Shown: in pieces, positions 1 to 64,000 of the stretch
How the letters are laid out: each line of letters opens with the position of its first letter
Numbering within the stretch: the stretch's first letter is position 1
Assembly (NCBI GenBank): GCA_021785125.1
Contig: JAJYGF010000004.1
Coordinates: 67,124 to 131,123 of the forward strand
From: a bacterium
Lineage (GTDB): Bacteria > Patescibacteriota > Minisyncoccia > Moranbacterales > UBA2206
DNA: 64,000 nt
Reading direction: 5' to 3'
Position numbers and translations under genes: made by a program
Notes under the pieces: generated by a model
Databases searched by the model: none
The model's input: only the letters and a program-made list of their open reading frames with translations
Told to the model about the DNA's origin: nothing

Positions 1-2139
1 GAGCATTATCCCGCGCAGACCGGCGGAAGCACCTATGATGAAATGGTGAAAGATAGCAGTAACATCGTAAAATTATACGAAAACCTCCCGTCACAACCGC
101 AATATTATGCAAATTCAACAGACACCGCCCTCACCGACATTACCAATGGTTCTGATTTCGAAAACCCTCTCTATGTCACAAATAACAAAGATTTTACTTT
201 TACGGATGCGCATAACAACACTGTTTCTGTCACGGCCGGAGAACAGGTCGCCTCATTCAAAATAATGACAGTAACCGGATATCCGACAAATCCGACCAGC
301 AAAGCCAAGCCCAGCTCCATATATGTCGAGCTTGATCAAGATTCCAATGGAAATATCACAACCTCGTATTATAAGGATCAGCCGAATTATCCATCTTCTT
401 TAGCTTCTGCCGCAAAGGATCCCAATCCCGTTTACAACTACAGTCCGGTGGATGTGGCCAATGACGGATCCAGCGATCCCATACCCCAAAATCCGTTTCC
501 AACCGATATTTCAGATCCATCCACCTATCAAACCTACACGGATGTTAACGGGAACACGGTCAAATACACCATAGACACGGACGCCTCTACGGGAGACAGC
601 ATCATAACCTTCAAGCGCGACAATCCGTTTTCTTCAGTTGTCGCAAACTTGAAAGGGAAAATATCCAAGGTCAGCGACTTGAACAAATGCCTGGAAAGCA
701 ATTTGATCGCTCCGGGACAGGGAGATAAAAACAAGAAGCTGGATGTAACGCTTTCATACACCCCTAATTCTCCGGTTGATGACGAGACCGACTCCGGCAG
801 CAATGCGGATACTTTGATGGTCCAATCCTCCATCTTGGATTCTGAGGATGAAAATTTCATAAATTATAATTGGCACGTGTACCTCGGCTCTTCGATCGGG
901 ACCGAAAATTGGGCGGAGTTGCTTAAATCGGATCTGACCGACCAAACCGGAATCAAACAGGTTTCCGGATTGGGCATGCGTAACCTGAATTTGAAGTTGA
1001 ATTTCAAAAAAGACTTTTTGTCGGATTCCAGATTTGGAATATCCGGAGATACGTTCTATATGAAAATAACCCTTGACGCTACGGAAAATGCCAGCGGCGG
1101 AATCAAAAAATCCGGCATCGGAAGTGTCATAATCCCGATCCAGCTGTCAAAAACGCAGATACGCGTCTTTCCGACACAAGTGTCATCATCCCAAGACATA
1201 AGCTTGGACCAATCTTCCGAAATGTGCAACACCGGCATGGACAGCGTGGTCTGTCCGGTTTCCCAAGACGAGATTGTGGGCATCAAAACCGATTTTGATC
1301 CGAATGATTACGACCTGTTGTGGACCTTGGACGGGGAACCTTTGCCGTTCGCCGGCAACTGCGCCACATCGGGAAGTTGTGACAGCGGCAAGAATTATTC
1401 GAATGAAAATTTCTTTGCCGTAACCAAAGAAGTGGGCGCGAAATATACCGTCACTTTGGAGGCGGACAAAAAAGACGGGGGAGAAAGGACCACCCTAACC
1501 AAGGTTTTTCAGGTGGAAGAGCCGACCGTAAGCATCGTATCGGCCGATCAAAACACTTCCCGTCCGGAACTGTTAGGCAACTACGTCGATCTCAACAACA
1601 AGCTCTGGCCGGATTACAGCACAAACTCATTCGATGCCTTGCAAGGTTCGACCGTAACCCTGAAACCGGTCTTCAACACGTCTTTTTATAACAACTACAC
1701 TTGGTTCATCGACGGCACGGCACTGACAGCCGACAACGCGGCCGCTCTTGGCGTCACCATCAACCAGGACGGCACCATCTCTTTCCCTGCCAACAAACAG
1801 ATCGGCGATGACTATAACATCAGCATCAGCACCGTATACACCCAATCGAACGACGTCAAAAAGGCTCTCAACAAAATATGGAACATACCGCTCGACGGCT
1901 TCCACGAAAAAGAAATCGGCTCTTCCATCGACATCAAAGTGGTCGGAACATTGACGGATGCCAATGGAAAAATAGTCGGCACCGTGATGCAAAAGAAAGT
2001 TTTGGCCAGCATCTTTTCGGAAATTCCGTCCTACATGAACTTTTTGTTCCGGGTGCTTCTCACGATCGGGCTTATCCTGTTCACTGCCGGCATCTTGTTC
2101 TCGCTTTTCCCGAGACAGGAAGGAAATTATCTGGAATAA
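1..2139 (+). CDS. Large Ser/Thr/Asn-rich extracellular protein with C-terminal TM anchor (5' partial, continues upstream of window)
   Basis: The ORF 43..2139 is open in the same frame back to base 1. It is 698+ aa, low-complexity and N/T/S-rich, with a single C-terminal hydrophobic helix (LLTIGLILFTAGILFSLF). No recognised catalytic motif. Confidence 0.55.
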   Translation, partial: EHYPAQTGGSTYDEMVKDSSNIVKLYENLPSQPQYYANSTDTALTDITNGSDFENPLYVTNNKDFTFTDAHNNTVSVTAGEQVASFKIMTVTGYPTNPTSKAKPSSIYVELDQDSNGNITTSYYKDQPNYPSSLASAAKDPNPVYNYSPVDVANDGSSDPIPQNPFPTDISDPSTYQTYTDVNGNTVKYTIDTDASTGDSIITFKRDNPFSSVVANLKGKISKVSDLNKCLESNLIAPGQGDKNKKLDVTLSYTPNSPVDDETDSGSNADTLMVQSSILDSEDENFINYNWHVYLGSSIGTENWAELLKSDLTDQTGIKQVSGLGMRNLNLKLNFKKDFLSDSRFGISGDTFYMKITLDATENASGGIKKSGIGSVIIPIQLSKTQIRVFPTQVSSSQDISLDQSSEMCNTGMDSVVCPVSQDEIVGIKTDFDPNDYDLLWTLDGEPLPFAGNCATSGSCDSGKNYSNENFFAVTKEVGAKYTVTLEADKKDGGERTTLTKVFQVEEPTVSIVSADQNTSRPELLGNYVDLNNKLWPDYSTNSFDALQGSTVTLKPVFNTSFYNNYTWFIDGTALTADNAAALGVTINQDGTISFPANKQIGDDYNISISTVYTQSNDVKKALNKIWNIPLDGFHEKEIGSSIDIKVVGTLTDANGKIVGTVMQKKVLASIFSEIPSYMNFLFRVLLTIGLILFTAGILFSLFPRQEGNYLE

Positions 2140-2207
2140 AAATTGTCCGTTATAGCCAAGGGCGCGTTTGATGCTATAATAAAAACGTCAGCATACAATT
2201 TTTTGCC

Positions 2208-3026
2208 ATGAAAAAAACAAAAATATTTTTAGCTTTATCGATTGGCCTGTTTGCTTTGCCGCTTTTCTCCTCCGCCAGCTTCGATTACACCCCGATGGAA
2301 CCGATTCCGGGATTCGCGACAAGCGGAGATTTCCAAAGTTACATCTCGGCCGTATATAAGTTCGGCATTTGGACGGTCGGGATCGCCGCCATGCTGATGA
2401 TCATGATCGGCGGTTATATGTATATGATGTCCGCCGGAAACAATGCTAGCATGCAAAAAGCCAAAGGGGTGATCACTGACGCGATTGTCGGATTGATTTT
2501 GGCACTCACTTCTTATCTCATCCTTTACGAAATAAATCCGAATTTGGTCAATATCAATCTGGGCAGCATCGGCGGAGGAAGCGGCAGCGTGAGCACAGGA
2601 AATAAAACTTGTAACAATAACAATTGCGGTCAAGTCGCTTCCGCTTGCCAAGCCAACTCGATTGGAATTGAACCAGCTGTATTGCAGTCCTTGTTTATTG
2701 CGGGCGAGGGATGCAATAAAGCCGCTTCAGGCACTGGCCCTTGTGGATACTCCCAGGTCAACGCTACTAATCGTAAGGCTATCTGCGGTATGACAGGAAC
2801 AGCTGCGCAAACTTGTGCCGAAATACAAGGTAACCTTCAAGAAGATGTTGACTGTGGAGCTAAAGTGGTCCAAGACCAGCGAAGATCCTCCAAATGTCAG
2901 GGTGGAATTATTAACACAGCATCTTGTTATGCTACCGGACCTGGAGCAAACTTTGCTTGTGGAAATCCGAACGATACCAATTATTGCAACAGGGTTGCTA
3001 ATTATTATTCAACATGCAGTAAATAA
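2208..3026 (+). CDS. TrbC/VirB2-like 'T4SS pilin' family protein with Cys-rich C-terminal extension
   Basis: Signal peptide plus two hydrophobic segments, and the family-typical block GIWTVGIAAMLMIMIGGYMYMMSAGNNASMQKAKGVITDAIVGLILALTSYLI. The C-terminal ~120 aa contain more than 15 Cys. Confidence 0.6.
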   Translation: MKKTKIFLALSIGLFALPLFSSASFDYTPMEPIPGFATSGDFQSYISAVYKFGIWTVGIAAMLMIMIGGYMYMMSAGNNASMQKAKGVITDAIVGLILALTSYLILYEINPNLVNINLGSIGGGSGSVSTGNKTCNNNNCGQVASACQANSIGIEPAVLQSLFIAGEGCNKAASGTGPCGYSQVNATNRKAICGMTGTAAQTCAEIQGNLQEDVDCGAKVVQDQRRSSKCQGGIINTASCYATGPGANFACGNPNDTNYCNRVANYYSTCSK

Positions 3027-3028
3027 AT

Positions 3029-3742
3029 ATGCCGAAACTAAAATACATTTTATTTTTCATTATTTTATTTTTTTTATCAATCAACGTAAAAAAAGTATTT
3101 GCCGATGCCTATGTGATTCATCTTTACTATGACGCAAAAACACAAACATTGAGCTTTAACAACCAAGCTTCACAAAATATTACAGTAGACAAAAGCTATA
3201 ACCCATCAATAACTGACTTTACAGATCAATCTGCTGATTCTTCCGGATCATATCTTCTAACATTCTATGACTCCACTAATAACCCGATTATTTCAACCCG
3301 ATTTAATAAACAAGACGGTGTTTTTCAAATAACAACACCTTATTTTAGCATAGCCACAAGTTTAAAAATATTTAACAGCTCAAACAATAAAGAATTGTTA
3401 AGCGCAAATCTTACAAGCCTTTCTACCTGCAATGGTAATGGTATCTGCGAATATGAAAAGGGGGAAACCATCCAAAACTGCATGCAGGATTGTGATTCAA
3501 ACAACATCAAGTTCAGTCAAGCAACCCAAGACATTCTGAATAAACATGGCGGAATAGTCAAAGATCCATCTACCGGACAAATTTTGCTGCGAGAACCTGT
3601 TCAAGCCCAGGCGCCAATTTCAACATCATCCGCAAAACGTTCAATTAACCCTCTTGTTTCTATAATTATAATTGCATGTTTGTCTTTAGGCATACTGGCC
3701 GGTGGATTTTTCGCGTACAAAAAATTTGCTAAGAAAAATTAA
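3029..3742 (+). CDS. Secreted protein with C-terminal membrane anchor (hypothetical)
   Basis: N-terminal signal peptide (ILFFIILFFLSINVKKVFA) and C-terminal TM plus KKFAKKN. Cys cluster CNGNGICEYEKGETIQNCMQDCD. The start is 3 nt after the previous stop. Confidence 0.5.
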   Translation: MPKLKYILFFIILFFLSINVKKVFADAYVIHLYYDAKTQTLSFNNQASQNITVDKSYNPSITDFTDQSADSSGSYLLTFYDSTNNPIISTRFNKQDGVFQITTPYFSIATSLKIFNSSNNKELLSANLTSLSTCNGNGICEYEKGETIQNCMQDCDSNNIKFSQATQDILNKHGGIVKDPSTGQILLREPVQAQAPISTSSAKRSINPLVSIIIIACLSLGILAGGFFAYKKFAKKN

Positions 3743-3745
3743 TCT

Positions 3746-4900
3746 ATGCAGACATCCAAAAAAATTTTTCTCACCTCTTCGATCACATTAGGCGTGGTAC
3801 TCATGTTTTGGATCATTTACGCATTGTCCTTCCAAAAATCTAACCCCGCACCGACCCAGCAGCAAGCGCAATCATCCCTGTCCGGCGGCCAAGCTCCGAA
3901 CGCGGCCTCCCAAACAGCGAAAAATTCCGGCATCGTGGCCATATCCGACGGAGCCGTCCTGTCTCCAACCATCGGATCGGACGGCAGCTCCATCGAATAT
4001 TATTCCAAAACCGGACAAGTCTATCAGATTGATTTTGACGGCAGCAACAAAAAGACCGTCTCTGACAAAAGTCTGGCCGGACTGACCGATGTGCTTTGGT
4101 CGCCCGACAAGACGCAAGTGATCGAAAAATATTCCACCTCCAACCGTCCTTCCCGCTTTTATTTTTATGATTATGCCAGTTCGACCGGACAATCCTTGGG
4201 AAGCGACACTCTGGACGTCGCATGGGCCGGAAACAACAAAATATATTACGAATACCTCGATCCAAAAACACAGGCGGCCACGTTAAATATCGCCAATCCG
4301 GACGGGACGAACTGGACCAAGATCACAGACGCCCCTTTCAAGAGCTTGTCGATCGCTCCGATTCCGAAAACCGGACTGATCTCTTTTTGGAACAGTCCGG
4401 ACGCATTCACTTCGACAGAAATGGTTTCCACGCCGGTCATATCTGACGAAAAAACTGATTTGGAAAAAGGATATTTTGGAGCGGACTACTTATGGAGTCC
4501 TGACGGCAACAATCTCTTGATCAGCAATCTAGATCAAAAAGGCGGATCGAATCTGCAATTGGGAATCACCGACAGCACGGGAGGCAATTACAAAAATTTG
4601 AAAACGGCGACTTTTGTTTCAAAATGCGCTTGGTCCAGAGATGAAAAAACGATTTATTGCGCCGTCCCAAGTTCCTTTCCAAGCGGAGCTGTCCTGCCGA
4701 ACGATTATGACAGCGACAAGTTCAGCACTGCGGACAGTTTCTGGAAAATCGACATCTCTACCGGGGAAAAAACACCCTTGATCGATCCCGCCAAAATAAA
4801 TACCTCTTTCGATGCCACCAATTTATTTCTCAATTCGGACGAAAGCATGCTGTTTTTCGTGAATCGGAAGGATGGGAAACTCTATCGTATCGACCTCTAG
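3746..4900 (+). CDS. Membrane-anchored PD40/TolB-like beta-propeller protein
   Basis: N-terminal TM followed by repeated WSPDG/WSPDK/WSRDEK motifs (YLWSPDGNNLLIS, VLWSPDKTQVI) typical of PD40 repeats. Confidence 0.55.
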   Translation: MQTSKKIFLTSSITLGVVLMFWIIYALSFQKSNPAPTQQQAQSSLSGGQAPNAASQTAKNSGIVAISDGAVLSPTIGSDGSSIEYYSKTGQVYQIDFDGSNKKTVSDKSLAGLTDVLWSPDKTQVIEKYSTSNRPSRFYFYDYASSTGQSLGSDTLDVAWAGNNKIYYEYLDPKTQAATLNIANPDGTNWTKITDAPFKSLSIAPIPKTGLISFWNSPDAFTSTEMVSTPVISDEKTDLEKGYFGADYLWSPDGNNLLISNLDQKGGSNLQLGITDSTGGNYKNLKTATFVSKCAWSRDEKTIYCAVPSSFPSGAVLPNDYDSDKFSTADSFWKIDISTGEKTPLIDPAKINTSFDATNLFLNSDESMLFFVNRKDGKLYRIDL

Positions 4901-4946
4901 CTCCGGAACAAGAAGCGCTCCAAAAATCGTCGCAAGACGGTTTTTT

Positions 4947-6095
4947 TTATATTGCCGCCAGAAATGCCAGCCAAAAAATGCTGGCCAAATCTTGCTTGAA
5001 GTATGTCGTATCCACCAAGCCGTGCGCCAAGATATAAATAATTATGGCCGCGGCGGCAACTACGATTTTTGTTTTTTCTTTTTTGACGATTCTTTTGAGC
5101 CAGATCCACAGCAAAGACATGAAGCCGGCCAGTCCGAGCAGGCCGGATTGCAGCCAGAAAGCCGCCAGTAAATTGTGCGGTTCCGGCACCGACCATTCGA
5201 GATAGGGTGGAAAATATTTCTGATACTCCAGGTATTTGTCTTGAAATCGATTCGGTCCGATCCCAAACAGCCAATTATCCCGAATTATACGTCCGGCCGC
5301 CGACCAGATCATGATTCTGGAGGCTGCGGATGACCGTGATCCGAAATGGACCAGATCGGACATTTTTTGACTGCCAAATTGAAAAAAAAGAAAAGCAAGC
5401 ATCAAAACAATCATTACTATGGCCGATTTTTCAAATATCTTTTTTGTCTTAATCAAAAGAATGCCAAGACCAGCCAAAAAAACGGCCGCCCACGCCGCAT
5501 AAGAAAAAGTGAAATACAGCGCGATCAAAATTATCGGGAGCGATAATCCGTAAATTTTTTTATTCTCTCCGGAAAAAACAGATCCGACCAGTACGGCCGG
5601 TGCCAAATACATAGCCAAGTAATTGGGCGAATTATAAAACGCTTCCAGCCGTCCGTCAAAAGTCTTGATGCCGAAAAACAAATAGATCAGAGCGATGACT
5701 GCGACCAGAAACGCCGAAAGATAGAAAAATTTAAAAATATCGGCGCGTTTTTCCCCCGGACTGACCGCATATGCCAGAAACGCAAAAATCAGTGGAACTA
5801 AAAACCAGCCCTTTATCACTCCAAAGCCGCTTCTATAATCACCCGTGACGAACGTGGAAAGCAGCAAGCCGGCAAAAATAAGCGCTATGGGCCCAAAATA
5901 TATCTTATAGTCCATGAGGTCAACTTTCAACTTATTCCTGCACATGATCGCTCCGACCAAGCCGCCAAAAACCAAGATTTCGAATATGCTCGTAGGCATG
6001 CCAAAAAAAGAGAACCTTGTCGCGGAAAGAGGGAGAGCCAAGATACAAAAATAAATATAAGTTTTCAAATTAAGTTTTTTCATTTTGAACGGCAT
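4947..6095 (-). CDS. O-antigen ligase/polymerase-like (Wzy_C) membrane protein
   Basis: Polytopic, with the signature PEPHNLLAAFWLQSGLLGLAGF (HN...E.G.G) seen in WaaL/Wzy_C loops. Confidence 0.6.
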   Translation of the reverse strand: MPFKMKKLNLKTYIYFCILALPLSATRFSFFGMPTSIFEILVFGGLVGAIMCRNKLKVDLMDYKIYFGPIALIFAGLLLSTFVTGDYRSGFGVIKGWFLVPLIFAFLAYAVSPGEKRADIFKFFYLSAFLVAVIALIYLFFGIKTFDGRLEAFYNSPNYLAMYLAPAVLVGSVFSGENKKIYGLSLPIILIALYFTFSYAAWAAVFLAGLGILLIKTKKIFEKSAIVMIVLMLAFLFFQFGSQKMSDLVHFGSRSSAASRIMIWSAAGRIIRDNWLFGIGPNRFQDKYLEYQKYFPPYLEWSVPEPHNLLAAFWLQSGLLGLAGFMSLLWIWLKRIVKKEKTKIVVAAAAIIIYILAHGLVDTTYFKQDLASIFWLAFLAAI

Positions 6096-7338
6096 TGAAA
6101 CTTATTATGATCAAAAACAAAGTCAGCACTACCGGAGAATAAATGGCTGTCTCCACCACGGAATGCGCCGCAAAAATGACCAAACTGGCCGCCAAGAAGA
6201 AAAACAATCTATCTTCTTTGGCTTTCCGCCAAAAACCGTAGAAAGCCGCGCTTAATATTCCAATCCAAACCAGTCCGTTCGCAACTCCCGTTTCCACCGC
6301 TATATCCAGATACGTATTGTGCGCGTAAATCGAATTGCGATAAGAAACGGTCGGTGAAACGGCCAGCGGATAATTGCCCAGCCCCGTGCCAAGCCAGGGT
6401 TTTTCCAAAATTATCGTGTAAGCCTTGCCCCACATTTCCAGCCGGCCCCGATTGGATCCTTCTTTCAAGTTAAAACTGGACAGAAATCTTTGCGATATGG
6501 GCGAGGGAACCAAGAGCGCGGCTACGCATATCGATAAAACCGCCATTCCCGCGATCTTATACTTTCGTCCGATCCGGCGCCACCAGAACAACCCAAAAAA
6601 CAGAAGTCCCACAAACAAGCCGACATATCCGCCGCGGGAAAAAGTCAGCACATCCGCCAAAAAAATTCCGCCAGCCATGATCGAAAACAACCTTTTTCGA
6701 TCCGAGTATATAGCCAGATAAGCGGCTAGCGGCAAAAGCAGGCCCAAATAAAAAGCGAACATATGCGGATCCGGAAAAAGGGAAGTGGCGCGCAAATAAG
6801 TTTTGCCGGAAATATTTACCAGCCAGCTCGGATTCTGCAACACCTCCAAACCAAAACTGTTGCCAAGAAAAGGCACAATCACATAATGCGCCCAGAAATT
6901 AAATACTTTTTCAAATCCGAAGACAAATTGTGAAAAAAATTGCCCGATCCCGATCAAGGCCACCCCAAATCCGCCAACAACCAAAAATTTTATCAGTCTT
7001 ATCATTTTTTCCCTGCTGTCTACCAAGGCGCTGACGACAAAATAAACAGGGAAAATGGAAAGCAGGAAAAGCATCTTGCGCTCGGACCAATCCGTATTTT
7101 TGGCCACAATCGCTGAAAAAGCGTCCAAAAACAAAAACGACAAAATCAACCAGGTTTCCGAGTTTTTGCCAATGATTATTTTCTTATTTTTCAATCCCCG
7201 GGCCAGCCACGCGAAAAATAGAATCAGAATCAGGACTCTGATCGAAGCCAGATCGATTCCGCCGGTCGGATTGAGTGCCAATTGAAACGGCAAGTATAGG
7301 GCGATGATGAGTAAAAAATTATACATCCGGAAAAACAA
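6070..7338 (-). CDS. O-antigen ligase/polymerase-like (Wzy_C) membrane protein, paralogue
   Basis: Polytopic, with YAHNTYLDIAVETGVANGLVWIGIL. It sits in tandem with the previous Wzy_C-like gene. Confidence 0.6.
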   Translation of the reverse strand: MFFRMYNFLLIIALYLPFQLALNPTGGIDLASIRVLILILFFAWLARGLKNKKIIIGKNSETWLILSFLFLDAFSAIVAKNTDWSERKMLFLLSIFPVYFVVSALVDSREKMIRLIKFLVVGGFGVALIGIGQFFSQFVFGFEKVFNFWAHYVIVPFLGNSFGLEVLQNPSWLVNISGKTYLRATSLFPDPHMFAFYLGLLLPLAAYLAIYSDRKRLFSIMAGGIFLADVLTFSRGGYVGLFVGLLFFGLFWWRRIGRKYKIAGMAVLSICVAALLVPSPISQRFLSSFNLKEGSNRGRLEMWGKAYTIILEKPWLGTGLGNYPLAVSPTVSYRNSIYAHNTYLDIAVETGVANGLVWIGILSAAFYGFWRKAKEDRLFFFLAASLVIFAAHSVVETAIYSPVVLTLFLIIISFNAVQNEKT

Positions 7339-8076
7339 TTAGTTTTTTTTGAAAAAATAGGCCATAGATCTGAAAAAATGCGCCTTTTGCCTGAAAAAAC
7401 TCACACGACTCTTCCCGCCGTAATGCAAAACTTCTTCTTGCGGATAAAACATGACTTTGTGTCCGTTTTTCCGTATCTTTCGGCAGAGATCCTGATCTTC
7501 AAAATACATAAAAAAATTTTCATCGAAGCCCCTTACCTTTTCAAAAACATCTTTTCTAACGAGCATAGCGGCTCCGCTCACCCAATCCGTCAAAATCTCG
7601 TTCCGGCTTTCCCAAATCTTTTTGCTTTCAATGATTCCCAAATTGTTTTTTATAAGCTGCTCTAGGGAAAGCTCTTTTCCCGCGCACCACCATTGGGTTT
7701 TTCCGTCTTCAGTCAGAAGTCTCGGGCCCATAGCTCCAATCTCATTGTCAGCCTCCATTTTTTCCAGCATTTTTTCGAAATTTCCGGACGCAATTTTCGT
7801 ATCCGGATTCAAAAAAAAGATATATTTTCCCGACGCCTTTTTGACTCCTATGTTATTGGCCGCGCCGAAACCCAGATTATCACCCACTTCGATCAATTTT
7901 ACCTCGGGATGAAACAAGAAATGATCCAATTTTTCTGCGGGATCATTATTAACCAAAATAATTTCTATTTTTTGGCCGGACAATCGCTTATAAATAGAAG
8001 CGATGCATCCGGTCAGATAGCGCTCGCTCCTATAGTTGATTATTATTATCGACAGCTTGGGTTTAAAATTTTGCAT
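7339..8076 (-). CDS. Family 2 glycosyltransferase
   Basis: KLSIIIINYRSERYL...IEIILVNNDP...GFGAANNIGV (the GT2 DxD/NN region). The start was moved to the internal ATG (MQNFKPK) so it does not overlap the upstream GT2 stop; the ORF track gives 8142. Confidence 0.75.
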   Translation of the reverse strand: MQNFKPKLSIIIINYRSERYLTGCIASIYKRLSGQKIEIILVNNDPAEKLDHFLFHPEVKLIEVGDNLGFGAANNIGVKKASGKYIFFLNPDTKIASGNFEKMLEKMEADNEIGAMGPRLLTEDGKTQWWCAGKELSLEQLIKNNLGIIESKKIWESRNEILTDWVSGAAMLVRKDVFEKVRGFDENFFMYFEDQDLCRKIRKNGHKVMFYPQEEVLHYGGKSRVSFFRQKAHFFRSMAYFFKKN

Positions 8077-8926
8077 TTCGAAAATCATTATAGGCTTTTT
8101 GCACCATTGGCGCCAAATTGTTCTTCTCAAACTTGATATCAAGCCGGTTTTTAAGTTTTCGAACGGCTAAATAAGCTTTCAACCATGGTTTCAACCAAAA
8201 TCTGGTGTTTTTTTTGAAAAAAATGAGTCCTGAAATGACCAGCCAGTAAGTTTTGCTGTCTTTGTGTTTTTCGCTGTTTTCATAATGATATATCCAGCTG
8301 GAAGAAACCACCACATTTTTAAATCCCGCCCTTTTGGCCCGCAAACTGAAATCCGCGTCCTCCCAATAAAGAAAAAAGTCCTCATCAAAGAGACCGACTT
8401 TTTTGAAAACTTCCGCCTTGACCAGCATGGAGCAGCCGGTTATAAAATCCGACCGATAAACATCTTCCGTTTCCACTTTGGACAAGTGTCTGACCTTCAT
8501 CCTCGGCCAATCGATCGCTCCGCCAGAAAACCAAACCTCTTTGGTGTCGCCCCGAAAAATGACGGGGCTAAGCACGCCTATTTTTTCATCACTTTCCGCC
8601 GACTCCACCAATTTCGACAGAAATTCCTTATCCGCTTCCGTATCATTGTTCAAAACCAATACATAGTCAGCCATCCTTTCCAGCGCGAAACGGATGCCGA
8701 CATTGTTGCCGGCGGCAAATCCGAGATTTTCTTCGTTTTTGATAAAATTAGCTTTGGAAAAATGGTTTTTGGCTTCTTCCAATGAACCATCAGTGGAATT
8801 ATTGTCCACCAACACAACTTCAAAATTGGGATAATTGACCTTAAAAACGCTGGTAAGACATCTTTTTATGACGTCTCGGCCGTTATAGTTAAGGATGACT
8901 ATGAACACCTTAGGGTAATTCTTCAT
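8063..8926 (-). CDS. Family 2 glycosyltransferase
   Basis: VFIVILNYNGRDVIKRCL...VVLVDNNSTDGS...LGFAAGNNVGI. Confidence 0.8.
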   Translation of the reverse strand: MKNYPKVFIVILNYNGRDVIKRCLTSVFKVNYPNFEVVLVDNNSTDGSLEEAKNHFSKANFIKNEENLGFAAGNNVGIRFALERMADYVLVLNNDTEADKEFLSKLVESAESDEKIGVLSPVIFRGDTKEVWFSGGAIDWPRMKVRHLSKVETEDVYRSDFITGCSMLVKAEVFKKVGLFDEDFFLYWEDADFSLRAKRAGFKNVVVSSSWIYHYENSEKHKDSKTYWLVISGLIFFKKNTRFWLKPWLKAYLAVRKLKNRLDIKFEKNNLAPMVQKAYNDFRNAKF

Positions 8927-10367
8927 ATTCCTGTATTCCTTTTTTACTGATTAGGCTGGCGATTTCTTCGCTTTCGATGGCATCAAAAATCCACAGGAAG
9001 ATAAGATATATGGCGGCGCTGGATATGGCCAAGAAGAAGAAGTTAGCGCCTTTGAAAATATATAGGAAAAACGCCATAAACGCCCCCGCCGCCAATATCC
9101 GGAAAGATTTCCGATACGACGGCAGATAATCCAGATTTTTCGCTACCGACCAATAAGTCAATATTACCACCAATAACTCCGTCGCGACAGAAGTCCAGGC
9201 AGCGGCCGTATAAGAATAGGCTGGGATAAAAATGAGATTGAGTCCAACATTGAAAATTGCGGCAATAGCCGAAATCCACATCAGCCTTTTCTGCATATTG
9301 CCGACCACCAAAATCGTGTTGAAAAACTGCCCAAAAAAGATGAATGCTATAGCAAAAACCAGGACTCGGAGCACATCGCCCGCCGCAGCAAAGCCGGCGC
9401 CGCCGATAATGCGGATGACTCCGTCCGCCAAAAACAAAGTGCCGACTACCAATGGAACGACCAAAATCATAAAGACTCTGAATGTTTTGTTTGAAATATC
9501 GACAAATTTTTTCTTGTCGCTAAATATGCTGTGTGCCATGATCGGCATGACAAGTCCCGCGATCATGGCCGGAAAAAACGTGATATTTTCCAAAACTTTA
9601 TACGCGGCGCCGTAAATGCCCACTTCAGAACTGGTTTTTATATTATAAAGAATAAGAGTATCCGCTTTAAAATATATGATCGAAACAATGGATGCTATTC
9701 CCATCGGAACAGAATCTCGCATAACAAACTTCCAGTACTCCCAATCGAAGCGAAGCCTGATCCGAGTATATTGTTGGGCCCACACGTAAACGATCAGGAA
9801 GCTTACAATCATGTTTATAAGAATGGATGAGATGATCCAACTGAAACTAAGCTTGTAGTGCACCGCGCCGATCACGATCAGGACTTGGACGACCTTTCCG
9901 ACAAATTCACCGACTGCAACTTTGTCCATCGCCAAGTTTTTCTGAAAAACTCCGTTTAAGACTTGATAGCTGGAAGAAAATAGGAACGAAGCCACCACTA
10001 TGACGATGCCTTCTTTGACTTCAAAGGGATAGGGCAGGAACCACACTATCAAAGGCGAAACAACCAGAGTCGCCAAGGCTGAAAACATCCGCAGAGTGAA
10101 GATATTGCCGATGATTTTTTCTTCGTCAGCGCCTTGGCGAGAAATTTCCCGAGTAGCGATATAATAAAGTCCGAGATCGGCCGCAGCCGCAAAAAAAGAC
10201 AAGAAGGTCAACACGAAAGCATAGTCTCCAAATCCATTGGTTCCCAAATAGCGGGTTATGAAACTGATCGCAACCAGAGCTAGGACCGTAGAAAGGATTT
10301 TGGATGCCGTACTAACAACTACGTTGTAGGCTATTTTTTTGGCGACAGCCATATGTGAAAATTCCAA
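8910..10367 (-). CDS. Polysaccharide flippase (Wzx/MOP superfamily)
   Basis: About 14 TM segments and the N-terminus KKIAYNVVVSTASKILSTVLALVAISFITRYLGTNGFGDY typical of Wzx/RfbX flippases. Ends the surface-glycan cluster. Confidence 0.7.
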   Translation of the reverse strand: MEFSHMAVAKKIAYNVVVSTASKILSTVLALVAISFITRYLGTNGFGDYAFVLTFLSFFAAAADLGLYYIATREISRQGADEEKIIGNIFTLRMFSALATLVVSPLIVWFLPYPFEVKEGIVIVVASFLFSSSYQVLNGVFQKNLAMDKVAVGEFVGKVVQVLIVIGAVHYKLSFSWIISSILINMIVSFLIVYVWAQQYTRIRLRFDWEYWKFVMRDSVPMGIASIVSIIYFKADTLILYNIKTSSEVGIYGAAYKVLENITFFPAMIAGLVMPIMAHSIFSDKKKFVDISNKTFRVFMILVVPLVVGTLFLADGVIRIIGGAGFAAAGDVLRVLVFAIAFIFFGQFFNTILVVGNMQKRLMWISAIAAIFNVGLNLIFIPAYSYTAAAWTSVATELLVVILTYWSVAKNLDYLPSYRKSFRILAAGAFMAFFLYIFKGANFFFLAISSAAIYLIFLWIFDAIESEEIASLISKKGIQEYEELP

Positions 10368-10414
10368 ATCGCAAACCTCAAGAAGTAGGTCTGCGTATGA
10401 ATTTATATTATATT

Positions 10415-10891
10415 TTAAACGGCGTCGGACGGCTTGACTACAACTTTTCTATTTTCTCCTTCGCCGATACTTTCCGTCTTAATGAGCGGGTTTTTAGCCA
10501 GCTCCATATGCACCAATCTTCTTTCATAGGCCGACATTGGCCGCAACACGATCGCCCTTTTTTCGCCTAGAACCTGATCAGCGATATCCTTAGCCAAATT
10601 TATAATAGAAGTGTTCTTTTCTTGGCGATAATTATTAACATCCAGGATGAAATTTATCTTGTCATCCGTCTTTTTCCTGGCCAAAACGCGGGCGATGTGC
10701 TGCAGAGACTGAAGATTTATGCCGTGCTGACCGATCAAAAAACTGGATTCCTCGGTTTTAATATTGCAGACAAGATTTTCTTTATCTTTTTCAACTTCGT
10801 GGATCATTTCCAATTCGCAAGAAAAACCCATCTTGTCCAACAGCTCGGAAATAACAGTGCTGATTATTTCCTCTAATGCTTTATTCTCCAT
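10415..10891 (-). CDS. jag: Jag/KhpB-like RNA-binding protein (KH plus R3H)
   Basis: R3H motif YERRLVHMEL and a KH-like GQHGINLQSLQHIARV. Lies immediately downstream of yidC, the conserved rnpA-yidC-jag order. Start set at the ATG (MENKALEE) that avoids overlap with yidC. Confidence 0.7.
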   Translation of the reverse strand: MENKALEEIISTVISELLDKMGFSCELEMIHEVEKDKENLVCNIKTEESSFLIGQHGINLQSLQHIARVLARKKTDDKINFILDVNNYRQEKNTSIINLAKDIADQVLGEKRAIVLRPMSAYERRLVHMELAKNPLIKTESIGEGENRKVVVKPSDAV

Positions 10892-10913
10892 ATATGTTAA
10901 TTTTACTATTATC

Positions 10914-11678
10914 TTATTTTGCCGCTGCGGCCGATCTTTCTTTTTTTTCCATATATTTTTGCTGTGCAATCATGAAAATGGTGGAAACCAGCCAATACAA
11001 GGCCAGTCCGGCCGGAAAACGTATTCCAATAAAAAGCGTCAGGAGCGGACCCAGAATCAGCATCTGCTTGGTCATCATTTGAGAGAAATCGGCCTGGTTG
11101 CTCTTGGCTGGCTTAACGACCTGTTTGGCCATTAGCATCTTAGTTTGGAAATATTGAGAACCGGCCGCCAGAACAACCAGAACGAGATGCGGCAAACCGG
11201 CTAAAGTCAGACGCGCTAAATTTATGGTCGCAGACAGATCGATTATACCCAAAAACATTTTGTTGATCTGTCTAGGATTATGAATAAATGAATAAACATC
11301 CCCGGAATTTATCATCAATCCCGCTTGCGAAATATTGAACAAGACCCGATAAATCGCAAGTAAAAAGATCAATTGGACAACCATCGGCACACATCCCGAA
11401 AGAGGATTGGCCTTATTTTCTTTGTACAGCTCCATAAGCGCGCGGCTCTGCTTTTCCTTGTCGTTTTTATGTCTTGCTTGCAATTCCTTGATTTTCGGAG
11501 AAAGCTCCTGCATCTTCTTTTGCGATTCTATTTGTTTCCGACTCAAGGGAATAAGCACCATTTTTATGGCAATCGTGACTAAAATGATCGCCACCCCGAA
11601 ATCGGGAATGATATCATAGACGAAAATCAACAGATTATAAATCGGCTGATATATTAAAGTATGAAATAAAAATGCCAT
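10914..11678 (-). CDS. yidC: Membrane protein insertase YidC (short form)
   Basis: YQPIYNLLIFVY...KMVLIPLSRKQIESQKKMQELSPKIKELQARHKNDKEKQSRALMELYKENKANPLSGCVPMVVQLIF. Confidence 0.85.
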   Translation of the reverse strand: MAFLFHTLIYQPIYNLLIFVYDIIPDFGVAIILVTIAIKMVLIPLSRKQIESQKKMQELSPKIKELQARHKNDKEKQSRALMELYKENKANPLSGCVPMVVQLIFLLAIYRVLFNISQAGLMINSGDVYSFIHNPRQINKMFLGIIDLSATINLARLTLAGLPHLVLVVLAAGSQYFQTKMLMAKQVVKPAKSNQADFSQMMTKQMLILGPLLTLFIGIRFPAGLALYWLVSTIFMIAQQKYMEKKERSAAAAK

Positions 11679-11681
11679 ATT

Positions 11682-12053
11682 TTAATCTTTTGAAGCTTTA
11701 TTGCCACCGGTATTGATTATTTGGGCTTTTTGCAGAACTTCGGAAACATTCTCTTTCCAGTTTATATTTTTGGTTTTTTCCTCTTCTTTTTTTCTGGCCA
11801 TAACCACAATATCCAAACCTTTTTTGATGTTTTTTAGCTCCGTTTGGAAAAGGTCTCGCAGTTTTCTTTTGACCAGATTCCTTTCCACGGCTTTTTTCGA
11901 ATATTTCAGTCCGACAATGAAACCTATTCTTGTCTGGCCGGATCCGTTTTCCAAAATTTTAAGAGCCAGATTGCGATAGGATACGAAATAACCAGCTTTT
12001 TGTACCATTTCATGGTCTCTTTTTTTAACCAAACGGTTTTTAAAAGGGAGCAT
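11682..12053 (-). CDS. rnpA: RNase P protein component
   Basis: VERNLVKRKLRD (the RNR-box-like motif). Sits 5 nt downstream of rpmH. Confidence 0.85.
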   Translation of the reverse strand: MLPFKNRLVKKRDHEMVQKAGYFVSYRNLALKILENGSGQTRIGFIVGLKYSKKAVERNLVKRKLRDLFQTELKNIKKGLDIVVMARKKEEEKTKNINWKENVSEVLQKAQIINTGGNKASKD

Positions 12054-12058
12054 CTCTT

Positions 12059-12202
12059 TTATTTCTGCGTCGTAGTTAGCCTTTTTCGCCCCTTAGCTCG
12101 CCTCCGTTTCAAGACAATCTGACCGGTTTTGGAAGAATTTCTTTTGCGAAAGCCCTGTCTTTTTTTACGACGGACGCTTGACGGTTTATATGTTTGACTC
12201 AT
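12059..12202 (-). CDS. rpmH: 50S ribosomal protein L34 (absent from the ORF track; 47 aa)
   Basis: My manual translation of the minus strand gives MSQTYKPSSVRRKKRQGFRKRNSSKTGQIVLKRRRAKGRKRLTTTQK*, a clear L34 signature. Confidence 0.8.
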   Translation of the reverse strand: MSQTYKPSSVRRKKRQGFRKRNSSKTGQIVLKRRRAKGRKRLTTTQK

Positions 12203-12371
12203 AGCCTTATTTTTAGCAAATTATCCCTTATTTAACTAATTTTAACTACTTTGAAGTGTACCAATTATTGCCGCCAAAGTCAATCGCGCGACTTTCGCCG
12301 AAAATTGTTCGAAATTTGCAATATCTTCGGATTTATAGTATGTCTTAAGGTAAGCGTTGATTCTATTAACA

Positions 12372-12416
12372 AGTTATCCACGCATTTATCCACATTTATT
12401 TTCGACAAGATTATCC
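12372..12416. promoter_or_regulatory. Cluster of three DnaA-box-like 9-mers upstream of dnaA
   Basis: gTTATCCACg, tTTATCCACA and aTTATCCGC lie in the same orientation within 45 bp, in the rpmH-dnaA intergenic region. Confidence 0.55.
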
Positions 12417-12465
12417 GCTGTGATATACTAAATTCTACACGACTCTTACTTTTAAATCCGTCCAC

Positions 12466-13839
12466 ATGACTAACGAGGAGCTTTGGCAAGCTGCTTTGGG
12501 GGAAATCGAGCTTTCTATTTCAAAGGCTAATTTTATTACGTGGTTTAAAAACACGTCGATTCTGTCCAACAAAGACGGCCGAGTAGTTATTGCCGTACCT
12601 AACGGCTTTGCCAAAGAGTGGCTGGAAAATAAATATAATCTTTATATTTTACGGGCTTTGCGCAATACCCAGAACGATATCCGGGAAGTTTCTTGCACGA
12701 TTGCCACCCTTCAGGACAATTTTAAAGAACAGCATTCCGTGGACGCAATTGTAGCCCCCAAAAAACCGATTCCAGTTCCTCCATTGGAAAAAACCCCCCA
12801 AATAAGCCAGGAAAATAATTTAAATCCCAAATATACTTTTGAAAACTTCATTATTGGCGGAAACAATGAACTGGCCAGAGCCGCCTGCTATGCCGTTTCT
12901 CAAAATTTAGGCCGTACTTACAATCCGCTTTTCATTTACGGCGGCGTCGGGCTGGGCAAAACTCACCTTTTGCAATCCATCGGCAATGAAATCATCAAAA
13001 AAGATCAGTCCAGAAAGGTAAAATACATCACCTCGGAAAGATTCACCAATGAATTGGTGGATGCCATACGCACCCAAAAAATCAATGAATTCAAGGAATA
13101 CTATCAGAAAATCGACCTTTTAATCATCGACGATGTTCAGTTTTTATCAGGTAAAGAAAAGACGCAAGAGGAGTTTTTTCACATATTTAACTATTTGCAT
13201 CAATTCAACAAACAAATAGTTTTGAGCAGCGATCGAGCGCCTAAGGCTATCCCCACCCTCGAAGAAAGATTGAGATCCCGCTTTGAAGGAGGAATGATTG
13301 CCGATGTGAGCAAAGCCGACTTTGAAACAAGATTGGCTATTTTGACAAAAAAGGCGCATGACGAAGGCTTAAACATAACCAAGGAAGCTTTAAATTTCAT
13401 TGCTGAAAATATAACCAATAATATTCGGGAATTAGAAGGAGCTTTGAACCGTGTTTCGGTTTCCGCCCAACTAAGCAACCAGGAGCTGGATCTAAAATAC
13501 GTCTCTTTTTTATTATCCAACCTCATTTCCAGTGGTAAGAAAAAGGGTATAACCCACAAAAACATCATTGACGCGGTTTCCGGTTTTTATGATATCAATC
13601 CTAATGACTTAATCGCCAAAAATCGAAAAAAGGAGGTTGCCAAACCCAGACAAATCGCTATGTTTCTTATGCGCAGCGAATTGCAATATTCTTATCCGGG
13701 AATAGGTGAAAAATTGGGCGGAAGGGACCACACCACCGCCATTCACGCTTTCGAAAAAATATCAAAAGAATTGGAATATAATGAAAAATTAATCGAGGAA
13801 TTATCCTCATTGAAAGAGCGCTTATACTCCATTACTTGA
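12466..13839 (+). CDS. dnaA: Chromosomal replication initiator DnaA
   Basis: Walker A GGVGLGKTHLL, the sensor and box VII region, and a C-terminal DnaA-box-binding domain (RQIAMFLMRSELQYSYPGIGEKLGGRDHTTAIHA). Confidence 0.95.
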   Translation: MTNEELWQAALGEIELSISKANFITWFKNTSILSNKDGRVVIAVPNGFAKEWLENKYNLYILRALRNTQNDIREVSCTIATLQDNFKEQHSVDAIVAPKKPIPVPPLEKTPQISQENNLNPKYTFENFIIGGNNELARAACYAVSQNLGRTYNPLFIYGGVGLGKTHLLQSIGNEIIKKDQSRKVKYITSERFTNELVDAIRTQKINEFKEYYQKIDLLIIDDVQFLSGKEKTQEEFFHIFNYLHQFNKQIVLSSDRAPKAIPTLEERLRSRFEGGMIADVSKADFETRLAILTKKAHDEGLNITKEALNFIAENITNNIRELEGALNRVSVSAQLSNQELDLKYVSFLLSNLISSGKKKGITHKNIIDAVSGFYDINPNDLIAKNRKKEVAKPRQIAMFLMRSELQYSYPGIGEKLGGRDHTTAIHAFEKISKELEYNEKLIEELSSLKERLYSIT

Positions 13840-13845
13840 TAAATT

Positions 13846-14108
13846 GTGGATAATTTGTAGATTAATCTGGTTTTTCTTTGTACATAACACCGCGTCAAAT
13901 AGTGGTTCATACCCTTCACACCCAAATCACTTTTTCAAACCCGACAATGCATCACCATCCACTCCCATGTGTCCCACTGTTCTTATTTACACTTTATCCA
14001 CAAAAAATTTGCTTTATTTAAAGCTATTTTCAGACTTATCCACATAAATAATTTTTTTAATAAAAACAATTTCTATAATAAATATTTATATTATATCTTA
14101 TTAAAACT
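13846..14108. promoter_or_regulatory. oriC-like region: DnaA boxes plus an AT-rich unwinding element between dnaA and dnaN
   Basis: TGTGGATAA at 13846, TTATCCACA near 13993 and cTTATCCACA near 14036, followed by a ~70 bp stretch at 14041-14108 that is more than 85% A+T. Confidence 0.5.
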
Positions 14109-15263
14109 ATGAAACTCACTTGCACTAAAGAAAACTTCAAAAAAGCTGTGTTTAATTGCGAAAGGATGGTTTCAAAACAAAGCACACTTCCTATTTTAAA
14201 TAATATTTTATTTGAAACGGAAAAAGGAGGCTTAAAACTATCCGCCACTAATTTAGAAATAGGAGTCTCGGTAAAAATCGGAGCTAAAATTGAAAAGGAA
14301 GGCAAAATAACAATACCAGCTAAATTAATAGGTAATTTCGCGAATAATCTAACTGATGGAGAAAATGTGGTTTTAGAAATGGTTGACCAGGGCTTGAAGA
14401 TAAAAAGCGGCTCGTCCAAGGCTGTGATAAAAGGGATTGCCGCTGATGACTTCCCATTGCTTCCCAAAAAAAATACGGATTATTTACTAAGAATTCCAGG
14501 TGAGAGATTGAAAAGCATCATTTCGAAGGTTATAATTTGTGTCGCTTTTAATGAAGCGCGACAGGAGCTGACCGGAATCAATCTTATTTTAGGAGAAAAG
14601 AGTATTTTTTTTGCCGCTACTGACAGTTTTAGATTGGCAGAAGACAAACTGGAGTTGAATATTGATGATGTAAACAAAGACTACTATGATTTTATAAGGA
14701 AAAAAGCTAGTGTAATAATTCCGGCGAATACTTTTTTGGAATTGGCGCGTATCATTTCCGGGGAAGAAAATGGGGAAGTGAGGTTGGCAATTGAAAACGA
14801 GCAGATTTTTATAGAAGTGGATGGCACCAATATCGTTTCAAGGCTTATTAATGGAAAATATCCGGAATATAAACATATTATGCCGGCCGAATTTAAAACC
14901 AGGATAGTTGTGGATAAAAATCAAATCCAGGGAGCGGTAAAAATGGCCAGTATGTTTTCGGCTGGAAAAACCAACGAGGTTGTTTTTAAGGCCGACGCTG
15001 ATGCAAAAAAGTTTACAATTGAAGCTAAAAGCGCTGAAGTGGGCGAGAATTCATCGGAATTGGCTGTGGATATCACAGGAGAACCGCAAAGAGTCGTGGT
15101 TAATTCGAAGTATTTTTTGGATGGATTAAGCACCATTTCCACCCAAAAAACAGCCATCTTGATCAATAGTGAAGCGACGCCCGTGGCTATCCGCGAAATA
15201 AATGAGAAAACCGGAGAAGTGTTGAAAGATTATACTTATATTGTTATGCCGATCAAAAACTGA
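14109..15263 (+). CDS. dnaN: DNA polymerase III beta sliding clamp
   Basis: Length and three-domain pattern fit; the N-terminus is MKLTCTKENFKKAV...STLPILNNILFE. Confidence 0.9.
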   Translation: MKLTCTKENFKKAVFNCERMVSKQSTLPILNNILFETEKGGLKLSATNLEIGVSVKIGAKIEKEGKITIPAKLIGNFANNLTDGENVVLEMVDQGLKIKSGSSKAVIKGIAADDFPLLPKKNTDYLLRIPGERLKSIISKVIICVAFNEARQELTGINLILGEKSIFFAATDSFRLAEDKLELNIDDVNKDYYDFIRKKASVIIPANTFLELARIISGEENGEVRLAIENEQIFIEVDGTNIVSRLINGKYPEYKHIMPAEFKTRIVVDKNQIQGAVKMASMFSAGKTNEVVFKADADAKKFTIEAKSAEVGENSSELAVDITGEPQRVVVNSKYFLDGLSTISTQKTAILINSEATPVAIREINEKTGEVLKDYTYIVMPIKN

Positions 15264-15397
15264 CAGGGATTTTGGTGAAGAATCAGAAAGCGTATCAAGG
15301 AACAATAAAGATGACGCAGAGGCAATAAGCGCCTAACAAAAGAAATGTTTGTATGAGGGCGTTTTTTGTTTCTTGACAAAAACAGAGCGGACAATAT

Positions 15398-15414
15398 ATA
15401 CTCTAGGGGAGTAT
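15398..15414. promoter_or_regulatory. Putative CsoR-family operator (ATACTC-tagGG-GAGTAT inverted repeat)
   Basis: A GC-cored palindrome overlapping the presumptive -10 region, about 20 bp upstream of the csoR-like gene. It resembles Bacillus CsoR boxes (TACCC-N-GGGTA). Confidence 0.45.
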
Positions 15415-15433
15415 GGAATATATCTAAATTCAA

Positions 15434-15703
15434 ATGTCAAAACCCAAAAAAGAAAATATAAAAAGCGATTCGCATGAAAAAGTCTTAAAAAGACTGGCGA
15501 GGGCGGAGGGACAAATCAGGGGCATAAGACGCATGGTGGAAGAAGGGCGCGAATGCATCGATGTTATCCAGCAGGTGACTGCTATCCGGCAAGCTATCGC
15601 AATGTTGGGAATAGAGCTTTTAAAGGATGATTTCATATGCAAAAGAAAAGAGCGAAAAGAAATTGACGAAAAATATTTGGAAACTCTTTTCAAGATAAAA
15701 TAA
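15434..15703 (+). CDS. CsoR/RcnR/FrmR-family metal(loid)-sensing transcriptional repressor
   Basis: LKRLARAEGQIRGIRRMVEEGRECIDVIQQVTAIRQAIAMLGIELL, with a conserved Cys in helix 2 and His/Cys in helix 3. Confidence 0.8.
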   Translation: MSKPKKENIKSDSHEKVLKRLARAEGQIRGIRRMVEEGRECIDVIQQVTAIRQAIAMLGIELLKDDFICKRKERKEIDEKYLETLFKIK

Positions 15704-15705
15704 TC

Positions 15706-16761
15706 ATGGGAAAAATACTTGACAATATTCAAAAACATCTTTTCATTTGGATTTTAGCGGCTATTTTTGGAGGGCTTGCCGGCGTATATTTTTTTGGCGG
15801 CTATGAATTCAGCACCATTATTTGCGTCCTGGCCGCGCTTTTGATGATTTATCCTTCACTGGTTCCCCTGTCATTTTATAAGTTGCATCACGCATTCAAA
15901 CATAAAAAAATCATCATGTTTTCGGTGGGTTTGAACTTTATTCTGTCACCGGCGCTTGCTTTGATTATCGGACGGCTTTTTTTGGTCGGTTTTCCCACGT
16001 TGCGCTTAGGATTGCTCTTGATCTCTCTTCTGCCGGGTGGCGGAATGGCTACGACATGGGCGCATAAGTCCAAAGCGGACATGTTGACGACTCTCGGAAT
16101 CATCTTTACCAATCTGGCGGTGGCCATAGTTGCGGTGCCGTTTAGCATTTCTTTGGCGCTGGAAAAATGGGCTTTTTCCAGCACATCCGCCGGCCCGGCC
16201 GTTTGCGCGATAAGCCAAGCCACAAAGGGCGTTCTGGCTTGCGGATCTGCCACGACCACTGTCAGTCCGTTAAGAATCATTGGGCCGATTGTAATCATAA
16301 TCATAATCCCCATGATTCTGGCCTATCTGACGCAAATGCTTATTAAGAACAAAAAAGGAACGGAATATTTTGAAAAAATAAAAGCAAATTTTGCCAAAGT
16401 CAGCAATTTGGGGCTGGTTGTGGTCTTGTTTGTCCTGATGGGTCTCAAAGAAAACAGTTTTTTGTTCAATCATGCCGGATGGATACTGGCTTCGATCGTT
16501 CCGCTCATGCTTTTTTACGGTATCAATATTCTGGTTGCGTTAGGTGTGTATAAAAAATTTTTCCGGAATGCGGCAGGAAAGGCTATGGTGTGGGGATCAT
16601 ATCTGCGATACATAACGTTGGCGCTGGGATTATCAATCTCATTTGTTTATACCGATCCGGCTCTGGTCTCGATGGTGATAATCGTTGTTTTGGCATATTT
16701 CATCCAAATTCCATCCTCGTTCTGGCTGGCGGAGAAATTACAGGAAGACAAAGTTAATTAA
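15706..16761 (+). CDS. BASS/ACR3-family permease (bile acid:Na+ symporter / arsenical-resistance-3-like)
   Basis: About 10 TM segments; the motifs are LIGRLFLVGFP...LLLISLLPGGGMATTWAHKSKAD. It is 2 nt after the csoR-like stop, so the two are probably co-transcribed. Confidence 0.55.
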   Translation: MGKILDNIQKHLFIWILAAIFGGLAGVYFFGGYEFSTIICVLAALLMIYPSLVPLSFYKLHHAFKHKKIIMFSVGLNFILSPALALIIGRLFLVGFPTLRLGLLLISLLPGGGMATTWAHKSKADMLTTLGIIFTNLAVAIVAVPFSISLALEKWAFSSTSAGPAVCAISQATKGVLACGSATTTVSPLRIIGPIVIIIIIPMILAYLTQMLIKNKKGTEYFEKIKANFAKVSNLGLVVVLFVLMGLKENSFLFNHAGWILASIVPLMLFYGINILVALGVYKKFFRNAAGKAMVWGSYLRYITLALGLSISFVYTDPALVSMVIIVVLAYFIQIPSSFWLAEKLQEDKVN

Positions 16762-16785
16762 TTAATTTATTTATAAATAACAAAA

Positions 16786-17115
16786 ATGAGCAAAGTTATC
16801 ATTTTGACACGCGAGAACTTCGAGGCGGAAGTTCTGAAGTCGAATCTGCCGATTTTGGTGGATTTTTGGGCTCCATGGTGCGGTCCATGCCGGATGATGG
16901 CTCCAGTTTTGGATGAGTTGTCGGAAGAATTGGCCGGCAAAGCCAAGATTGCCAAGTTGGATGTGGAAGATCCGAACCATCAAGATTTGGCCATGCAATA
17001 TAATATTCAGAGCATTCCGAACATGAAGCTTTTCAAGGGAGGAAAAGTTGCCAAGGATTTTATCGGATTCCGTCCGAAAGAAGTTTTCAAAGAAGAGCTT
17101 GAGAAGGAAATATAG
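16786..17115 (+). CDS. trxA: Thioredoxin
   Basis: WAPWCGPCRMMAP active site; 109 aa. Confidence 0.9.
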   Translation: MSKVIILTRENFEAEVLKSNLPILVDFWAPWCGPCRMMAPVLDELSEELAGKAKIAKLDVEDPNHQDLAMQYNIQSIPNMKLFKGGKVAKDFIGFRPKEVFKEELEKEI

Positions 17116-17240
17116 GCCTGCTTTTTAGCTCAGATACCTTTTTATTTTCAGCTGAAATTGCTAAGAAAGGAGTCTGCATATAATTTTCGCAATTAGCCTG
17201 AAAATAAAAAGTATCTTCGCTAAAAAATTAAGAAAAAAAT

Positions 17241-18167
17241 ATGGAAAATGATATATATGATCTGGCTATAATTGGAACCGGTCCGGCCGGATTGTCCGCT
17301 TCTTTGTATGCGTCGCGTTTCGGCATCAATCACGTCGTGATCGGAGGTCTGATGGGCGGATTGATTTCCGAATCGCATCACATCGACAACTATCTCGGCG
17401 TCGAAGATGCGACCGGATTTGAATTCGGCCAAAAAATAACCGACCATGTCAAAAAGTATGGCGTGGAAATTATTCCGATCCTGGTGCGACATATTGAAAA
17501 AGAAAATAATCTTTTCAAATTGAGTTTGGACAGCACCAAGGAAATAAAAGCCAGGACCATATTGCTCGCGACCGGAACCAAACGACGCAAATTAGGTGCC
17601 AAAGGCGAAGAAGAATTTGCCGGCAAGGGCATTTCCTATTGCGCGACTTGCGATGGATTTTTTTACAAAGGAAAAACCGTGGCCGTCGTGGGTGGCAGCG
17701 ACAGCGCGGCGGGGGCCGCTATCTATCTGGCCGACATTGCCGAAAAAGTTTATGTGATATATCGCGGTTCCGAATTAAGATGCGAGACGTACTGGAAGAA
17801 AAAAATCGAAGAGAATCCGAAAATAAAGGTGCTTTGCGGATATAATCTGAAAGAAGTTGCGGGAGATCAAAAATTACAAAAAGTGATTTTGGATAACGAT
17901 TATGAAGGCAAAAGCGAAATCGAATTGGACGGGTTGTTTATCGAAGTCGGATCCGATCCGAGCGTAGATTTTGCGAAAGATCTGGGAGTGGAAGAGGATA
18001 AAAGTGGATATATAAAAATACGGTCCGATTGCTCCACTTCAATTGAAGGCGTCTGGGCGGCCGGTGACATTACCGACGGTTCGGACAAATTCCGGCAAGT
18101 GATCACAGCGGCAGCCGAAGGCGCGATCGCTGCCCGAAGCATCTTTAATTATCTAAAGAGAAAATAA
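17241..18167 (+). CDS. trxB: Thioredoxin-disulfide reductase
   Basis: FAD-binding motif GTGPAGLSA, redox centre CATCDG, NADPH-binding motif GGSDSAAGAAIYLA. Confidence 0.9.
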   Translation: MENDIYDLAIIGTGPAGLSASLYASRFGINHVVIGGLMGGLISESHHIDNYLGVEDATGFEFGQKITDHVKKYGVEIIPILVRHIEKENNLFKLSLDSTKEIKARTILLATGTKRRKLGAKGEEEFAGKGISYCATCDGFFYKGKTVAVVGGSDSAAGAAIYLADIAEKVYVIYRGSELRCETYWKKKIEENPKIKVLCGYNLKEVAGDQKLQKVILDNDYEGKSEIELDGLFIEVGSDPSVDFAKDLGVEEDKSGYIKIRSDCSTSIEGVWAAGDITDGSDKFRQVITAAAEGAIAARSIFNYLKRK

Positions 18168-18291
18168 AGCAATAGAAAATAGTTTTCCGAAAAATATGAT
18201 TTTAGAGCCGGAATTGATAGGAAAGGATACTGATTTATAATTTTCGCAATTAGCCTCTAAAATCATATTTTTTCGGTCAACCAGCAAATAT

Positions 18292-19539
18292 ATGGAAAAA
18301 GAAAAAAATGTCTTTGGTTTGGTTTTGCAGAATTTTGCCAAAATAAAAGACCTGATCAAATTGGACGATAATATTTATACCCAACTTTTAGCGCCGCAGA
18401 AATTTCTGGAAGTGAATGTGCCGGTCAAAATGGACAACGGAACGATAAAAGTTTTCAAAGGATTCCGTTCGCAATTCAACGACGCGCGCGGACCATACAA
18501 GGGCGGTATCCGTTTTCATCCACAAGTGGATGAAAGTGAGGTGAAAGCCTTATCCGCTTGGATGGCGCTCAAGACGGCGGTCGTGAATATTCCTCTGGGT
18601 GGTGGAAAAGGCGGTGTGATAGTAAATCCTATGGAACTGTCTCAAAAAGAGCTGGAGGAGCTTTCCAGAGGCTATATCCGAGCCATCAGTAAATTGATCG
18701 GACCGGATCTGGATGTGCCGGCGCCGGATGTGTACACGGATCCAAAAATCATGGGCTGGATGCTGGATGAGTATGAAAAATTGAACGGAGGAAGGCATAT
18801 TCCGGGCGTGATCACCGGCAAGCCTTTGAGCATCGGCGGTTCAGAGGCGCGTTCATATTCAACGGCTCAAGGCGGATTCTATGCTTTGGACATGGCGGCC
18901 AAAAAGATCGGACTTTCCGAGGGGGCAACGGTAGCTATCCAAGGATTCGGCAATGCCGGCGCGCATATGGCCAAAATTTTGCAAAAAGCCGGCTATAAGA
19001 TTATTGCTATCAGTGATTCCAAAGGGACGGCGGTCAATGTGATGGGGTTGGATGTGGCGGATGTGGAAAGGCATAAAAAGAAAACCGGTTCGGTGGCTGA
19101 TTATCCGGGCGCGGAAGAGATTGGCGAGAAACATCTTTTTGATCAGGAAGCGGACATCTTGATTCCGGCCGCGCTTGAAAATTCAATCCAAGCGCAAGAC
19201 GCGGAAAAAATCAAAGTGAAGCTCATTGTAGAATTGGCCAATGGGCCGGTCACGCCGGAAGCGGATGAAATATTTGCGAAAAGAAATATCGTGGTCGTGC
19301 CAGACATCTTGGCCAATGCCGGCGGAGTGATCGTGAGTTACTTCGAGCAGGTCCAAAATGCCTACGGATATTATTGGAGCGAAGAAGAAGTTTTGGAAAA
19401 GCTGGAAGAAAAAATGAAAACTTCTTTCGATGAAATTTGGGCGAAGAAGGAAGAATATCAGGTCAGCATGCGTCTCGGTGCATATATCTTGGCGATTGAA
19501 AGAATTGCCGAGGCGATGAAGGATCGGGGAATGGCGTAA
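18292..19539 (+). CDS. gdhA: Glutamate dehydrogenase (Glu/Leu/Phe/Val dehydrogenase family)
   Basis: KGGIRFHPQVDESEVKALSAWMALKTAVVNIPLGGGKGG, and a C-terminal NAD(P)-binding motif GFGNAGAHMA. Confidence 0.9.
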   Translation: MEKEKNVFGLVLQNFAKIKDLIKLDDNIYTQLLAPQKFLEVNVPVKMDNGTIKVFKGFRSQFNDARGPYKGGIRFHPQVDESEVKALSAWMALKTAVVNIPLGGGKGGVIVNPMELSQKELEELSRGYIRAISKLIGPDLDVPAPDVYTDPKIMGWMLDEYEKLNGGRHIPGVITGKPLSIGGSEARSYSTAQGGFYALDMAAKKIGLSEGATVAIQGFGNAGAHMAKILQKAGYKIIAISDSKGTAVNVMGLDVADVERHKKKTGSVADYPGAEEIGEKHLFDQEADILIPAALENSIQAQDAEKIKVKLIVELANGPVTPEADEIFAKRNIVVVPDILANAGGVIVSYFEQVQNAYGYYWSEEEVLEKLEEKMKTSFDEIWAKKEEYQVSMRLGAYILAIERIAEAMKDRGMA

Positions 19540-19549
19540 AACTTCGAAT

Positions 19550-19587
19550 AAAAAAACAGCCTTATTCTATAGGGCTGTTTTTGTTTT
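19550..19587 (+). terminator. Rho-independent terminator after gdhA
   Basis: aaaaaaaCAGCCttattctataGGGCTGtttttgtttt. Confidence 0.6.
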
Positions 19588-19725
19588 CCAAAAGCTCTGG
19601 ATATTCGATTGCCATCTGGGTGAATTTGTCCATCTGATATATTTCGTTTATTTCCACTTGGCGGATCTGGTCTTTGAATGACAATGCCTTTTTTATTGCC
19701 TAAAATCCGGTTTTTTGATAGCATG

Positions 19726-19757
19726 GGGGTTAATATTAACCGGTTAATAGTAACCCC
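19726..19757. promoter_or_regulatory. Palindromic candidate operator (GGTTAATATTAACC core) upstream of the wHTH-PRTase gene
   Basis: ggggTTAATATTAAccGGTTAATAgtAAcccc lies immediately 5' of a TTGACC-17-TATAAT promoter. The TATAAT is 6 nt from the ATG, so the transcript is probably leaderless. Confidence 0.45.
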
Positions 19758-19798
19758 ATTATATTGACCTGTAGATAAAATAGTGCTATAATGAAGGC

Positions 19799-20779
19799 AT
19801 GAAAAAAATTTCTCAAGAAGCTAAAAATTTGCTGGAAGCAATCCGACTGTATGGACCCATACGGTCTTCTGAGTTGGTGAAAAAACTGGGTGTTTCCGCT
19901 AAAACAGTCCATAAACACTTAAATGTTCTTATGGATGAGCAACTGATAGTAAAAAGCGGAATGGCTCCCAAAGTTTTTTATAGTGCTAGTCTTGAGCATG
20001 AAGGCGATTTCGTGGCCAGCACCCAAGATGAACAAATCATCGAGCAAAACTATATTTATGTATCGCCGAGCGGGGAGATGTTCCGCGGAATCGCCGGGTT
20101 TCAACTGTGGTGTCGAAAAAATAAATTTGATTTTGAAAAAGAAAAAAAAGCTTTGATTCAGAAAATCAAAGCTGTGCAGAAGATGAAGAAAGATGGATTA
20201 ATTTCAGCCAAAAAAACCATTCTTTCCGGGAAAAAAGAGTTATATCTGGATAATATTTTCTTCAGCGATTTTTACACTCTTGATCACTTCGGCAAAACAA
20301 AACTTGGCCAATTGGTATATCTTGGAAAATCTTCGCAAAACAAAGAACTGATCAGAGAGACGGCAAGAATAATAAAACCGGCGATCAATAGATTGATTGA
20401 AAAATATGATATCAAGCTGGTTTGCTACATTCCGCCGACTATCGATCGAAAAGTCCAGTTTCTCGAAGTTTTGAAGAAAGGACTTCAATTGGATCTACCC
20501 GAGATTACAGCGATTAAAATTGCGAGTGCGACCAAGGTGCCGCAAAAAACTTTGCGTAAATTGGAAGACCGTATAATAAATGCTCAAACCACCATTGCGG
20601 TCAATCCAAATCAAATCATCGATGGCAATGTGCTGATTGTTGATGACGCGACTGGATCGGGCGCGACGCTGAATGAAACGGCCAAGAAAATTCGCAATAT
20701 CACTACGGGAAATATTAAGATAATCGGATATTCAGCAGTTGGTAGCTTCAAGGGATTTGAAGTAATTAGCGAAGTCTAA
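19799..20779 (+). CDS. PurR-like regulator: N-terminal winged helix plus C-terminal phosphoribosyltransferase-type domain
   Basis: N-terminus LYGPIRSSELVKKLGVSAKTVHKHLNVLMDEQLIV (wHTH). C-terminal PRPP-binding-type motif NVLIVDDATGSGATLNE. Confidence 0.55.
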   Translation: MKKISQEAKNLLEAIRLYGPIRSSELVKKLGVSAKTVHKHLNVLMDEQLIVKSGMAPKVFYSASLEHEGDFVASTQDEQIIEQNYIYVSPSGEMFRGIAGFQLWCRKNKFDFEKEKKALIQKIKAVQKMKKDGLISAKKTILSGKKELYLDNIFFSDFYTLDHFGKTKLGQLVYLGKSSQNKELIRETARIIKPAINRLIEKYDIKLVCYIPPTIDRKVQFLEVLKKGLQLDLPEITAIKIASATKVPQKTLRKLEDRIINAQTTIAVNPNQIIDGNVLIVDDATGSGATLNETAKKIRNITTGNIKIIGYSAVGSFKGFEVISEV

Positions 20780-20784
20780 ACTAT

Positions 20785-21066
20785 ATGAAACTCCTCAAGG
20801 ACTACCTGGAAAAAAAGAATATCCGACAAGTCCAGAATTTGGACGATAAGACCGTCTTTTATGTCTTCAAAAAAATCATCAAAGAAGAATTCGGGAATGT
20901 AGGCGTGGAAAAATTGATTCCGGATTTCTATAAAAACAGAACTATTTTTGTGAAATCGGACAGCTCGGCTTGGGCGTCGGAACTGTGGCTCAACAAGAAT
21001 CGGGTAGTGCGGCAGATGAACAAAGAATTGGGCGAAGGATCGATCGAAAAGATACATGTGAAATGA
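20785..21066 (+). CDS. dciA: DUF721/DciA-like protein (candidate replicative-helicase loader)
   Basis: C-terminal block IFVKSDSSAWASELWLNKNRVVRQMNKELGEGSIEKIHVK matches the DUF721 signature (V.V.SSAWAQEL...). Located in the oriC neighbourhood. Confidence 0.55.
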   Translation: MKLLKDYLEKKNIRQVQNLDDKTVFYVFKKIIKEEFGNVGVEKLIPDFYKNRTIFVKSDSSAWASELWLNKNRVVRQMNKELGEGSIEKIHVK

Positions 21067-21099
21067 AAAATCCCGATTACTCGGGATTTTTCTTATGTC

Positions 21100-23676
21100 T
21101 TATGCTCCGGGAGAAGCCGGAATATTTACGTGTACGGTTATACTGGCATCTTTTGTGCCGCCATTTTTGTCCGTGGCGGTGGCTTTGATGGTTATATCTC
21201 CAGAGGCCGAAGCGGTATAAGTATAATTCATGGAAGAACCGTCTTGTGAAGGCGAAGCGGACGGATTTCCATTGGTTCCGCTGATGTCCAAACTGATATT
21301 TTTTATATCGAATGGCGAAGATGCCGAAACGCTGATCGGAACAGAAGAAGAGGCTATTGTTTGACCATCATTCGGAGAAGAAATGTTTATATCGGGAGTG
21401 ATGTTGGCAAAATCGCTGGATTTGCAATCATTTGTCGGAGGCAGATCACCGTAATCTTTCTTGTGGTCTTTCACATATTTTTGGATGGCATCTTCCCAAT
21501 TTTGAAATTGCGGGTCCTGATCCGGATGTTTCGGCGCGTCTCCGCGCGGGTCGTCTTTATTGACGTAATACAATATGGAATGGGCGTTTGCGAATTTGTC
21601 GTTTTCCACGAGGCTTTGCGGGCAAGCATCGCTGGCTAAGCAGTAATCGCCCTTGCTGCCCGGAATTTGGCAGACTTGGATCTTGGATTCCGGCTGCAAG
21701 TCGCCGTTCAAGATGTCTTTACCGGCATCCTCCGGAGTATATTTCGGAAATTGCTCGATCGGATAATTTTTCAAGGCGGCATTCATAAATTCCCGCCAGA
21801 TAGGCGCGGCTGTGAAAACTCCGTCTGCGCCGGCTGTCATTGGAGAATTATCATTGTTTCCGGCCCAGACTCCGGCCGCAAGAGACGGGGTGTATCCCAT
21901 GGTCCAACCGTCGCGCCAATCATTGGTCGTTCCGGTTTTGGCGGCAACCGGACGATCGGTGAAAGCCAGGGGGCTGTTGCTTCCGAATGTCGGTGCTCGC
22001 AAGCTGTTGTCGGACAGAATGGAATCAAGCATGCCTATATATTTTTCGTCCGCTACTTTTTGTCCCGGATCATTTTGGAATTGCTCCAGCACTTTGCCGG
22101 TTGAGTCGACTACTTTCAGAATAGCAGTCTTATCGTGATGTATTCCATCGTCAGCCAAGGAGGCGTATGCGTTGACATGATCGAGCAATGTGACTTCGCC
22201 TCCTCCCAACACCAGGGACAGACCGTATTGGCCAGGATTGTCGAGAGTTGTTATGCCTAAAGCGTGGGCGGTGTCGATGGAGTTTTGCACTCCGGCCAAA
22301 TATTCCGTTTTTACGGCTGGCACATTGAGGGACATGGCCAAAGCGTCTTTCATGTGCACGAGGCCATGGTTCTTGTTGTCGTAATTTTTGGGATCATAGG
22401 TCTGGCCGCTGTCGGTTGAGAAATTGGTATCAACATCCCAAAGCTGGGTTTCCGGAGTATAGCCTTTTTCAAACGCGGTCAAATATACATATGGTTTGAA
22501 AGAGGATCCCGGTTGGCGCGGCGCGGTGGCTACATTAAAGTTTCCCTCGAATTTGCAAGTTTTTCCGGAAATACATCCGGCCGGTTCGGGCGTTCCGAAA
22601 TAATCTTTGCTTCCGACCATGGCCAAAATCTGGCCAGTTTTCGGATCTATCGCCACTAGAGCGGCATTATTGGCTCCATATTTCAGATTATTGGCGGAAC
22701 CGTCTTTTACGGCTTGTTCGGCCGCTTGCTGCATGTCCCAATCCAAAGTAGTGTAAACTTTCAATCCGCCTTGCTCTAACATCTGACTGCCATAAGCCTT
22801 TTCCAGATAGTCTCGCACGTACATTACAAAATGAGGAGCTGAAATGTTGTCGGAAAATGGCTTGACCTTGGCCAATGTGTCAACCTGCTTGGCTTGGTCG
22901 GCTTCGGCCTGGGTGATATAGCCCAGCTTGGCCATCTGGTTCAAGGCGTAGTGCTGTCGGGCTATCAAGGCGCTGGTGTGGCTGCCGTACGGAGAGTAAT
23001 AGGAAGGAGCTTGCGGCAATGCGGCTAAAAACGCCGATTCGTCTAAGGTCAGATCGCGGGCATGTTTGCCGAAATAAGTTTGGGCGGCCGCTTCAACACC
23101 ATAGGTATTCGAGCCGTACGGAATCTGGTTTAGGTACATGCTCAGAATATCATTCTTGGAATATTTTTGGGCTACTTCTATGGACAAGATCGCCTCTTTT
23201 ATTTTGCGTGAAAGTGTCTTTTCCGGCGTGAGGATGGTCTGTTTCACGAGCTGCTGGGTAATGGTGGAAGCTCCCTGGGAAGCGCTGCGATGCAACAAGT
23301 CATCAAGTCCCGCGCGTATGATGGAAGTTATTTCTATCCCGTGATTGGTATAGAAATTCTGATCTTCAAGAGAAATTGTCGCGTATTTCAAGCTGTCGGG
23401 CATCTGGGAAAAGGGAATGACCGTCCTTTTTTCCTCGCCGTGGATGTCATAGAGCAGATGGGTTCCGGTTCGGTCGTATATTTTGGTCGATTGGGTGATC
23501 ATGCGTTTGCCCATGTCGTTCGGATTCGGCAGATCTTTGGCATAATAAGCGAAAACTCCGATGACGAAAAGAATGAAAATTCCCGCCAAATAGAGACAGG
23601 CGATGCCTATCAGCTTCCAACGTTCTTTGGCCGAAGCGTGTTTGAAATTTTTGAATCTCGCGAAAAGTTTTTTCAT
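21100..23676 (-). CDS. Class A penicillin-binding protein (transglycosylase plus transpeptidase), PBP1A-like
   Basis: GT51 motifs EDQNFYTNHGIE and STITQQLVK. Transpeptidase motifs SSFKP (SxxK), SLN and KTGT. N-terminal TM, and a C-terminal ~150-aa Ser/Thr-rich beta-domain extension. Confidence 0.9.
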   Translation of the reverse strand: MKKLFARFKNFKHASAKERWKLIGIACLYLAGIFILFVIGVFAYYAKDLPNPNDMGKRMITQSTKIYDRTGTHLLYDIHGEEKRTVIPFSQMPDSLKYATISLEDQNFYTNHGIEITSIIRAGLDDLLHRSASQGASTITQQLVKQTILTPEKTLSRKIKEAILSIEVAQKYSKNDILSMYLNQIPYGSNTYGVEAAAQTYFGKHARDLTLDESAFLAALPQAPSYYSPYGSHTSALIARQHYALNQMAKLGYITQAEADQAKQVDTLAKVKPFSDNISAPHFVMYVRDYLEKAYGSQMLEQGGLKVYTTLDWDMQQAAEQAVKDGSANNLKYGANNAALVAIDPKTGQILAMVGSKDYFGTPEPAGCISGKTCKFEGNFNVATAPRQPGSSFKPYVYLTAFEKGYTPETQLWDVDTNFSTDSGQTYDPKNYDNKNHGLVHMKDALAMSLNVPAVKTEYLAGVQNSIDTAHALGITTLDNPGQYGLSLVLGGGEVTLLDHVNAYASLADDGIHHDKTAILKVVDSTGKVLEQFQNDPGQKVADEKYIGMLDSILSDNSLRAPTFGSNSPLAFTDRPVAAKTGTTNDWRDGWTMGYTPSLAAGVWAGNNDNSPMTAGADGVFTAAPIWREFMNAALKNYPIEQFPKYTPEDAGKDILNGDLQPESKIQVCQIPGSKGDYCLASDACPQSLVENDKFANAHSILYYVNKDDPRGDAPKHPDQDPQFQNWEDAIQKYVKDHKKDYGDLPPTNDCKSSDFANITPDINISSPNDGQTIASSSVPISVSASSPFDIKNISLDISGTNGNPSASPSQDGSSMNYTYTASASGDITIKATATDKNGGTKDASITVHVNIPASPGA

Positions 23677-23763
23677 CAGGTTTAATTTTATTTTTTAAAA
23701 TAGCTTTATTCCGGCCAAAAAAGACGAGAACAAGCTTTAAAATTTGACGTAATTATCATTCTA

Positions 23764-25110
23764 CTACAATCGGTCTTCTTCATCAAGCGCGGCTAAAGTC
23801 TCATCCGTAATATTTAATTGATCCAGAATCCACGCATGCCTTGGATTAGATGGATCGTATTTTCCAACAGAGATGCGGCGAAGCTCCGGGGAGTTATTTT
23901 TTGCTAGGGTCCAAATAGAAATGTTGCCTTCACGATAAACGATATCTTTGGTGAAGCAAGCACCGGCTGTTTCGGAAGTGGTTCCGCGAAATGTCCTTAC
24001 ACATCTTTTCCAAGCCGTATTTTTTGCTGATTCCAATGCTTCCGTTCCTGGCTTATTTGATTTTATAAAATAGAAATCCTTTAGAATTTCAAAAACTTTG
24101 CGAAAATTTCTTTTCTTGCCATCCATACCCGTAGCTAGAGCAATAGCAAAATGCCCTTCCAGGCCAGTAAATTCAGAGGCTCCCTCGACCGATTGTTCCT
24201 TATAGGTAGCCAATCCTTCCTCTCCTCGCAAATAACGATCCAAACCTAAGCCAAGGAGTTTTAATTTCGATGTTTCTCCCTTTTCTCTTCTAAGTACATG
24301 AGTTCCAATTTCGTGCTCGATAAGGGCAGCTAGTTTTGTTTTTGTGAGGAGTTTTTCGCGCGGGATAAAAACTTCCTTTTTATCTTGACTTACGTTTATT
24401 GCGCTACTACTGGATTCGCTTATTGAAATGTTCCAACCTGCTATATCATATTTTTCCAATGCTTCTTCAAAGGATTTTTTTATTTCTTCGGATGAATACT
24501 TTTGTTCATTTTTGTCCAAAGATTTTTTTAAAAGGCCAAAATCCTTAGGATTCAAATTTGAATCAGTGTCCATCAAAGCTTCAAAAAGTTCAATATTTAA
24601 TCTTTTTGCTGCTGAAGCTGTCTCGGGATCGGGATCAAATAGTTTTTTATCAATAATGTTTTTTATTTGTGAAATAGTATATTTATAAATATCCTTTTCG
24701 GGTTTTCCATAAATAAACTCTGAATATTTCAAAAAACGATTATCCCTGCCTTCTTTCGATGCTTTCAGCATCCTTAATTCTGCAATTTTTTCATTCAATC
24801 TCCAACGATAAACTTGTTTTATTATTTCATTTGGCTCATTTTCTAAAATAGTCTTTTTTAAGTCTAATAGACAAGCTTCCTTATTTGGAAACTCTAATTT
24901 TTCTAAAGCTGGGTAATCAAGTTTTGGATTTTCTATTTCTCGTGCCAAAAATTTTTTCTTTTGCTCCTCTCGAAAATTCTTTTCTCCATCTAAATATTCA
25001 TAGTCCTGGAAAGAGGCGATCTCTTCAAATCTTTCATACCAAGCATCATCCAATGCTTTTGTACCAGATTCGTTTTTTGGCAAAAATTTATCTTCAAACC
25101 CCATAAACAA
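23764..25110 (-). CDS. DUF1704 / 'QEGLA-motif' family protein with HExxH metallopeptidase-like motif
   Basis: ALIEHEIGTHVLRREKG (HExxH) and LRGEEGLATYKEQ (QEGLA-like). Family co-occurrence with RimK-like ATP-grasp genes is from memory. Confidence 0.6.
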   Translation of the reverse strand: MFMGFEDKFLPKNESGTKALDDAWYERFEEIASFQDYEYLDGEKNFREEQKKKFLAREIENPKLDYPALEKLEFPNKEACLLDLKKTILENEPNEIIKQVYRWRLNEKIAELRMLKASKEGRDNRFLKYSEFIYGKPEKDIYKYTISQIKNIIDKKLFDPDPETASAAKRLNIELFEALMDTDSNLNPKDFGLLKKSLDKNEQKYSSEEIKKSFEEALEKYDIAGWNISISESSSSAINVSQDKKEVFIPREKLLTKTKLAALIEHEIGTHVLRREKGETSKLKLLGLGLDRYLRGEEGLATYKEQSVEGASEFTGLEGHFAIALATGMDGKKRNFRKVFEILKDFYFIKSNKPGTEALESAKNTAWKRCVRTFRGTTSETAGACFTKDIVYREGNISIWTLAKNNSPELRRISVGKYDPSNPRHAWILDQLNITDETLAALDEEDRL

Positions 25111-25159
25111 AAATAAGGCCTATGCCTTATTTTACCACTTTTGTCTTGCAAGCCAAACT

Positions 25160-26173
25160 TTAGCGGAACAGATAATTGATGAGGTTGGGAGCCAGGTCGC
25201 GGATCTCTCCTTGCGTGGGCCTGGCATGTATCTGCAGGTCAGGAAAAGTTCCGTTTATTTCTATTATCACGCCGCCCGTCTCGTCCAGCGGGCGGGATAT
25301 ATCCGCGGTTATTATGTCGATTCCGATGACGGGCAAGTTCATGATTTTGGATATTTCATTTGCCATGTCCAAGATGCTCGGGTGCACGGAATCAGTGGCG
25401 TCTATATACTCTCCGCCATCGAATCCGCCGAAACACAGAGGCACTTTTCGGCCCTGCTCAATGACTGAATCGAGCTTGTATCCGTACGAGATGAGGAATC
25501 GCCGGGTCTTGTCTGTGATTCTTATTTTCTTCAAGCGGCGGTTCTCCCCGCGGTCTTTGTTGCTGTTATTTTCCCGGCGTATCAATTCTTCGGCAGTCAG
25601 CATCCCATCGCCCGTAATATAGGCGGGCACATTTCTTACGGCGGCGAATGATCCGTCTGCCACATATGTCAGCCGGTAATAATCCCCGGGAATGTATTTT
25701 TCCACCAGAACCTTATCGCTGATATTTTTTGCCAGCAAGAAAGATTCCATCAAGAGAGCCTTGTTATCGACATATGGCGTTATGCCTTTTCCTTCTGATG
25801 AGTTCAGGGGCTTTATTACGAGAGGGAATGCGATTTTTTCCATAACCTCTTCCAATTCATCTGCGGATGAAATAACCATGCCGGGCGCAACGGGATAGCC
25901 CAATGTTTTCAAAAGTTTTTTGGTGAGGTGCTTGTTGCGAGCCGTGTTCACGCCGATCGGATTCGCCTTTGATGACAATGACTTGTGCAGCCAAACCAAC
26001 TTACCGTCTTTTTTCAGGATGAAAATCAGCTTGGACGGGAAGACTCTATATATTTCGATGCCGTTTTTCAAGGCGTAATCCAACAGTGCCGTAATTGTCT
26101 TGCGGATCTTCGACTTGTCGATCGTATGAAGATTTTCCGGAGTGATTTTTTCCAGATTTTCCAAAAAAAACAT
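25160..26173 (-). CDS. ATP-grasp enzyme (RimK / cyanophycin-synthetase-like)
   Basis: FPLVIKPLNSSEGKGI, VLVEKYIPGDYYRLTYVADG and IIEINGTFPDLQIH match ATP-grasp phosphate-binding and Mg loops. Confidence 0.6.
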   Translation of the reverse strand: MFFLENLEKITPENLHTIDKSKIRKTITALLDYALKNGIEIYRVFPSKLIFILKKDGKLVWLHKSLSSKANPIGVNTARNKHLTKKLLKTLGYPVAPGMVISSADELEEVMEKIAFPLVIKPLNSSEGKGITPYVDNKALLMESFLLAKNISDKVLVEKYIPGDYYRLTYVADGSFAAVRNVPAYITGDGMLTAEELIRRENNSNKDRGENRRLKKIRITDKTRRFLISYGYKLDSVIEQGRKVPLCFGGFDGGEYIDATDSVHPSILDMANEISKIMNLPVIGIDIITADISRPLDETGGVIIEINGTFPDLQIHARPTQGEIRDLAPNLINYLFR

Positions 26174-27570
26174 TATTTTTTCACATCTATTAAGAATTTA
26201 TTCAGATTTCTTCTGCCGATGATGATCGGATATTTCAAATGGCTCCGATCGATGACGGCCACCTTGGCCGGAATCAGCCAATTATGCATGGAAATGTTCA
26301 CCTTTATCGTCGGCCGATAAGTGATGCCATGGGAGGAATGCACGATGATCCTGGTGGAAGTTATGTCCGGCAGGTGCTTGTAGATACCCCAACGCTCTTT
26401 TTTTGGCAGATCTTTCAGATCCGCGTAGGTCTGGGTGATTTTCTCATATTCTTCGACCATCTTTTCAAATCCGAGTTCGCGGGCCAATTCCGTGCAGATC
26501 GAAGTATAGCCGGCGCCGGTGTCGATCTTGGCCTCCACTTCAACCGTCTTTCCATCTTTTCCGGTCAATTTGACTTTTTCAACCGTGCCGATCACCTTTC
26601 TTCCGGAAATTTCTTCCACTTCTTCTTCGACTTCTCCTCCGAAAAGATCCATGCCCATGCGCACGCCTTTTGAAACGGTTTTTATTTTCAGACCGGAAAT
26701 TCTTTTGAGCCTTTCGGTCAGACCGGCCAAATTCGCAACCTGGATCGAAAGCCCCGGGCGGGCGTTGAGCTCCAAAATGGTCGGACCATATTCTTTGTCG
26801 ATGGCGATGTCAACGCCCAGAAAGCCTAGATTGGATATCTCCTGAGCTGTGGAAGCTAATTCCAAAATATCTTTCCAATACGGAATGCGGATGCCGCTGG
26901 TGGACAGACGGGTGTCCGGTATTTTTTCTATAAACTTTCCCTTGCCGATTATGGCAGTTGTGGTTACTCCGGTGGCCATATCGATCCCGACCCCGATGGC
27001 GCCTTGCTGCAAATTGGCCTTACCTCCGGATTCTTTGGTCGGCAGGCGGAGCATGGCCATGATCGGAACCTTGTTGAAAACGATGACTCTGATATCCGGG
27101 ATGCCTTTATGCGTATAAGGCTTGAAGAGTTTTAATAATTGCAGCCTTTCTTCGAAAAAAGCGACATCCGGCGTATTGGAAAGCGAATATGATCCGTCCA
27201 GGATATTTCGGATATGGTTTTTAAGGTCATCGATCGTAATGAGCGATCGGTCCGCCTTGATCCATGCGTCATCGCGTCCTTTCTTTTTGCCGTAAACCAC
27301 GATGATGCCTTCACCTCCGAATCCGCGATTTGGCTTCAAGGCGAAGCTGTGCGGCAATTTTTGCCAGTCAAAGTTTTCCAGTTCGTCGAGAGTTTTTATT
27401 TTGGCGATAAGCTTTGGAACAGCCGCACCGTTTTTTTTAAGGATTTTTTTGCTAAGCAGTTTGTCGTCGGCCAGGCGCTTGGCTTTCAAGCGATTGTACG
27501 GACGGATGAATTCCAGATTTCTGGAATTCATGCCCAAAATTTTTCGGCTGTTCTTGAAAAGCTCAAACAT
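26173..27570 (-). CDS. Alpha-L-glutamate-ligase-related (RimK-like) ATP-grasp fused to a C-terminal retropepsin-like clan-AA aspartic protease (DTGA)
   Basis: N-terminus MFELFKNSRKILGMNSRNLEFIRPYN...ALKPNRGFGGEGIIVV...ILELNARPGLSIQ. C-terminus VEVEAKIDTGAGYTSICTELARELG carries the DTGA catalytic motif. Confidence 0.65.
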   Translation of the reverse strand: MFELFKNSRKILGMNSRNLEFIRPYNRLKAKRLADDKLLSKKILKKNGAAVPKLIAKIKTLDELENFDWQKLPHSFALKPNRGFGGEGIIVVYGKKKGRDDAWIKADRSLITIDDLKNHIRNILDGSYSLSNTPDVAFFEERLQLLKLFKPYTHKGIPDIRVIVFNKVPIMAMLRLPTKESGGKANLQQGAIGVGIDMATGVTTTAIIGKGKFIEKIPDTRLSTSGIRIPYWKDILELASTAQEISNLGFLGVDIAIDKEYGPTILELNARPGLSIQVANLAGLTERLKRISGLKIKTVSKGVRMGMDLFGGEVEEEVEEISGRKVIGTVEKVKLTGKDGKTVEVEAKIDTGAGYTSICTELARELGFEKMVEEYEKITQTYADLKDLPKKERWGIYKHLPDITSTRIIVHSSHGITYRPTIKVNISMHNWLIPAKVAVIDRSHLKYPIIIGRRNLNKFLIDVKK

Positions 27571-27573
27571 CGT

Positions 27574-28233
27574 TTATTGGATTCTTTTGATTACTTGTCT
27601 GAAGCGTATGTATTCGCTTAACCTCAAGCCTGTCCATTTTCCAATGGCTATATTGAGAGGAATTGTGAACAGAACAGCCCAGGGATAAGTTACCAGAAAC
27701 TTTATAAGCGAACTCCAACTGGCTATATAGAACCCGATGATCGAAATGACCAATGTTTCCAAAGCCAGAATCAAAGCTGTCTTGTTTCCTTTTTCAATCT
27801 GGACAGCCACAAACTTTTCGACCAATGTGATCATGATCAGGATGGGAAAAATGGAAACGGAAGCCAGGCCGGTCCTTTGTAGGCTTCCTCCGAGCGCCAA
27901 GAAGAAAAGGATGATCAGTGCTACGAAGGTTAGCATTATAGCTACCCGTGGAAGATAGAGCAGTCGGAAGGGCTTTAGGACAAAGCGCATCAGCATGCCG
28001 ATAAAAATGACCGCCAAAAATATGGCGATGCCGTATTTGATGCCGTTAGTCGCCAAGAAGGCGAAAGTTATGATGAGCGGCGTATAGATGCCGAAAGCTT
28101 TGATGCCGACCACTTGGCGCATAAAAGCGATCAAAGTGGCTATGATCGGCAGCATCAAAATCAAAATTATAGTTTCAAACGGAACGCCTTCGGTCATAAA
28201 GAAGCGTATGATAGGGCTGATTGAAATTTCCAT
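27574..28233 (-). CDS. Seven-TM membrane protein ('7TM' component of ATP-grasp/inactive-transglutaminase type cassettes)
   Basis: 219 aa with 7 predicted TM helices. Stop-start distance of 3 nt to the ATP-grasp::protease gene. Confidence 0.5.
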   Translation of the reverse strand: MEISISPIIRFFMTEGVPFETIILILMLPIIATLIAFMRQVVGIKAFGIYTPLIITFAFLATNGIKYGIAIFLAVIFIGMLMRFVLKPFRLLYLPRVAIMLTFVALIILFFLALGGSLQRTGLASVSIFPILIMITLVEKFVAVQIEKGNKTALILALETLVISIIGFYIASWSSLIKFLVTYPWAVLFTIPLNIAIGKWTGLRLSEYIRFRQVIKRIQ

Positions 28234-28238
28234 AGGAA

Positions 28239-28724
28239 TTATTTATGTGAATTAAGCTTCCTGCTATTCAAATGACATATGGCGATGGCGATGGCGTCGG
28301 CCGTGTCGTCCGGCTTGGGAACGGATTTCAATTTCAAAATATTTTTTACCATCAGTTGCACCTGTTTCTTTTCGGCTTTCCCGTAGCCGGTGACGGATTG
28401 CTTGACTTGCAACGGGGTGTAATTGGCTATGCTAACACTTTTTTGCTCCAGTGTCAAGAGAATAGCGCCTCTGGATTGTCCGATCTCAATGACGGTTTTT
28501 TGATTTTTGAAGAAAAAAAGCTTTTCGACCGCAGCTTCCTCCGGACCGTATTTTTTTATGATATCTTCCAAGTCTCTCGAAATTTCCAAAAGGCGGCTTT
28601 CATCGGATTTTTTCTGGCTGGTTGAAATATGTCCGAAAGCCACCGGAAGGATCTGTCCGTTCTTTTCTTCAATTACCGCCCAGCCGACAAGGGCTGTGCC
28701 TGGATCGATTCCAAGTATTCTCAT
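28239..28724 (-). CDS. ruvC: Holliday junction resolvase RuvC
   Basis: MRILGIDPGTALVGWAVIE...DAIAIAICH. Confidence 0.9.
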   Translation of the reverse strand: MRILGIDPGTALVGWAVIEEKNGQILPVAFGHISTSQKKSDESRLLEISRDLEDIIKKYGPEEAAVEKLFFFKNQKTVIEIGQSRGAILLTLEQKSVSIANYTPLQVKQSVTGYGKAEKKQVQLMVKNILKLKSVPKPDDTADAIAIAICHLNSRKLNSHK

Positions 28725-28779
28725 GCAGTTATCCTAAAACTTAGTTTTAGGAATTTCCTGAATTTCCTAAAGCAAAATT

Positions 28780-29508
28780 TTAGAATTCCTTCTGTGAAAC
28801 GTTGTCATAAATATCTTCGACATCATCTTGGTCATCCAGCGCCTCAAGGAGTCGTTCATAATCAATCTTCGTTTCCGGATCGAGTTCTACCACCGTTTTT
28901 GGAATGAAGACAAGTCCCGATTCGATAATTTCCAAATTATTTTTTTGCAAGTTTTCCTGCACGATTTGCAAGTCTTTCGGTTCGGTGAAGACGGTGAGGG
29001 AATTTTCTTCAAGGTTGGTGTCTTTGGCTCCCGCATCGATGGCTAAAAGATCCACTTCATCAATGTCTTTTCCGGACGTGTTGATGACGATGCTGCCGGC
29101 CTGTTCGAAATTCCACATGGCCGTGCCCATTTCTCCCATCTTGCCGCCGTTTTTGAGGAGCAAGGATTTTAGTTCGCTGACGGTCCGGTTGCGGTTGTCG
29201 GTCGCGGTCTTGATGAGCATCATGATGCCGCTGGGTCCCATGGCTTCGTAAATAATTTCTACAATTTCTTCGCCGGCCAATTCGCCGGTGCCGCGCTTGA
29301 TGGCGCGTTCGATGTTGTCTTTCGGCATATTTTCCGCGCGGGCCCGGTCAATTGCCAAGCGCAGTTGAAAGTTGGTATCCGGGTTGCCACCGCCATCACG
29401 AGCTGCAATAGAAATTAATTTGCCGTGTTTAGTGAAAATCTTGCCTTTCTTGGCGTCATTCAGGCCTTTTTTATGCTTGATTCCAGCCCAATGAGAATGT
29501 CCTGACAT
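28780..29508 (-). CDS. yebC: YebC/PmpR family transcriptional regulator
   Basis: MSGHSHWAGIKHKKG...FTKHGKLISIAARDGGGNPDTNFQLRLAIDRARAENMPKDNIERAIKRG. Confidence 0.9.
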   Translation of the reverse strand: MSGHSHWAGIKHKKGLNDAKKGKIFTKHGKLISIAARDGGGNPDTNFQLRLAIDRARAENMPKDNIERAIKRGTGELAGEEIVEIIYEAMGPSGIMMLIKTATDNRNRTVSELKSLLLKNGGKMGEMGTAMWNFEQAGSIVINTSGKDIDEVDLLAIDAGAKDTNLEENSLTVFTEPKDLQIVQENLQKNNLEIIESGLVFIPKTVVELDPETKIDYERLLEALDDQDDVEDIYDNVSQKEF

Positions 29509-29665
29509 AGTTTCAGAATTACGAATTATGAATGCTGAATTACGAATAATTGCTATCTGTAATACAAGCCAAGTCTAGCATTTAAATGGATGAAATTCAA
29601 GAAATTTGACATTGCTATTAAATTATTATTAGTATATATAAAACTGAATTGAAAGGAGGGTTGAA

Positions 29666-29953
29666 ATGCTAGAGTCCCTTGAAGCTACTATTCGGCTTTA
29701 TAAAAAAGGTATGGCAATGCCAAGCGGTTCACAAAGAGAGCGGGCATTGACATGGGCTTGGCTCGGAATCTTTTACCTCTTCTTGAGCATGCCGTTTTGC
29801 GCAGCATTAATTTATTGGGGCTTAGTGGAATCACTGACCAGCAGAATTCTTGCTGCGACAATGTCAGCGCTTATGGCCATGTCTATGCTAGCCGTCCTTT
29901 GGCATAATGGAAAATACATGTGCTTCGAAAACGAAAGCCTCGATCCTGAATAG
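29666..29953 (+). CDS. Small membrane protein (hypothetical)
   Basis: Two TM segments and a plausible RBS (aaaggaggg). Its last 6 codons plus 3' flank are duplicated at 32148. Confidence 0.4.
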   Translation: MLESLEATIRLYKKGMAMPSGSQRERALTWAWLGIFYLFLSMPFCAALIYWGLVESLTSRILAATMSALMAMSMLAVLWHNGKYMCFENESLDPE

Positions 29954-30016
29954 GAAAGGGGCTTTATTTTTTAGACAATTAGTCAAGTTTTGGCATATGC
30001 AAGAATCTGACTAATA
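29935..30016 (+). repeat. ~85 bp direct repeat, copy 1 (includes the 3' end of ORF 29666-29953, a hairpin-T tract and the 36 bp nested palindrome)
   Basis: AAGCCTCGATCCTGAATAGGAAAGGGGCTTTATTTTTT-AGACAATTAGTCAAGTTTTGGCATATGCAAGAATCTGACTAAT. Copy 2 at 32150 is about 85% identical. Confidence 0.7.
29979..30014. repeat. 36 bp nested palindrome TTAGTCAA-N5-(T/G)GCATATGCAA-N5-TGACTAA, copy 1 of 3
   Basis: ttagtcaaGTTTTggcatatgcaaGAATCtgactaa; the arms and the 12 bp core are conserved and the spacers vary. Copies at 32196-32231 and 44611-44646. Confidence 0.65.
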
Positions 30017-30017
30017 T

Positions 30018-30770
30018 TTATTTTATTTCTTTTCCGCTTTTCCAAGCGATTTCAAAGATCGGTTTGATTGAATTCACGAGCGATTCGGATTCAATGACGA
30101 CAATGAAAGGCTCTTCTTCCAGTGAAGTTATGTCAAGCTTGTTATCATATAAGGTAAAATCCATGGAAAAATCTTTCACATCCGGCAGATAGCGGACCTC
30201 TTGGTTCAATTCTTTGAATTTTCTCATTATTTCCCGATTGAATTCATTGTTTGAAACTAAATGTCTGCCCCTCTGGAGATTTATCAGACCTTTTCTATAG
30301 TTGTTTATCCATTCATCTATGACTTTTGGAAAAACTTTGTCTATCTTTTCATAAGAAGAAATGAAAAATGCATCTTTGGCTTCGTTCATTTCTTTGTAAA
30401 CATTCAGAATCCCTTCTTTTGTCTCATGATAAATTATTTTCGGCCTCACTTTTCCTTTGTTGTGCAAGGTTCGCAACATCGGCAGCATCTCTGAAAAATT
30501 TTTGGTCGTTGTCCGAAGCTGAGTCAAAATAACAGAGGGGTCGAGGGCATGGTAGGTGTTTATCTTTTTATTCGGTACCTCATTCGCATAACCTCGTTTA
30601 ATGAGTCCTTCGAGCAAAACATAAATGATTGAGCGTTTCAGTCCGGTCACTTTTGATATTTCCGTCACGTTGCCTTGCCCCAATTCTAAAAGGGCCAAAT
30701 ATACTTCGGCTTCTTTTTGAGTGAAACCGGTCTGTTCCAATAATTTTACTAGATCTTGATCCATAGGCAT
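30018..30770 (-). CDS. TrmB-family transcriptional regulator
   Basis: LGFTQKEAEVYLALLELGQGNVTEISKVTGLKRSIIYVLLEGLIKRGYA (TrmB N-terminal HTH). The track start at 30794 is a TTG; the first ATG (MPMDQ) is used here. Confidence 0.7.
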   Translation of the reverse strand: MPMDQDLVKLLEQTGFTQKEAEVYLALLELGQGNVTEISKVTGLKRSIIYVLLEGLIKRGYANEVPNKKINTYHALDPSVILTQLRTTTKNFSEMLPMLRTLHNKGKVRPKIIYHETKEGILNVYKEMNEAKDAFFISSYEKIDKVFPKVIDEWINNYRKGLINLQRGRHLVSNNEFNREIMRKFKELNQEVRYLPDVKDFSMDFTLYDNKLDITSLEEEPFIVVIESESLVNSIKPIFEIAWKSGKEIK

Positions 30771-30776
30771 TAACTT

Positions 30777-30825
30777 TGGACATCGGATGTCCAAAAGGCA
30801 AGAAGGCGAGAGACATCCGATGTCT
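30777..30825. promoter_or_regulatory. Two 15 bp palindromes (GGACATC-G-GATGTCC and AGACATC-C-GATGTCT) immediately upstream of the trmB-like start
   Basis: Perfect inverted repeats spaced ~20 bp apart in the 5' region of the regulator gene; a candidate autoregulatory operator. Confidence 0.4.
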
Positions 30826-31025
30826 TTAATTTTCCAAGCTTATTTAGACTCTAACAAAGATAACAATATTTGTCAATATTTTTGATAAAAATAATTTTAA
30901 AATAGCAATTAAAGCCATAATTATGAAATCGATAGTATAAAGATATTGATAAATAACAAACTTTTGTTTATTATCAAACATTGCAAAAATGACAGTTGCT
31001 TAAAAACCAAATAGAGAGGTGAAAA

Positions 31026-31349
31026 ATGCCACTGACAATCAAAAAGGTTTCTAATTTGTGCAGGAAAACAGTTGTGATAAAAACAGTAGTTTTTGAAAGT
31101 CGTAAGGTCACACTTCGCGGAGTAATTTCAAAAATAAGATCAGGACAAAACTTCTGGGCTTTATTAACTGACAAAACTGGCTCGATGAGAATCTGTGGTT
31201 ATGGTAACCAGCTTTATGAAGACAACTACGACTATAGGAAGATAAAAGAGGGCGATACTGTTGTGGTTTCTGGATGTACTTTTGAAACATGGCCAAAAGA
31301 GATTCGTTTGGATATCTACTCCATACAAAAGGCGAAAGAGGAAAAATAA
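31026..31349 (+). CDS. OB-fold nucleic-acid-binding protein (RPA/SSB-like, hypothetical)
   Basis: Pattern VVIKTVVFESRKVTLRGVISKIRSGQNFWALLTDKTGSMRICGYGNQ...IKEGDTVVVSGCTFETWPKEIRLDIYSIQK resembles archaeal-type SSB/RPA OB folds. RBS agagaggtgaaaaATG. Confidence 0.45.
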   Translation: MPLTIKKVSNLCRKTVVIKTVVFESRKVTLRGVISKIRSGQNFWALLTDKTGSMRICGYGNQLYEDNYDYRKIKEGDTVVVSGCTFETWPKEIRLDIYSIQKAKEEK

Positions 31350-31444
31350 ACTTCTTTCTTCACCATCATCTTGCGCGAGGCGAACTTGTCTCGCGCAATC
31401 TAACTGGTGAGGAAAGTTGTTTAACAATCACATAGGAGAATGTC

Positions 31445-31867
31445 ATGGAAAACTGCAAACATGAAAACGAGCATGGCAATTTCTGCAGCAAATGCGGAAC
31501 GCCACTAAAGGAGAAATGCTCTGAATGTGGTAAGACGGAATGTCTAAGTAAAATTAAGAGAATTCAAGAAGAAGCTAGGCAATATGCCGATAAGAAAGTT
31601 TCTAAGAAAGTTGATAACTTTCTGGTTCGGGTTAATTTACTCGGGTCTGCTCTAAGTGTGATAGCAGCTTTTTTAACCGTAAAGATCACTTCAAGGAGGA
31701 TTGATATAGTAGGATTTTCAGCGTGGGTCATAATTGTTGTTGTTTTTTGGGCATTTTCTTTCGTATTTTTGATTATATGGGAAGAGAAAAGAAAAAAAGC
31801 GAAAGAAGATTTTTTCAAAAAACATCCTGATTACGCGGAAATTCTCAAAAAGGCGGAGGAAAAATGA
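31445..31867 (+). CDS. Zinc-ribbon (CxxC x2) N-terminal domain protein with two TM helices (hypothetical)
   Basis: CSKCGTPLKEKCSECGKTEC, then two hydrophobic helices, then a Lys/Glu-rich tail. Confidence 0.4.
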   Translation: MENCKHENEHGNFCSKCGTPLKEKCSECGKTECLSKIKRIQEEARQYADKKVSKKVDNFLVRVNLLGSALSVIAAFLTVKITSRRIDIVGFSAWVIIVVVFWAFSFVFLIIWEEKRKKAKEDFFKKHPDYAEILKKAEEK

Positions 31868-32100
31868 AATCAGATATAGACAAGGTAAAGAAACATCTAA
31901 TGAGGTTGGCATATATAATGTTGCCACTGTCCTTAATTAGTACCCCTTTTGTTTTAAAAAAGGGAGGTAGCTTGCATCTGGATTTTATAGCAGGTGTTTT
32001 CGATTCTATTCTGATCATAGTGCTAGCGCTTGTTTACCTGCCAAAATATGACCGCAGAAGACGGCTAAGGGAGGCGCGGCGCAGAACGGAATCGATATAG
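31864..32100 (+). CDS. Small membrane protein (hypothetical)
   Basis: Two TM segments. The ATGA start overlaps the stop of the previous gene. Confidence 0.35.
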   Translation: MKSDIDKVKKHLMRLAYIMLPLSLISTPFVLKKGGSLHLDFIAGVFDSILIIVLALVYLPKYDRRRRLREARRRTESI

Positions 32101-32149
32101 AAAGAAGCAGAAACTCTAGTTGATTTGCATAAAAGGCAGACAATGTCAC

Positions 32150-32236
32150 AAGCCTCGATCCTGAATAGGAAAGGGGCTTTAATTTTTTCAGAAGATTAGT
32201 CAATTTCTTGCATATGCAATCGGTTGACTAATTTTT
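32150..32236 (+). repeat. ~85 bp direct repeat, copy 2 (a non-coding duplicate of the ORF 29666-29953 3' end, plus palindrome copy 2 at 32196-32231)
   Basis: AAGCCTCGATCCTGAATAGGAAAGGGGCTTTAATTTTTTCAGAAGATTAGTCAATTTCTTGCATATGCAATCGGTTGACTAAT. The in-frame TAA 5 codons upstream shows it is a relic, not a gene end. Confidence 0.7.
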
Positions 32237-34174
32237 TCATATCGATAAAACAAATCTGTTTAACAAATTGTTTGTTGCGGCGAATATATTTTCCACAAGA
32301 CTGACTGCCCAATGTTTTCTGGCAGTCGGTTTTGAAAAATAATAAACATCGTTAAAATTTCGGAGAGATTTTTCCCGGGCTAATTTTATCGGCAGTTCTT
32401 TCTCCGGCGAATAGCTCAACAATTTTATTTCAATGTCTTTCTTCGAGCCATCGGCGGAATATTTTCCGAGGCTGTTTTTGATTTCCGCATCAGAATATAT
32501 CTTTTGCGCGTCCTGCGCGGAAGCGGGTTTTGGCGAAATGGGAACGTGGCCGGCCGATACGGCCAAGGCCGGATCATTTCGAGACAGTTTCCAAAACCAT
32601 CCCCTCCTTGTCTTTTCATAAACCGCGTCTTCCGGAACGGACTTTCCGGGGACGGCATATTTCACATGCGAAGCCGTTTTCCCGTTCGGATAGCGCAATT
32701 CGACCTTCGAGGACTTGTTGTTCAGGGAAAACTTGCAATCAGCGTATGTCAGGCGGAGAGTTTGGCCGGGTTTTATGAACAGATCGTCGGTGATTTTGTG
32801 ATTTTGCAATTTTTTGTTGCCGGTCGCCAGGCTCCAGCCTTTCAAATTTATTTTTTTCTTGTAATTGTTTTCGATCTCGACCCACTCGTTACCCTTGTCT
32901 TTGCCTTTCGGGTTGGGCGACAAGGCGATTATTTTGACGCTAAATTTCGGAAATTTTTCCACTTTTATTTTGAATGTCTCAAGTTTGTCTTCGCTGCCGT
33001 CGAAAGTTTCGAGAGTGGCCGTATATTTCCCCGGCTTCTCATATTTGTGCCGAGTGTTTTGCTGGTAACTTTTGTGCGAATCGCCGAAATCCCACGTGTA
33101 TTTTATCTTGTTGCGGTCAGAACTTGTCTTTTTCGCCTGAAAATCAGCGTAAATGCCGACGTAGATTTTTTCTTCCACCTCCGTTTCTATTCGGGAAGGC
33201 TTGCCGAATTTGTTTTTCTTTCCCGGTGTCAGGAATTTGCTCCAGCGCCATGCCTGTCCGTCGTAGCCGTAGGATAAATTTTCTTTGGCGCCGTCGTAAG
33301 AAATGGCGGAGACCGCTTGTCCGTCCGGAGAGAAAAGCGTGACTGATTCCGCGCCGGAATTGTTCAAGGCGAATTTATAGTCCGATTTGTAAACCACCAG
33401 ATAGCCTTTTGATTTTACGGAAGTGCCTTTCGGAAAGATGTATCTCCCGGTTTTAGAGCCGTCCCGCAAGATCCAATCGGACAAATCAGCGCTTCCATCC
33501 GCCGGATTGTATAATTCAATGAATTCATCCTGTCCGCTGGCAGGATCAGGCAGGATTTCATTTATAGCCATGTCTTTAGAATAAGTCATAGGTGCCGGCG
33601 TTTTTATTTTCGGGCATTTTTTCAGTTCGTCTTCTTCCGTGAAGGAAGAATTTTTCGGCGGATACGCCGATATCGCATCCAGGGCATCGCCATTTCTTTT
33701 TAAGGTTTGCGATTTTTCCGGATTGGGAGCATGGACGGTGTTTTTATAAGGATCCGTATTGGATCCCCAAGTCACGGAATCGATCTGGTTTCCGGACTTG
33801 TCAAAAAGCGCCAAACTGTAGTCGTTTGAAAGATAGTAAGTCTTGGTCGCATAGTCCGGGGCATCGTTTAAAGTGCCGCTAATATTCTCCCATAAATAAT
33901 AGCCTTTGGCCGGAATGCTGTTTTTCAGCGTGCCGATGGAAGCTTCCGAACCGCCCTTGGTGCGTCTTTTTAATTTCCATCCGGCCAATCCGACGGAGTC
34001 GCAAGCCGGGTTGTATAGCTCGATGAAATCATCGTCCGAATCGCTTCCGCCGGTCTGCACCGCGCTGATTACGATCGAACTGCTGTCGGCGCAAGAAGTC
34101 GGCGCAAAATTAAAAATTCCCGCCACGACGAAGAGGGGAAATAAAATGGCATACTTTTTGGTTTTATTTTTCAC
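32237..34174 (-). CDS. Secreted multi-domain protein with three lamin-tail-domain (LTD)-like repeats and a PKD domain
   Basis: Signal peptide; DDDFIELYNPACDSVGLAGWKL, QDEFIELYNPADGSADLSDWIL and GNEWVEIENNYKKKINLKGWSL (LTD signatures); YTWDFGDSHKSYQQNTRHKYEKPGKYTATLETFDGS (PKD). Confidence 0.65.
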   Translation of the reverse strand: MKNKTKKYAILFPLFVVAGIFNFAPTSCADSSSIVISAVQTGGSDSDDDFIELYNPACDSVGLAGWKLKRRTKGGSEASIGTLKNSIPAKGYYLWENISGTLNDAPDYATKTYYLSNDYSLALFDKSGNQIDSVTWGSNTDPYKNTVHAPNPEKSQTLKRNGDALDAISAYPPKNSSFTEEDELKKCPKIKTPAPMTYSKDMAINEILPDPASGQDEFIELYNPADGSADLSDWILRDGSKTGRYIFPKGTSVKSKGYLVVYKSDYKFALNNSGAESVTLFSPDGQAVSAISYDGAKENLSYGYDGQAWRWSKFLTPGKKNKFGKPSRIETEVEEKIYVGIYADFQAKKTSSDRNKIKYTWDFGDSHKSYQQNTRHKYEKPGKYTATLETFDGSEDKLETFKIKVEKFPKFSVKIIALSPNPKGKDKGNEWVEIENNYKKKINLKGWSLATGNKKLQNHKITDDLFIKPGQTLRLTYADCKFSLNNKSSKVELRYPNGKTASHVKYAVPGKSVPEDAVYEKTRRGWFWKLSRNDPALAVSAGHVPISPKPASAQDAQKIYSDAEIKNSLGKYSADGSKKDIEIKLLSYSPEKELPIKLAREKSLRNFNDVYYFSKPTARKHWAVSLVENIFAATNNLLNRFVLSI

Positions 34175-34194
34175 CCTTTGATTTTTTGCGAGAA

Positions 34195-34779
34195 TTACCC
34201 AATCTCGCCGTTATTTTCATGTATGATGTCGCGCAATTCTTCCGTTTCGCTCCGTTTCTGTTCTTTTTGCAGTCGCATGAGCAGGTCCTTTATTCCGTAT
34301 GGATCGGAAACATTTCTGAAAAGAAATTTTTCCTGCGTGCCGGCCGTCTGGATCTGCACGTCGCCATAATTCATAAAAGTCGGAATGACGCCTGTCACTT
34401 CCGTCGTGACATCTTGGATCTTGTCCAACTCGACTTCGCTGACATCGCGCGAAAAAAGCCCTTTTTGCTCGATATTTACGACGCGCCTCGTGGTAATGAC
34501 CCATGCGTCGAAATAATAATCGATCCAAACCAGAAAAAACATGAGAAAAACCAGCATAGCAAATAAGCTTTCTCCGAACATGAAAACGGCGTTGAAATCA
34601 TTCTCGTTCAGGACTGGGAAAAGCGCCGGCAGGGTTGTATAGCTGCCGATTAAAAAAAGCATCATCAAAAAGATCATCAAAAAGTGGTCGACGATGTTCC
34701 ACCAATGGCGATGAATGACGACTACGACTTCTTCGCCGCTTTGCTGGCCCTTGAAATGGAACAAATTTAAATCGAACAT
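34195..34779 (-). CDS. Bacterial PH-domain (bPH_2/YdbT-like) membrane protein
   Basis: Two N-terminal TM segments, then WVITTRRVVNIEQKGLFSRDVSEVELDKIQDV. Confidence 0.6.
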   Translation of the reverse strand: MFDLNLFHFKGQQSGEEVVVVIHRHWWNIVDHFLMIFLMMLFLIGSYTTLPALFPVLNENDFNAVFMFGESLFAMLVFLMFFLVWIDYYFDAWVITTRRVVNIEQKGLFSRDVSEVELDKIQDVTTEVTGVIPTFMNYGDVQIQTAGTQEKFLFRNVSDPYGIKDLLMRLQKEQKRSETEELRDIIHENNGEIG

Positions 34780-34789
34780 TTGTTTGCGC

Positions 34790-35014
34790 TTAGCCGATTA
34801 TTTTTAAAAACAGACCGTTCCAATCGATGGAGAAAAACAGGACGATGTTCGACAGAAGCAGTCCGGCGGAAATGACGATAAAAAATATTAGCATGACGGT
34901 TTTTACTTCTGAAGCGATGGAATATTTTACCATGTGATAGACCACAAAAAACGACGTGATAATGTACATTAGAAGGATAATTGCGTAGAGCGCCAGAATT
35001 ATCAAGGATGCCAT
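34790..35014 (-). CDS. Small two-TM membrane protein (hypothetical)
   Basis: 74 aa, hydrophobic, lying between ruvB and the bPH_2 gene. Confidence 0.3.
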   Translation of the reverse strand: MASLIILALYAIILLMYIITSFFVVYHMVKYSIASEVKTVMLIFFIVISAGLLLSNIVLFFSIDWNGLFLKIIG

Positions 35015-35024
35015 TTGTTTTTGT

Positions 35025-36086
35025 TTAGAGTAATTTGTTATCGGACGTGTATTTTATGCCGAGGTGATTATAAGCGTTTTCTGTCACTATTCTACCACGC
35101 GGAGTGCGAGCCAGAAAGCCGATCTGCAAGAGATACGGCTCATATACATCCTCGATCGTTTTTATTTCTTCGCTAGTTGCCGCGGCAATCGTGCCGAGCC
35201 CGACCGGCCCGCCATCGAACTTTTCAATGATGGTTTTCAGGATGTGTCTGTCGGAAGGTTCCAGTCCGACCTGATCGATATCGAGCATGGCCAGAGCTTC
35301 CTCGGCGACGGCACTATCGACAAATTTGCGATTCTTGATCTGTGAAAAGTCGCGCACGCGCTTCAGGAGGCGATTGGCCACGCGCGGAGTTTGGCGCGAA
35401 CAACTGGCGATTTTTTCCAGGCCGGAATCATGGATTTCGACGTCTAGAATTTTGCTGGAACGCTTAATGATGTCTCGAATATCCTTATTATCGTAAAATT
35501 CCAAACGGTAGGTGGCGCCGAATCGGTTGCGCAGGGGATTGGAAAGCGAACCGAGCTTGGTCGTGGCGCCGATCAAGGTGAACTTCGGCAGGTCCAATTG
35601 GATGGTGCGGGCGGACGGGCCTTTGCCGATAATGATGTCTAGCTTGAAATCTTCCATGGCGGGATATAAAATTTCCTCTATAGATTTGTTCAGGCGGTGG
35701 ATTTCGTCGATGAAAAGGATGTCGCCATCTTGCAGATTGGTCAAGATCGATCCGAAATCGCCGACGCGTTCGATGGCCGGGCCGGAGGTGGTTTTGATGT
35801 TCACACCCATCTCTTTGGCGATGATGTTGGCGAGAGTTGTTTTGCCCAAGCCGGCCGGTCCGTAAAGCAGGATGTGTTCGATCGGCTCCCTCCTTTTTTT
35901 GGCGGCTTGGATCAGGATGTCCAGATTTTTTTTGACCTTTTCTTGGCCGATATATTCTCCGAAATTCTGCGGACGCAAAGTGTTGTCCAGATTCAAATCT
36001 TCGCCGCTGGCTTTCGGTCGGACGGAACATTCCGAAGCATTGAATTGTTCTGAAGAATCGACAAGCATAGCCGTATTATAACCCAA
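35025..36086 (-). CDS. ruvB: Holliday junction branch-migration ATPase RuvB
   Basis: [31 protein letters not shown], sensor TTKLGSL. The true start may be the second ATG (MLVDSSEQ, 36068), which sits 6 nt after a TATAAT and would make the mRNA leaderless. Confidence 0.9.
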
Positions 36087-36340
36087 CTTGACAAAAAACC
36101 AAAGCTATGCTACACTGCCAAGTCATATGAAACTCGGCTTTTTCTGAAGCCTTTCGTGTGGCTAGCAGTAAATTGCAGGCAATGGTGGCTTCTATCTTTT
36201 GTCATCATTTCGGAAACTTTTTATCAAGATATGGGTAGGGCGGTCCAGGCTGCGCTATGCCTCGATACTGTTTCTTCCCGGGGGGCCTTGCTTTCCGGAC
36301 TTGCCTGCAGATTAGTGCGATTTCTTTATGTGAACTATAC

Positions 36341-36380
36341 GAAAAAAAGAGCAAGGATACGTTCCTGCTCTTCTTTTTTT
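36341..36380. terminator. Bidirectional hairpin terminator (A-run, hairpin, T-run)
   Basis: aaaaaaAGAGCAaggatacgttccTGCTCTtcttttttt. Confidence 0.5.
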
Positions 36381-36418
36381 GTCTGAGCCGCTGTTTTGCA
36401 CCTGAGCACACCTGATTA

Positions 36419-36503
36419 CACGTGATTTTGAAAACGTAGAGACGCAATTTATTGCGTCTCTAAACAGAAAAGACGCGATGAATCGCGTCTCTACAATCAC
36501 GTG
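36419..36503 (-). terminator. Tandem rho-independent terminators (two related hairpins inside an outer CACGTGATT/AATCACGTG palindrome) downstream of the tandem-GspE gene
   Basis: On the minus strand, GTAGAGACGCgattcatcGCGTCTtttctg and AGAGACGCaataaattGCGTCTCTACgttttc. Confidence 0.6.
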
Positions 36504-36536
36504 TTGTCATGTATTTTTCAGGTGCGAATCAGTGGT

Positions 36537-39500
36537 TCAGAGATCCGTTACCCGTTCCACTTCCTCAATCGTTGTTTCGCCTTCGATGACTTTCAGGATG
36601 CCGTCTTGCGCCATCGTGATCATGCCATTTTCGACAGCCTTGGCTTGCAGTTCCGAAGTGATGGCGCCTTGCATGATGAGCGCCTGGATGTCTTTGTCGA
36701 TCACGAACACTTCGCTCACTGTCGTTCGGCCCTTGTAGCCGATGCTGTTGCATTTTTTACAACCCTTCGGTTTGAAAATTTCCCCGATCGGAGGAATTTC
36801 CACGCCGGCTTTCGGCGAAATTGTTTTCAAGGCAGATTCGATCTTATTTTTTTCTTCCTCAGTCAACTCAGCCTTTTTTTTGCAAGAACATAATTTGCGC
36901 ACGAGGCGTTGCGCCATGAACGCGTTCACGCTCGATGCGATGTCGGAAGGGGACACGCCCATGTTGAGCATTCTTTGCACGGCGCCGGCCGCATTGTTAG
37001 TGTGGATGGTGGAAAGTACGAGGTGTCCGGTGAGGGCGGCTTGTACCGCGATTTGCGCCGTTTCATTGTCACGGATCTCACCGATCATCATGATGTCCGG
37101 ATTTTGGCGGAGCAGGGCACGAAGCGCGGTGGAAAAAGTGTATCCTTCTTTGTCATTGACCGGCGTCTGCAGGATTCCCTCGATCTGATATTCGATTGGA
37201 TCTTCCACGGTGATGATCTTCACTTCCGGTTTGTTGAGGACATTCAGGATACTATAAAGCGTCGTGGTTTTTCCACTGCCGGTTGGGCCGGTGTTCAAAA
37301 ACACGCCGTTCGGTTTGGAAATCATCTCAATAATCTTGTTCTTGTTCTGTTCACGGATGCCGATCTTGTTGATGTCCAATTCCTGGGTAGCTTTCGAAAG
37401 AAGGCGCATGACGACCGTTTCGCCGTATCCGCCGAGGATTATGGATACGCGCACATCGACCGATCTTTCGCGGACATCCTGGATATCTTCGCTGAATTTT
37501 ATGGAGAAGCGGCTATCGATGACGCCTTCGCGCACTTCTGTCTTTACGCCGGAAAGTAATTTTATTTCACCTAGCAGGTTTGGATATTCATTGAGCGGAA
37601 TGGCGATGATGGTTTGCAAAATGCCGTCGATGCGGAACCTGATTTTGACGTCGTTGGCTCCCGGTTCGATGTGAATGTCGCCGACGCTCAAAAGAGAAGC
37701 GGCGGAAAATATGATTTTATTGATCTCGGTTGTTTTGGAGGAATTGACTACTGCCTGCAGTTTGGTAAAATCGGACAAATTTTCCCTGGCTTTTTCATAA
37801 TTTTCCGGATCGACCAGAATGCCCTTACCCAAAGTCTGCGACATCAGTTTTTCATAGATCGTTTCCAAGAAATCTCCTTCGCCGGTCACGCGTTTCACCT
37901 CATCGATCGAAGTGATGCCTTTGACGGCCTTCAAGACTCCGTCCTGGAGCATGGTGATCATGCCGGCTTCCAAAGCGGCCATGGTCAATTCCGTTTCGCC
38001 GGCCAGGTTTAAGATCAATTTTTCAATCTCTTCATTGATTGTCAAAACCTCAAAGATTCCGATGCGGCCCTTGTAGCCGAGATTGTTGCATTTCGGACAG
38101 CCTTTCGGACGATAGAGCTTGTCGATCTCTTTCGGCACGTCCAACTTGGCCTTCGGGGAAATGATGGATAATATTTTTTTAATGGAATCGATCGATTCTT
38201 TGGCAGGCACATATTCTTCTTTGCAATCGCAGAGCTTTCTGACCAAGCGCTGGCCGATCAATGCGTTCGTGGAGGGTGCGATCAAGGACGGCTTGATGCC
38301 CATTTCAAGAAGACGCGGAATGGTGCCGACTGCGCTGTTGGTGTGGATGGTAGAAAGAACCAGGTGTCCGGTCAGAGCGGAATTGACGGCGATGTCAGCC
38401 GTCTCCTCATCTCGGATCTCGCCAACCAGAATGACATCCGGATCTTGGCGTACGATGGCACGCAGACCGGAGGCGAAAGTATAGCCGCGGGATTTTTCGA
38501 TCTGCGTCTGCGAGATGCCTTTGACTTCATATTCGATCGGGTCTTCGATCGTGATGATCTTGGTCTCCGGATCATTCAATTTGTTGATAATGGCGTAAAG
38601 CGTCGTGGTTTTTCCACTGCCGGTCGGACCGGTTGTCAGAATCATGCCGTTTGGAGCCTGGATCTGTTTTTGTATCTCTTCATAAGCCAATCCCTGAAGT
38701 CCCAGATTTTCCACGCCGACCTGGATGGAATCAGGATCCAGAAGTCGCATGACGACACTCTCGCCATAGTTGCCCGGAATGACCGAGACGCGGATGGCGA
38801 TTTTTTTTTCTTCAATATTGACTTCGAAAGTTCCGTCCTGGGCGATGTCGCGCAGATTGAGCTTCATGTCCGACATCATTTTGATCCTGGTGACGACCGT
38901 CTTGAAAACGTTGAGCGGCAGGAAGGCGACGTCATGCAGGACGCCATCGATGCGATAGCGCAGGCGGAACTCTTTTTCTTGCGGTTCGATATGCACGTCG
39001 CTGGCGCCGAGTTTGTAGGCGCCGCCCATGATGACGTTCAAGACTTGCGTGGTCGGCAATTCGTTGATGCGCTGTTTCAGGGTGACGAGATCCTTCAGAT
39101 ATTGGTCAAATTTCTTCAGATCCTCGCCGGTCAAATTGACGTCCAACTGGCTCAAAATGTCCGTAAAGACGATTTTTTTATAGCGTTCTTGGATCTTGGC
39201 CATGTTGTATTGAGAGACGACAAAAATTTTGGCGTCCCAGCCGTTGGCCGTCTTAAGCATCTCGACATAATCCGCCGTTTCGGCCGCGGTCGGATCGGTC
39301 GAGACGAAAGTGATTTTTTTGCCGGTCTTCTGGATGCAGGCCAGATTGAATTTGTGAGAATCTTCCTCGCTCAAAACTTTAATGCTGTCGTTTGAGATAG
39401 GAATTAAATTTGTGTCGACATAAGGCAGGCCGATGGCGGCCGCAAATGCGGAAGCCTGTTCTTCTTCGGATTGATGGCGCAGTTTGGTCAAGACTTTTTT

Positions 39501-39560
39501 GGTTTCTTTTTCTTTTTGCGTCTCTTCGGTTTGCGCTTGGTTTTGAATTATTTTAGGCAT
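36537..39560 (-). CDS. Tandem-fused double GspE/PilB-type secretion ATPase (two complete ATPase cores in one 1007-aa polypeptide)
   Basis: Half 1: T2SSE_N-like N-domain, Walker A TGPTGSGKTTT, Asp box DPDVILVGEIRD, His box LTGHLVLSTIHTN and a tetra-Cys Zn site (CDCK...CPKC). Half 2: TGPTGSGKTTT, NPDIMMIGEIRD, LTGHLVLSTIHTN and CSCK...CKKC. Confidence 0.85.
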   Translation of the reverse strand: MPKIIQNQAQTEETQKEKETKKVLTKLRHQSEEEQASAFAAAIGLPYVDTNLIPISNDSIKVLSEEDSHKFNLACIQKTGKKITFVSTDPTAAETADYVEMLKTANGWDAKIFVVSQYNMAKIQERYKKIVFTDILSQLDVNLTGEDLKKFDQYLKDLVTLKQRINELPTTQVLNVIMGGAYKLGASDVHIEPQEKEFRLRYRIDGVLHDVAFLPLNVFKTVVTRIKMMSDMKLNLRDIAQDGTFEVNIEEKKIAIRVSVIPGNYGESVVMRLLDPDSIQVGVENLGLQGLAYEEIQKQIQAPNGMILTTGPTGSGKTTTLYAIINKLNDPETKIITIEDPIEYEVKGISQTQIEKSRGYTFASGLRAIVRQDPDVILVGEIRDEETADIAVNSALTGHLVLSTIHTNSAVGTIPRLLEMGIKPSLIAPSTNALIGQRLVRKLCDCKEEYVPAKESIDSIKKILSIISPKAKLDVPKEIDKLYRPKGCPKCNNLGYKGRIGIFEVLTINEEIEKLILNLAGETELTMAALEAGMITMLQDGVLKAVKGITSIDEVKRVTGEGDFLETIYEKLMSQTLGKGILVDPENYEKARENLSDFTKLQAVVNSSKTTEINKIIFSAASLLSVGDIHIEPGANDVKIRFRIDGILQTIIAIPLNEYPNLLGEIKLLSGVKTEVREGVIDSRFSIKFSEDIQDVRERSVDVRVSIILGGYGETVVMRLLSKATQELDINKIGIREQNKNKIIEMISKPNGVFLNTGPTGSGKTTTLYSILNVLNKPEVKIITVEDPIEYQIEGILQTPVNDKEGYTFSTALRALLRQNPDIMMIGEIRDNETAQIAVQAALTGHLVLSTIHTNNAAGAVQRMLNMGVSPSDIASSVNAFMAQRLVRKLCSCKKKAELTEEEKNKIESALKTISPKAGVEIPPIGEIFKPKGCKKCNSIGYKGRTTVSEVFVIDKDIQALIMQGAITSELQAKAVENGMITMAQDGILKVIEGETTIEEVERVTDL

Positions 39561-39644
39561 AATGCTTTTTGTTTTTCTGTGTCTATTTTACTTTATTTTG
39601 GCAAATAAAAAAAGCCATCATCGACGGCTTTCATATTTTCAAGT

Positions 39645-40775
39645 CTATGCTCCCACCTCTTTTATTTTTTTAGAAACTATTTCGGCGGCTTCTTTCAGGT
39701 TTCCGACGGGCAAGCGTATTTCCAAAAGATCTTTTTTGAGCGCGCCGTCCAGAAACAAATGGGTTCTTTTCAACGACGCGAGATCGACCGACTCAATAAG
39801 GGCTATGGAAGAATCCGGAGTGTCGTTATACAGAGCGATAAATATTTTTCCTTCGCTGTAATTTTCCCGCAACTTTTCCAAAATCACGGTCAGATCTTCC
39901 GGGGTCGAGCGGCTTTGCACGAAATCTTCCACGGATAGTTCTGTCCAGACGGTTTTGGATTGCTCGTCCCAATTTAGGTTGGCCATGGCACGGCCCCATA
40001 ATTTCAAGATGTGGAGCGGCTGGGTCTTGTATAGCCAGCGCACGATTGATTGCTGATCGGCACCTTTGTCCATGAGTGTTGCGGCAGCCAAGAGCGCTTT
40101 CGGCGTCGTGTTTTTTTTCTGGAAGCTGTCAGTGGCGCTGATGAGTCCGGTTAGAAGGCAATCAGCGACGATTTTGTCAACCGCGCCATAATCGATCGAA
40201 TCCAGAGTCGCGCTTAAAATTTCACTGCAAGAAGAAGCGGTGATGTCCACCAGATTGATCTGGCCAAAATTATCATTGTCGCTCCGATGGTCAATATTTA
40301 CGATCGGCACTTCAAAAAAAAGATCCGGATTTTTGTCATATAGCCGGCCTAGTTTTTCCAAGTCCGGGCTGTCAATCACAACAATCAAGTCATATTTAAA
40401 CTTAGCCAGGATAAAAGAAAAATCGCGCGGATCAATAGCGCCCTTTTCCGGCGTCAGGTAGATATTGTATTTTCCATCGCCCTCTTCCGTTTTGATGCCG
40501 GTGATTTTGTTGTAAGTCGTATTGAATGACAGGACAAAGTCGCGCGCGCCGGAAATTTCATTCAAAATTCTTTCCGGCTTCGGCAAAAAATCATATTTTT
40601 GAAAGAGATGATTGGAGAAGGCGATGGTAGGGCGGACACCTTTTTTTTCTAGAAAAAAATAAAGCGCCCAAGCACTGCCAATCGCGTCGCCGCTGGGATT
40701 TTCCGGAATGAGAATGAGAATCTCTTTGGATTTTTCCAAAAAATTCTTGAATTGTTCCCGAGGCTCCAAAGTCAT
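39645..40775 (-). CDS. DHH-family phosphoesterase (NrnA/RecJ-like)
   Basis: DAIGSAWALYFFL (motif I-II region) and VPIVNIDHRSDNDNFG (the DHH-type motif is DHR here); length fits. Confidence 0.65.
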   Translation of the reverse strand: MTLEPREQFKNFLEKSKEILILIPENPSGDAIGSAWALYFFLEKKGVRPTIAFSNHLFQKYDFLPKPERILNEISGARDFVLSFNTTYNKITGIKTEEGDGKYNIYLTPEKGAIDPRDFSFILAKFKYDLIVVIDSPDLEKLGRLYDKNPDLFFEVPIVNIDHRSDNDNFGQINLVDITASSCSEILSATLDSIDYGAVDKIVADCLLTGLISATDSFQKKNTTPKALLAAATLMDKGADQQSIVRWLYKTQPLHILKLWGRAMANLNWDEQSKTVWTELSVEDFVQSRSTPEDLTVILEKLRENYSEGKIFIALYNDTPDSSIALIESVDLASLKRTHLFLDGALKKDLLEIRLPVGNLKEAAEIVSKKIKEVGA

Positions 40776-40887
40776 AAATTCAAATGAAGAGTTAAGATAG
40801 TATTACAAGATAGCAGGCAGGAAAGTTTATGTCAATTTCCCCCTGTATTTATTGACTTTTTTGGTCATTTGAGGTCTAATAGAAAAT

Positions 40888-41358
40888 ATGAAAAAAGAAA
40901 TAATTACAAACAATTTCCAGGAAACCCAAAGGTTGGGGACGGAGCTGGCGCACAAGTTGCAGGGCGGAGAAGTTATCTGTTTGGAGGGCGATCTGGGCAG
41001 CGGTAAAACCACTTTCACCCAAGGCTTATTGGCCGGCTTAGGCGTGGAAGGGCCGTATACCAGTCCTACCTTTCTTATAATGAAGCATTATAAGAAAGAA
41101 TTTCCAATTTCCAATTTCCAATTTCCAAATAAATCTCAAAAAGCAAATTCTCAAATCCAAAATATATATCATGTGGATGCGTATCGCATCGGCCCAGACG
41201 ATCTTTTAAATTTAGGCTGGGAAGAAATCATTGCTGACAAAAAGAATGTCGTAATCGTGGAATGGGCGGAACGGATAAAAGACATCCTGCCGGAAGATTG
41301 TTTGAAAATAAAATTTGAATGGATGGATGAAAAGCGGAGAAAAATTATTTTTGAATAA
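40888..41358 (+). CDS. tsaE: tRNA threonylcarbamoyladenosine biosynthesis protein TsaE, with an in-frame repeat-encoded insertion
   Basis: EVICLEGDLGSGKTTFTQGL...SPTFLIMKHY...HVDAYRI. The (AATTTCC)4 heptamer array at 41099-41126 encodes the extra FPISNFQFPN. Confidence 0.85.
   Translation: MKKEIITNNFQETQRLGTELAHKLQGGEVICLEGDLGSGKTTFTQGLLAGLGVEGPYTSPTFLIMKHYKKEFPISNFQFPNKSQKANSQIQNIYHVDAYRIGPDDLLNLGWEEIIADKKNVVIVEWAERIKDILPEDCLKIKFEWMDEKRRKIIFE
41099..41126 (+). repeat. Perfect (AATTTCC)x4 heptanucleotide tandem repeat inside tsaE
   Basis: aatttccaatttccaatttccaatttcc. A degenerate version of the same array lies inside ORF 54963-55400 at ~55217-55245. Confidence 0.8.
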
Positions 41359-41419
41359 ATCGTCAAATAGGCGATTTTTTCAGTTTGTATTATATTTCGT
41401 GAAAATATATACTTGAGAT

Positions 41420-44155
41420 ATGAATAAAAAAGCCAAGAAATTAGTTCTGATCGACGGCAATGCCATCGTTCATCGGGCGTATCATGCGCTGCCGCCGCTC
41501 ACCAACAAAAAGGGCGAGCTGTTGAATGCGGCCTATGGATTCACGACGATCCTGCTCAAAGTTTTGTCCGACATCCAGCCTGATTATATTCTGGCGACTT
41601 TTGATCTGGCCGGCAAGACCTTCCGTCACCATGAATATGAGCAGTATAAAGCGACCAGAGTCAAAGCGCCGGACGAACTGTATGTTCAATTCGACCGCGT
41701 CAAAGAAATCGTGCGCGCTTTCAATATTCCAATTTTTGAAAAAGAAGGGTTTGAAGCGGATGATATGATCGGAACCTTGTCATTTCAGGCTGAGGAAATC
41801 AAAGATTTGGAAACAATCATTGTGACCGGAGATTTGGATACCTTGCAATTGGTCACGCCGAAAACCAAAGTCTATGCCTTGCGAAGAGGGATGAGTGACA
41901 TCACGATTTATGATGAGAAAGCAGTCATGGAAAGATATGGATTCACGCCGGACAAGATGATCGATTTCAAAGGTCTTTGTGGCGACCAATCGGACAACAT
42001 TCCGGGCGTGAAAGGTATCGGTGAAAAAGGCGCCATCAATTTGATCAAAGAATTCGGAACGGTTGAAGATATCTATAAATCGATCGATAAGATAAAAGGG
42101 GCAACGCATGACAAGCTGGAGCGCGACAAGATGAACGCGCTTATGAGCAAGAAATTGGCGACGATCGTGCGCGACGTGCCGGTGAAATTGGAAATAGAAA
42201 AAAGTGCGGCGCATGATTTTGACCGGAAAAAAGTCACGGATCTTTTCCAAGAGTTGAGTTTTTTCAGTCTGATCAAAAGGATTCCGGCGCAGGAAGGACT
42301 CAAAGGTTCAACCTTTGATATTCCTGAAGATGCTTCAAGGTTGAACCTTGGAGAATCTGGTGGCGTCAAGGATTTCAAGTTTGAAACAGTTTCCGAAAAA
42401 ACCCTGCGAAAATTCCTGGAAGACAAAAATGAAGTAGCTATTTATATTCGTGCTATCGATGAAGATATTCGCGGCATCGCGATCGCGTACAAAACCGGAC
42501 GCGCCGGATACATTGAATGGAATGATGCGACCAAAAAAGAATTGCAAAATTTTCTAGAAAATAAAAAAAGCAAAAAGATCGGCTATGATTTAAAGAATGA
42601 TCTGGAAATTTTAGCGACAAATAAGATCTTGCTTGCCGGCTTGGATTTCGATGTGATGCTTGGCGCATACGTGGCTAATCCGGGCGTGAATATCGAGCTT
42701 AGAACTTTGGTTCTGGAAGAATTCGGCGAGGAATTGGAGGAAAATAAAAAAGGTCAACTGGGTTTGGGCTTGGAATCGCCGGAAAGCGTGATGCTTGCGG
42801 CTTGCCGCAAAGCGGACTATATCTGGAAATTGAAGAATATATACGCGGAAAAAATCAAAGAAATTACAAATGAACAATCAAAGAGCAAGGAGCTAAGCTC
42901 CTTTAAAGATAAAAGGAGCTTAGCTCCTTCGCTGCGAAATGTTTTTGATAATCTAGAGATGCCATTGGTTGAAATTTTGGCAGGGATGGAAAAAGCCGGC
43001 ATCAAACTCAACACCATAATTTTCGAAGGCATATCCAAAAAGATCGAAAAAAGGATCTCCAACCTGGAAAGAAATATTTACGATCTGGCCGGAACGGAAT
43101 TTAATATCAATTCGCCGAGGCAATTGGCGGATGTTCTTTTCATAAACTTAAAACTTCCGACGGTGGATATCAAAAAACTCAAAACCGGATATTCCACGGC
43201 GGCCGGCGAATTGGCAAAATTGCGGGGCGAGCATAAAATTATCGAGAAAATCGAGGAATATCGCGAAATTTTCAAGTTGAAAACAACTTACCTGGACACT
43301 CTTCCGACCTTGGTTGATGAGGATTCGCGTATCCATACCAAATTTAATCAGGCGGTGACGGCGACCGGCAGACTGTCTTCTTCGGAACCAAATCTGCAAA
43401 ATATTCCGATCCGCACCGATGTCGGACAGTTGTTGCGCACCGCTTTCGAGGCGGAGGATGGATACAGTCTAGTTGGCGCAGATTATTCACAGATCGATCT
43501 GCGCGCTGTGGCGCATGTCAGCCGTGATAAAAATATGATTGAAGCTTTCCAAAAAGGCGAGGATATCCATCGTGCCACGGCGGCTTTGATAAATAAAGTT
43601 ACACCGTCGCAAGTGACGGAGAAGATGCGCGGATATGCGAAGGCTTTGAATTTCGGCATTATTTATGGCATGAGCGTGTTTGGATTGTCGTCGCGCACCG
43701 GTTTGGACCGCGACGAGGCCAAGAAGTTCATCGATGCATATTTCGAGAAATTTTCGGGTGTGGCGGAGTATATGAAAAATACCCGGGATTTTGTTAAGCA
43801 AAATAAATATGTCGAGACGGAATTCGGTCGCCGGCGTTATATCCCGGAAATCAATTCGCCGAATTTCCAGGTGCAAAATGCGGCGGAGCGGATGGCGATC
43901 AACATGCCGATCCAAGGTTTGTCCGCGGACATCGTGAAGCTGGCCATGATTGACGCACAAAAACTGATCGACAAAGATTATAAAGATTCAGCCAAGATGG
44001 TTTTGCAGGTGCATGACGAACTGATTTTTGAAGTAAAAGAAGATGTTTGCGAACAATTCGCGCTAGATGTGAAAGATGTGATGGAAAATGTGTATAAATT
44101 ACGCGTTCCTTTAGTTGTTGATGTAAAAATCGGCGACAACTGGGGTGAAATATAA
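41420..44155 (+). CDS. polA: DNA polymerase I (5'-3' exonuclease plus polymerase; the 3'-5' exo motifs appear degenerate)
   Basis: N-terminus LVLIDGNAIVHRAYHA (FEN/5' nuclease). Motif A region DYSQIDLRAV, motif B RGYAKALNFGIIYGMS, motif C QVHDELIFEV. Confidence 0.9.
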   Translation: MNKKAKKLVLIDGNAIVHRAYHALPPLTNKKGELLNAAYGFTTILLKVLSDIQPDYILATFDLAGKTFRHHEYEQYKATRVKAPDELYVQFDRVKEIVRAFNIPIFEKEGFEADDMIGTLSFQAEEIKDLETIIVTGDLDTLQLVTPKTKVYALRRGMSDITIYDEKAVMERYGFTPDKMIDFKGLCGDQSDNIPGVKGIGEKGAINLIKEFGTVEDIYKSIDKIKGATHDKLERDKMNALMSKKLATIVRDVPVKLEIEKSAAHDFDRKKVTDLFQELSFFSLIKRIPAQEGLKGSTFDIPEDASRLNLGESGGVKDFKFETVSEKTLRKFLEDKNEVAIYIRAIDEDIRGIAIAYKTGRAGYIEWNDATKKELQNFLENKKSKKIGYDLKNDLEILATNKILLAGLDFDVMLGAYVANPGVNIELRTLVLEEFGEELEENKKGQLGLGLESPESVMLAACRKADYIWKLKNIYAEKIKEITNEQSKSKELSSFKDKRSLAPSLRNVFDNLEMPLVEILAGMEKAGIKLNTIIFEGISKKIEKRISNLERNIYDLAGTEFNINSPRQLADVLFINLKLPTVDIKKLKTGYSTAAGELAKLRGEHKIIEKIEEYREIFKLKTTYLDTLPTLVDEDSRIHTKFNQAVTATGRLSSSEPNLQNIPIRTDVGQLLRTAFEAEDGYSLVGADYSQIDLRAVAHVSRDKNMIEAFQKGEDIHRATAALINKVTPSQVTEKMRGYAKALNFGIIYGMSVFGLSSRTGLDRDEAKKFIDAYFEKFSGVAEYMKNTRDFVKQNKYVETEFGRRRYIPEINSPNFQVQNAAERMAINMPIQGLSADIVKLAMIDAQKLIDKDYKDSAKMVLQVHDELIFEVKEDVCEQFALDVKDVMENVYKLRVPLVVDVKIGDNWGEI

Positions 44156-44489
44156 TATGAAAAATAAAATTAAAAAAATTTTTCTCAACTTAATTCCGAT
44201 ACTTCTAATGATCGGATTGATTCCAATAGTTTCGAGCGATTATATTTTAACGTTAGTTTATATTGCCATAATTGCGATTGCTTTCTTCATAAGATATGAA
44301 AAGCGCGAATATGTCTTTCTGACCTTCGGATTTTTCGGGATGATAATTTCCGAGTATATCTTTACGAGCACCAAGGTCGAAACCTTCGATCGCAACAGTC
44401 TTTTCGGTCTGATGCCGCTCTGGCTGCCGTTTTTGTGGGCATATTCTTTCGTGGCGATGAAACGGGCGATAAAGATTCTTGAAGTATGA
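44145..44489 (+). CDS. Small polytopic membrane protein (hypothetical)
   Basis: 3-4 TM helices. Overlaps the polA stop; the true start may be the second ATG. Confidence 0.4.
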   Translation: MKYNMKNKIKKIFLNLIPILLMIGLIPIVSSDYILTLVYIAIIAIAFFIRYEKREYVFLTFGFFGMIISEYIFTSTKVETFDRNSLFGLMPLWLPFLWAYSFVAMKRAIKILEV

Positions 44490-44493
44490 TAAA

Positions 44494-44560
44494 AGCTTCG
44501 CGTAACACGCGGGGCTTTTTTCTTTTAAGCGCTGGCTAAAATAGCAGCGCTTTTTTATTT
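44494..44560 (+). terminator. Two consecutive hairpin terminators; the second (AGCGCTGGCTAAAATAGCAGCGCTTTTTT) is duplicated at 45618
   Basis: aaagcttcgcgtaacacgcggggctttttt followed by agcgctggctaaaatagcagcgcttttttattttt. Confidence 0.6.
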
Positions 44561-44610
44561 TTCAAAAAGTGTTATTTTATGACGGCCGTCTGAATATGAT
44601 AAAAATCCAA

Positions 44611-44646
44611 TTAGTCAAAATATTGCATATGCAAAAATCTGACTAA
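44611..44646. repeat. 36 bp nested palindrome, copy 3 (upstream of the GHKL/STAS operon)
   Basis: ttagtcaaAATATtgcatatgcaaAAATCtgactaa. Confidence 0.65.
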
Positions 44647-44736
44647 TAACCAGAGAGTTTTCTTTATAAAGCCTATATATTTTGACGAAGAAAGTGTTTT
44701 GCGATAGAGTTATATAAGAAAAATAATGCGATTACT

Positions 44737-45312
44737 ATGTCAGTTGATTTGGAAAAATTAGCCTTTGAATGGATGTCTGCCAATCCCGAAGAAGCTCAGA
44801 AAGAAAGCGAGTATTATTGCCCGACACGGGATATTTTTCAGGCGCGGTTGGAGAAAATGACGCGCAATTTATTGCGAGAAAATATTGTTCCGGAGGAAGA
44901 TGTATACATATTGTCGGCTATGGCAGGAGAAATCGGCAACAATTCATTTGATCACAATCTTGGAAAATGGCCGGATGTGATCGGAATTTTTTTTGGATAT
45001 GAAATATTGGGCGGTAAAATAAAATCCATCCTGGCTGATCGCGGGCAAGGAATTTTGGCAACATTGAAAAAAGTAAAGCCGGAGCTTGATCGGGAAAGTG
45101 AGGCGATAAAAACAGCTTTTTTGGAAAAAATATCCGGCAGGGCGCCGGAAAACAGAGGCAACGGACTTAAGTTCGTAAAAGAAAATATCGAAGCGAAAAA
45201 GATGCATTTGACCTTTATTTCCGGCAATGCCAAGATGGAATTGAACGACAGAATGGAAATTTTGGAAATTGAAAATAAAGTTCAAGGGTGCTTGGCGATA
45301 TTAAGTTTTTAA
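44737..45312 (+). CDS. GHKL-superfamily (HATPase_c) ATPase/kinase-like protein, RsbW/SpoIIAB-like
   Basis: N box EIGNNSFDHN, G1 box DRGQG, G2 box GNGLKF. No sensor or DHp domains. Confidence 0.6.
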   Translation: MSVDLEKLAFEWMSANPEEAQKESEYYCPTRDIFQARLEKMTRNLLRENIVPEEDVYILSAMAGEIGNNSFDHNLGKWPDVIGIFFGYEILGGKIKSILADRGQGILATLKKVKPELDRESEAIKTAFLEKISGRAPENRGNGLKFVKENIEAKKMHLTFISGNAKMELNDRMEILEIENKVQGCLAILSF

Positions 45313-45316
45313 GCGT

Positions 45317-45598
45317 ATGCGCATCGAACTGAAAAAATTTGGAGAAATTCTGATTTCTCGTCCGGCCGGAAGAGAAGCGTATTTAGCCATGTCGGCTTAT
45401 GTGACAAAAGATTTGGATGAAAACGAACCGATCGAGGTCGATTTTTCCGGTGTAAAAGTTCTGACTCCTTCATGGGCTGATGAAGTAATTGTTCCGCTTG
45501 CCCGAAAATTCAAAAATGTAAAGCTTGTTAATGCGGAAAATGCAACTGTTCAGGCGACGCTCAAAACTTTGCGGGAATATTCTGATTTGAAGATTTAA
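45317..45598 (+). CDS. STAS-like (DUF4325-type) small protein, putative partner of the GHKL ATPase
   Basis: 93 aa. MRIELKKFGEILISRPAGREAYLAM...IEVDFSGVKVLTPSWADEVIV matches the STAS/DUF4325 pattern. Starts 4 nt after the ATPase stop. Confidence 0.5.
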   Translation: MRIELKKFGEILISRPAGREAYLAMSAYVTKDLDENEPIEVDFSGVKVLTPSWADEVIVPLARKFKNVKLVNAENATVQATLKTLREYSDLKI

Positions 45599-45617
45599 AC
45601 TTTTTTCGTACGAAAAT

Positions 45618-45650
45618 CGCTGGCTAAAATACCAGCGCTTTTTATTTTTT
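45618..45650 (+). terminator. Hairpin terminator, near-identical to 44528-44560
   Basis: tcgctggctaaaataccagcgctttttatttttt. Confidence 0.6.
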
Positions 45651-45721
45651 CAAAAAATGCTAGAATAGCTTCACTAGCTTTTTAGCTGCATTAGCTTTTT
45701 AGCCTTAAAACAAAGTAAAAA

Positions 45722-46099
45722 ATGCTACATTCATATAAGGATTTAATAGTTTGGCAAAGATCAATGGAATTGGTCGTAGAAGTGTATAAATTATGCGAGC
45801 AATACCCGAAAGAGGAGATTTATGGACTTACCTCTCAAACCAAAAGATCGGCCGTGTCTATTCCATCCAACATCGCTGAAGGCAGATTTAGAGGAACCAA
45901 AAAAGATTTTACTCAATTTTTAAGGATTGCTTATGCATCCGGTGCTGAATTGGAAACTCAAATTGAAATAGCTAAGAGATTAGGAAAAACAAAAAATTTA
46001 GATTATACAAAAGTTGACCAGCTGCTTTTAGAGGTTATGAAAATGTTAAACAAGATGATTCGTGGCATGAATCCTAAGCAAGCTAATGAAGCTAATTAA
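45722..46099 (+). CDS. Four-helix-bundle '23S rRNA intervening-sequence protein' family protein
   Basis: YKDLIVWQRSMELVVEVYKLCEQYPKEEIYGLTSQTKRSAVSIPSNIAEG is a near-consensus N-terminus of that family. Confidence 0.7.
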   Translation: MLHSYKDLIVWQRSMELVVEVYKLCEQYPKEEIYGLTSQTKRSAVSIPSNIAEGRFRGTKKDFTQFLRIAYASGAELETQIEIAKRLGKTKNLDYTKVDQLLLEVMKMLNKMIRGMNPKQANEAN

Positions 46100-46116
46100 C
46101 TAACGAAGCTAACTAT

Positions 46117-46998
46117 ATGCCAGAACTGCCAGAAGTCCAAACCATCGTCAATGACCTGAATAAAAAAATTGCCGGCGATACGATCGTTGATTTTTCATCG
46201 GAATGGCCGAAGGCCATCAAGAACGTGAAACTTCCGGCGTTCAAGAAAGCGATCATCGGCGCCAAGATCAAAGCGGCGCATCGCATCGGAAAAAATATAT
46301 TCATCGATCTTTCCAATGAGAAGACGATTTACATACATTTGAAGATGACCGGACATCTTTTGGTTAAGTATCAAGTATCAAGCATAAAGTATAAAGCAAA
46401 GGAGAAGGATTACTTTGATGACAGGGTCAATCAATATATCAGGCATAGATGGACATTAAAAGGTAGAAATGGAAAAATAAAGTCTATGGATTTTTCCGAC
46501 GTGCGGAAATTTGCCAAGATCGTTTTGACCGACACGGATAAGATCAAAGAGATTCCCGAGATAAAAGCGCTCGGCATCGATGCGATGAGTCCGGAATTCA
46601 CATTCAAAAAATTCAATGAGATTCTGGAAAAGAAAAAAAATATGCCGATCGGATTGCTGTTGATGGATCAAAGCACGATCGCCGGAATTGGAAACATATA
46701 TCGCAGTGAAATTTTGTTTGAGGCCGGAATCCTGCCGGGAAGAAAAGTTGCATCGCTTTCGGGCCAGGAACGTATTAAATTGTATAAGTCCATCAAAAAA
46801 ATTATGGAAAAAGCCATAAAATTGCGCGGAACATCAGATTCCGATTATCGCGACACCGCCGGTGCGCCGGGCGGATTCCAAAAAGTCCTGCGCGTATATC
46901 GCAAGCAGGGTGAAAAATGCCAGAAGTGTGGTACAATAGTGATACGCAAAGCGATCGGACAAAGAAGCGCATTCTTCTGTCCGGCATGCCAAAAATAA
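46117..46998 (+). CDS. mutM: Formamidopyrimidine/endonuclease VIII-family DNA glycosylase (Fpg/Nei)
   Basis: MPELPEVQT (Pro2 nucleophile, Glu3), H2TH, and a C-terminal zinc finger CQKCGTIVIRKAIGQRSAFFCPAC. Confidence 0.85.
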   Translation: MPELPEVQTIVNDLNKKIAGDTIVDFSSEWPKAIKNVKLPAFKKAIIGAKIKAAHRIGKNIFIDLSNEKTIYIHLKMTGHLLVKYQVSSIKYKAKEKDYFDDRVNQYIRHRWTLKGRNGKIKSMDFSDVRKFAKIVLTDTDKIKEIPEIKALGIDAMSPEFTFKKFNEILEKKKNMPIGLLLMDQSTIAGIGNIYRSEILFEAGILPGRKVASLSGQERIKLYKSIKKIMEKAIKLRGTSDSDYRDTAGAPGGFQKVLRVYRKQGEKCQKCGTIVIRKAIGQRSAFFCPACQK

Positions 46999-47059
46999 TA
47001 ATCTTTATGAATTTACGGATCGCGTATGAAAATACGGATCGCGGATTCTAAAAATTAAG

Positions 47060-48253
47060 ATGAGCAATAAAAACAAAATAATCATTGCGGCTGTCGTAAT
47101 TGCAATAGTCATAGGGGGAGGTTATTTGATCTCCAAATCCAAAAAAAGCGCGGTCAAGCAGATCAGTCTCAACAACGGTCAGACGACATATCCTTTGGCC
47201 AATCAGGGCAATGTGGATCCGATCACGGGCATAGCTTGCGACAATTGGAACAAGCGTCCGGTGGCGGTGATGCAACCGACCGATCCGACAGCTCGCCCGG
47301 CGGCCGGACTTTCCCAAGCTGACATGGTTTTCGAAATGCCGATCTTTACCAACTCCAACACCCGTCTCATGGGTGTTTATGGTTGCAACATTCCCAACCA
47401 GATCGGATCGATGCGGAGCGGGCGGCATGATTATATTCCGCTGGCGGCCAGCCTCGATGCGGTCTATGTCCACTGGGGAGGTTCGGTTTTCAATCAGAGC
47501 CTTATGAAAAAGAATGTCATCAATCAGGTGGATTGTCTCCAGTACAGCTGTTCCGGAGCAAATTGCATGGGGAAATATTGCAACCGTTGGCCAGAAGCTG
47601 GGGGGTTGCAGTTTGAAGACACCGGCTATACGACAAATACGCAGCTGATGCAGGCTGAAAAAGATTTAGGTTTCAGCACCAAGAACACCTTCGCCGGTTA
47701 TCCACATCAAGGCGATGCGCCGATTGATCAGCGGCCGAATGGCGGAACGCTGCATTTGGCTTATCCGAAGCCTTATCAGGTAAATTTCACTTACGATAAG
47801 AATACCAACAGCTATCTTCGCAGCTGGAACAATACGCCGGACACGGACAAAAATAACGGTCAGCGCATAGCTCCGAAGAATATAGTGGTAATGTTTGCGC
47901 AAGATTCGCAGATAAAATTGGCTGACGAACAGACTTATGTCCAAGATGGGCTTATGGATCCCTGGTCGCTGGTGCCGAAAGCTGATCAGGCCGGCATCGA
48001 TTATGGCGGAGTGGGACGTTACAACAATCTTGAGATCGGCGATCCTTGGTTCGATACGACCGACAGTGGCGACGCATATTTCTATTTCAACGGCCAACAA
48101 TACCACGGAACCTGGAAGAAGGATAAATCCAGCATTGATAGCAAGCTGACTTTTTACAATCAGGACGGCAGTGAAGTGAAATTCGTGCCCGGCCAAGTCT
48201 GGGTGGATGTCATGGAGCCGGGCCAAGGCATGCACTGGACGCCAGCCAGCTAG
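47060..48253 (+). CDS. DUF3048 (YerB-like) family secreted/lipoprotein-like protein
   Basis: N-terminal TM/signal, then PITGIACDNWNKRPVAVMQPTDPTARPAAGLSQADMVFEMPIFTNSNTRLMGVY matching the DUF3048 N-domain. Confidence 0.6.
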   Translation: MSNKNKIIIAAVVIAIVIGGGYLISKSKKSAVKQISLNNGQTTYPLANQGNVDPITGIACDNWNKRPVAVMQPTDPTARPAAGLSQADMVFEMPIFTNSNTRLMGVYGCNIPNQIGSMRSGRHDYIPLAASLDAVYVHWGGSVFNQSLMKKNVINQVDCLQYSCSGANCMGKYCNRWPEAGGLQFEDTGYTTNTQLMQAEKDLGFSTKNTFAGYPHQGDAPIDQRPNGGTLHLAYPKPYQVNFTYDKNTNSYLRSWNNTPDTDKNNGQRIAPKNIVVMFAQDSQIKLADEQTYVQDGLMDPWSLVPKADQAGIDYGGVGRYNNLEIGDPWFDTTDSGDAYFYFNGQQYHGTWKKDKSSIDSKLTFYNQDGSEVKFVPGQVWVDVMEPGQGMHWTPAS

Positions 48254-48352
48254 CTGATAGGTATTGTAGCTCATAGAAAGCCCTGAAACACGGGCTTTTT
48301 AGTTTGTTTGAAATAAGATATACTAAAACCTATAAGCTATAATCTATCACTG

Positions 48353-49321
48353 ATGATACTTTTTTTATACGGTGAAGACTCGTTTCGCTCGAACCAAAAA
48401 ATGCGAGAACTGAAAAATAAATTTCTTATGTCGGATCATTCCGGCAGCGGCTTGTCCGTTTTTGATTATGAAGAAAAAAATCAAAAACAGAATCTGGTCG
48501 ATGTTCTCGGCACGCCGAATCTTCTGGCGCCGAAAAGGTTGGTGATCGTAAAGAACCTACTTTCAGCCGGCACAGAAACCGAAAAGAAAGAGATTGTCGG
48601 ATATCTGGAGCGGCGGAAGGAAGAGATCCGGGAAGACAAAGATCTCATCATAGTGTTTTGGGAAAAAGATCGGCCGAAAAAGAGCGACAAGCTGCAAGCT
48701 GTTTTGGAAAGTGCCGCCAAGATTCAGAAATTCGAAAAACTCAACGGCTTGAAGTTGGGCCAGTGGATCGCAAGGAGGATAAAGGAAATCGATCCGAGAT
48801 GCGGCATTTCCAGAATCGCTTTGGAAAAGCTGATTTTATATGTCGGAAACGATATCGCGGACGCGGATAGGGAAATTGAAAAGCTGGCCAATTATGCGGC
48901 CGGACGAATGATCAAAGGGGAAGACGTGGAACTTTTGGTTAAGGCGGATCTGAATGTGAATATATTCAATACGATTGATGCTTTGGCTGAAAACGACAAG
49001 AAGAGAGCGGCGCATTTGTTGCAGGAGCATTTGTCCAAAGGCGAGGATCCGTTCTATGTATTTTCCATGTTCATTCATCAATTCAGGAATCTTCTTAAAG
49101 TGACTGATCTGAAAGAGCAATATCGCAGCAATGAGTTTGCGATCGCCAAAGCGTCCGGTCTGCATCCGTTCGTAGTCAAAAAAAGCTTGGCGCAACTTAG
49201 AAATTTTTCTTCGGAGAAATTAAAAAAGATTTATCAAAAGCTGCAAGATTATGACATTCGAATCAAGACGGGAAAGATAGATATCAGATTGGCGCTGAAT
49301 AAATTTATCGCGGAACTCTAA
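48353..49321 (+). CDS. holA: DNA polymerase III delta subunit
   Basis: MILFLYGEDSFRSNQKMRELKNKF...KRLVIVKN. Arranged convergently with rpsT, the typical order. Confidence 0.8.
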   Translation: MILFLYGEDSFRSNQKMRELKNKFLMSDHSGSGLSVFDYEEKNQKQNLVDVLGTPNLLAPKRLVIVKNLLSAGTETEKKEIVGYLERRKEEIREDKDLIIVFWEKDRPKKSDKLQAVLESAAKIQKFEKLNGLKLGQWIARRIKEIDPRCGISRIALEKLILYVGNDIADADREIEKLANYAAGRMIKGEDVELLVKADLNVNIFNTIDALAENDKKRAAHLLQEHLSKGEDPFYVFSMFIHQFRNLLKVTDLKEQYRSNEFAIAKASGLHPFVVKKSLAQLRNFSSEKLKKIYQKLQDYDIRIKTGKIDIRLALNKFIAEL

Positions 49322-49363
49322 AATAAAAAGCACCCTCCGGGGCGCTTTTTATATTTCAAGAAT

Positions 49364-49633
49364 TTATTTCTTTACGATCGCTTTGATGGCTTTATTCAGT
49401 CTGGATTTTTTTCGGGCGGCGGTATTTTTGTGGATCACATTTTTTTGGGCCGCTTTGTCCAAGGCTTTGAAAGCTTTTTTGGCCCATTCCTGGGCGGTTT
49501 TCGCGTCATTTTTGGAGATCGCTTCGGCGGATTTTTTGATCGCGCTCCTGAAAAGACCTTTCGTTTTTTTGTTTATTTCGGTCTTTCTGGCAGTCACCCG
49601 CATGTATTTTTTGGCGGATTTTTTGATCGGCAT
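49364..49633 (-). CDS. rpsT: 30S ribosomal protein S20
   Basis: MPIKKSAKKYMRVTARKTEINKKTKGLFRSAIKK... Confidence 0.9.
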   Translation of the reverse strand: MPIKKSAKKYMRVTARKTEINKKTKGLFRSAIKKSAEAISKNDAKTAQEWAKKAFKALDKAAQKNVIHKNTAARKKSRLNKAIKAIVKK

Positions 49634-49850
49634 AATGATTTGTTATGTCTAGTTTGTTATATTTACATAACCATTTGCAAGATCGAGACTTTTCCCGCGC
49701 ATGGCCGTAACAATTAATTATTAGCACGGCGAGCTTATTTTGGCAAGGACTTGCGGCAGACGGGCTTTATAGTCTGATAAATGCTGTATGAGCGGTGGGG
49801 GACCACTCTTTTTATTTGTGAAAAAACTGTAAAGTGGTAAAATTGACATC

Positions 49851-50423
49851 ATGATAGCCAAGATAAAGGGCAAAATCGAATACGCTAAAGACAAATACGT
49901 CGTGGTGGATGTGAACGGGGTCGGATACAAAATATTTTTGACGACGTATGCTTTGGGCAAAGTGGCCGGCCAGGAACAGGCGGATTTTTTCATCCATACT
50001 TATGTCCGGGAAGACGCAATCGATCTGTACGGTTTCTTGAATATGGAGGAATTAGACATGTTCGAGCTTTTGATCTCCATTTCCGGCATTGGTCCGAAAG
50101 CCGGACTGGGAATACTTTCAATCGCTACGCCCAAAACGATCAAAACCGCTATTTTGAATGAAGATTCATCCATTTTGACCAAAGTTTCCGGTGTGGGCAA
50201 GAAAACGGCCGAGAGAGTCATTTTGGAACTGCGGAACAAAGTGGCCGATCTGCCGGAGGGCGAGAAAGAAGGCACGGTTTCCGATGCGGACGCGATCGAG
50301 GCTCTGATCTCGATGGGATATTCCGTGACGGAGGCGCGGGATGCTTTGAAACTAGTGTCGAAAGACGTGACGGATATTGGACAAAGAGTGGGCTTGGCGC
50401 TCAAAAATTTAGGCAAAAAATAA
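49851..50423 (+). CDS. ruvA: Holliday junction DNA helicase RuvA
   Basis: MIAKIKGKIEY...VVDVNGVGYKIF, HhH motifs ISGIGPKAG and VSGVGKKTAERV, and a C-terminal domain III. Confidence 0.9.
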   Translation: MIAKIKGKIEYAKDKYVVVDVNGVGYKIFLTTYALGKVAGQEQADFFIHTYVREDAIDLYGFLNMEELDMFELLISISGIGPKAGLGILSIATPKTIKTAILNEDSSILTKVSGVGKKTAERVILELRNKVADLPEGEKEGTVSDADAIEALISMGYSVTEARDALKLVSKDVTDIGQRVGLALKNLGKK

Positions 50424-50425
50424 TC

Positions 50426-51376
50426 ATGGATGACAAGCTAAAATTTATCCAGCAAAACTCTCCGGACGGAGGTTTTTTGCAATCGGAAGAATGGCGCGAA
50501 TTTCAGGAAGCGACCGGCAAAAAAACTTTTCACATTGAAAGTGAGAATTTTTGGGCGAATATCATTGAGCATGAGCTGCCGATCGTCGGCAGATATTTTT
50601 ATATCCCGCGCGGGCCGATCATCGGTGAAGAAGAACAGACGAACAGCGAGCAGAAAATGGAAGAAATCATCGCTCTGGCCAAGCGGGAGGGTGCCGGCTG
50701 GATCAGGATTGATGAGAAGAATGGATATGACGGGATCAAGGCGCCGCATGATATGCAGCCGCAAGAAATTTTTATCATTGATCTGACCAAATCAGAGGAA
50801 CAGCTGCTGGCCGAAATGAAACCTAAGACCAGATATAATATCAAGCTGGCCGAAAAAAAGAATGTAGAAGTTCTGGTCTATGATAAAAAAACGGCCGGAA
50901 AAAATTTGGACAAATTTTATTCTTTGGTTGAGATTACTGCCGAGAGGCAAGGAGTAAATTTTCACGCAAAAGAATATTATGAAAAGATGTTGGAAACAAT
51001 TCCGGCAGAAAATCTGAAATTATATTGCGCGGAATATGGCGGGCAAATAGTCGCGGCCAACATAATGGTTTTCTATGGCGACACTGTCACATATCTGCAT
51101 GGCGCTTCGGATGACAGGTCCCGCAATGTGATGGCACCGTATCTTCTGCAGTGGCGGCAGATCCAAGATGCAAAAGGATCCGGCGCGACAAGATATGACT
51201 TCGGCGGAGTAAAAATAAATTCCAAAGAAAATAAATGGGCGGGCCTAACCCGTTTCAAGCTCAGTTTTTCGCCCAGCACCGAGCCGATTGAATTTTCCGG
51301 CAGCTATGATATTGTGGTAAATCCTATGAAATATTATATGTATCGGATTATCCAAAAAGTAAAGAGTTATCTATGA
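50426..51376 (+). CDS. FemAB-family aminoacyltransferase (peptidoglycan interpeptide-bridge type)
   Basis: KPKTRYNIKLAEKK...YLHGASDDRSRNVMAPYLLQWRQIQDAKGSGATRYDFGGV. Confidence 0.7.
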   Translation: MDDKLKFIQQNSPDGGFLQSEEWREFQEATGKKTFHIESENFWANIIEHELPIVGRYFYIPRGPIIGEEEQTNSEQKMEEIIALAKREGAGWIRIDEKNGYDGIKAPHDMQPQEIFIIDLTKSEEQLLAEMKPKTRYNIKLAEKKNVEVLVYDKKTAGKNLDKFYSLVEITAERQGVNFHAKEYYEKMLETIPAENLKLYCAEYGGQIVAANIMVFYGDTVTYLHGASDDRSRNVMAPYLLQWRQIQDAKGSGATRYDFGGVKINSKENKWAGLTRFKLSFSPSTEPIEFSGSYDIVVNPMKYYMYRIIQKVKSYL

Positions 51377-52614
51377 AAAAATTAATTCCACAAAGCATAA
51401 AAAATATCTATCATCTTGGCCAAGCTGTTTTGGCGAATGTTATTTACGGTTTTCCATCCAAAAAGATCAAAGTGATCGGCGTGACCGGCACGGACGGCAA
51501 GACCACAACCTGCCAGATGGTAGCCAAGATTTTGGAAGAAGCCGGCCACAAAGTCGCCATGGCGTCCACGATCAATTTCCGGATCAATGGCACCGAGCAA
51601 AAAAATCTGTCGCATTTCACAACCCTGTCTTCCTTTGCGGTGCAAAAATTTACCAAACAAGCGGTGGAGACCGGCTGTGAATATCTGGTTCTGGAAACAT
51701 CTTCCCATTCTTTGGATCAGCATCGGGTGTGGGGAATAGGATATAAGACCACGGTGATTACAAACGTGACCCGCGAACATCTGGATTATCACAAGACGAT
51801 GGAAAAATATCGGGCGGCCAAGGCTAAACTTTTTCGAAAAGCCCAGACAGCCATCGTCAATCTGGATATGGAAAATCCGCAAGAATTTTTGCAATTTGAT
51901 AATCCGCAAAAAATTACATACAGCCTGAAAGACAAAAAAGCGGATTATTTGGCGGAGAATATTGAAAGTGGCATGCGAGGATCTGAATTTCAGATAAAAG
52001 GAACTAGATTTAATTTGAATATTGCAGGTGAATTTAATGTGGAAAACGCACTGGCTGCGATCTGTGTGGGTGTGTCAGAAAATGTAAGTCTGGAAAAATG
52101 CGCCGGGGCACTGGAAAAAATTCAGGGCATTCCCGGCAGATTGGAAAACGTGCCGAATGGCAAAGGGATCAACATTATCGTAGATTTTGCCTTGACGCCG
52201 GATGCCATGGAAAAATTGTATCAATTTATCACGCACACAAAAAAGACCGGAGCCAAATTGATTGCTGTTTTCGGGGCTTGTGGTGAAAGGGATCGCGGCA
52301 AACGGCCGCTGATCGGCAAGATCGCTTCTCAATATGCTGACGGGATCATAATTACCAATGATGAACCTTATTCCGAAGATCCGGACCAAATCATCCAAGA
52401 AATTGTGAAGGGTGTTGAAAACAGGAAGGATAATGAAAGCTTCTGGATCATTCCAGACAGAAGACAGGCGATCAAAAAAGCTTTGGAGCTAGCTCAATCG
52501 GATGATGTGGTAGCGGTAACCGGTATGGGCGCGGAAGAGTCAATGGTGGTGAAAGGTCAGAAAATCCCGTGGAATGACAAGCGGGTGATTTTGGAAGAGT
52601 TGGACAGACTGTAA
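51373..52614 (+). CDS. Mur-ligase-family protein (central ATPase plus C-terminal domains; no UDP-binding N-domain)
   Basis: P-loop IGVTGTDGKTTT, then TNVTREHLDYHKTMEKYRAAKAKLF, then GGKLDFDA-like LIAVFGACGERDRGKRP. The ATGA start overlaps the femAB-like stop. Confidence 0.7.
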   Translation: MKKLIPQSIKNIYHLGQAVLANVIYGFPSKKIKVIGVTGTDGKTTTCQMVAKILEEAGHKVAMASTINFRINGTEQKNLSHFTTLSSFAVQKFTKQAVETGCEYLVLETSSHSLDQHRVWGIGYKTTVITNVTREHLDYHKTMEKYRAAKAKLFRKAQTAIVNLDMENPQEFLQFDNPQKITYSLKDKKADYLAENIESGMRGSEFQIKGTRFNLNIAGEFNVENALAAICVGVSENVSLEKCAGALEKIQGIPGRLENVPNGKGINIIVDFALTPDAMEKLYQFITHTKKTGAKLIAVFGACGERDRGKRPLIGKIASQYADGIIITNDEPYSEDPDQIIQEIVKGVENRKDNESFWIIPDRRQAIKKALELAQSDDVVAVTGMGAEESMVVKGQKIPWNDKRVILEELDRL

Positions 52615-52861
52615 AAATTTTTATACCATTAGTCTAGTTTTTAGGGGAATCCCAATTCGGAACACGAATCTGCGGGATTGATTGTGAATAGCAACCTCTG
52701 GGCAAGCGGCTGCCCATACAAAAGGTGGAAAGGAGAGCAGAACCATGAAACGCTTAGTAGCCATATCCGCGTAGCCCGAGGCGCTGCAAGAAGAAGTGTT
52801 CAGATCACTCAAAAAACTGGCGACAAAGTTCTTTATTATAGGAAATAATTAATACAAAAAA

Positions 52862-52921
52862 GCGGGTGGAGTCACGACGCTCCGCCCGCCAAGTCGCAAG
52901 TCCTCAACAAAGGACTTTTTA
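52862..52921. terminator. Back-to-back terminators serving the convergent genes (A6 then hairpin for the minus strand; hairpin then T5 for the plus strand)
   Basis: aaaaaaGCGGGTGGAGtcacgacgCTCCGCCCGC ... AAGTCCtcaacaaAGGACTTttt. Confidence 0.55.
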
Positions 52922-52923
52922 TA

Positions 52924-53361
52924 TTACAAAATTTTAATAAGGATTACTGTCAAAACAAAACCCAGAATCCCTCCGACGATCACTTCGCTCACGCGATGGC
53001 CCATCCTTTCTTTGAGGCGGGGGAATTGGCTGGCATCGACGTGGAGCTGGCTGACCAGCATGTTCAAGTAGCGGCCTTGATCGCCCATATACATGCGAAG
53101 CCTGACAGCATCATCGATGATGATGAAGGCGAGTGCGAAAGCGACCGCAAAAGCTCCGGTATGCACGCCTTCGTAATATCCGATGGACGTCAGGAGAGAC
53201 ACGGCGAATCCGGTGTGGGCGCTCGGCATATGTCCGTGCGTGAAGGCATAGTTCCAATGCAAGCCGTGCTTGGCGGAATAAATGATGAATTTGAGCAATT
53301 GGGTAATGATTCCAACTGCAATCGGGATTATTACGACCAAGTAAGGCGATATTGCTTCCAT
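52924..53361 (-). CDS. Divergent PAP2-family (DUF212-like) membrane protein
   Basis: HWNYAFTHGHMPSAHTGFAVSL (PAP2 motif 2/3-like) and four TM segments. Confidence 0.55.
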   Translation of the reverse strand: MEAISPYLVVIIPIAVGIITQLLKFIIYSAKHGLHWNYAFTHGHMPSAHTGFAVSLLTSIGYYEGVHTGAFAVAFALAFIIIDDAVRLRMYMGDQGRYLNMLVSQLHVDASQFPRLKERMGHRVSEVIVGGILGFVLTVILIKIL

Positions 53362-53471
53362 TATAATTCCTTGTTTAAAACATTAGCTATTTTAAGTATA
53401 GCATAAATGGATGTTTTTGCTATTTTCTCAAAAGTGGTAAAATGAATTTATAACCATTAAAACTAAAAACT

Positions 53472-54017
53472 ATGGGGTTGATATTATTAATAATTCTTAT
53501 CGTCCTGGTTGTTTGGGCGGTGGCAATATATAACGGTCTGATCAGATTGAAAAACCGTGTAGATGAAGCGTGGAGCGACATCGATGTCCAGCTCAAAAGA
53601 AGGCACGATCTGATTCCGAACCTGGTCAACACGGTCAAAGGTTATGCGGCGCATGAAAAAGAAGTTTTTGAAAAAGTGACCGAAGCCAGAACCCAAGCCA
53701 TGGGCGCGCAATCGGCGGATGACAAAGCCAAGGCGGAAAACGCTTTGAGCGGAACGTTGAAAAGTTTGTTTGCGGTGGCGGAAAATTATCCGGACTTGAA
53801 AGCCAACCAGAATTTTTTGGAACTGCAAAGGGAATTGACCGACACGGAAGACAAGATCCAAGCCGCCCGCCGTTTCTACAATGGAAATGTGCGAGATTTC
53901 AATATCAAAATCGAAGTTTTTCCGACTAATATCTTTGCGGGCATGTTGCATTTTTCCAAGCGTGATTTCTTCCAAGCGGATGAAAGCGAAAAAGAAAATG
54001 TCAACGTCCAGTTTTAA
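53472..54017 (+). CDS. lemA: LemA family protein
   Basis: N-terminal TM, then YNGLIRLKNRVDEAWSDIDVQLKRRHDLIPNLVNTVKGYAAHEKEVFEKVTEAR (near-consensus LemA). Confidence 0.85.
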   Translation: MGLILLIILIVLVVWAVAIYNGLIRLKNRVDEAWSDIDVQLKRRHDLIPNLVNTVKGYAAHEKEVFEKVTEARTQAMGAQSADDKAKAENALSGTLKSLFAVAENYPDLKANQNFLELQRELTDTEDKIQAARRFYNGNVRDFNIKIEVFPTNIFAGMLHFSKRDFFQADESEKENVNVQF

Positions 54018-54026
54018 CATACGCAC

Positions 54027-54923
54027 ATGTCAACTTTATATAATCAAGCGGATAGGAATGTCCGCCTAACTTGGATTTATATCACCGGCTTTTTGGTTTT
54101 TGTCATCGGGGTCGGCTATGTTTTTGCTGGCGCGATGAACAATAGCTTGATCTTGTATATCGCGGTCATCTTCTCGATCGTCATGAGTTTTGCTTCCTAT
54201 TGGTGGAGCGACAAGATCGTACTGGCGATGAGCAAGGCCAAGCCGGTTACTTTGGAAAATAATCGGGAAATATATCACATTGTTGAAAATCTGTGCATCA
54301 CGGCCGGATTGCCGGTACCGAAAATTTATGTGATCGAAGACAGCGCGCCGAATGCTTTCGCAACCGGACGTGATCCAAAACACGGCGTGATCTGCATGAC
54401 CACTGGCATAATTGGTAAGCTGGAAAAATCGGAATTGGAAGGCGTGATCGCGCATGAATTGTCACATATTGGCAATCGCGACATATTGCTCTCGACCGTG
54501 GTCGTTGTTCTGGTCGGTTTTGTGGCGCTTTTGGCGGATTGGTTCCGCAATTGGGCCTTTTGGGGCGGCCGGGGAAGAGATAACAACGAAGACGGGCAGC
54601 TCCAGATGGTTCTGATGGTTGGTGCCATCGCGCTTTCGATCTTGGCGCCGATCGCGGCCGTTCTTATACAGCTCGCGATTTCCAGAAAGAGGGAATTTTT
54701 GGCGGATGCGGACGGAGCACTTCTCACGAGATATCCGGAAGGTCTGGCACGGGCATTGGAAAAAATTTCCGCCGATCCGAAGCCGCTGGATGAAGCCAAT
54801 CGCGCGACCGCGCATCTTTTCATCGTCAATCCGTTCAAGGGCAAAAAGATTTCCACGCTTTTCATGACCCACCCGCCGATTGAAGATCGCATTAAGGCGC
54901 TTCGCGGGATGGATATAAAGTAA
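54027..54923 (+). CDS. htpX: M48-family (HtpX-like) zinc metalloprotease
   Basis: HELSHIGNRD (HExxH), four TM segments, C-terminal MTHPPIEDRIKAL. The LemA-M48 pairing is a known conserved dyad. Confidence 0.8.
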   Translation: MSTLYNQADRNVRLTWIYITGFLVFVIGVGYVFAGAMNNSLILYIAVIFSIVMSFASYWWSDKIVLAMSKAKPVTLENNREIYHIVENLCITAGLPVPKIYVIEDSAPNAFATGRDPKHGVICMTTGIIGKLEKSELEGVIAHELSHIGNRDILLSTVVVVLVGFVALLADWFRNWAFWGGRGRDNNEDGQLQMVLMVGAIALSILAPIAAVLIQLAISRKREFLADADGALLTRYPEGLARALEKISADPKPLDEANRATAHLFIVNPFKGKKISTLFMTHPPIEDRIKALRGMDIK

Positions 54924-54962
54924 AAACAAAAGAATGGGTCATGCCCGTTCTTTTATTAGGCT

Positions 54963-55400
54963 ATGCAATTTAAACTTCCCAAAAACAACGACAAATATCA
55001 GTGGACGCTTCATTCTGTCGAGAAGATGAAATACTACGGTCTATCAGAGCAGAAAGTTTTGGGCATCATCCGCCGACCGAAAAGAAAAGAGGAAGGCATC
55101 GTGAAAAATACGATCGCGGTCATGCAACCCGTTTCACCGAAGCTGGATAAGGATGGCAAAACTATCTGGAAGCAGGAAATCTGGGCCATGTACCAAACCT
55201 CGCTGAAGCGAGGAATTTCCAAATCCCAATTTTCAATTTCCAAACAAAATAAAAATTCAAAAATACAAAACCTTCAAAAGTTATTGCATCCGGACAGGAT
55301 AAAAATCATCAGCGCCTGGCGCTATCCCGGCGTCAGTCCGCAAAATAATCCGGTTCCTGAAAGCATTCTGCGCGAACTGGCGGAAGCCGGTCTTGGGTGA
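54963..55400 (+). CDS. Hypothetical protein with an internal degenerate heptad-repeat-encoded low-complexity segment
   Basis: 145 aa. The segment ISKSQFSISKQNKNSKIQN is encoded by a degenerate (TTTCCAA)n array related to the one in tsaE. Confidence 0.35.
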   Translation: MQFKLPKNNDKYQWTLHSVEKMKYYGLSEQKVLGIIRRPKRKEEGIVKNTIAVMQPVSPKLDKDGKTIWKQEIWAMYQTSLKRGISKSQFSISKQNKNSKIQNLQKLLHPDRIKIISAWRYPGVSPQNNPVPESILRELAEAGLG

Positions 55401-55525
55401 GCGGTTCATCTTTAACAAAAAAGTAATTTTCTTCTGTGCTATAATGGATTTAAGGAAATTGAAACAAATCCCGGAAATCCCGATGCTCTCGGGAGGCCGG
55501 GCAAATTAGAAAGGTAGGTGAAATT

Positions 55526-55867
55526 ATGGAAGAACAAGCGACACACGATTCAAAAAAAGATGTCGATCAAAACAAGGCGCTAGCCATCATCGGATACATT
55601 TTTCCGTTCTTGTTTTTCGTGCCTCTGATCACTGACGCGAAAAACAGCCATTATGCCAAATTCCATGCCAACCAGCAGCTCAACCTGCTTCTGGCGATAA
55701 TTATCGTGAATATAGCCGGAACGATAATTCCCGTTTTGGGCTGGTTTCTCATTCTGCCGATTGGTACTATCATCCTTATTGTTTTGGCGATCATGGGAAT
55801 CGTAAACGCGGCCAAGGGAGAAACGAAGCCGTTGCCGATAACCGGAGGATTCACTCTGATAAGGTAG
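55526..55867 (+). CDS. DUF4870-family small membrane protein
   Basis: ALAIIGYIFPFLFFVPLITDAKNSHYAKFHANQQLNLLLAIIIV, then two more TM segments. Upstream promoter TGTGCTATAAT with an ~80 nt structured leader. Confidence 0.5.
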   Translation: MEEQATHDSKKDVDQNKALAIIGYIFPFLFFVPLITDAKNSHYAKFHANQQLNLLLAIIIVNIAGTIIPVLGWFLILPIGTIILIVLAIMGIVNAAKGETKPLPITGGFTLIR

Positions 55868-55980
55868 TTTTCCGTAAAACAAGCAATTTTTTTAAGGTTG
55901 CTTGTTTTAATTTTTTACGGTTATGGTAAAATGTTTAGGATAAGGCGGAGTAAAATGTATAGTGTAAATTATCCATACAT

Positions 55981-57390
55981 ATGAAAAAGACGAGAATCGT
56001 CGCGACCGTCGGTCCGGCGTCAGATTCGAAAGAAACCATGAAAAAGATGATCGAGGCGGGAGCGAATGTGTTCCGGCTCAACTTTTCTCATGGCACGCAC
56101 GAATCGCACCAGAAGATAATCGATATAGCCAGGGAATTGCAGTCGGAAATGAAAAGGCCGATCGGGCTCTTGGCCGATCTGCAAGGTCCCCGCATCAGGG
56201 TCGGCAATGCGGAACCGTTTGAGATAAAAAAGGGCGAGATTATTTATGTCAGTGACAAAAAAATTTCCGACGAAAAAGAACTCATCATCGATTCCGACGG
56301 CGTGGCCGAAGCGCTCCGGACGGGAGATAGGATTTTGATCGAAGATGGCCTGCTGAAATTGGAGGTGACGGAGAGGCTGGAAAACGCGGCCAAAGCCAAG
56401 GTTATGAACGGCGGCACCATAAGACCGAGAAAAGGCATAAACGTGCCGGACACGAAACTGAAATTCGGCGCGGTTACCGAAAAGGACAAGCGGGACTTGG
56501 AGTTTGCCCTGAAAAACGAAGTGGAATTTGTGGCCTTGTCATTTGTCAGCAATGGCGGAGAAATAGATGAGACGAGGAATGATATGAAAAAAATTTTGGG
56601 CCGTGAAAAGAGTCTGCCGCAAATTGTTTCCAAGGTAGAAAGGAAAGAGGCGATCAAAAATATCGATGAGATCGTGGCTGCGTCAGATGTGGTGATGGTG
56701 GCTCGGGGAGATTTGGGAATAGAGCTGGATGAAAGCAAAGTCGTTATCTACCAGAAAGAAATAATTGCCAAGTGTTTGCGCGCGGTCAAGCCGGTCATCG
56801 TGGCTACCCAGATGCTGGATTCCATGATCAATAATCCGATCCCGACCCGCGCGGAAGTTTCCGATGTTTCAAATGCCGTGATCGACCACACGGACGCGGT
56901 GATGCTTTCGGGCGAGAGCGCCAACGGCAAGTATCCTGTCGAGGCAGTGGAGACGATGACGCATATCATAGAAGACACGGAAGCCTCGCCGTTCGACGAC
57001 ATCAATCCGGGCTATCTGGATGAGCATATCTTTACCGATTACGCTTCAATTATAAATAGCGCGCATGAGATGGCCAAAAGTTCGAATGCCAAAGCTGTTG
57101 TGCTCTTTACGGAATCCGGTTTCACCGCCCGCATGATGGCGCATCATCGTCCGAACCAGCTGATGCTGGTCGGAACTCATAATCTCAAGACATATAATCA
57201 GATGTCGATTGTCTGGGGGGCAAGAGCCTATCTATTTGAAACGGATGATCGCGAAGAATTGATCGAATTCATGATAGAAAGAAACAAAAAAGCCGGACGT
57301 TTGGCGGCTGGAGACAAAATCGTGGTAATTCTCGGACGCACGCCCGGAGCCAAGGACCTGGCACTGGTCGGAATCAGGATAGTTGAATAA
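55981..57390 (+). CDS. pyk: Pyruvate kinase
   Basis: MKKTRIVATVGPASDSKETMKKMIEAGANVFRLNFSHG and the motifs MVARGDLGIE and SGESANGKYP. Confidence 0.9.
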   Translation: MKKTRIVATVGPASDSKETMKKMIEAGANVFRLNFSHGTHESHQKIIDIARELQSEMKRPIGLLADLQGPRIRVGNAEPFEIKKGEIIYVSDKKISDEKELIIDSDGVAEALRTGDRILIEDGLLKLEVTERLENAAKAKVMNGGTIRPRKGINVPDTKLKFGAVTEKDKRDLEFALKNEVEFVALSFVSNGGEIDETRNDMKKILGREKSLPQIVSKVERKEAIKNIDEIVAASDVVMVARGDLGIELDESKVVIYQKEIIAKCLRAVKPVIVATQMLDSMINNPIPTRAEVSDVSNAVIDHTDAVMLSGESANGKYPVEAVETMTHIIEDTEASPFDDINPGYLDEHIFTDYASIINSAHEMAKSSNAKAVVLFTESGFTARMMAHHRPNQLMLVGTHNLKTYNQMSIVWGARAYLFETDDREELIEFMIERNKKAGRLAAGDKIVVILGRTPGAKDLALVGIRIVE

Positions 57391-57444
57391 TTTTTCATAA
57401 GTTGCTAGATTATATGCGAGGCGGAAAAAGCCTCGCTTTATATT

Positions 57445-57531
57445 GGAAGGGTCGCCTAGTGGTTTATGGCACCGCCTTGGAAAGGCGGCATACTATAAAA
57501 GGTATCGGGAGTTCGAATCTCCCCCCTTCCG
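57445..57531 (+). tRNA. tRNA-Ser (anticodon GGA), class II with a long variable arm
   Basis: Acceptor GGAAGGG/CCCTTCC, D-arm GCC-tagtggtttat-GGC, anticodon stem CCGCC/GGCGG with loop ttGGAaa, an 18 nt variable arm, T-arm GGGAG-ttcgaat-CTCCC, discriminator G. CCA is not encoded. Confidence 0.8.
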
Positions 57532-57643
57532 CAGTGACAACTTTTTATCGCACAGACTCAAACAGCCGAGACTAAGCGGCGACTCGAGCGCTTATAAAAA
57601 GCTAAAAAATACGAAGCAATTTCTGCTCCGTATTTTTTGTTTT

Positions 57644-58975
57644 CTACTCTTCAATCAAGGTTATCTTTTTGTCTTTGTAATTCAACCGGCTGCGCAGATT
57701 GGCCAGTAGTTCTCGCTTGTCGGACACACTACCCTCTTTGAATAGGTATTTGGCATATTGGCGGATATCGACTTCATTTTCTTCCACTAAATTCTGGCCA
57801 CTTTTTCCATTGACCACTTTTTGCAGTTTGTTGAATCGACGAATTTCATCTTCCAGTTTCTGCCGCATTCCCAGCTCGTTGATGTCCACTTTGTCTATGA
57901 TTTTTAGCAGTTCTTCAATCAATTCTTCCTCCCGGATATATTTGTTTTTGCAGTGCCGATCCCTAGCTCGCGAGCAGGAGTAATAGATATACCTGGCGTG
58001 CGTACCATCTTTGAGCTGTTTGTATTTTTCCTCAGCTGATATGCCCGATCCGCAGTAGCCGCAGGTGAATAATTTAGTAAAGGCGAATTCTTTATTTTCT
58101 CTGACAATTTTATCTCTTTTGAGCCACGCTTGGGCTTTTTCAAATACCTCTTGGGTAATTATCGGATCATGTTTTCCGGTATACCAGTTACCGCTTTTGG
58201 CTGGATATTCAAAGACTCCATAATAGAAAGGATTATCCAGCGTCCGATACACTCCAGCCAGTGTCAGCGGCTTATTGCCTCTCGTGTAAAAATTTAATTC
58301 GAATCTGAGCCAGTGATATATCTTTCTGCCTGAATAATGTTCGTAAGCTACTTTTTCAAATATCTTTTTGATAATCGGCGCTCTTTGCGGATCGAGAAGA
58401 AGTTGGCATTTTTTATCCATGTGTTTCTGGTTGAGATATCCCAGCGGCGCGACCGTCGGCCAGAGTCCCATCTCGCATCGGGCGCGAAGACCTCTTTTCA
58501 CATTGATGCCTCGGTTGTCATTTTCCAGCTTGGCTTGCGAGCCAAGAATCATCAGCAGGAACTTTTCATTTGGAGAATTGGTGAATCGTTGCCCGTAAGT
58601 TCGGATTTCTTGCAGTAATTTAGCATCCATAAGGTCGACTATTTTTCCTAGGTCACCGGCATTTCTAGAAATACGATCCGGCGCCCAGGTCATAATACCA
58701 TTAAATTTGCCGGATTTGATTTCTTCCACAATTTCATTAAAGACTGGTCTTTGCCCAGTCTCCTTGGCGCTGTGCGATTCTCGTTTTATTTCCACGATTT
58801 CCAGATTTTCTCGCTCCGCCAGTTGCATCATTTCTTTTATTTGGGAGTCGATGGAAAGCACCTGTCTTTCCTCCGACTCGGTCGATTTTCGGGCATAAAG
58901 ACAGTAACGTACTGGAATCGCTACTGGCTGGGCTTGGGCTGGTAGCCCTAATTGGCTGGCATTTGGATAGCTCAT
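57644..58975 (-). CDS. Large serine recombinase (resolvase/integrase family)
   Basis: Catalytic N-domain VRYCLYARKSTESEERQVLSIDSQ...MTWAPDRISRNAGDL, recombinase domain GLWPTVAPLGY, and a Zn-ribbon CGYCGSGIS...YYSCSRARDRHC. Lies 112 bp from tRNA-Ser. Confidence 0.85.
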   Translation of the reverse strand: MSYPNASQLGLPAQAQPVAIPVRYCLYARKSTESEERQVLSIDSQIKEMMQLAERENLEIVEIKRESHSAKETGQRPVFNEIVEEIKSGKFNGIMTWAPDRISRNAGDLGKIVDLMDAKLLQEIRTYGQRFTNSPNEKFLLMILGSQAKLENDNRGINVKRGLRARCEMGLWPTVAPLGYLNQKHMDKKCQLLLDPQRAPIIKKIFEKVAYEHYSGRKIYHWLRFELNFYTRGNKPLTLAGVYRTLDNPFYYGVFEYPAKSGNWYTGKHDPIITQEVFEKAQAWLKRDKIVRENKEFAFTKLFTCGYCGSGISAEEKYKQLKDGTHARYIYYSCSRARDRHCKNKYIREEELIEELLKIIDKVDINELGMRQKLEDEIRRFNKLQKVVNGKSGQNLVEENEVDIRQYAKYLFKEGSVSDKRELLANLRSRLNYKDKKITLIEE

Positions 58976-59200
58976 AGGTTTATTGGTTATTTCTTACTAC
59001 CCAATGAATGACGCAATCCTTTGAAGGAGTCAAGAGCGTCCCGAGTAGGTAAGCTGTTGACAACTAATAGCTTAAAAGGCTCTTGAAAACTTGCTGGAAA
59101 TTGCTTGAATTGTGGAATTACAAAAAAGTCCATTTTAGCATTTACCAAAGCCACAATTTAAGCTAAACTTAAGCCGAGGTAATTCAAATTAATAAAAATT

Positions 59201-59674
59201 ATGAATAATTCAAAAAGCGTTTTTGACGAAAAATTTACGAATCTCTATAGCCTTACTAAAACATTGAAGTTTGAATTGAAACCAGTGGGGAAAACATTGG
59301 ATAATATGCGCATGCATTTGAAATATGATAAGAATTTACAAACATTTTTAGTTGATCAGGAAATCAAAGACGCGTATCAAATTCTTAAGCCCGTATTTGA
59401 CAAACTACATGAAGAATTTATCACGAAAAGTTTGGAGAGTGAAAAAAATAAAAGCCTTTTTAATTTTGAAAATTATTTAGAGTTGCGGAAAAAATTGGCA
59501 TTAATAAATAAAAAAAAGGAAGAAGTAGAATATAAAAAAGTAGAAAGTGATTTTACAAAAGAAGAAATAAAATTGCGGAAAATGTTTGATGATGTTTGGA
59601 AAAATGAAGGGGAAAATTTTAAAAACAAAGTCGGTGTAAATGAAAAAGGGAAAGCAATCTTACTACTTTTGTAG
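59201..59674 (+). pseudogene. cas12a: Cas12a (Cpf1) N-terminal fragment: WED-I plus the start of REC1 only, 157 aa, truncated
   Basis: VFDEKFTNLYSLTKTLKFELKPVGKTLDN...DQEIKDAYQILKPVFDKLHEEFI aligns with Fn/AsCas12a residues ~4-80 (F.[21 protein letters not shown]...KDYKKAKQIIDKYHQFF). The ORF stops at 157 aa and its last codons run into a CRISPR repeat. Confidence 0.7.
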
Positions 59675-59799
59675 ATTAAAATCGTCCATCCATTGGAATT
59701 TTGCCGAATACCGATATAAGATTTCTACTTTTGTAGATCAGGCTCAAAGACAATCCGCTTTGCGCCGAATACCGATATAAGATTTCTACTTTTCAATAA
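59641..59799 (+). CRISPR. Type V-A (Cas12a-type) CRISPR mini-array: 3 repeats (the first and last degenerate) and 2 spacers
   Basis: Central repeat GCCGAATACCGATATAAGATTTCTACTTTTGTAGAT (36 nt, 59703-59738) ends with the Cas12a 5' handle UCUAC-UUUU-GUAGAU. Repeat 1 (59641-59676) keeps only ...CTACTTTTGTAGAT. Repeat 3 (59764-59799) matches for 30 nt then diverges. Spacers TAAAATCGTCCATCCATTGGAATTTT and CAGGCTCAAAGACAATCCGCTTTGC. Confidence 0.7.
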
Positions 59800-59832
59800 A
59801 CTTAGAACAAACAAAATCAACAAAAAACTGAC

Positions 59833-60768
59833 GTGAGAACATTTACCGAATTATTCAATTTAATATTGACCGCGGATAAGGAGACAAGCCGCAAAGCGGC
59901 GCGGGAGGTGAGAAAAGCGGTGTATGGATCCGATGATCGAGGCGGGTATGAGATCATAAAATCCATCATCAATGATGCTCCCGCGAAATACGAAAAGATA
60001 ATGGAAGATTGGAGGCGGGAGAATTTTGTCATGGCTATATCCGTAATGTATTTTCTGCACGACAAAGAAAATAAGCCGGACTTCTTGTTTCCTTGGTTAT
60101 TTAAACTTCTTCAGCATGAAAGAGGCAACATCCGTCATGCCGCGGTGCGCATGATTGGCAACGAGCTCGGACCGCTAACCGTGCACCTGCGCGTACCTGA
60201 ATGGAGATCAATCCATCCGGGATATTCAACCGAAAAAGCGGACCGCATCCTCTTTGAGTTGTATGTCAATCTGAACAAAATGATGTCCGACTTATGGAAG
60301 CCTTCATATAAAAGGTATAGATACATTTCTTCATTGCCCGCCAGTCCTTACAAGTCGGTGCAAATGCTGCTGGCGGAGTTGGAAGAAGATTGTGGCAAAA
60401 AATACATTGATGATTTGATAAAACGGATAGATGACATGAACAGCCTGGATAATACTTTAATTTCCGTGGTTAAGACAGAATCCAAACAACAAATTCTGGA
60501 AAGACGAAAAGAAATTGAAGCCGAGATTTCAGAAATGCTCAAAGAAACCGAAAGTGATTTTGAATTGGAGGACGTTAAAGAAGCGATATATAACGAAGAA
60601 GAGCAGGATGATTTTATGCATTTAGTCACTATGTTTGATCGCGGCGGCGATGCTTCGGAATTGAGTAATGTTTTGGAACTGGTCACGGATGCCTGGAATT
60701 ATTTCCCGCATAAAATTCTCGGCGGCATTTCTCCCGCCGAACAGGCGCTAAAATATGGAAAAAAATGA
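59833..60768 (+). CDS. Hypothetical alpha-helical protein immediately downstream of the mini-array
   Basis: 311 aa, no recognised motif, acidic C-terminal half. Followed by the terminator-like caagaggtcgtcttttttt. Confidence 0.4.
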   Translation: MRTFTELFNLILTADKETSRKAAREVRKAVYGSDDRGGYEIIKSIINDAPAKYEKIMEDWRRENFVMAISVMYFLHDKENKPDFLFPWLFKLLQHERGNIRHAAVRMIGNELGPLTVHLRVPEWRSIHPGYSTEKADRILFELYVNLNKMMSDLWKPSYKRYRYISSLPASPYKSVQMLLAELEEDCGKKYIDDLIKRIDDMNSLDNTLISVVKTESKQQILERRKEIEAEISEMLKETESDFELEDVKEAIYNEEEQDDFMHLVTMFDRGGDASELSNVLELVTDAWNYFPHKILGGISPAEQALKYGKK

Positions 60769-61339
60769 AGTAATTATTATTTCATGCTATACCAAAAATA
60801 AGGCAAGAGGTCGTCTTTTTTTAATTCTCAAATAATTATGGTGAGGCTCGGGGATATTCATATACTTTGCTTTTCCCGCAATCTTCTTTGTTTTAAAACA
60901 CAAGAAATGAAACAGGTTTGCTGGAGTTTTGCTTTTACAGGTTTTGGCATTTATTGGCATTTCGCTGCGGCTGCTATTGACTAGAAAACTATCATGGAAC
61001 AGTTCGTTTACATTGTACTACGCGTTTTATTCTTTATTCACTGGGTTTTTGGGAAAATGGGACACAGAAATGGAATATCCCATACTAGTGTTCCATTTGT
61101 TCCGTTTGCTCTATTTAGACTCCGACTCAAACACCTAAAATCCAGTTCTGTTCAGATGTTTCAAAAAACCTTATAATACTTGTATCTGGGGTACTTATCT
61201 CGAGATGCCCGCAGAGACCATTTTTATCGTGAGCGCATAGCCGAATCGACTGTAACAAACTTAAAAATGGCACGTATAACATTATTATTGGCATTGGCAG
61301 ATTATTGCTTTTATTTTTGTGTGCTGATATAATTACACG

Positions 61340-61882
61340 GTGTCAAGCGTTTTAATAAAATTAAGTAAAAAAATGAATTTAGAAGGAAAAATCGGAGGGT
61401 ATAACAAAAAAACCTTGGTTAGCGCAGGGTTGATCGTGGTTATCGCTCTCGGAATGTTCTACATCGGAGCCGAGTATGAGAAAGGCAAGTTGTCCAAATT
61501 GAACAGTACTTGCAGTCTGGGGAAAGCTAAAAAGAGCAGCAAAAAACATTCGGTTGTAACGCCGAGCGCCAATGCCATTTCCGGAACTATTACGGCCAAG
61601 GATGACAAAACCGTAACCTTGAAAATGGCCGACGGGACAACCAAAATTGTGGATTATACCGCGGCTACCACTGTGGGCAAAAATGCCAAGAGCACGATTG
61701 CCGATCTGGTTATCGGAGAAGAAGTTACAGTCAGCGGCCAGCCGAATGCTGACGGCACTTTCGCGGCTGACAATATACAGAAAACCAAAACTGCAGCTGT
61801 GGGTACGAGCGTAAATTCAACTCCTGCCGCAACTCCGGCTTCCAACCAAACTTCTTCGACCGGACAGGCGTCTTCCAATTAA
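61340..61882 (+). CDS. Membrane-anchored secreted protein, Thr/Ala-rich (hypothetical)
   Basis: N-terminal TM (LVSAGLIVVIALGMFYIGA), an OB/BOF-like middle region (TITAKDDKTVTLKMADGTTKIVDY) and a T/S/A-rich tail. Confidence 0.4.
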   Translation: MSSVLIKLSKKMNLEGKIGGYNKKTLVSAGLIVVIALGMFYIGAEYEKGKLSKLNSTCSLGKAKKSSKKHSVVTPSANAISGTITAKDDKTVTLKMADGTTKIVDYTAATTVGKNAKSTIADLVIGEEVTVSGQPNADGTFAADNIQKTKTAAVGTSVNSTPAATPASNQTSSTGQASSN

Positions 61883-61942
61883 ATATTAGACTGAAAGCAA
61901 GCTGTTTTTTGGATAGACATCAAGATCCACTGGTAGTGGGTC

Positions 61943-63571
61943 TTGTGCTTTTCCGAAAAAGGTCGGACAAGAACTATGGAAAACTTGAGAAATATCATTC
62001 GACGGAACAAGGCAAGCCTTATTGTTTTTGCGGCGATTTTTTCTGTCGGAATATTTCTTAGGGTTTATAATTTCAACGGACTTTTGGTTTTTGGGTTCGA
62101 CCAATCTCGCGATGCCCAACTGGCAAAGAACATCATCGAGAATCACCAATCGCTCCCGCTGCTTGGCCCGCATGCGATGGGTACCCGTTTCAAACTCGGG
62201 CCGGCTTATTATTATTTTCAATATCTGTCGGCCGTTATCTTCGGCGACCGGCCGCAGAGCCTGGCTTATCCCGATCTTTTATTTTCCATAGCGACTATCC
62301 CGCTTCTTTTCTTCTTCCTTAGGAAGTATTTCAATAAGGATGTGTCGTTGGCCCTGGCCGGGCTGTGGAGCATTTCTTTTTTTGCCGTCAAGTTCTCGCG
62401 CTTTGCCTGGAATCCCAACTCTTTGCCATTTTTCACGCTGCTTTTGCTGTACGCCCTTCTGGAAATCGCGGACAGCGAAAAGGGGAGACATAAAAATTGG
62501 TGGCTGGCCGTGGCTGGAATAGCTTTGGGCGTGGGAGTTCAACTGCATACTTTGTCTCTTGTGATTCTGCCTGTTGTGGCCGTCCTTTTTATCTGGTCAA
62601 AAGTCGGCTTGAAGGAAAGGCGGGCCAAATATATAGCGATCATTTTTGCGGCCGCTCTTCTGTTGAATGTTCCGCAGGTTGTTTCCGAGATGAAAACCGG
62701 AGGAAGAAATACCCGAGATTTCATTGTTGGAGTAAAAGAAGAGCTTAGAAACCACACCGATTTGGCAACCAATCTTTTTGCAGACGTTTCTTGCCATGTG
62801 CAGGCCAACTCACTGATAGTTTCCTCTTATGGCGACAATGTCGGATGTTCTTTCGGGGATATTTTTTATAAACAAGAAGGCGGATTTTATTATGCCAGCC
62901 TGCTGGGGAAAATTGCCTTCGCTTTCGCCTTTTCCGTTTTCGGATATCTGGCCCTTTTCAGCTTTTGGAAAAAGCCGCCCGCCGGAAAAAACGATGATTT
63001 CATACGGTTGATTTCCATGTTTGTGGCGGTATCTTTTCTGGCTTTCTTCATGGTTGCTGTCGGTATGACCGACCGGTATTATCTGGTGTTTGCTTTTGTG
63101 CCGATCGTGCTTCTCGGGCTGATATATGAGCGCTTCCTGAAGAAAATCCGTTACGGGAAAAGTATTTTTATAATTATGCTTTTGGTCCTGGCGGTCCAAA
63201 ACGCGGTCACTTTGAAAAAATATTTTACCCCTTTCGAAAGGATCGGGCTTATGGAGGATTCGATGTTGTCGGAAAACAGAGCGCTCGCAAATTTCATATC
63301 GGTCAATGTCGGGACGGACAGAAAGGCCTATATCAGCCAGAAGCAAGGCGATTGGAGGATACTTAATTATTTCTTGACGGGGAAAGTATATCTGATTCAT
63401 ATCGGGAAAAATAGCGGATTTTTGGATCAGTCGGTGCCATATTTCCTGATCACCGACGAAGCCCATAAAAAAACCATCATCCAAGCGGAACAGGATCTTT
63501 TCGGATATGCGCCAGCCAAGCAGGCGTCATTCGGCACTTTCATCATCACTGAATTTTTATCTCAAAAATAG
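61943..63571 (+). CDS. GT39/ArnT-like (PMT family) membrane glycosyltransferase
   Basis: About 12 TM segments; the N-terminal loop FGFDQSRDAQLAK is the DE/DxD-like motif of the ArnT/PMT family. Confidence 0.65.
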   Translation: MCFSEKGRTRTMENLRNIIRRNKASLIVFAAIFSVGIFLRVYNFNGLLVFGFDQSRDAQLAKNIIENHQSLPLLGPHAMGTRFKLGPAYYYFQYLSAVIFGDRPQSLAYPDLLFSIATIPLLFFFLRKYFNKDVSLALAGLWSISFFAVKFSRFAWNPNSLPFFTLLLLYALLEIADSEKGRHKNWWLAVAGIALGVGVQLHTLSLVILPVVAVLFIWSKVGLKERRAKYIAIIFAAALLLNVPQVVSEMKTGGRNTRDFIVGVKEELRNHTDLATNLFADVSCHVQANSLIVSSYGDNVGCSFGDIFYKQEGGFYYASLLGKIAFAFAFSVFGYLALFSFWKKPPAGKNDDFIRLISMFVAVSFLAFFMVAVGMTDRYYLVFAFVPIVLLGLIYERFLKKIRYGKSIFIIMLLVLAVQNAVTLKKYFTPFERIGLMEDSMLSENRALANFISVNVGTDRKAYISQKQGDWRILNYFLTGKVYLIHIGKNSGFLDQSVPYFLITDEAHKKTIIQAEQDLFGYAPAKQASFGTFIITEFLSQK

Positions 63572-63641
63572 CGGTTTTAATTTTTGTCGCTTTTTGCCTT
63601 ATTTTCCTCGGTATTATATAGTAGATACACTACAAATCACT

Positions 63642-64000
63642 ATGAAAGCGGATTTAGAGGAGATAAAATCAAGACTTAATATTGTCGATGTTTTGGGCGA
63701 ATACATCCGTTTGGAAAAGGCGGGCGCCAATTGGCGCGCCAACTGTCCATTCCACAATGAAAAAACGCCTTCTTTTATGGTCAGCGAGGACAAGCAGATC
63801 TGGCATTGCTTCGGCTGCCAGAAAGGAGGCGATATCTTCAGTTTCGTCATGGAAATCGAAGGTTTGGAATTTCGCGACGCTTTGAAGATTCTGGCAGAAA
63901 AGGCTGGCGTACAGCTCAAGAAAGTCGATCCTAAATATATCGAACATAAAAATAGGACATTGGAAATTTTGGAATTGGCCACAAAATTCTATCAGGCCTA
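63642..64000 (+). CDS. dnaG: DNA primase DnaG (3' partial, runs off the window end)
   Basis: N-terminal zinc-binding domain CPFHNEKTPSFMVSEDKQIWHCFGCQKGGDIFSFVMEIEGLEFRDAL. No stop in the window, so it is not in the ORF track. Confidence 0.8.
   Translation, partial: MKADLEEIKSRLNIVDVLGEYIRLEKAGANWRANCPFHNEKTPSFMVSEDKQIWHCFGCQKGGDIFSFVMEIEGLEFRDALKILAEKAGVQLKKVDPKYIEHKNRTLEILELATKFYQA

What the first reader, a model, noticed from the sequence alone, without database searches (positions are those of the whole stretch)
23764..28233. Four-gene peptide-ligase/protease cassette: DUF1704 (QEGLA, HExxH), an ATP-grasp, a RimK-like ATP-grasp fused to a retropepsin-like protease, and a 7TM protein
All four genes are co-directional with 3-50 nt spacing, so they are almost certainly an operon. 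The combination of a RimK-like ATP-grasp amidoligase, a clan-AA (DTGA) aspartic protease, a putative Zn-metallopeptidase (HEIGTH...EEGLA) and a 7TM membrane protein is a predicted peptide-tagging and trimming module. It probably makes or modifies poly-amino-acid or peptide conjugates at the membrane. This association was proposed in comparative-genomic work on ATP-grasp amidoligases. Neither substrate nor product is known for any version. Here it sits in a minimal genome next to ruvC, which suggests it matters to this organism.
Basis: partly seen in the sequence, partly recalled or inferred. Interest (0 to 1): 0.75.

Follow-up and report, generated by a model that had tools for sequence, protein, structure and literature searches.

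The report
Membrane-linked peptide-tail ligase/protease cassette (Rlo-type)
A tiny-genome (CPR/Moranbacteria) bacterium carries a compact version of the recently described bacterial Rlo/Rim system, in which enzymes that add short acidic amino-acid chains are joined to proteases that remove them and paired with a membrane protein; what the system modifies is still unknown in any organism.

Summary
The four ORFs, their domains and motifs are real (all on the minus strand). They are not one conserved four-gene unit, though. The conserved core is two genes. One is a bare 7TM protein matching the membrane half of RloB. The other is a single polypeptide that joins an RloC-type ATP-grasp ligase (44% identical to a canonical RloC-family protein) to a RimB/RloA-type retropepsin with DTGA intact. 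This pair is adjacent in all 51 related CPR loci that have upstream sequence, and it is at least as conserved as RuvC. Downstream lies a variable slot holding 1-4 ATP-grasp ligases of more than 25 subfamilies, sometimes with Mur-ligase, glycosyltransferase or GNAT genes. In this window the slot holds a stand-alone cyanophycin-synthetase G-domain ligase. It also holds a MATCAP/DUF1704 metallocarboxypeptidase that is compositionally foreign (GC3 0.29 vs 0.52-0.60) and preceded by its own promoter-like site and hairpin. One Gracilibacteria contig fuses the same ligase to MATCAP and has a degenerate retropepsin (DTG to SLG), which links the two peptidases functionally. Best reading: a membrane-docked writer/eraser for acidic alpha-peptide chains or tails, acceptor unknown. 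It is a new variant of a known kind, of moderate interest.

The parts
27574..28233 (-). g1: 219-aa seven-helix membrane protein. It matches the RloB-type 7TM domain and has no ectodomain. Conserved core gene 1.
   Evidence: PF14402 at 108.9 bits against a cutoff of 25. It matches only positions 313-507 of NCBIfam RloB. It is 29% identical (6e-24) to residues 310-505 of a Legionella RloB-family protein. It lies immediately upstream of the fusion gene in 51/51 loci that have upstream flank. Many charged or polar residues are invariant or highly conserved (e.g. R39, Q40, K45, R83, R90, R96, E139, K140, Q145, E147, K148, E159, T160, R204, E207, R210). The AF2 model has pLDDT 73 and seven TM helices plus a C-terminal amphipathic helix.
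26173..27570 (-). g2: 465-aa fusion protein, RloC-type ATP-grasp ligase plus retropepsin. Conserved core gene 2.
   Evidence: Thousands of relatives, the closest in Moranbacteria/Parcubacteria. An exact copy is on NCBI MAG contigs.
26692..27549 (-). ATP-grasp ligase domain of g2 (aa 8-293), RloC / 'alpha-L-glutamate ligase-like' type.
   Evidence: TIGR02291 at 294 bits, just under its 314.2 cutoff; PF14397 at 233 bits. It is 44% identical (2e-77) to the Legionella RloC-family protein, which scores 436 bits on TIGR02291. Motifs LKP, PDIR, MAMLRLPT, GKANL and ELNARPGLSIQ are conserved in 51 orthologues.
26599..26655 (-). Glu-rich inter-domain linker GMDLFGGEVEEEVEEISGR.
   Evidence: LFGGE[IV]EEE[LVI]E[ED]ISG is conserved in Moranbacteria and largely in Falkowbacteria loci, but not in more distant CPR lineages. 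Any role as a self-cleavage or pseudo-substrate site is speculation, because RloA needs 8 or more consecutive Glu (PMC12239564).
26182..26595 (-). Retropepsin-like aspartic peptidase domain of g2 (aa 326-463). Catalytic DTGA at 26512..26523.
   Evidence: PF05618 at 32.1 bits against a cutoff of 27. PDB 9g58 (RloA) at 6e-4 with DTGA aligned. The AF2 model has pLDDT 81, and all top 50 Foldseek PDB hits are retropepsin folds, including RloA, RloA2, Lpg0085, Ddi1 and HIV PR. The domain has net charge +9, one Cys and no signal peptide. D, G, A and the C-terminal IIG motif are conserved.
25160..26173 (-). g3: 337-aa stand-alone ATP-grasp ligase of the cyanophycin-synthetase G-domain type. It occupies the variable ligase slot.
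   Evidence: It matches only positions 163-472 of the 871-residue CphA model (3e-71). PDB CphA1 7lg5 residues 202-480 at 7e-45, with the E-x-N Mg/ATP motif aligned. The best match in the 53 related loci is 24-34% identical, so it is a singleton among more than 25 accessory subfamilies. Its GC3 of 0.595 is native-like.
25110..25156 (-). g3-g4 spacer: promoter-like TTGGCT-16-TGgTAAAAT (25156..25129), overlapping by a few bases the start of a perfect 10-bp hairpin AAAATAAGGC-ATAG-GCCTTATTTT plus T-rich tail (25133..25110), 5 nt before ATG 25104.
   Evidence: These are consensus matches only; function has not been shown.
23764..25104 (-). g4: MATCAP/DUF1704-family zinc metallocarboxypeptidase (446 aa from the ATG; 448 aa from TTG 25110). 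HEIGTH at 24298..24315 and EEGLA at 24208..24222. A horizontally acquired accessory gene.
   Evidence: PF08014 at 101 bits against a cutoff of 27. A family profile hits human MATCAP PDB 7z5g at 1.5e-8 with HEIGTH and EEGLA aligned. H266, E267 and H271 are invariant. GC is 0.359 and GC3 0.286, against GC3 of 0.52-0.60 for all neighbours. The nearest relative is only 67% identical, whereas g2's is 94%.

Best explanation
This is a CPR (Candidatus Moranbacteria-like) variant of the Rlo/Rim class of 'amino-acid-chain ligase plus chain-specific protease' systems.

Shown here:
- The obligate core is a 7TM membrane protein homologous to the membrane half of RloB.
- Its partner is one polypeptide in which an RloC-type ATP-grasp ligase is fused to a RimB/RloA-type retropepsin.
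- The catalytic residues of both domains are conserved.
- The core is followed by a rapidly exchanging slot of extra ligases. In this genome that slot holds a stand-alone cyanophycin-synthetase G-domain ligase.
- The same slot also holds a horizontally acquired MATCAP-family metallocarboxypeptidase.

Inferred mechanism:
1. At the cytoplasmic face of the membrane, the ligases use ATP to turn the C-terminal carboxylate of a growing peptide or tail into an acyl-phosphate, then add alpha-linked acidic residues. By analogy with RimK, g2 would add Glu. By analogy with the CphA G domain, g3 would add Asp or another residue.
2. The basic retropepsin domain, acting as a dimer, cuts long acidic runs internally. 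As RimB does for RimK, it may also stimulate the ligase.
3. MATCAP removes residues one at a time from the C-terminus.
4. The 7TM protein has a conserved, strongly basic cytoplasmic face and conserved intramembrane Glu residues. It would dock the ligase and hand the acidic product to the envelope, or present it there.

The net effect would be a tunable, self-limited pool of acidic peptide chains or tails linked to envelope and osmotic homeostasis. The acceptor is unknown: it could be free peptide, a protein C-terminus or an envelope precursor.
For: Homology to a canonical Rlo-type operon:
- g2 residues 11-291 are 44% identical to a Legionella RloC-family protein.
- g1 is 29% identical to the 7TM part of the adjacent RloB-family protein.
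- The g2 C-terminal domain aligns to the adjacent RloA-like protein with DTGA matched.

Fold and motifs:
- The retropepsin fold is confirmed by a model and fold search.
- ATP-grasp, DTGA and HExxH/EGxA motifs are conserved in orthologues.

Linkage and selection:
- The 7TM gene and the fusion gene are adjacent in 51/51 loci across Moran-, Falkow-, Woese-, Sacchari-, Kaiser- and Gracilibacteria and Microgenomates.
- The core is as conserved as RuvC and more conserved than YebC and PBP1a.
- 46 of 51 loci carry at least one further ATP-grasp downstream. Some of these pass the RimK-family cutoff.

MATCAP is tied to the same ligase:
- It lies next to the core in Moranbacteria, Saccharibacteria and Gracilibacteria loci.
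- In L053 it is fused to the RloC-type ligase, whose retropepsin remnant has lost its catalytic Asp (DTGA to SLGA).

Literature:
- RimK makes poly-alpha-Glu and glutamylates S6. RimB cleaves poly-Glu and stimulates RimK. An active RimB-RimK hybrid exists (PMC11957791).
- RloA cleaves runs of 8 or more Glu. Deleting rloB or rloC suppresses the delta-rloA1-3 defects in hypo-osmotic survival, cell shape and beta-lactam tolerance (PMC12239564).
- MATCAP-family TMCP1/2 remove C-terminal Tyr/Glu and polyglutamyl chains (PMC10499314).
- A QEGLA gene and an adjacently numbered gene annotated 'glutathione synthase GshB' (locus tags RS17025 and RS17020) are 27- to 38-fold induced at low salinity in Photobacterium (PMC10308900).

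The retropepsin domain is net +9, which fits an acidic substrate.
Against: - No substrate, product or amino-acid specificity can be read from sequence. 'Glu' for g2 and 'Asp' for g3 are analogies.
- g2 falls just below the TIGR02291 cutoff (294 vs 314.2) and far below the RimK cutoff.
- The protease is cytoplasmic and fused to the ligase, whereas RloA is secreted. The compartment logic of the Pseudomonas model (cytoplasmic synthesis, periplasmic degradation) therefore does not transfer directly, and an export role for the 7TM protein is weaker here.
- The window encodes no acidic-tailed protein and no rpsF.
- The ligase-MATCAP fusion rests on a single 6-kb MAG contig, and a metagenome scan found no second copy.
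- Glycosyltransferase, GNAT and Mur-ligase genes recur in the variable slot. This points at least as much to decoration of a glycoconjugate as to free peptide.
Confidence: 0.5

Rival explanations
1. Envelope glycoconjugate or peptidoglycan decoration. The ATP-grasp ligases would amidate sugar-acid or muropeptide carboxylates on a nucleotide- or lipid-linked precursor with amino acids or short peptides. The 7TM protein would flip or present the lipid-linked intermediate, and the peptidases would edit the peptide decoration.
For: - Pfam names the g2 ligase family 'sugar-transfer associated ATP-grasp'.
- GT4, GT2 and GT8 glycosyltransferases, GNAT and a stand-alone Mur-ligase (CphA M-domain/MurE-like) recur in the variable slot of related loci.
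- In Moranbacteria and Falkowbacteria the slot always abuts the class A PBP gene.
- Pseudomonas rlo phenotypes concern cell shape, beta-lactam sensitivity and hypo-osmotic lysis (PMC12239564).
Against: - This window's cassette contains no glycosyltransferase.
- PBP1a synteny is absent in the other CPR lineages, where the neighbours are ribosomal protein genes.
- The closest characterised relatives of every catalytic part (RimK, RimB/RloA, CphA G domain, MATCAP) act on alpha-peptide C-termini, not on sugars.
- Glycosyltransferases are present in only about 8 of 51 loci.
Confidence: 0.2
2. RimK-like tagging of a specific cytoplasmic protein, for example ribosomal protein S6 or another protein with an acidic C-terminus. 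Tail length would be reset by the fused retropepsin and by MATCAP, tuning translation or another cytoplasmic process. The 7TM protein would only localise or regulate the enzyme.
For: - Ligase and protease are both cytoplasmic and physically coupled, as in RimK-RimB and the RimBK hybrid (PMC11957791).
- The retropepsin lacks the signal peptide and the Cys pair of periplasmic RloA (PMC12239564).
- MATCAP enzymes act on protein C-terminal tails (PMC10499314).
Against: - The ligase is RloC-type, not RimK-type (TIGR00768 at 42.8 bits against a cutoff of 143.4).
- The obligate 7TM partner in 51/51 loci is unexplained by a purely cytoplasmic target.
- The D. psychrophila RimBK hybrid did not glutamylate P. 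fluorescens SBW25 S6 (PMC11957791).
- No candidate target is encoded in the window.
Confidence: 0.1
3. A cyanophycin-like nitrogen/carbon storage polymer, made by split cyanophycin-synthetase-type enzymes and mobilised by the peptidases.
For: - g3 is a close match to the CphA1 G domain.
- Some related loci add a stand-alone protein matching the CphA M domain (7e-49).
Against: - This window has no M-domain protein and no CphA N domain.
- g3-type ligases are not conserved between loci.
- The conserved core (7TM plus RloC-type ligase) has no counterpart in cyanophycin metabolism.
- No cyanophycinase-type peptidase is present.
Confidence: 0.07
4. A ribosomal peptide (RiPP) maturation cluster or an anti-phage defence system.
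For: ATP-grasp ligases and proteases occur together in graspetide clusters (PMC8939145).
Against: - Spacers of 3, -1 and about 50 nt leave no room for a precursor-peptide gene.
- There are no PADLOC hits.
- No viral copies were found.
- The ligases belong to C-terminus-extending families, not macrocyclising ones.
Confidence: 0.03

Closest known systems
RloABC operon of Pseudomonas aeruginosa and other Gammaproteobacteria (Lormand et al., mBio 2025, PMC12239564)
   Same: It has the same three building blocks in one locus: the PF14402 7TM domain, a TIGR02291/PF14397 ATP-grasp, and a PF05618 retropepsin with DTG. Against a canonical rloABC-like operon on a Legionella plasmid, g2 is 44% identical to the RloC-family protein and g1 is 29% identical to the 7TM part of the RloB-family protein.
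   Different: - There is no inactive-transglutaminase ectodomain. The protein is a bare 7TM here, and has a signal peptide plus PKD ectodomain in Falkowbacteria.
- The protease is fused to the C-terminus of the ligase, so it is cytoplasmic, with no signal peptide or disulfide pair.
- A variable array of extra ligases follows the core.
- A MATCAP gene is associated.
- The host is CPR, although the paper reports 96% of RloB hits in Proteobacteria.
RimK-RimB and the RimBK hybrid enzyme (JBC 2025, PMC11957791)
   Same: A cytoplasmic alpha-amino-acid ligase is physically coupled to a retropepsin that cleaves the poly-Glu it makes. A natural single-chain fusion exists and is proteolytically active.
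   Different: In RimBK the domain order is RimB at the N-terminus and RimK at the C-terminus; here the ligase is N-terminal. The ligase here is not in the RimK family (42.8 bits against 143.4). The Rim system has no 7TM partner.
Cyanophycin synthetase CphA1 (PDB 7lg5 and relatives)
   Same: g3 aligns to the G (ATP-grasp) domain, residues 202-480, at 7e-45. That domain extends a peptide backbone at its C-terminal carboxylate.
   Different: g3 has no N domain and no Mur-ligase-like M domain, and it scores 240 bits against the whole-protein cutoff of 877. It is a stand-alone ligase in a variable slot.
Eukaryotic tubulin-tail cycle: TTL/TTLL ATP-grasp ligases versus MATCAP/TMCP carboxypeptidases (PMC10499314; PDB 7z5g)
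   Same: g4 belongs to the same Pfam family (PF08014) and has the same HExxH...EEGLA zinc site. It is paired with ATP-grasp ligases that extend C-terminal tails. This is the same writer/eraser logic.
   Different: The hosts are bacteria without tubulin, and the substrate is unknown. g4 is a divergent subfamily (TIGR02421 at 83.9 bits against a cutoff of 338.65; direct phmmer to 7z5g gives only 1e-3).
Comparative-genomic prediction of ATP-grasp / 7TM-inactive-transglutaminase / peptidase systems (Iyer et al., Mol Biosyst 2009; cited in PMC12239564 and PMC12096838, not readable here)
   Same: Judging from how the citing papers use it, that work covered the general association of these domain families, and the Pfam families appear to derive from it. 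This origin is my recollection and was not checked.
   Different: I could not read the paper. I therefore cannot say whether the CPR fusion, the variable ligase slot or the ligase-MATCAP fusion were noted there.

Membership tests
Rlo system (RloA/RloB/RloC) | RloC: cytoplasmic ATP-grasp of the 'alpha-L-glutamate ligase-like' family (TIGR02291) | tested here: inconclusive
   g2 aa 8-293 scores 294 bits, just under the curated cutoff of 314.2. PF14397 is met at 233 bits against 31.4. g2 is 44% identical to a Legionella protein that scores 436 bits. It is clearly the same domain family, but a fused, divergent form.
Rlo system (RloA/RloB/RloC) | [quoted passage not shown] | tested here: not met
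   Only the 7TM half is present. g1 matches RloB model positions 313-507 and scores 90 bits against a cutoff of 900. PF14402 itself is met at 108.9 bits against 25.
Rlo system (RloA/RloB/RloC) | RloA: secreted (signal peptide, disulfide) retropepsin-like peptidase with DTG | tested here: not met
   The retropepsin fold and DTGA are present. But the domain is the C-terminal part of a cytoplasmic ligase, with no signal peptide and only one Cys. RloA3 model: 40.5 bits against a cutoff of 210.
Rlo system (RloA/RloB/RloC) | All three functions encoded together in one locus | tested here: met
   g1 and g2 are 3 nt apart. The pair is adjacent in 51/51 related loci.
Rlo system (RloA/RloB/RloC) | Role in hypo-osmotic tolerance, cell shape and beta-lactam tolerance, with ligase and membrane-protein loss epistatic to protease loss | not testable with these tools
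   This needs genetics, and the host is an uncultured CPR organism.
RimK/RimB (and RimBK hybrid) | RimK-family alpha-L-glutamate ligase (TIGR00768) | tested here: not met
   g2 scores 42.8 bits and g3 49.9 bits against a cutoff of 143.4. Accessory ligases in relatives do pass: L001 at 148.1 and L054 at 143.9.
RimK/RimB (and RimBK hybrid) | Hybrid architecture with RimB N-terminal to RimK | tested here: not met
   The order here is ligase then peptidase, whereas PMC11957791 describes the opposite order.
Cyanophycin synthetase CphA1 | N domain + G (ATP-grasp) domain + M (Mur-ligase-like) domain in one protein | tested here: not met
   g3 covers only model positions 163-472 of 871 and scores 240.8 bits against 877. 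PDB alignment is to residues 202-480 only.
MATCAP / PF08014 (ex-DUF1704) metallocarboxypeptidases | Pfam family membership | tested here: met
   101 bits against a cutoff of 27. A profile of 30 relatives hits human MATCAP 7z5g at 1.5e-8.
MATCAP / PF08014 (ex-DUF1704) metallocarboxypeptidases | HExxH zinc motif plus downstream EEGLA glutamate | tested here: met
   HEIGTH and EEGLA are present and aligned to those of MATCAP. H266, E267 and H271 are invariant; E298, G299 and A301 are at least 90% conserved.
MATCAP / PF08014 (ex-DUF1704) metallocarboxypeptidases | C-terminal Tyr/Glu carboxypeptidase activity on acidic tails | not testable with these tools
   This needs an enzyme assay.
QEGLA equivalog TIGR02421 (proteobacterial 'flavohemoglobin expression-modulating' protein) | Score above the curated cutoff | tested here: not met
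   83.9 bits against 338.65. g4 is a divergent CPR subfamily.
Clan AA retropepsin fold | Retropepsin fold with D-T/S-G at the dimer interface | tested here: met
   The AF2 model has pLDDT 81. All top 50 Foldseek PDB hits are retropepsins at probability 1.00. DTGA is at aa 350-353. Dimerisation was not tested.

The most novel reading that the evidence does not exclude
CPR bacteria may use the conserved membrane-docked RloC-retropepsin core as the platform of a ribosome-independent, ATP-grasp-based peptide assembly line. The strain-specific set of accessory ligases (more than 25 subfamilies, 1-4 per genome, sometimes with Mur-ligase, glycosyltransferase or GNAT genes) would build lineage-specific acidic peptide or glycopeptide polymers on the cell envelope. 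Such a hypervariable surface polymer locus would be comparable to O-antigen loci and could be relevant to host attachment or phage evasion by these episymbionts. The interchangeable retropepsin and MATCAP erasers would also be prokaryotic forerunners of the tubulin-tail ligase/carboxypeptidase cycle.
Probability: 0.15. Interest if true: 0.8.

Novelty: new variant of a known kind. Interest (0 to 1): 0.5.

Why it matters
The Rlo system was tied in 2025 to osmotic tolerance, cell shape, biofilm formation and beta-lactam tolerance in Pseudomonas, but its product is unknown.

This CPR variant is the most stripped-down form seen here: a bare 7TM protein plus one ligase-protease polypeptide. It is kept under strong selection in organisms with minimal genomes. 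That argues for a basic envelope or physiological role and offers a simpler two-protein system for biochemistry.

Two further observations give concrete, testable hints that the product is an alpha-linked acidic peptide chain whose composition varies between lineages:
- the variable ligase slot;
- the apparent swap of retropepsin for MATCAP on the same ligase.

The pairing also places a MATCAP-family 'detyrosinase/deglutamylase' next to its likely ancestral partner type, an ATP-grasp tail ligase, in bacteria.

Tried and rejected
- **Search for a substrate encoded nearby.** The window has no rpsF, no ORF with an acidic C-terminus and no acidic run of 6 or more residues.
- **Looking for more ligase-MATCAP fusions.** The metagenome contig scan returned only distant ATP-grasp hits, so the fusion rests on one contig.
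- **Viral or plasmid carriage.** There are no viral relatives of g2 or g4. g4 has no plasmid match. g2 matched three records in the plasmid collection at 36-44% identity, in every case through the ligase part only.
- **Defence-system membership.** No PADLOC hit.
- **Self-cleavage at the Glu-rich linker.** I considered this but did not adopt it. The motif EVEEEVEE is shorter and more interrupted than the 8 or more consecutive Glu that RloA needs (PMC12239564), and it is absent outside Moranbacteria/Falkowbacteria.
- **The 441-aa no-Pfam protein in relative L054.** It shows only a weak partial resemblance to the MATCAP HExxH region (hhalign probability 67%), which I treat as unproven.
- **A functional link to ruvC/yebC.** Rejected, because the synteny is confined to two CPR classes.
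- **Iyer et al. 2009.** The paper could not be read.
- **The K. pneumoniae CfmP paper.** It concerns a different ATP-grasp family, TupA-like.

Full report
**Observation.** The window holds four co-directional ORFs on the minus strand at the stated coordinates:
- g1, 28233..27574 (219 aa)
- g2, 27570..26173 (465 aa)
- g3, 26173..25160 (337 aa)
- g4, 25110/25104..23764 (448/446 aa)

Spacings are 3 nt, a 1-nt overlap, and 49-55 nt. The run continues on both sides. ruvC ends 5 nt before g1 and a class A PBP gene starts 87 nt after g4. An exact copy of g2 lies on NCBI MAG contigs with the same gene order. The closest named relatives are Candidatus Moranbacteria/Parcubacteria.

**Domain identities**:
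- g1 is PF14402 '7TM_transglut' (3.9e-31), but it matches only the C-terminal 195 positions of the RloB model. It has no transglutaminase domain.
- g2 carries an N-terminal ATP-grasp (PF14397 3.8e-69). TIGR02291 'alpha-L-glutamate ligase-like' scores 1.1e-87 at 294 bits, just under the 314.2 cutoff.
- g2 also carries a C-terminal PF05618 domain (1.2e-7), now called RimB-like.
- g3 matches cyanophycin synthetase at 3e-71, but only over the G (ATP-grasp) domain. PDB 7lg5 residues 202-480 align at 7e-45. There is no N domain and no Mur-ligase M domain.
- g4 is PF08014 MATCAP, the former DUF1704 (9e-29).

Motifs were checked by translation: DTGA, HEIGTH and EEGLA.

The sequence evidence for the retropepsin domain was modest, so I modelled it (pLDDT 81, pTM 0.75). 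All top 50 Foldseek matches in the PDB are retropepsin folds, including P. fluorescens RloA, P. aeruginosa RloA2, Legionella Lpg0085 (DUF785), Ddi1 and retroviral proteases.

A profile of 30 g4 relatives (30-51% identity) hits human MATCAP (7z5g) at 1.5e-8, with HEIGTH and EEGLA aligned.

**What is known.** NCBIfam's names led to two 2025 papers.
- In P. aeruginosa, rloA-rloB-rloC encode a secreted retropepsin, an inactive-transglutaminase/7TM protein and a cytoplasmic ATP-grasp. The three RloA paralogues are redundantly needed for hypo-osmotic survival, normal cell shape, biofilm formation and beta-lactam tolerance. They cleave runs of 8 or more Glu in vitro. Deleting rloB or rloC suppresses the protease triple mutant. 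The in vivo substrate is unknown (PMC12239564).
- In the related Rim system, RimK glutamylates ribosomal protein S6 and makes poly-alpha-glutamate. RimB cleaves these chains and stimulates RimK. [quoted passage not shown]
- MATCAP-family TMCP1/2 are metallocarboxypeptidases that remove C-terminal Tyr/Glu and polyglutamyl chains from tubulin tails (PMC10499314).

The Rlo-type product is still unknown.

**Direct comparison with a canonical operon.** A Legionella adelaidensis plasmid carries an annotated rloA-, rloB- and rloC-like trio. The RloB-like protein scores 472 bits on the RloB model (itself below that model's 900-bit cutoff), and the RloC-like protein scores 436 bits on TIGR02291. Against it:
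- g2 residues 11-291 are 44% identical to the RloC-family protein (2e-77).
- g1 is 29% identical to RloB-family residues 310-505 (6e-24).
- g2 residues 326-459 align to the RloA-like protein with DTGA matched (3e-4).

The window therefore holds a compact form: the 7TM half of rloB followed by an rloC::rloA fusion.

**What is conserved.** A scan of species-representative genomes with g2 returned 53 loci. They come from Moranbacteria, Falkowbacteria, Woesebacteria, Microgenomates, Saccharibacteria, Kaiserbacteria and Gracilibacteria. Several MAGs are labelled Bdellovibrionales or Gammaproteobacteria but share the CPR synteny.

Mapping the window's genes onto them gives the following:
- The 7TM gene sits immediately upstream of the fusion gene in all 51 loci that have upstream sequence.
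- In Moranbacteria and Falkowbacteria the frame yebC-ruvC-7TM-fusion-[1-4 kb]-PBP1a is syntenic. Elsewhere the neighbours differ; in the Microgenomates-type loci they are ribosomal proteins L11, L1, L10 and L7/L12.
- In the 18 loci with all five genes, g1 (mean 66% identity) and g2 (64%) are as conserved as RuvC (63%). g2 is more conserved than YebC (55%) and PBP1a (57%) in 18 of 18.
- ATP-grasp motifs, D-x-G-A and the C-terminal IIG motif are conserved in 51 orthologues. The 7TM protein has many invariant charged or polar residues. By the positive-inside rule and the model's helices, the basic ones lie on the cytoplasmic face. That placement is an inference.

**What is variable.** The stretch between the fusion gene and the next conserved gene is a replacement slot.
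- 46 of 51 loci carry 1-4 tandem ATP-grasp genes of about 300 aa there.
- At 38% identity these fall into more than 25 subfamilies in combinatorial arrangements.
- They include CphA-G-like types and genuine RimK-family members that pass the TIGR00768 cutoff.
- Other occupants are a stand-alone protein matching the CphA M domain/MurE (7e-49), GT4/GT2/GT8 glycosyltransferases, GNAT and a SAM methyltransferase.
- Genomes whose g2 is about 80% identical to the window's carry entirely different sets (L001, L026, L054).
- g3 has no match above 34% identity in any of the 53 loci. Its composition is native, with GC3 0.595.

**MATCAP is an accessory, but a linked one.** It lies next to the core in only 5 of the 53 loci (L010, L012, L016, L046, L053). 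Three further CPR MATCAP contexts were examined:
- One is in the same slot but inverted (L061).
- Two are elsewhere in the genome (L059, L060).

In the window, g4 has GC 0.359 and GC3 0.286, against GC3 of 0.52-0.60 for yebC, ruvC, g1, g2, g3 and PBP1a. Its nearest relative is 67% identical, versus 94% for g2. It is preceded by a promoter-like site (TTGGCT-16-TGgTAAAAT) and a perfect 10-bp hairpin ending 5 nt before the ATG. g4 is therefore best read as a recent horizontal insertion that may be transcribed on its own.

The association with the core still recurs in three distant CPR classes. In Saccharibacteria L046 the order is MATCAP-7TM-fusion, tightly spaced.

In Gracilibacteria L053, one 777-aa ORF directly after the 7TM gene contains the RloC-type ligase (PF14397 2e-55; TIGR02291 221 bits) and a MATCAP domain (PF08014 1e-50, HEIGTH and EEGLA intact). 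Between them is a shortened retropepsin remnant in which DTGA has become SLGA. This looks like a replacement of one eraser peptidase by another on the same ligase. It is the strongest computational evidence that g2 and g4 act on the same product. It rests on a single 6-kb MAG contig, and a metagenome scan found no second example.

**Mechanism.**

Shown:
- homology of each part to enzymes that extend peptide C-termini (RimK relatives, CphA G domain);
- homology to enzymes that cut or trim acidic peptide chains (RimB/RloA, MATCAP);
- intact catalytic motifs;
- obligate genetic coupling of the ligase-protease to a 7TM protein;
- a net basic retropepsin domain (+9).

Inferred:
- The ligases build alpha-linked acidic chains on an unknown acceptor at the cytoplasmic membrane face.
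- The retropepsin limits chain length and may activate the ligase.
- MATCAP trims from the C-terminus.
- The 7TM protein docks the enzyme and passes or presents the product to the envelope.

The Pseudomonas genetics (ligase and membrane-protein loss epistatic to protease loss) fit a product that is harmful if not trimmed. A QEGLA gene and an adjacently numbered gene annotated 'glutathione synthase GshB' are 27- to 38-fold induced at low salinity in Photobacterium (PMC10308900), which fits an osmotic link.

Weak points:
- Amino-acid specificity is by analogy only.
- The protease is cytoplasmic here, so the synthesis-inside, degradation-outside logic does not transfer.
- No candidate substrate is encoded nearby.

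**Rivals.**
- Decoration of an envelope glycoconjugate or peptidoglycan precursor has real support: glycosyltransferase, GNAT and Mur-ligase genes in the slot, PBP1a synteny, and the Pfam family's 'sugar-transfer associated' label. But glycosyltransferases are absent from this window's cassette and present in only about 8 of 51 loci.
- RimK-like tagging of a cytoplasmic protein fits the cytoplasmic fused protease but leaves the obligate 7TM partner unexplained.
- A cyanophycin-like storage polymer fits g3 only.
- RiPP or defence roles have no support.

**Verdict.** The unit is a two-gene core with a variable ligase slot and a horizontally acquired MATCAP, not a conserved four-gene operon. It belongs to a class that is now partly characterised.

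It fails several defining features of the Rlo and Rim families as described: no transglutaminase domain, a non-secreted fused protease, and reversed domain order relative to RimBK. I therefore file it as a new variant of a known kind. Interest is moderate (0.5): it offers a minimal, strongly conserved form suited to solving the open question of the Rlo product, plus the ligase-MATCAP link.

Noticed in passing
window 10415..15263 (and composition table for 1..16000): The chromosomal replication origin region appears to lie about 10 kb from the cassette. dnaA is at 12466..13839 and dnaN at 14109..15263. yidC (10914..11678) and a jag/KhpB-like gene (10415..10969) are on the other strand. GC skew changes sign at about 12-14 kb. 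The ruvC-to-PBP1a run is on the minus strand to the right of this point, so it would be transcribed head-on to replication.
   Followed up: partly
window 23764..25104: g4 (MATCAP) has GC3 of 0.286, while every neighbouring gene has 0.52-0.60. This is a sharp compositional island of a single gene, suggesting recent transfer from a lower-GC donor.
   Followed up: yes
L053 1058..3391 (Gracilibacteria MAG contig DATDAE010000112.1): A single 777-aa ORF combines an RloC-type ATP-grasp, a shortened retropepsin remnant with DTGA changed to SLGA, and an intact MATCAP domain. It looks like a peptidase swap on the same ligase. Only one contig supports it.
   Followed up: partly
L029-L033 and L035, gene upstream of the fusion (e.g. 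L030, 519 aa): In Falkowbacteria and one Parcubacteria genome the 7TM protein carries a signal peptide, a PKD domain and about 200 further extracellular residues, instead of the proteobacterial inactive-transglutaminase domain. Moranbacteria have no ectodomain at all. The ectodomain of this family is therefore interchangeable.
   Followed up: partly
L006 4187..5449, and the cluster-c8 genes in L014 (10221..11423) and L027: A stand-alone 400-420-aa Mur-ligase protein matches the M domain of cyanophycin synthetase (positions 481-859, 7e-49). It sits in the variable slot next to CphA-G-like ATP-grasps, so it may be a split cyanophycin-synthetase-like pair in some Moranbacteria.
   Followed up: no
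L002, L003, L013, L015, L023, L027, L028, L031, L033, L034 and others (record titles): Many TPA MAGs titled 'uncultured Bdellovibrionales' or 'uncultured Gammaproteobacteria' carry the Moranbacteria/Falkowbacteria-type synteny (yebC-ruvC-7TM-fusion-PBP1a) at 50-75% identity. Their taxonomic labels look wrong.
   Followed up: no
L060 8001..14385 (Paceibacterota MAG): Here the MATCAP homologue is followed by three genes with PPDK_N / PEP-utilizer domains rather than RimK-like ligases. This is a different possible partner set for the peptidase.
   Followed up: no
window 18292..19539: A glutamate/Leu/Phe/Val dehydrogenase-family gene lies three genes beyond PBP1a (after DciA and an HTH protein). 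It could be relevant to glutamate supply, or it could be coincidence.
   Followed up: no
L054 10712..12037: In a close relative (g2 82% identical) the slot contains a 441-aa protein with no Pfam or NCBIfam hit. Its last 80 residues weakly resemble the MATCAP HExxH region ('HETEGH'; hhalign probability 67%). It may be a degenerate or truncated relative.
   Followed up: partly
L018 8889..10742, and the other members of cluster c9 in L040 and L041: A 607-655-aa protein with no Pfam or NCBIfam match recurs in the slot downstream of the core, in one Parcubacteria-labelled locus of the Moranbacteria synteny type (L018) and in two other CPR loci (L040, L041). It is an uncharacterised accessory gene of the system.
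   Followed up: no

What the first reader, a model, noticed from the sequence alone, without database searches (positions are those of the whole stretch)
29979..30014. 36 bp nested palindrome present three times (29979, 32196, 44611)
The outer 8 bp arms (TTAGTCAA/TTGACTAA) and the inner 12 bp perfect palindrome (TTGCATATGCAA) are conserved in all three copies. The two 5 bp spacers differ completely. This pattern points to selection on the symmetric parts, as expected for a dimeric or tetrameric DNA-binding protein site, or for a two-stem RNA structure. Copies 1 and 2 lie between convergent genes; copy 3 lies ~90 bp upstream of the GHKL/STAS operon. No repeat-associated gene (transposase) accompanies them, so this is not an obvious MITE.
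Basis: seen in the sequence. Interest (0 to 1): 0.6.

Follow-up and report, generated by a model that had tools for sequence, protein, structure and literature searches.

The report
Orphan operator sites of PaaX-like regulator
The 36-bp palindrome is real and is found across Moranbacteria-type candidate-phyla bacteria, where it most likely serves as the DNA-binding site of an uncharacterised PaaX-like protein whose gene it normally brackets; that gene is missing from this window.

Summary
All three copies exist as described (0 expected by chance). The same element (TTAGTCA-N7-GCATATGC-N7-TGACTAA) was found in 57 further loci, almost all Moranbacteria/Parcubacteria MAGs, and in no viral contig.

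Only two gene families recur beside it. One is a ~205-aa PaaX-like protein (hydrophobic N-terminus, winged-helix remnant, Cas2-like domain). The other is TrmB-like regulators. The PaaX-like gene is almost always bracketed by two copies, and the upstream copy's TTGACT arm serves as its -35 box.

Lineages with altered arms (TAATCA, GTGTAA) carry substitutions in the PaaX-like recognition helix. The window-type TrmB helix stays invariant across those same lineages.

Hairpin function is not supported. There is no G:U bias and no U-tract. Within one genome the two halves of a site are no more alike than halves of different sites. Canonical terminators sit next to the sites.

Best reading: a PaaX-type long-spaced operator, compare E. 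coli TGATTC-N27-GAATCA. The window holds three solo copies. Copy 2 is at a conserved position after the LTD gene, where relatives carry the PaaX-like gene or a solo site. No PaaX-like gene lies within 81 kb.

Solo sites favour gene 3' ends (14 convergent, 3 divergent), and this is unexplained.

The parts
29979..30014 (.). Copy 1 of the 36-bp site (TTAGTCAAGTTTTGGCATATGCAAGAATCTGACTAA). It lies 3 nt after the stop of the TrmB-family gene and 6 nt from a bidirectional terminator hairpin.
   Evidence: The [site + terminator] module aligns with the module that follows the PaaX-like gene in L071. No site is present in the TrmB-YebC spacer of L065-L067.
32196..32231 (.). Copy 2 (TTAGTCAATTTCTTGCATATGCAATCGGTTGACTAA). 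It lies 5 nt after the stop of the LTD/PKD gene and next to the second copy of the terminator hairpin. At this position relatives carry site-PaaX-like-site (L065, L066) or a solo site (L071).
44611..44646 (.). Copy 3 (TTAGTCAAAATATTGCATATGCAAAAATCTGACTAA). It lies 90 nt upstream of the ATG of a 191-aa/93-aa gene pair and 36 nt upstream of that pair's predicted -35 box.
   Evidence: It is not conserved upstream of the homologous pair in L068.
29935..29972 (+). 38-nt terminator hairpin with T-run, copy A. It forms a [terminator + site] module with copy 1.
   Evidence: family D17, 97% identical to copy B. One search shows homologous terminators beside sites in L071 and L067.
32150..32187 (+). 38-nt terminator hairpin with T-run, copy B. 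It forms a module with copy 2.
30018..30770 (-). TrmB-family wHTH regulator (247-aa type). It is a core gene in conserved synteny directly upstream of YebC-RuvC. It neighbours the site but is probably not its reader.
32237..34174 (-). LTD/PKD-domain protein gene. Its 3' end is the conserved landmark for copy 2.
44527..44574 (+). 48-nt hairpin/terminator repeat. Its partner lies at 45615-45662 (88% identical). Together the pair brackets copy 3 plus the 191-aa/DUF4325 gene pair, a low-GC segment.
   Evidence: (family D11).
44737..45598 (+). Two-gene cassette downstream of copy 3: a 191-aa protein with no family hit and a 93-aa DUF4325 STAS-like protein. The predicted promoter is TTGACG-17-TAGAGT at 44682-44710.
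   Evidence: (4590 homologues).

Best explanation
The element is a double-stranded-DNA operator for a lineage-specific PaaX-like protein of Moranbacteria and related Patescibacteria. That protein is about 205 aa: a hydrophobic N-terminal segment, then a recognition helix with a beta-wing, then a Cas2-like dimerisation domain. It lacks the effector-binding C-terminal domain of true PaaX.

Proposed mechanism (inferred): a dimer, or dimer of dimers, places its recognition helices on the two outer heptamers TTAGTCA / TGACTAA, which are 29 bp apart centre to centre. This resembles E. coli PaaX on TGATTC-N27-GAATCA. The central GCATATGC is a second conserved contact whose reader is unknown. The T-rich spacers are read only weakly.

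At its own gene one site overlaps the promoter, with the TTGACT arm acting as the -35 box and a -10 box 17 nt downstream. This implies autorepression. A second site follows the stop codon.

The window carries three solo copies and no PaaX-like gene within 81 kb. Copy 2 sits at the conserved LTD-3' position. Copy 1 belongs to a duplicated [site + terminator] module behind TrmB, laid out like the 3' flank of the PaaX-like gene elsewhere. Copy 3 lies in front of an inserted two-gene cassette. None has a usable -10 box.

Shown: the conservation, the gene association, the promoter overlap and the helix/arm covariation. Inferred: the binding itself, the stoichiometry, and what solo sites do at gene 3' ends (roadblock or insulator, looping partner, or architectural anchor).
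For: 1. Phyletic restriction. 25 genome loci and 32 metagenome loci carry the element, against about 0.5 expected by chance in 596 Gb for 20 fixed bases. Almost all named genome-collection loci are Moranbacteria/Parcubacteria, and there are 0 viral hits.
2. Gene association. Only two gene families recur beside the site: PaaX-like in 23 loci and TrmB-like in 13.
3. Bracketing. PaaX-like genes are bracketed by sites, 27-64 nt upstream of the start and 11-99 nt after the stop. The missing partners appear when 1-2 mismatches or lineage variants are allowed.
4. Promoter overlap. A -10 box at 16-18 nt from the TTGACT arm is present on 11 of 22 start-facing sides, against 9% background.
5. Symmetric, genome-wide arm variants: TTAATCA (L065, 3 sites), ATAATCA (L071, 3 sites), GTGTAA (L066, 2 sites). 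L069 has only a TCA/TGA remnant in the arms and a GCRATYGC centre.
6. Helix/arm covariation. The PaaX-like helix is Y-N-L-K-[KR]-[RK] in 13 TAGTCA genomes. It is N-N-L-K-Q-R in both TAATCA genomes, Y-N-L-K-K-Q in the GTGTAA genome and K-N-L-H-H-R in L069. The AlphaFold2 model places these residues on helix 65-77, directly before a beta-hairpin.
7. Family assignment. Pfam PaaX_M scores about 1e-20. There is a partial TIGR02277 PaaX match. Foldseek hits Cas2 and E. coli PaaX 8a39.
8. Precedent. E. coli PaaX binds TGATTC(N27)GAATCA and represses its own promoter (PMC9493321).
9. Half-site consensus. In one MAG with 9 sites, the two half-spacers of a site are as similar (4.44/7) as halves of different sites (4.45/7). 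This is what a half-site consensus read by a protein predicts.
10. Conservation. Solo sites persist at orthologous positions with diverged flanks.
Against: - No PaaX-like gene and no further site occur in 81 kb of this contig, so the proposed reader is not shown to exist in this genome.
- Apart from the PaaX-like promoter, sites avoid promoters: 14 convergent against 3 divergent intergenic regions. That is unusual for a transcription-factor regulon.
- None of the three window copies has a -10 box at the right spacing.
- 16 of 61 sites are perfect 36-bp palindromes, against 0.6 expected. A protein model explains this only through a strong lineage-specific half-site preference or through template-switch correction of quasi-palindromes.
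- The helix/arm covariation rests on three or four variant lineages, two of which may be close relatives.
- The wHTH part of the model has only moderate confidence (pLDDT 60-72), and the first two helices of a canonical wHTH are replaced by a hydrophobic stretch.
- No binding experiment exists.
Confidence: 0.62

Rival explanations
1. A TrmB-family regulator reads the site. This could be the adjacent 247-aa TrmB. It could also be the second TrmB-like paralogue (263-286 aa) that usually sits beside the PaaX-like gene, perhaps contacting only the constant central GCATATGC while the PaaX-like protein reads the arms.
For: A TrmB-like gene ends 3-64 nt before a site in the window and in L006, L011, L012, L025, L029, L032, L055, L060 and L071. 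TrmB-like is the second most frequent neighbour, in 13 loci. The TrmB-like/PaaX-like pairing persists when the module sits elsewhere in the genome (L069/L070). The central 8-10 bp palindrome has the size of a typical HTH-dimer site and stays constant while the arms vary.
Against: The recognition helix of the window-type TrmB (LKRSIIYVLLEGLIKRG) is essentially unchanged in genomes with TAGTCA, TAATCA and GTGTAA arms. It is also the same in L067, where the local site has decayed. No site lies in any TrmB promoter region examined. Many sites have no TrmB gene within 4-8 kb. The window TrmB is a syntenic core gene linked to YebC-RuvC, so its adjacency can be explained by shared neighbourhood.
Confidence: 0.13
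2. The element works as a nucleic-acid hairpin. This could be an RNA stem-loop in 3' UTRs acting as a terminator, a stabiliser or a processing site. It could also be a DNA cruciform or REP-like element.
For: Nearly every site faces at least one gene 3' end, often 3-60 nt after a stop codon. 16 of 61 sites are perfect palindromes with lineage-specific spacers, and within-site complementarity is 4.59/7 against 3.01 when partner halves are shuffled between sites. All window copies fold with z-scores of -2.3 to -7.1.
Against: There is no excess of G:U-compatible over A:C mismatches when sites are oriented by the upstream gene: 6 against 8 in tandem contexts and 11 against 13 in convergent ones. 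No U-tract follows the site. Separate canonical GC-rich terminators sit next to the sites. Within one genome, pairing inside a site is no better than between sites, and one group keeps a consistently asymmetric site. What is conserved is sequence, including the would-be loop, not merely pairing. The arms change in concert across all sites of a genome. Rfam gives no match.
Confidence: 0.1
3. The element is a site-specific recombination site with 14-8-14 geometry, like lox, FRT or dif. It would delimit movable gene modules, comparable to pdif modules or integron cassettes. Solo copies would then be scars or empty docking sites.
For: The [site-PaaX-like-site] unit occurs at different places in different genomes, and twice in some (L005/L016, L038). 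At the LTD 3' position the occupant is either a PaaX-like gene with sites or a single solo site. A 3.3-kb block carrying three sites lies between M48 and p148 in L012, whereas the window has M48 and p145 adjacent. Window copies 1 and 2 bound a low-GC 2.2-kb segment, and copy 3 lies in a repeat-bounded low-GC cassette.
Against: No recombinase, transposase or integrase family recurs near the sites. There are no viral hits. The window's empty M48-p145 junction has no site. Solo sites are stable at orthologous positions where flanking proteins are 44-73% identical. The fixed spacing between the arm and the -10 box, and the covariation with a DNA-binding helix, fit an operator better. The TrmB between copies 1 and 2 is a syntenic core gene, not cargo.
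Confidence: 0.1

Closest known systems
PaaX repressor and its operator in E. coli / Pseudomonas (GntR-type wHTH, Cas2-like middle domain, C-terminal effector domain; operator TGATTC-N27-GAATCA; autorepression of Px)
   Same: The operator is a long-spaced inverted repeat: 6-7-bp arms more than 20 bp apart, for a total of 36 bp against 39 bp. A site overlaps the regulator's own promoter. The protein shares the PaaX_M Cas2-like domain, and its fold matches PaaX 8a39. The arm sequences are of a similar type (xAATCA / TAGTCA).
   Different: The protein is about 205 aa and lacks the phenylacetyl-CoA-binding C-terminal domain. Its N-terminus is a hydrophobic, probably membrane-spanning segment rather than the first wHTH helices. 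The operator has an additional invariant central palindrome, GCATATGC. Half-site orientation is everted relative to E. coli. A second site follows the stop codon, and solo sites sit at gene 3' ends. No paa genes are nearby.
TrmB / TrmBL1 regulators and the Thermococcales glycolytic motif (TATCAC-N5-GTGATA)
   Same: A TrmB-family wHTH gene is adjacent. The site is palindromic. One conserved solo site lies between iPGM and enolase. Each half of the 36-mer is loosely of the 6-N5-6 type.
   Different: The TrmB helix does not co-vary with the arms. Sites lie after TrmB genes rather than in target promoters. The window TrmB scores far below the equivalog cut-offs (34 bits against 600) and lacks the sugar-binding domain length.
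REP/BIME and other intergenic palindromic repeats
   Same: Short palindromes at gene 3' ends and between convergent genes, next to terminators.
   Different: Copy number is very low. No RAYT-type transposase is associated. Sequence is conserved across species at orthologous positions. There is a specific link to one regulator gene and its promoter.
Architectural palindromic sites such as parS, matS and RacA ram sites
   Same: A handful of high-information palindromes per genome, placed where they do not interfere with promoters. The window's three copies lie 16-31 kb from dnaA and the GC-skew switch.
   Different: No ParB, MatP or RacA homologue is linked. The sequence is unrelated to parS. 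Origin-proximal clustering was not tested in complete genomes.

Membership tests
PaaX-type operator / PaaX-family regulator pair | Operator made of two short inverted arms separated by more than 20 bp | tested here: met
   TTAGTCA-N22-TGACTAA in all copies, compared with TGATTC-N27-GAATCA for E. coli PaaX.
PaaX-type operator / PaaX-family regulator pair | Cognate PaaX-family gene next to the site, with the site overlapping its promoter | tested here: met
   Met in related loci: about 18 of 20 PaaX-like genes are bracketed, and a -10 box lies 17 nt from the arm. NOT met inside the window or 81 kb of its contig.
PaaX-type operator / PaaX-family regulator pair | Protein has a PaaX wHTH, a Cas2-like middle domain and a C-terminal effector domain | tested here: inconclusive
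   The Cas2-like domain is clear (Pfam 1e-20, Foldseek). Only a recognition helix plus wing is recognisable. The C-terminal domain is absent (205 aa). The N-terminus is hydrophobic.
PaaX-type operator / PaaX-family regulator pair | Specificity residues co-vary with operator bases | tested here: met
   YNLK[KR][RK] with TAGTCA arms (13 genomes), NNLKQR with TAATCA (2), YNLKKQ with GTGTAA (1), KNLHHR with the altered site in L069.
PaaX-type operator / PaaX-family regulator pair | Direct, sequence-specific binding and repression | not testable with these tools
   Needs EMSA, footprinting or a reporter assay.
TrmB-family operator | The regulator's DNA-reading helix tracks operator changes, and the site lies in target or own promoters | tested here: not met
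   The helix is invariant across arm variants. No site lies upstream of TrmB genes.
Intrinsic terminator / structured RNA | GC-rich stem followed by a U-tract | tested here: not met
   The stem is AT-rich and no T-run follows. The terminator scan does not call it. Genuine terminators lie adjacent.
Intrinsic terminator / structured RNA | Site-specific compensatory pairing with G:U tolerance | tested here: not met
   G:U is not more frequent than A:C. Within-site similarity equals between-site similarity in one genome. No Rfam family matches.
MITE / REP element | Many dispersed copies, association with a transposase or RAYT, insertion polymorphism | tested here: not met
   3 copies in 81 kb, 9 in another MAG, no transposase family nearby, and stable orthologous positions.
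Site-specific recombination site flanking gene modules (lox/dif/attC-like) | Inverted recombinase-binding arms around a 6-8-bp core | tested here: met
   The 14-8-14 geometry is visible in the sequence. Geometry alone does not discriminate between models.
Site-specific recombination site flanking gene modules (lox/dif/attC-like) | Associated recombinase and demonstrable module gain or loss at sites | tested here: inconclusive
   No recombinase recurs nearby. The PaaX-like module is present or absent at the LTD 3' site, and a three-site block is an indel between L012 and the window.

The most novel reading that the evidence does not exclude
The ~205-aa PaaX-like protein may be a membrane-anchored, site-specific DNA-binding protein rather than an ordinary metabolic repressor. 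Its roughly 3-10 high-information 36-bp sites per genome would be deliberately placed at gene 3' ends and between convergent genes. There they could act as chromosome-to-membrane anchors or as programmed protein roadblocks and insulators in these tiny, regulator-poor CPR genomes. Alternatively, the Cas2-like domain may retain nuclease activity (a conserved FDIP aspartate), and the self-flanking sites may make the gene an excisable cassette.
Probability: 0.15. Interest if true: 0.8.

Novelty: new variant of a known kind. Interest (0 to 1): 0.5.

Why it matters
Almost nothing is known about transcriptional control or chromosome organisation in Candidate Phyla Radiation bacteria, which cannot be grown alone. 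This work yields a concrete cis-element/trans-factor pair with a specificity code (helix residues against arm bases). The pair can be tested directly in vitro with synthetic DNA and a small soluble protein.

The protein family is very highly conserved (60-70% identity, more than 500 homologues) and has an unusual architecture. The preference of its extra sites for gene ends suggests a role beyond classical repression.

For this window in particular, the three palindromes are best read as orphan sites left around a locus that has lost the regulator gene. They are not a new RNA or a mobile element.

Tried and rejected
- Rfam scan of the window: only tRNA-Ser.
- Viral-contig scan for the motif: 0 hits.
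- Profile search of the PaaX-like alignment against PDB sequences: nothing meaningful.
- Literature searches for Moranbacteria palindromes and for PaaX with Cas2-like: nothing relevant.
- Two exact-protein look-ups failed because of wrong start codons.
- Extending the contig by about 17 kb found no further site and no PaaX-like gene.
- A gamble that P0061 came from the window's genome failed, although that locus (L071) proved informative.
- A weak tblastn hit of PaaX-like to window 40413-40754 is a DHH phosphoesterase and is spurious.
- PADLOC gave no defence-system assignment for the 191-aa/DUF4325 pair.
- Testing whether copies 1 and 2 are reciprocal hybrids of two symmetric parent sites: their half-spacers do not match reciprocally (read directly from the sequences).
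- Origin-proximal clustering of sites in other genomes: only weak hints from shared genes, not conclusive.

Full report
**Observation.** A pattern search allowing 3 mismatches finds only these three, against 0 in 100 shuffles. The truly invariant parts are TTAGTCA, GCATATGCAA and TGACTAA. Position 8 and the base before GCAT vary, so the '8-bp arms' and the '12-bp perfect inner palindrome' are slightly overstated. Copies 1 and 2 are each preceded by a nearly identical 38-nt terminator hairpin with a T-run (29935-29972 and 32150-32187). They lie 3 and 5 nt after the stop codons of the minus-strand TrmB and LTD/PKD genes. Copy 3 lies 90 nt upstream of a 191-aa/93-aa gene pair. That pair, together with copy 3, is bracketed by 48-nt hairpin repeats (44527-44574 and 45615-45662).

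**Source of the window.** It comes from a Patescibacteria MAG, GCA_027428275.1, contig DAICBU010000015. dnaA and the GC-skew switch lie at about 12-14 kb.

**Distribution.** I scanned one genome per GTDB species for TAGTCA-N7-GCATATGC-N7-TGACTA. With 20 fixed bases, about 0.5 chance hits are expected in 596 Gb. The scan returned 25 loci. Almost all are Candidatus Moranbacteria/Moraniibacteriota or other Parcubacteria-type MAGs, and up to 9 sites fall in one MAG. JGI metagenomes gave 32 more loci and viral contigs gave none. This is therefore a lineage-wide, low-copy element.

**Gene neighbourhood.**
- I clustered all flanking ORFs. Only two families recur: a ~205-aa protein with the Pfam PaaX_M (Cas2-like) domain in 23 loci, and TrmB-like regulators in 13 loci including the window.
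- The PaaX-like gene is bracketed by two sites, one 27-64 nt upstream of the start and one 11-99 nt after the stop. Apparently missing partners appear when 1-2 mismatches are allowed.
- Upstream, the TTGACT of the proximal arm is followed 16-18 nt (mostly 17 nt) later by TAAAAT, TATTAT or TATAAT. This holds on 11 of 22 start-facing sides, against a 9% background. The site therefore overlaps the -35 box of the PaaX-like promoter, the classic layout of an autorepressed gene.
- E. coli PaaX binds TGATTC-N27-GAATCA and represses its own Px promoter (PMC9493321). That is the same long-spaced inverted-repeat architecture.

**Who reads the site.**
- Homologues of the window TrmB (247 aa, 60-80% identical) sit in a conserved neighbourhood: RuvB, a 74-aa gene, bPH_2, LTD, [PaaX-like], a DZR cluster on the opposite strand, TrmB, YebC, RuvC.
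- In these genomes the site has lineage-specific arms that are symmetric and shared by all copies in the genome: TTAATCA in L065 (3 sites), ATAATCA in L071 (3 sites) and GTGTAA in L066 (2 sites). L069 retains only a TCA/TGA remnant in its arms and has a changed centre, GCRATYGC.
- The TrmB recognition helix is the same in all of them.
- The PaaX-like helix changes with the arms. It is Y-N-L-K-[KR]-[RK] in 13 TAGTCA genomes, N-N-L-K-Q-R in both TAATCA genomes, Y-N-L-K-K-Q with GTGTAA and K-N-L-H-H-R in L069.
- In an AlphaFold2 model (mean pLDDT 72; Cas2-like domain above 88) these residues lie on helix 65-77, directly before a beta-hairpin. That is the recognition helix and wing of a winged helix.
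- Foldseek matches Cas2 proteins and E. coli PaaX 8a39. NCBIfam gives a partial PaaX match.
- The N-terminal 25 residues before this are strongly hydrophobic (Kyte-Doolittle 2.15 over residues 35-53). They may be a membrane anchor.

**Hairpin or protein site.**
- 16 of 61 distinct sites are perfect 36-bp palindromes with lineage-specific spacers, and within-site complementarity exceeds shuffled pairs (4.59 against 3.01 of 7). At first sight this looks like covariation.
- However, in the MAG with 9 sites the two half-spacers of a site are no more alike (4.44/7) than halves of different sites (4.45/7). Another group keeps a consistently asymmetric site. The symmetry therefore reflects a genome-wide half-site consensus.
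- Mismatches show no G:U over A:C bias when sites are oriented by the upstream gene, and no T-run follows.
- Ordinary GC-rich terminators sit next to the sites.
- Rfam has no match. Folding z-scores only restate that the sequence is palindromic.
- Template-switch correction of quasi-palindromes could also contribute to the perfect copies. This is an inference from established knowledge and was not tested.

**Context of sites.**
- Outside the PaaX-like promoter the sites favour gene ends: 29 tandem, 14 convergent and 3 divergent contexts.
- Solo sites are conserved at orthologous positions. One lies between a subtilase and a SpoIID-like gene, with flanking proteins 73% identical and the site 35/36 identical. 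Another lies after iPGM, facing enolase in L024/L051; across L024 and L043 (iPGM 44% identical) the blocks are kept and the spacers changed.
- The neighbouring genes share no functional theme.
- This distribution is not what a normal regulon looks like, and it remains unexplained. Roadblock or insulator, looping-partner and architectural roles are all possible.

**The three window copies.**
- No PaaX-like gene and no further site occur in 81 kb of the contig.
- Copy 2 occupies the position between the LTD stop and a bidirectional terminator. At that position L065 and L066 carry site-PaaX-like-site, L071 carries a solo site, and L067 has only a decayed remnant.
- Copy 1 plus its terminator aligns with the module that follows the PaaX-like gene in L071. 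It has no counterpart in the TrmB-YebC spacer of L065-L067. It is therefore lineage-specific, possibly what remains after loss of the PaaX-like gene.
- Copy 3 is not found upstream of the homologous gene pair in L068.
- None of the three has a -10 box at promoter spacing.
- All 66 block positions are intact.

**Rivals.**
- A TrmB-family reader is disfavoured for the arms, although a TrmB paralogue could still contact the constant centre.
- A recombination-site reading has some support: the 14-8-14 geometry, modules present or absent between sites, and a three-site block that is an indel between L012 and the window. No recombinase is associated, and orthologous solo sites are stable.
- The MITE/REP reading fails on copy number and on the lack of a transposase.

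**Verdict.** The 'protein-binding palindrome' interpretation is supported, but the likely reader is a PaaX-like protein that is absent from the window, not the neighbouring TrmB. The pair is an undescribed variant of the PaaX regulator/operator theme in CPR bacteria. Two features remain open: the placement of solo sites at gene ends and the possible membrane anchor.

Noticed in passing
window 57445-61900 (tRNA-Ser 57445-57532; serine recombinase 57644-58975, minus strand): A low-GC segment of about 4.3 kb begins right after tRNA-Ser and encodes a large serine recombinase plus small ORFs. It is absent from the otherwise collinear contig of GCA_027428215.1 (L064), where pyruvate kinase is followed almost directly by the DUF5666 gene. 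It looks like an integrated mobile element at the tRNA. A perfect 30-nt direct repeat (59703 and 59764) lies inside it.
   Followed up: partly
window ~12466-13840 and the GC-skew minimum near 14000: dnaA, preceded by rnpA, yidC and a KhpB-like gene, lies here, and cumulative GC skew turns at about 14 kb. The window therefore spans the replication origin. The three palindromes lie 16-31 kb to one side of it.
   Followed up: partly
window 1-3000 and upstream (L061 1-9932): A type IV secretion or conjugation-like gene set (TrbL_3, PrgI, TraC-like, VirB4/TraG-type ATPase, large unknown proteins) runs into the start of the window.
   Followed up: no
window 36537-39560 (minus strand): A 1007-aa protein contains two tandem T2SSE (PilB-like) ATPase modules. 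The internal DNA repeats at 1341-nt spacing (families D4, D6, D10, D16) reflect this internal duplication.
   Followed up: no
Its pairing with a DUF4325 STAS-like 93-aa protein is very widespread in Patescibacteria (4590 homologues at 60-76% identity). Here the pair is bracketed by 48-nt hairpin repeats in a low-GC patch, suggesting a horizontally moving two-gene module of unknown function.
   Followed up: partly
window 41098-41133 and 55213-55248: A TTTCCAA-type short tandem motif (GAATTTCCAATTTCCAATTTCCAATTTCCAAATAAA) occurs twice, 14 kb apart, at 89% identity.
   Followed up: no
L071, L068, L069 (related loci): Moranbacteria carry several TrmB-like paralogues (244-286 aa) clustered in the ruv/LTD/YebC neighbourhood. 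One subtype stays next to the PaaX-like gene even when the pair sits elsewhere in the genome, which suggests the two proteins are functionally coupled.
   Followed up: partly
L012 2322-5654 compared with window 54924-54962: In MAG CAYTIK01 a 3.3-kb block (site, PaaX-like, site, two genes, TrmB-like, site) lies between the M48 peptidase and a 148-aa gene. These two genes are adjacent, 39 nt apart, in the window. The regulator module is therefore an indel between the two genomes.
   Followed up: partly

What the first reader, a model, noticed from the sequence alone, without database searches (positions are those of the whole stretch)
36537..39560. Two complete GspE/PilB secretion-ATPase cores fused in tandem (1007 aa)
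Each half retains Walker A (GPTGSGKTTT), the Asp box, Walker B, the His box (LTGHLVLSTIHTN) and its own tetracysteine zinc site. Both are therefore predicted to be catalytically competent. Type II/IV-pilus ATPases normally assemble as homohexamers of ~500-570 aa subunits. A covalent dimer would force a trimer-of-dimers ring with potentially distinct roles for the two cores (e.g. extension vs retraction, PilB-like vs PilT-like). No PilC/PilM/prepilin-peptidase genes are nearby in this window, although a pilin-like gene cluster lies at 2208-3742.
Basis: seen in the sequence. Interest (0 to 1): 0.65.

Follow-up and report, generated by a model that had tools for sequence, protein, structure and literature searches.

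The report
Naturally doubled type IV pilus motor ATPase
This gene from an ultra-small (CPR/Moranbacteria-type) bacterium encodes a pilus-assembly motor ATPase whose whole engine has been duplicated and fused head-to-tail, with both copies keeping every catalytic residue; the fusion is real and conserved in hundreds of relatives, and it offers a natural tool for working out how these six-part ring motors fire.

Summary
ORF 36537-39560 (-) encodes 1007 aa: one N1 domain followed by two complete PilB/GspE cores. Each core has an N2 domain plus a C-terminal ATPase domain (CTD) with Walker A, Asp box, Walker B Glu, His box, two Arg fingers and a tetracysteine site. The cores are 47% identical.

It is not an artefact. 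281 double-core homologs were retrieved, down to 39% identity. The frame is intact in 13 complete species-representative assemblies. The junction helix is conserved, with no indels in 118 sequences.

By synteny (TsaE-DHH-[ATPase]-RuvB) it is the positional ortholog of the ordinary single-core PilB of related Parcubacteria.

A trimer of covalent dimers forming one pseudo-hexameric ring is the best model, but it is untested. The window holds no pilus partners; in two relatives PilC lies 5-6 kb away.

No publication describing tandem cores was found, though the sequences have sat in databases under generic names. Verdict: a new variant of a known kind, of moderate to good interest.

The parts
36537..39560 (-). 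Whole gene: 1007-aa tandem double-core PilB/GspE-type ATPase (stop codon 36537-36539)
   Evidence: ORF list; Pfam 2x T2SSE; NCBIfam PilB/GspE in 2 stretches; identical protein P0001 is present in NCBI, ENA and Logan
39171..39560 (-). aa 1-130: poorly conserved N-terminal tail (1-25) plus a single N1 domain (about 26-130); there is one N1D per two cores
   Evidence: Aligns to the PilB N-terminus from residue 20; AF2 alpha/beta fold with pLDDT 75-87; MshEN/T2SSE_N Pfam hits in homologs only; no equivalent precedes core 2
39054..39170 (-). aa 131-169: N1-N2 linker; low AF2 confidence at 129-151
   Evidence: conservation 0.72
38706..39053 (-). aa 170-285: core 1 N2 domain. Arg fingers R257 and R272 correspond to PilBGm R271 and R286. 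T244 replaces the Arg equivalent to PilBGm R257
   Evidence: Mapping to 5tsg numbering; column statistics
37881..38705 (-). aa 286-560: core 1 ATPase domain. Walker A 311-318 (K317), Asp box E339/E343, Walker B E381, His box H399/H406, Zn site C444/C446/C488/C491
37734..37880 (-). aa 561-609: inter-core junction. Conserved helix GEGDFLETIYEKLMSQTLGK (560-579), then a variable stretch and the helices leading into N2D-2
   Evidence: Majority frequency 0.80-0.83, no indels in 118 sequences; AF2 helix 562-576; motif shared by Moranbacteria-type and Paceibacterota-type doubles but not by P0129, P0130 or P0137
37365..37733 (-). aa 610-732: core 2 N2 domain. Arg fingers R704 and R719; R684 retained. 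Lineage-specific signature: S->G627, QDG->IDS (681-683), P->L709
36540..37364 (-). aa 733-1007: core 2 ATPase domain. Walker A 758-765 (K764), Asp box E786/E790, Walker B E828 (RQNPD instead of RQDPD), His box H846/H853, Zn site C891/C893/C934/C937
36437..36492 (-). Two consecutive terminator-like hairpins with near-identical stems (AGAGACGC...GCGTCTCT) just after the stop codon
   Evidence: Terminator scan and sequence read
39610..39632 (-). Terminator-like hairpin after the upstream DHH gene, suggesting the ATPase gene is its own transcription unit
39645..40775 (-). Context: DHH-family gene, a conserved upstream neighbour
   Evidence: Pfam; synteny in L001, L003, L004, L006, L010 and L028
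35025..36086 (-). Context: ruvB, a conserved downstream neighbour
   Evidence: Pfam; synteny

Best explanation
This is the lineage's type IV pilus (type IV filament) extension ATPase, PilB. Its N2D+CTD motor core was tandemly duplicated inside the gene, giving N1D-[N2D-CTD]-junction helix-[N2D-CTD] in one 1007-aa chain.

Shown here:
- The fusion is real and conserved, and in the main family it is old.
- Both cores keep all residues known to bind and hydrolyse ATP, and both are under similar constraint.
- The gene occupies the same chromosomal slot as the single-core PilB of related Parcubacteria.
- A PilC platform gene co-occurs in related genomes.

Inferred:
- Three chains assemble into one six-core ring with alternating core 1 and core 2 positions, a pseudo-hexamer with true three-fold symmetry. 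This ring engages the PilC platform and polymerises pilins like an ordinary PilB hexamer.
- In an alternating ring, every pair of opposite sites is one core 1 plus one core 2. Under the C2 rotary model opposite sites act together, so both cores must stay active, which would explain why neither has decayed.
- The ring would carry three N1 domains instead of six, and would match chain for chain a trimeric platform with two cytoplasmic domains per chain.
For: Real and conserved.

Both cores intact: invariant residues are kept. They map onto PilBGm R271, R286, E357, T411, H413 and H420.

Equal constraint: CTD 0.87 versus 0.83, N2D 0.81 versus 0.80.

PilB/GspE type for both halves. Each core superposes on PilB/PilF structures at TM up to 0.91, normalised to the target.

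Positional orthology: single-core P0136 and P0143 sit in the same DHH-PilB-RuvB slot.

Structured, conserved junction with no indels.

PilC lies 5-6 kb away in L010 and L028 and is conserved across Moranbacteria.

Published model of a PulE6:PulF3 complex in which each of the two cytoplasmic domains of a platform chain binds one N2D (PMC10790770).

Copy numbers observed are 2, plus one unconfirmed 3. Both divide 6.

Doubling has arisen more than once: P0129, P0130 and P0137 have sister cores (bootstrap 85, 100 and 83) and unrelated junctions.
Against: No oligomeric state was measured or modelled. The AF2 monomer has pTM 0.45, so the relative position of the cores is undetermined.

The window contains no pilin, PilC, PilM, PilD or PilT gene, and the gene is monocistronic. 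The link to a pilus therefore rests on homology and on related genomes.

Fixed differences between the cores are not enriched on the N2D (9/110 versus 21/271, p=0.84), so core-specific docking to the platform has no statistical support.

The independent PVC-type double P0137 has a degenerate core 1. If that protein is functional, a ring with alternate dead sites may be viable, which weakens the argument that both cores must stay active.

Deep nodes of the NJ tree are poorly supported (C2 clade 35%, C1 clade 0%).
Confidence: 0.62

Rival explanations
1. Stacked double ring: six chains assemble so that the six core-1 units form one homomeric ring and the six core-2 units form a second ring stacked on it, as in tandem AAA+ proteins such as ClpB, p97 and NSF.
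For: Tandem ATPase modules in other ring ATPases do this (general knowledge). The AF2 monomer does not fix the inter-core geometry (pTM 0.45). Each core keeps all the residues an ordinary homo-oligomeric PilB has.
Against: [quoted passage not shown] In these ATPases the N2D face engages the platform (PMC10790770), so a second ring would be cut off from PilC. The effective junction is short and structured. Six chains would give 12 cores against a platform with six cytoplasmic domains.
Confidence: 0.12
2. Functional asymmetry with one regulatory core: both cores bind nucleotide, but only one (probably core 2) drives the cycle, while the other acts mainly as a structural or allosteric spacer, as alpha subunits do in F1/V1 alpha3beta3 rings.
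For: Core 1 has lost the Arg equivalent to PilBGm R257, which salt-bridges Asp-box E357 in the open ATP-bound interface. It is T in 102 of 134 doubles, whereas core 2 keeps R in 133 of 134. Core 2 carries its own fixed substitutions at otherwise invariant sites. The independent double P0137 has a dead core 1.
Against: Walker A Lys, both Asp-box Glu, Walker B Glu, both His-box His and both universal Arg fingers are kept in both cores across 281 sequences and down to about 40% identity. Constraint on both CTDs is similar. A purely structural core would be expected to lose catalytic residues over that divergence.
Confidence: 0.13
3. Division of labour into extension and retraction: one core behaves as PilB and the other as PilT.
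For: Some single ATPases, such as CpaF of Tad pili, do both jobs (PMC12019362, listed; PMC11656802). No PilT-type gene was seen in the window or in the ±10 kb flanks of 27 related loci.
Against: Both halves score as PilB/GspE and well below the PilT cutoff. Both carry the tetracysteine motif, which PilT/PilU lack. The two cores derive from a duplication of one PilB. Whole genomes were not searched, so PilT may exist elsewhere.
Confidence: 0.05
4. Artefact: two adjacent paralogous genes merged by a sequencing or assembly error, or a collapsed duplication.
For: Some public assemblies do show the gene broken: L029 into three ORFs and L027 with many frameshifts.
Against: The breaks in L029 and L027 are scattered rather than at the junction. 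PNPase is also split in L029, and a twin contig (L028) is intact. There are hundreds of independent intact versions. The junction is conserved and free of indels.
Confidence: 0.01

Closest known systems
PilB type IVa pilus extension ATPases (Geobacter metallireducens 5TSG/5TSH/6OLJ, G. sulfurreducens 5ZFR, Myxococcus 3JC8)
   Same: Residues 20-560 align end to end at E about 1e-109. Same N1D-N2D-CTD order, same catalytic residues, Arg fingers and tetracysteine site. Each core superposes at TM 0.87-0.91, normalised to the target.
   Different: Those are single-core chains of about 570 aa that form homohexamers. Here a second N2D-CTD core follows on the same chain, without a second N1D, joined by a conserved junction helix. 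Neither core alone reaches the NCBIfam PilB equivalog cutoff.
GspE/PulE type II secretion ATPases (Vibrio EpsE 1P9R, 4KSR/4KSS, 4PHT)
   Same: Nearly equal scores to PilB for both halves; same Zn site and packing-unit architecture.
   Different: The organism is a CPR bacterium. T4P genes are widespread in that group (PMC11665869), and Gram-negative-type T2SS are rare outside Proteobacteria (PMC8092324). No GspL, GspM or secretin context was found.
Thermus thermophilus PilF (6F8L, 5OIU, 5IT5)
   Same: An unusually long PilB-type ATPase (about 890 aa) built by internal domain repetition; its core aligns with each half.
   Different: PilF repeats the N-terminal GSPII-type domains and has one ATPase core. 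Here the ATPase core itself is repeated.
Alternating-paralog ring ATPases (F1/V1 alpha3beta3) and engineered covalently linked ring ATPases (for example single-chain ClpX); from general knowledge, not tested here
   Same: A six-site ring built from two kinds of position that alternate; covalent linkage fixes the order of the sites.
   Different: In F1/V1 one paralog is non-catalytic and the subunits are separate chains. Here both positions keep catalytic residues and are fused. These are different ATPase families.
Other natural double-core T2SSE proteins found here (P0129, P0130, P0137)
   Same: Two T2SSE cores in one chain of about 1000 aa.
   Different: Independent origins: their own cores are sisters (bootstrap 85, 100 and 83) and their junctions are unrelated. 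P0137 is from a non-CPR genome, carries two soluble PilC-type cytoplasmic domains at its N-terminus, and has a degenerate core 1.

Membership tests
PilT/VirB11-like secretion ATPases (Pfam T2SSE, PF00437) | Match to the T2SSE profile above the gathering score | tested here: met
   769.9 bits against a cutoff of 24.9, two stretches; each core matches the core HMM over positions 1-403
PilT/VirB11-like secretion ATPases (Pfam T2SSE, PF00437) | Walker A, Asp-box Glu, atypical Walker B with catalytic Glu, His box and two Arg fingers (the set listed by McCallum et al. 2017) | tested here: met
   Core 1: K317, E339/E343, E381, H399/H406, R257/R272. Core 2: K764, E786/E790, E828, H846/H853, R704/R719
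PilB/GspE clade (extension and secretion ATPases) | Tetracysteine zinc-binding motif, conserved in PilB/GspE and absent from PilT/PilU | tested here: met
   C444/C446/C488/C491 and C891/C893/C934/C937, at least 99% conserved in both cores
PilB/GspE clade (extension and secretion ATPases) | N-terminal N1 domain preceding the N2D-CTD core | tested here: met
   Present once, before core 1 (alignment to PilB from residue 20; AF2 fold). Absent before core 2. Pfam MshEN is not significant for this protein and weak in homologs
PilB equivalog (NCBIfam TIGR02538) / GspE equivalog (TIGR02533) | Score above the curated equivalog cutoff | tested here: inconclusive
   The whole protein passes (896 and 912 bits against 676 and 630), but only by summing two cores. 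Each half alone fails: 493/486 and 416/438 bits
PilB (type IV pilus extension motor), functional membership | Genomic association with PilC, pilins, PilM and a prepilin peptidase | tested here: inconclusive
   None in the 64-kb window. PilC lies 5-6 kb away in two related genomes and is conserved across Moranbacteria. Pilins, PilM and PilD were not searched genome-wide
PilB (type IV pilus extension motor), functional membership | Hexameric ring, ATP hydrolysis, requirement for pilus extension | not testable with these tools
   The AF2 monomer gives only pTM 0.45; no multimer prediction or experiment was available
PilT/PilU retraction ATPases (NCBIfam TIGR01420) | Score above the subfamily cutoff; no Zn motif; chain of about 345 aa without N1D | tested here: not met
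   185 and 168 bits per half against a cutoff of 319; both halves have the Zn motif
Tandem two-ring ATPases (type II AAA+ such as ClpB/p97) | AAA+ fold modules forming two stacked hexameric tiers | not tested
   AAA-family Pfam hits are P-loop-only matches with no significant stretch. Stacking could not be examined

The most novel reading that the evidence does not exclude
The doubled motor is a natural single-chain pair that locks the ring into strict core1-core2 alternation, so that one ATPase chain matches one two-domain PilC platform chain (3:3 chains, 6:6 domains). The two cores would then have become non-equivalent partners: for example, each docks a different PilC cytoplasmic domain, and each opposite-site firing pair is always one core 1 plus one core 2. 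If so, the family would give direct evolutionary evidence for the trimeric-platform/hexameric-motor architecture and for the C2 two-site firing model. It would also provide a ready-made system for mutating alternate sites only. The independent chain P0137, with two PilC-type cytoplasmic domains followed by two ATPase cores, would be a Rosetta-stone fusion pointing the same way.
Probability: 0.3. Interest if true: 0.72.

Novelty: new variant of a known kind. Interest (0 to 1): 0.58.

Why it matters
How PilB/GspE/PilT ring motors couple ATP turnover to pilin insertion is still argued, including C2 two-site rotation versus C3 or C6 schemes, and a dimeric versus a trimeric PilC platform (PMC5424180, PMC6858323, PMC10790770). 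In a homohexamer one cannot mutate only some of the six sites. A natural covalent pair that has kept both active sites across hundreds of lineages makes alternate-site mutagenesis trivial (E381Q versus E828Q). It fixes subunit order and predicts a three-fold ring that should match a trimeric two-domain platform.

The doubling has been maintained for a long time, has recurred independently, and may occasionally have extended to three cores. This suggests that pairs or triplets of neighbouring subunits are natural functional units of the ring.

For CPR biology, type IV pili are essential for host finding in the one group studied (PMC11665869). This is therefore probably a core lifestyle machine of Moranbacteria-type organisms, and it is currently annotated only as 'GspE/PulE family protein'.

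Tried and rejected
1. NJ phylogeny of 187 cores to count fusion events. The topology was suggestive, but deep clades have poor bootstrap support (C1 0%, C2 35%). I relied instead on junction motifs, signature residues and synteny.

2. Test for N2D-specific specialisation. Fixed core1/core2 differences are not enriched on the N2D (p=0.84), so the idea is kept only as a hypothesis.

3. Validation of the triple-core protein P0048. No second triple was found. Its middle unit is equidistant from its own units and from another organism's ortholog. Whether it is real or a chimeric assembly is unresolved.

4. AF2 of the full chain. The domains are good, but pTM 0.45 gives no inter-core geometry. A CTD1-N2D2 sub-construct prediction was prepared and then dropped, because the alignment is too shallow to carry coevolution signal.

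5. Foldseek against the PDB for any chain with two cores: none.

6. Rfam scan over the gene and its flanks: no match.

7. Prepilin-motif and extra-T2SSE scans of the window: nothing. PilC tblastn on the window: nothing.

8. Literature searches for tandem, fused or duplicated PilB/GspE/T2SSE: no description found. The library lacks most subscription journals, so absence is not proof.

9. Internal translation start at the conserved M573, which could yield a free core 2. I considered this only by recalling the codons; no Shine-Dalgarno scan or DNA read of the junction was run, so it remains untested.
Full report
OBSERVATION. The window holds an ATG-initiated ORF at 36537-39560 on the minus strand, encoding 1007 aa. 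Pfam reports T2SSE (PF00437) in two stretches at 769.9 bits. NCBIfam reports PilB and GspE models in two stretches. GPTGSGKTTT occurs at residues 311 and 758. TGHLVLSTIH occurs at 397 and 844. Eight of the nine cysteines form two CxC...CxxC sets, 444/446/488/491 and 891/893/934/937. Residues 146-559 align with 586-1005 at 47% identity over 421 positions, E=3e-141.

IS THE FUSION REAL? A search of 5.8 billion protein clusters returned at least 120 clusters of 1005-1024 aa that cover the query end to end at 69-100% identity. They come from NCBI, JGI, ENA and Logan assemblies and are labelled, where labelled at all, 'GspE/PulE family protein' of Candidatus Moranbacteria or Parcubacteria. A second search added about 110 more. 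An exhaustive HMMER scan of 1.84 billion representatives of 50%-identity clusters found 13 colinear full-length doubles at 39-53% identity. Counting cores with an HMM gave 281 doubles, 135 singles and one triple among the 427 proteins fetched. A scan of GTDB species-representative genomes found 17 loci. In all 13 complete ones the frame is open for 1004-1051 codons with two Walker A motifs, and L024, which runs off its contig end, also keeps both cores. Two more loci are cut by contig ends. One (L027) has frameshifts scattered over all three frames rather than at the junction. An older NCBI assembly splits the gene into three ORFs and also splits PNPase, whereas a JGI contig encoding the identical PilC, with the same gene layout, has the ATPase gene intact. 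The junction itself (residues 560-579, GEGDFLETIYEKLMSQTLGK) is as conserved as the catalytic domains and has no indel in 118 sequences. A merged pair of genes or a collapsed repeat is excluded.

ANATOMY. The chain reads as follows:
- a variable tail (aa 1-25);
- one N1 domain (about 26-130), which aligns with the PilB N-terminus;
- a low-confidence linker;
- N2D-1 (170-285) and CTD-1 (286-560);
- a junction helix (562-576), followed by helices 585-623;
- N2D-2 (610-732) and CTD-2 (733-1007).
Core 2 has no N1 domain. The duplicated unit begins in the N1-N2 linker.

Using the alignment to G. metallireducens PilB (PilBGm, offset 21 between chain index and native numbering), the residues McCallum et al. 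2017 describe map as follows:
- arginine fingers R271/R286 = R257/R272 and R704/R719;
- Asp-box E357 = E343 and E790;
- T411/H413/H420 = T397/H399/H406 and T844/H846/H853;
- R455 = K442 and K889.
Across 134 doubles, every column that is at least 90% conserved in single-core relatives is equally conserved in both cores, with a handful of exceptions. The Walker B Glu and the His box are present in 281 of 281 doubles in both cores, and the Walker A exceptions are GxxxxGK[ST] variants such as GPTSAGKT. Constraint on the two cores is similar: majority-residue frequency is 0.87 versus 0.83 for the CTDs and 0.81 versus 0.80 for the N2Ds.

DIFFERENCES BETWEEN THE CORES. In the Moranbacteria-type family, core 2 carries fixed substitutions at sites that are otherwise nearly invariant: S187->G627, QDG->(I/V)D(S/G) at 681-683, P262->L709, and RQDPD->RQNPD. 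Core 1 has replaced the Arg after QDG with Thr (T244). That position is T in 102 of 134 doubles and R in 104 of 130 singles, and core 2 keeps R in 133 of 134. [quoted passage not shown] Of 396 aligned positions, 128 are conserved and identical in both cores and 30 are fixed differences. These differences are not enriched in the N2D (9/110 versus 21/271, p=0.84). Where the ancestral state is clear, core 1 keeps it more often (9 versus 4). The cores are therefore mildly non-equivalent, with no sign of catalytic decay.

WHICH KIND OF ATPase? Each half alone scores best against PilB and GspE (493/486 and 416/438 bits) and far lower against PilT/PilU (185/168 bits, cutoff 319). Both carry the tetracysteine site that marks the PilB/GspE clade. 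Solved PilB, PilF and GspE chains each superpose on one core (TM up to 0.91, normalised to the target), and no solved chain spans both. The PilB-versus-PilT reading is not supported.

ORIGIN. The gene sits between a DHH-family gene and ruvB, with tsaE and polA beyond, about 23 kb from a dnaA-dnaN pair. That pair was identified only from ORF N-termini, and it lies where the GC skew changes sign. The same arrangement is found in doubles at 76% and 43% identity and in the doubles. Single-core PilBs of related Parcubacteria occupy the same slot: P0136 in DHH-PilB-x-RuvB, and P0143 in PilB-RuvB-YebC-RuvC near dnaA/dnaN. The double is thus the positional ortholog of the ordinary PilB.

Moranbacteria-type and Paceibacterota-type doubles share the junction motif (Y/F-[LIV]-E-x-[LI]-Y-x3-[MVI]...L), which points to one old fusion. 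In an NJ tree their core-1 and core-2 sequences form separate neighbouring clades with similar internal order, although deep nodes are weakly supported. Three other doubles have cores that are each other's closest relatives, with bootstrap support of 85, 100 and 83, and unrelated junctions. P0129 lies next to ruvB. P0130 lies next to tsaE/polA. P0137 comes from a non-CPR genome rich in sulfatases. Doubling has therefore happened repeatedly, or gene conversion has homogenised some pairs.

CONTEXT AND PARTNERS. The window has no prepilin-type signal motif, no other T2SSE core and no PilC homolog. The 'pilin-like cluster' at 2208-3742 yields only a sub-threshold T4SS_pilin hit for one gene. Terminator-like hairpins flank the ATPase gene, so it is probably monocistronic, and no Rfam family matches nearby. 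In two related genomes a 406-aa PilC (T2SSF_N+T2SSF) lies 5-6 kb from the double ATPase: on a 1.27-Mb contig of GCA_053613725.1 and on a 597-kb JGI contig. PilC is conserved in at least 120 Moranbacteria clusters. Four of these report the same longest-contig length as four double-ATPase clusters, which suggests shared contigs but does not prove it. T4P genes are reported to be widespread in Patescibacteria and essential in a Saccharibacterium (PMC11665869).

MECHANISM. Shown: a conserved single chain with two competent-looking PilB cores and one N1D. Inferred: three chains form one six-core ring with alternating cores. PilB hexamers are described as six 'packing units', each made of the N2D of one chain plus the CTD of its neighbour, working with C2 symmetry. 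In an alternating ring, opposite positions are always one core 1 and one core 2. Two-site firing would then need both, which fits the retention of catalysis in both. The published PulE6:PulF3 model has each of the two cytoplasmic domains of a platform chain binding one N2D. A (core1-core2)x3 ring would match that platform chain for chain.

Caveats apply. The oligomer is untested, since the AF2 pTM is only 0.45. The N2D is not preferentially diverged. P0137 has a dead core 1 (Walker A GSGTTT, Asp box EDPVQ), so if that protein is functional, rings with alternate dead sites may be viable. The main rivals are a stacked double ring and a partly regulatory core.

NOVELTY. The sequences are public. 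One example is KKU82539.1, 'General secretory pathway protein E'. However, I found no paper describing tandem ATPase cores in this family, and the library is incomplete. I class this as a new variant of a known kind. Its interest lies mainly in its value as a natural covalent-pair version of a motor whose firing order and platform stoichiometry are still debated.

Noticed in passing
L003:10001-14383 (JGI 3300022698, Ga0248662_100121; protein P0048): A 1460-aa ortholog in the same TsaE-DHH context carries three T2SSE cores. Its middle core is a mosaic, core-2-like in front and core-1-like in its last third, as unequal crossing-over between the cores of a double would produce. It is a singleton, equidistant from its own sister units and from another organism's ortholog, so a chimeric assembly is not excluded.
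   Followed up: partly
L008:10001-13144 (GCA_964384625.1, CAYLNH010000035.1; protein P0137): In a non-CPR genome (neighbours: sulfatases, ECF sigma, MoxR/BatA), a 1047-aa soluble protein has two PilC-type T2SSF cytoplasmic domains (about aa 3-100 and 101-208, no TM helices) followed by two T2SSE cores. Core 1 has lost the Walker A Lys and one Asp-box Glu. This is a possible Rosetta-stone fusion linking pairs of platform domains to pairs of ATPase cores.
   Followed up: partly
L005:10001-12985 (P0129) and L007:3226-6213 (P0130): Two further double-core PilBs lie at the same chromosomal slot (next to ruvB, or next to tsaE/polA). Their own cores are sisters (bootstrap 85 and 100) and their junctions differ from that of the main family. 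This means either independent duplications at one locus or gene conversion.
   Followed up: partly
window 28239-44155 and loci L001, L004, L006, L009, L010, L028: The pilB gene is embedded in a conserved block of DNA-repair and recombination genes (polA, tsaE, DHH, pilB, ruvB, bPH protein, LTD/PKD protein, yebC, ruvC). The block lies near a dnaA-dnaN pair, identified only from ORF N-termini, where the GC skew changes sign at about 14 kb. PilB-RuvB adjacency holds for both single- and double-core versions. Whether this reflects a link to DNA uptake or mere synteny is unknown.
   Followed up: partly
window 2208-3742: The 'pilin-like cluster' named in the finding: only the 272-aa product of 2208-3026 gives a hit, and it is just below threshold (T4SS_pilin PF18895, 26.4 bits against 26.6). 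That is the CPR type IV secretion pilin family, not type IV pilus pilins. The neighbours at 43-2139 and 3029-3742 have no Pfam match.
   Followed up: partly
window 36437-36492 (minus strand): Two consecutive hairpins with nearly identical stems (AGAGACGCGATTCATCGCGTCT and AGAGACGCAATAAATTGCGTCTCT) follow the stop codon. They sit within an otherwise unannotated gap of about 450 bp before ruvB that has no Rfam match.
   Followed up: partly
L029:1768-4731 (GCA_000990385.1, LBPU01000010.1) and L027:10001-13028: In some public assemblies the double ATPase is broken into several ORFs by frameshifts. PNPase is also split in L029, while a JGI contig with the same gene layout is intact. Such errors, together with 'partial' annotations, may have hidden the double architecture.
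   Followed up: yes
window 32237-34174 (minus strand): A 645-aa predicted surface protein with three Lamin-tail domains and a PKD domain, conserved in synteny downstream of ruvB in relatives.
   Followed up: no
L017 and L021: Two species-representative MAGs carrying a typical Moranbacteria-type double ATPase (73-76% identity) are labelled Candidatus Peregrinibacteria and uncultured Bdellovibrionales. These are probably binning or labelling errors on short contigs.
   Followed up: no
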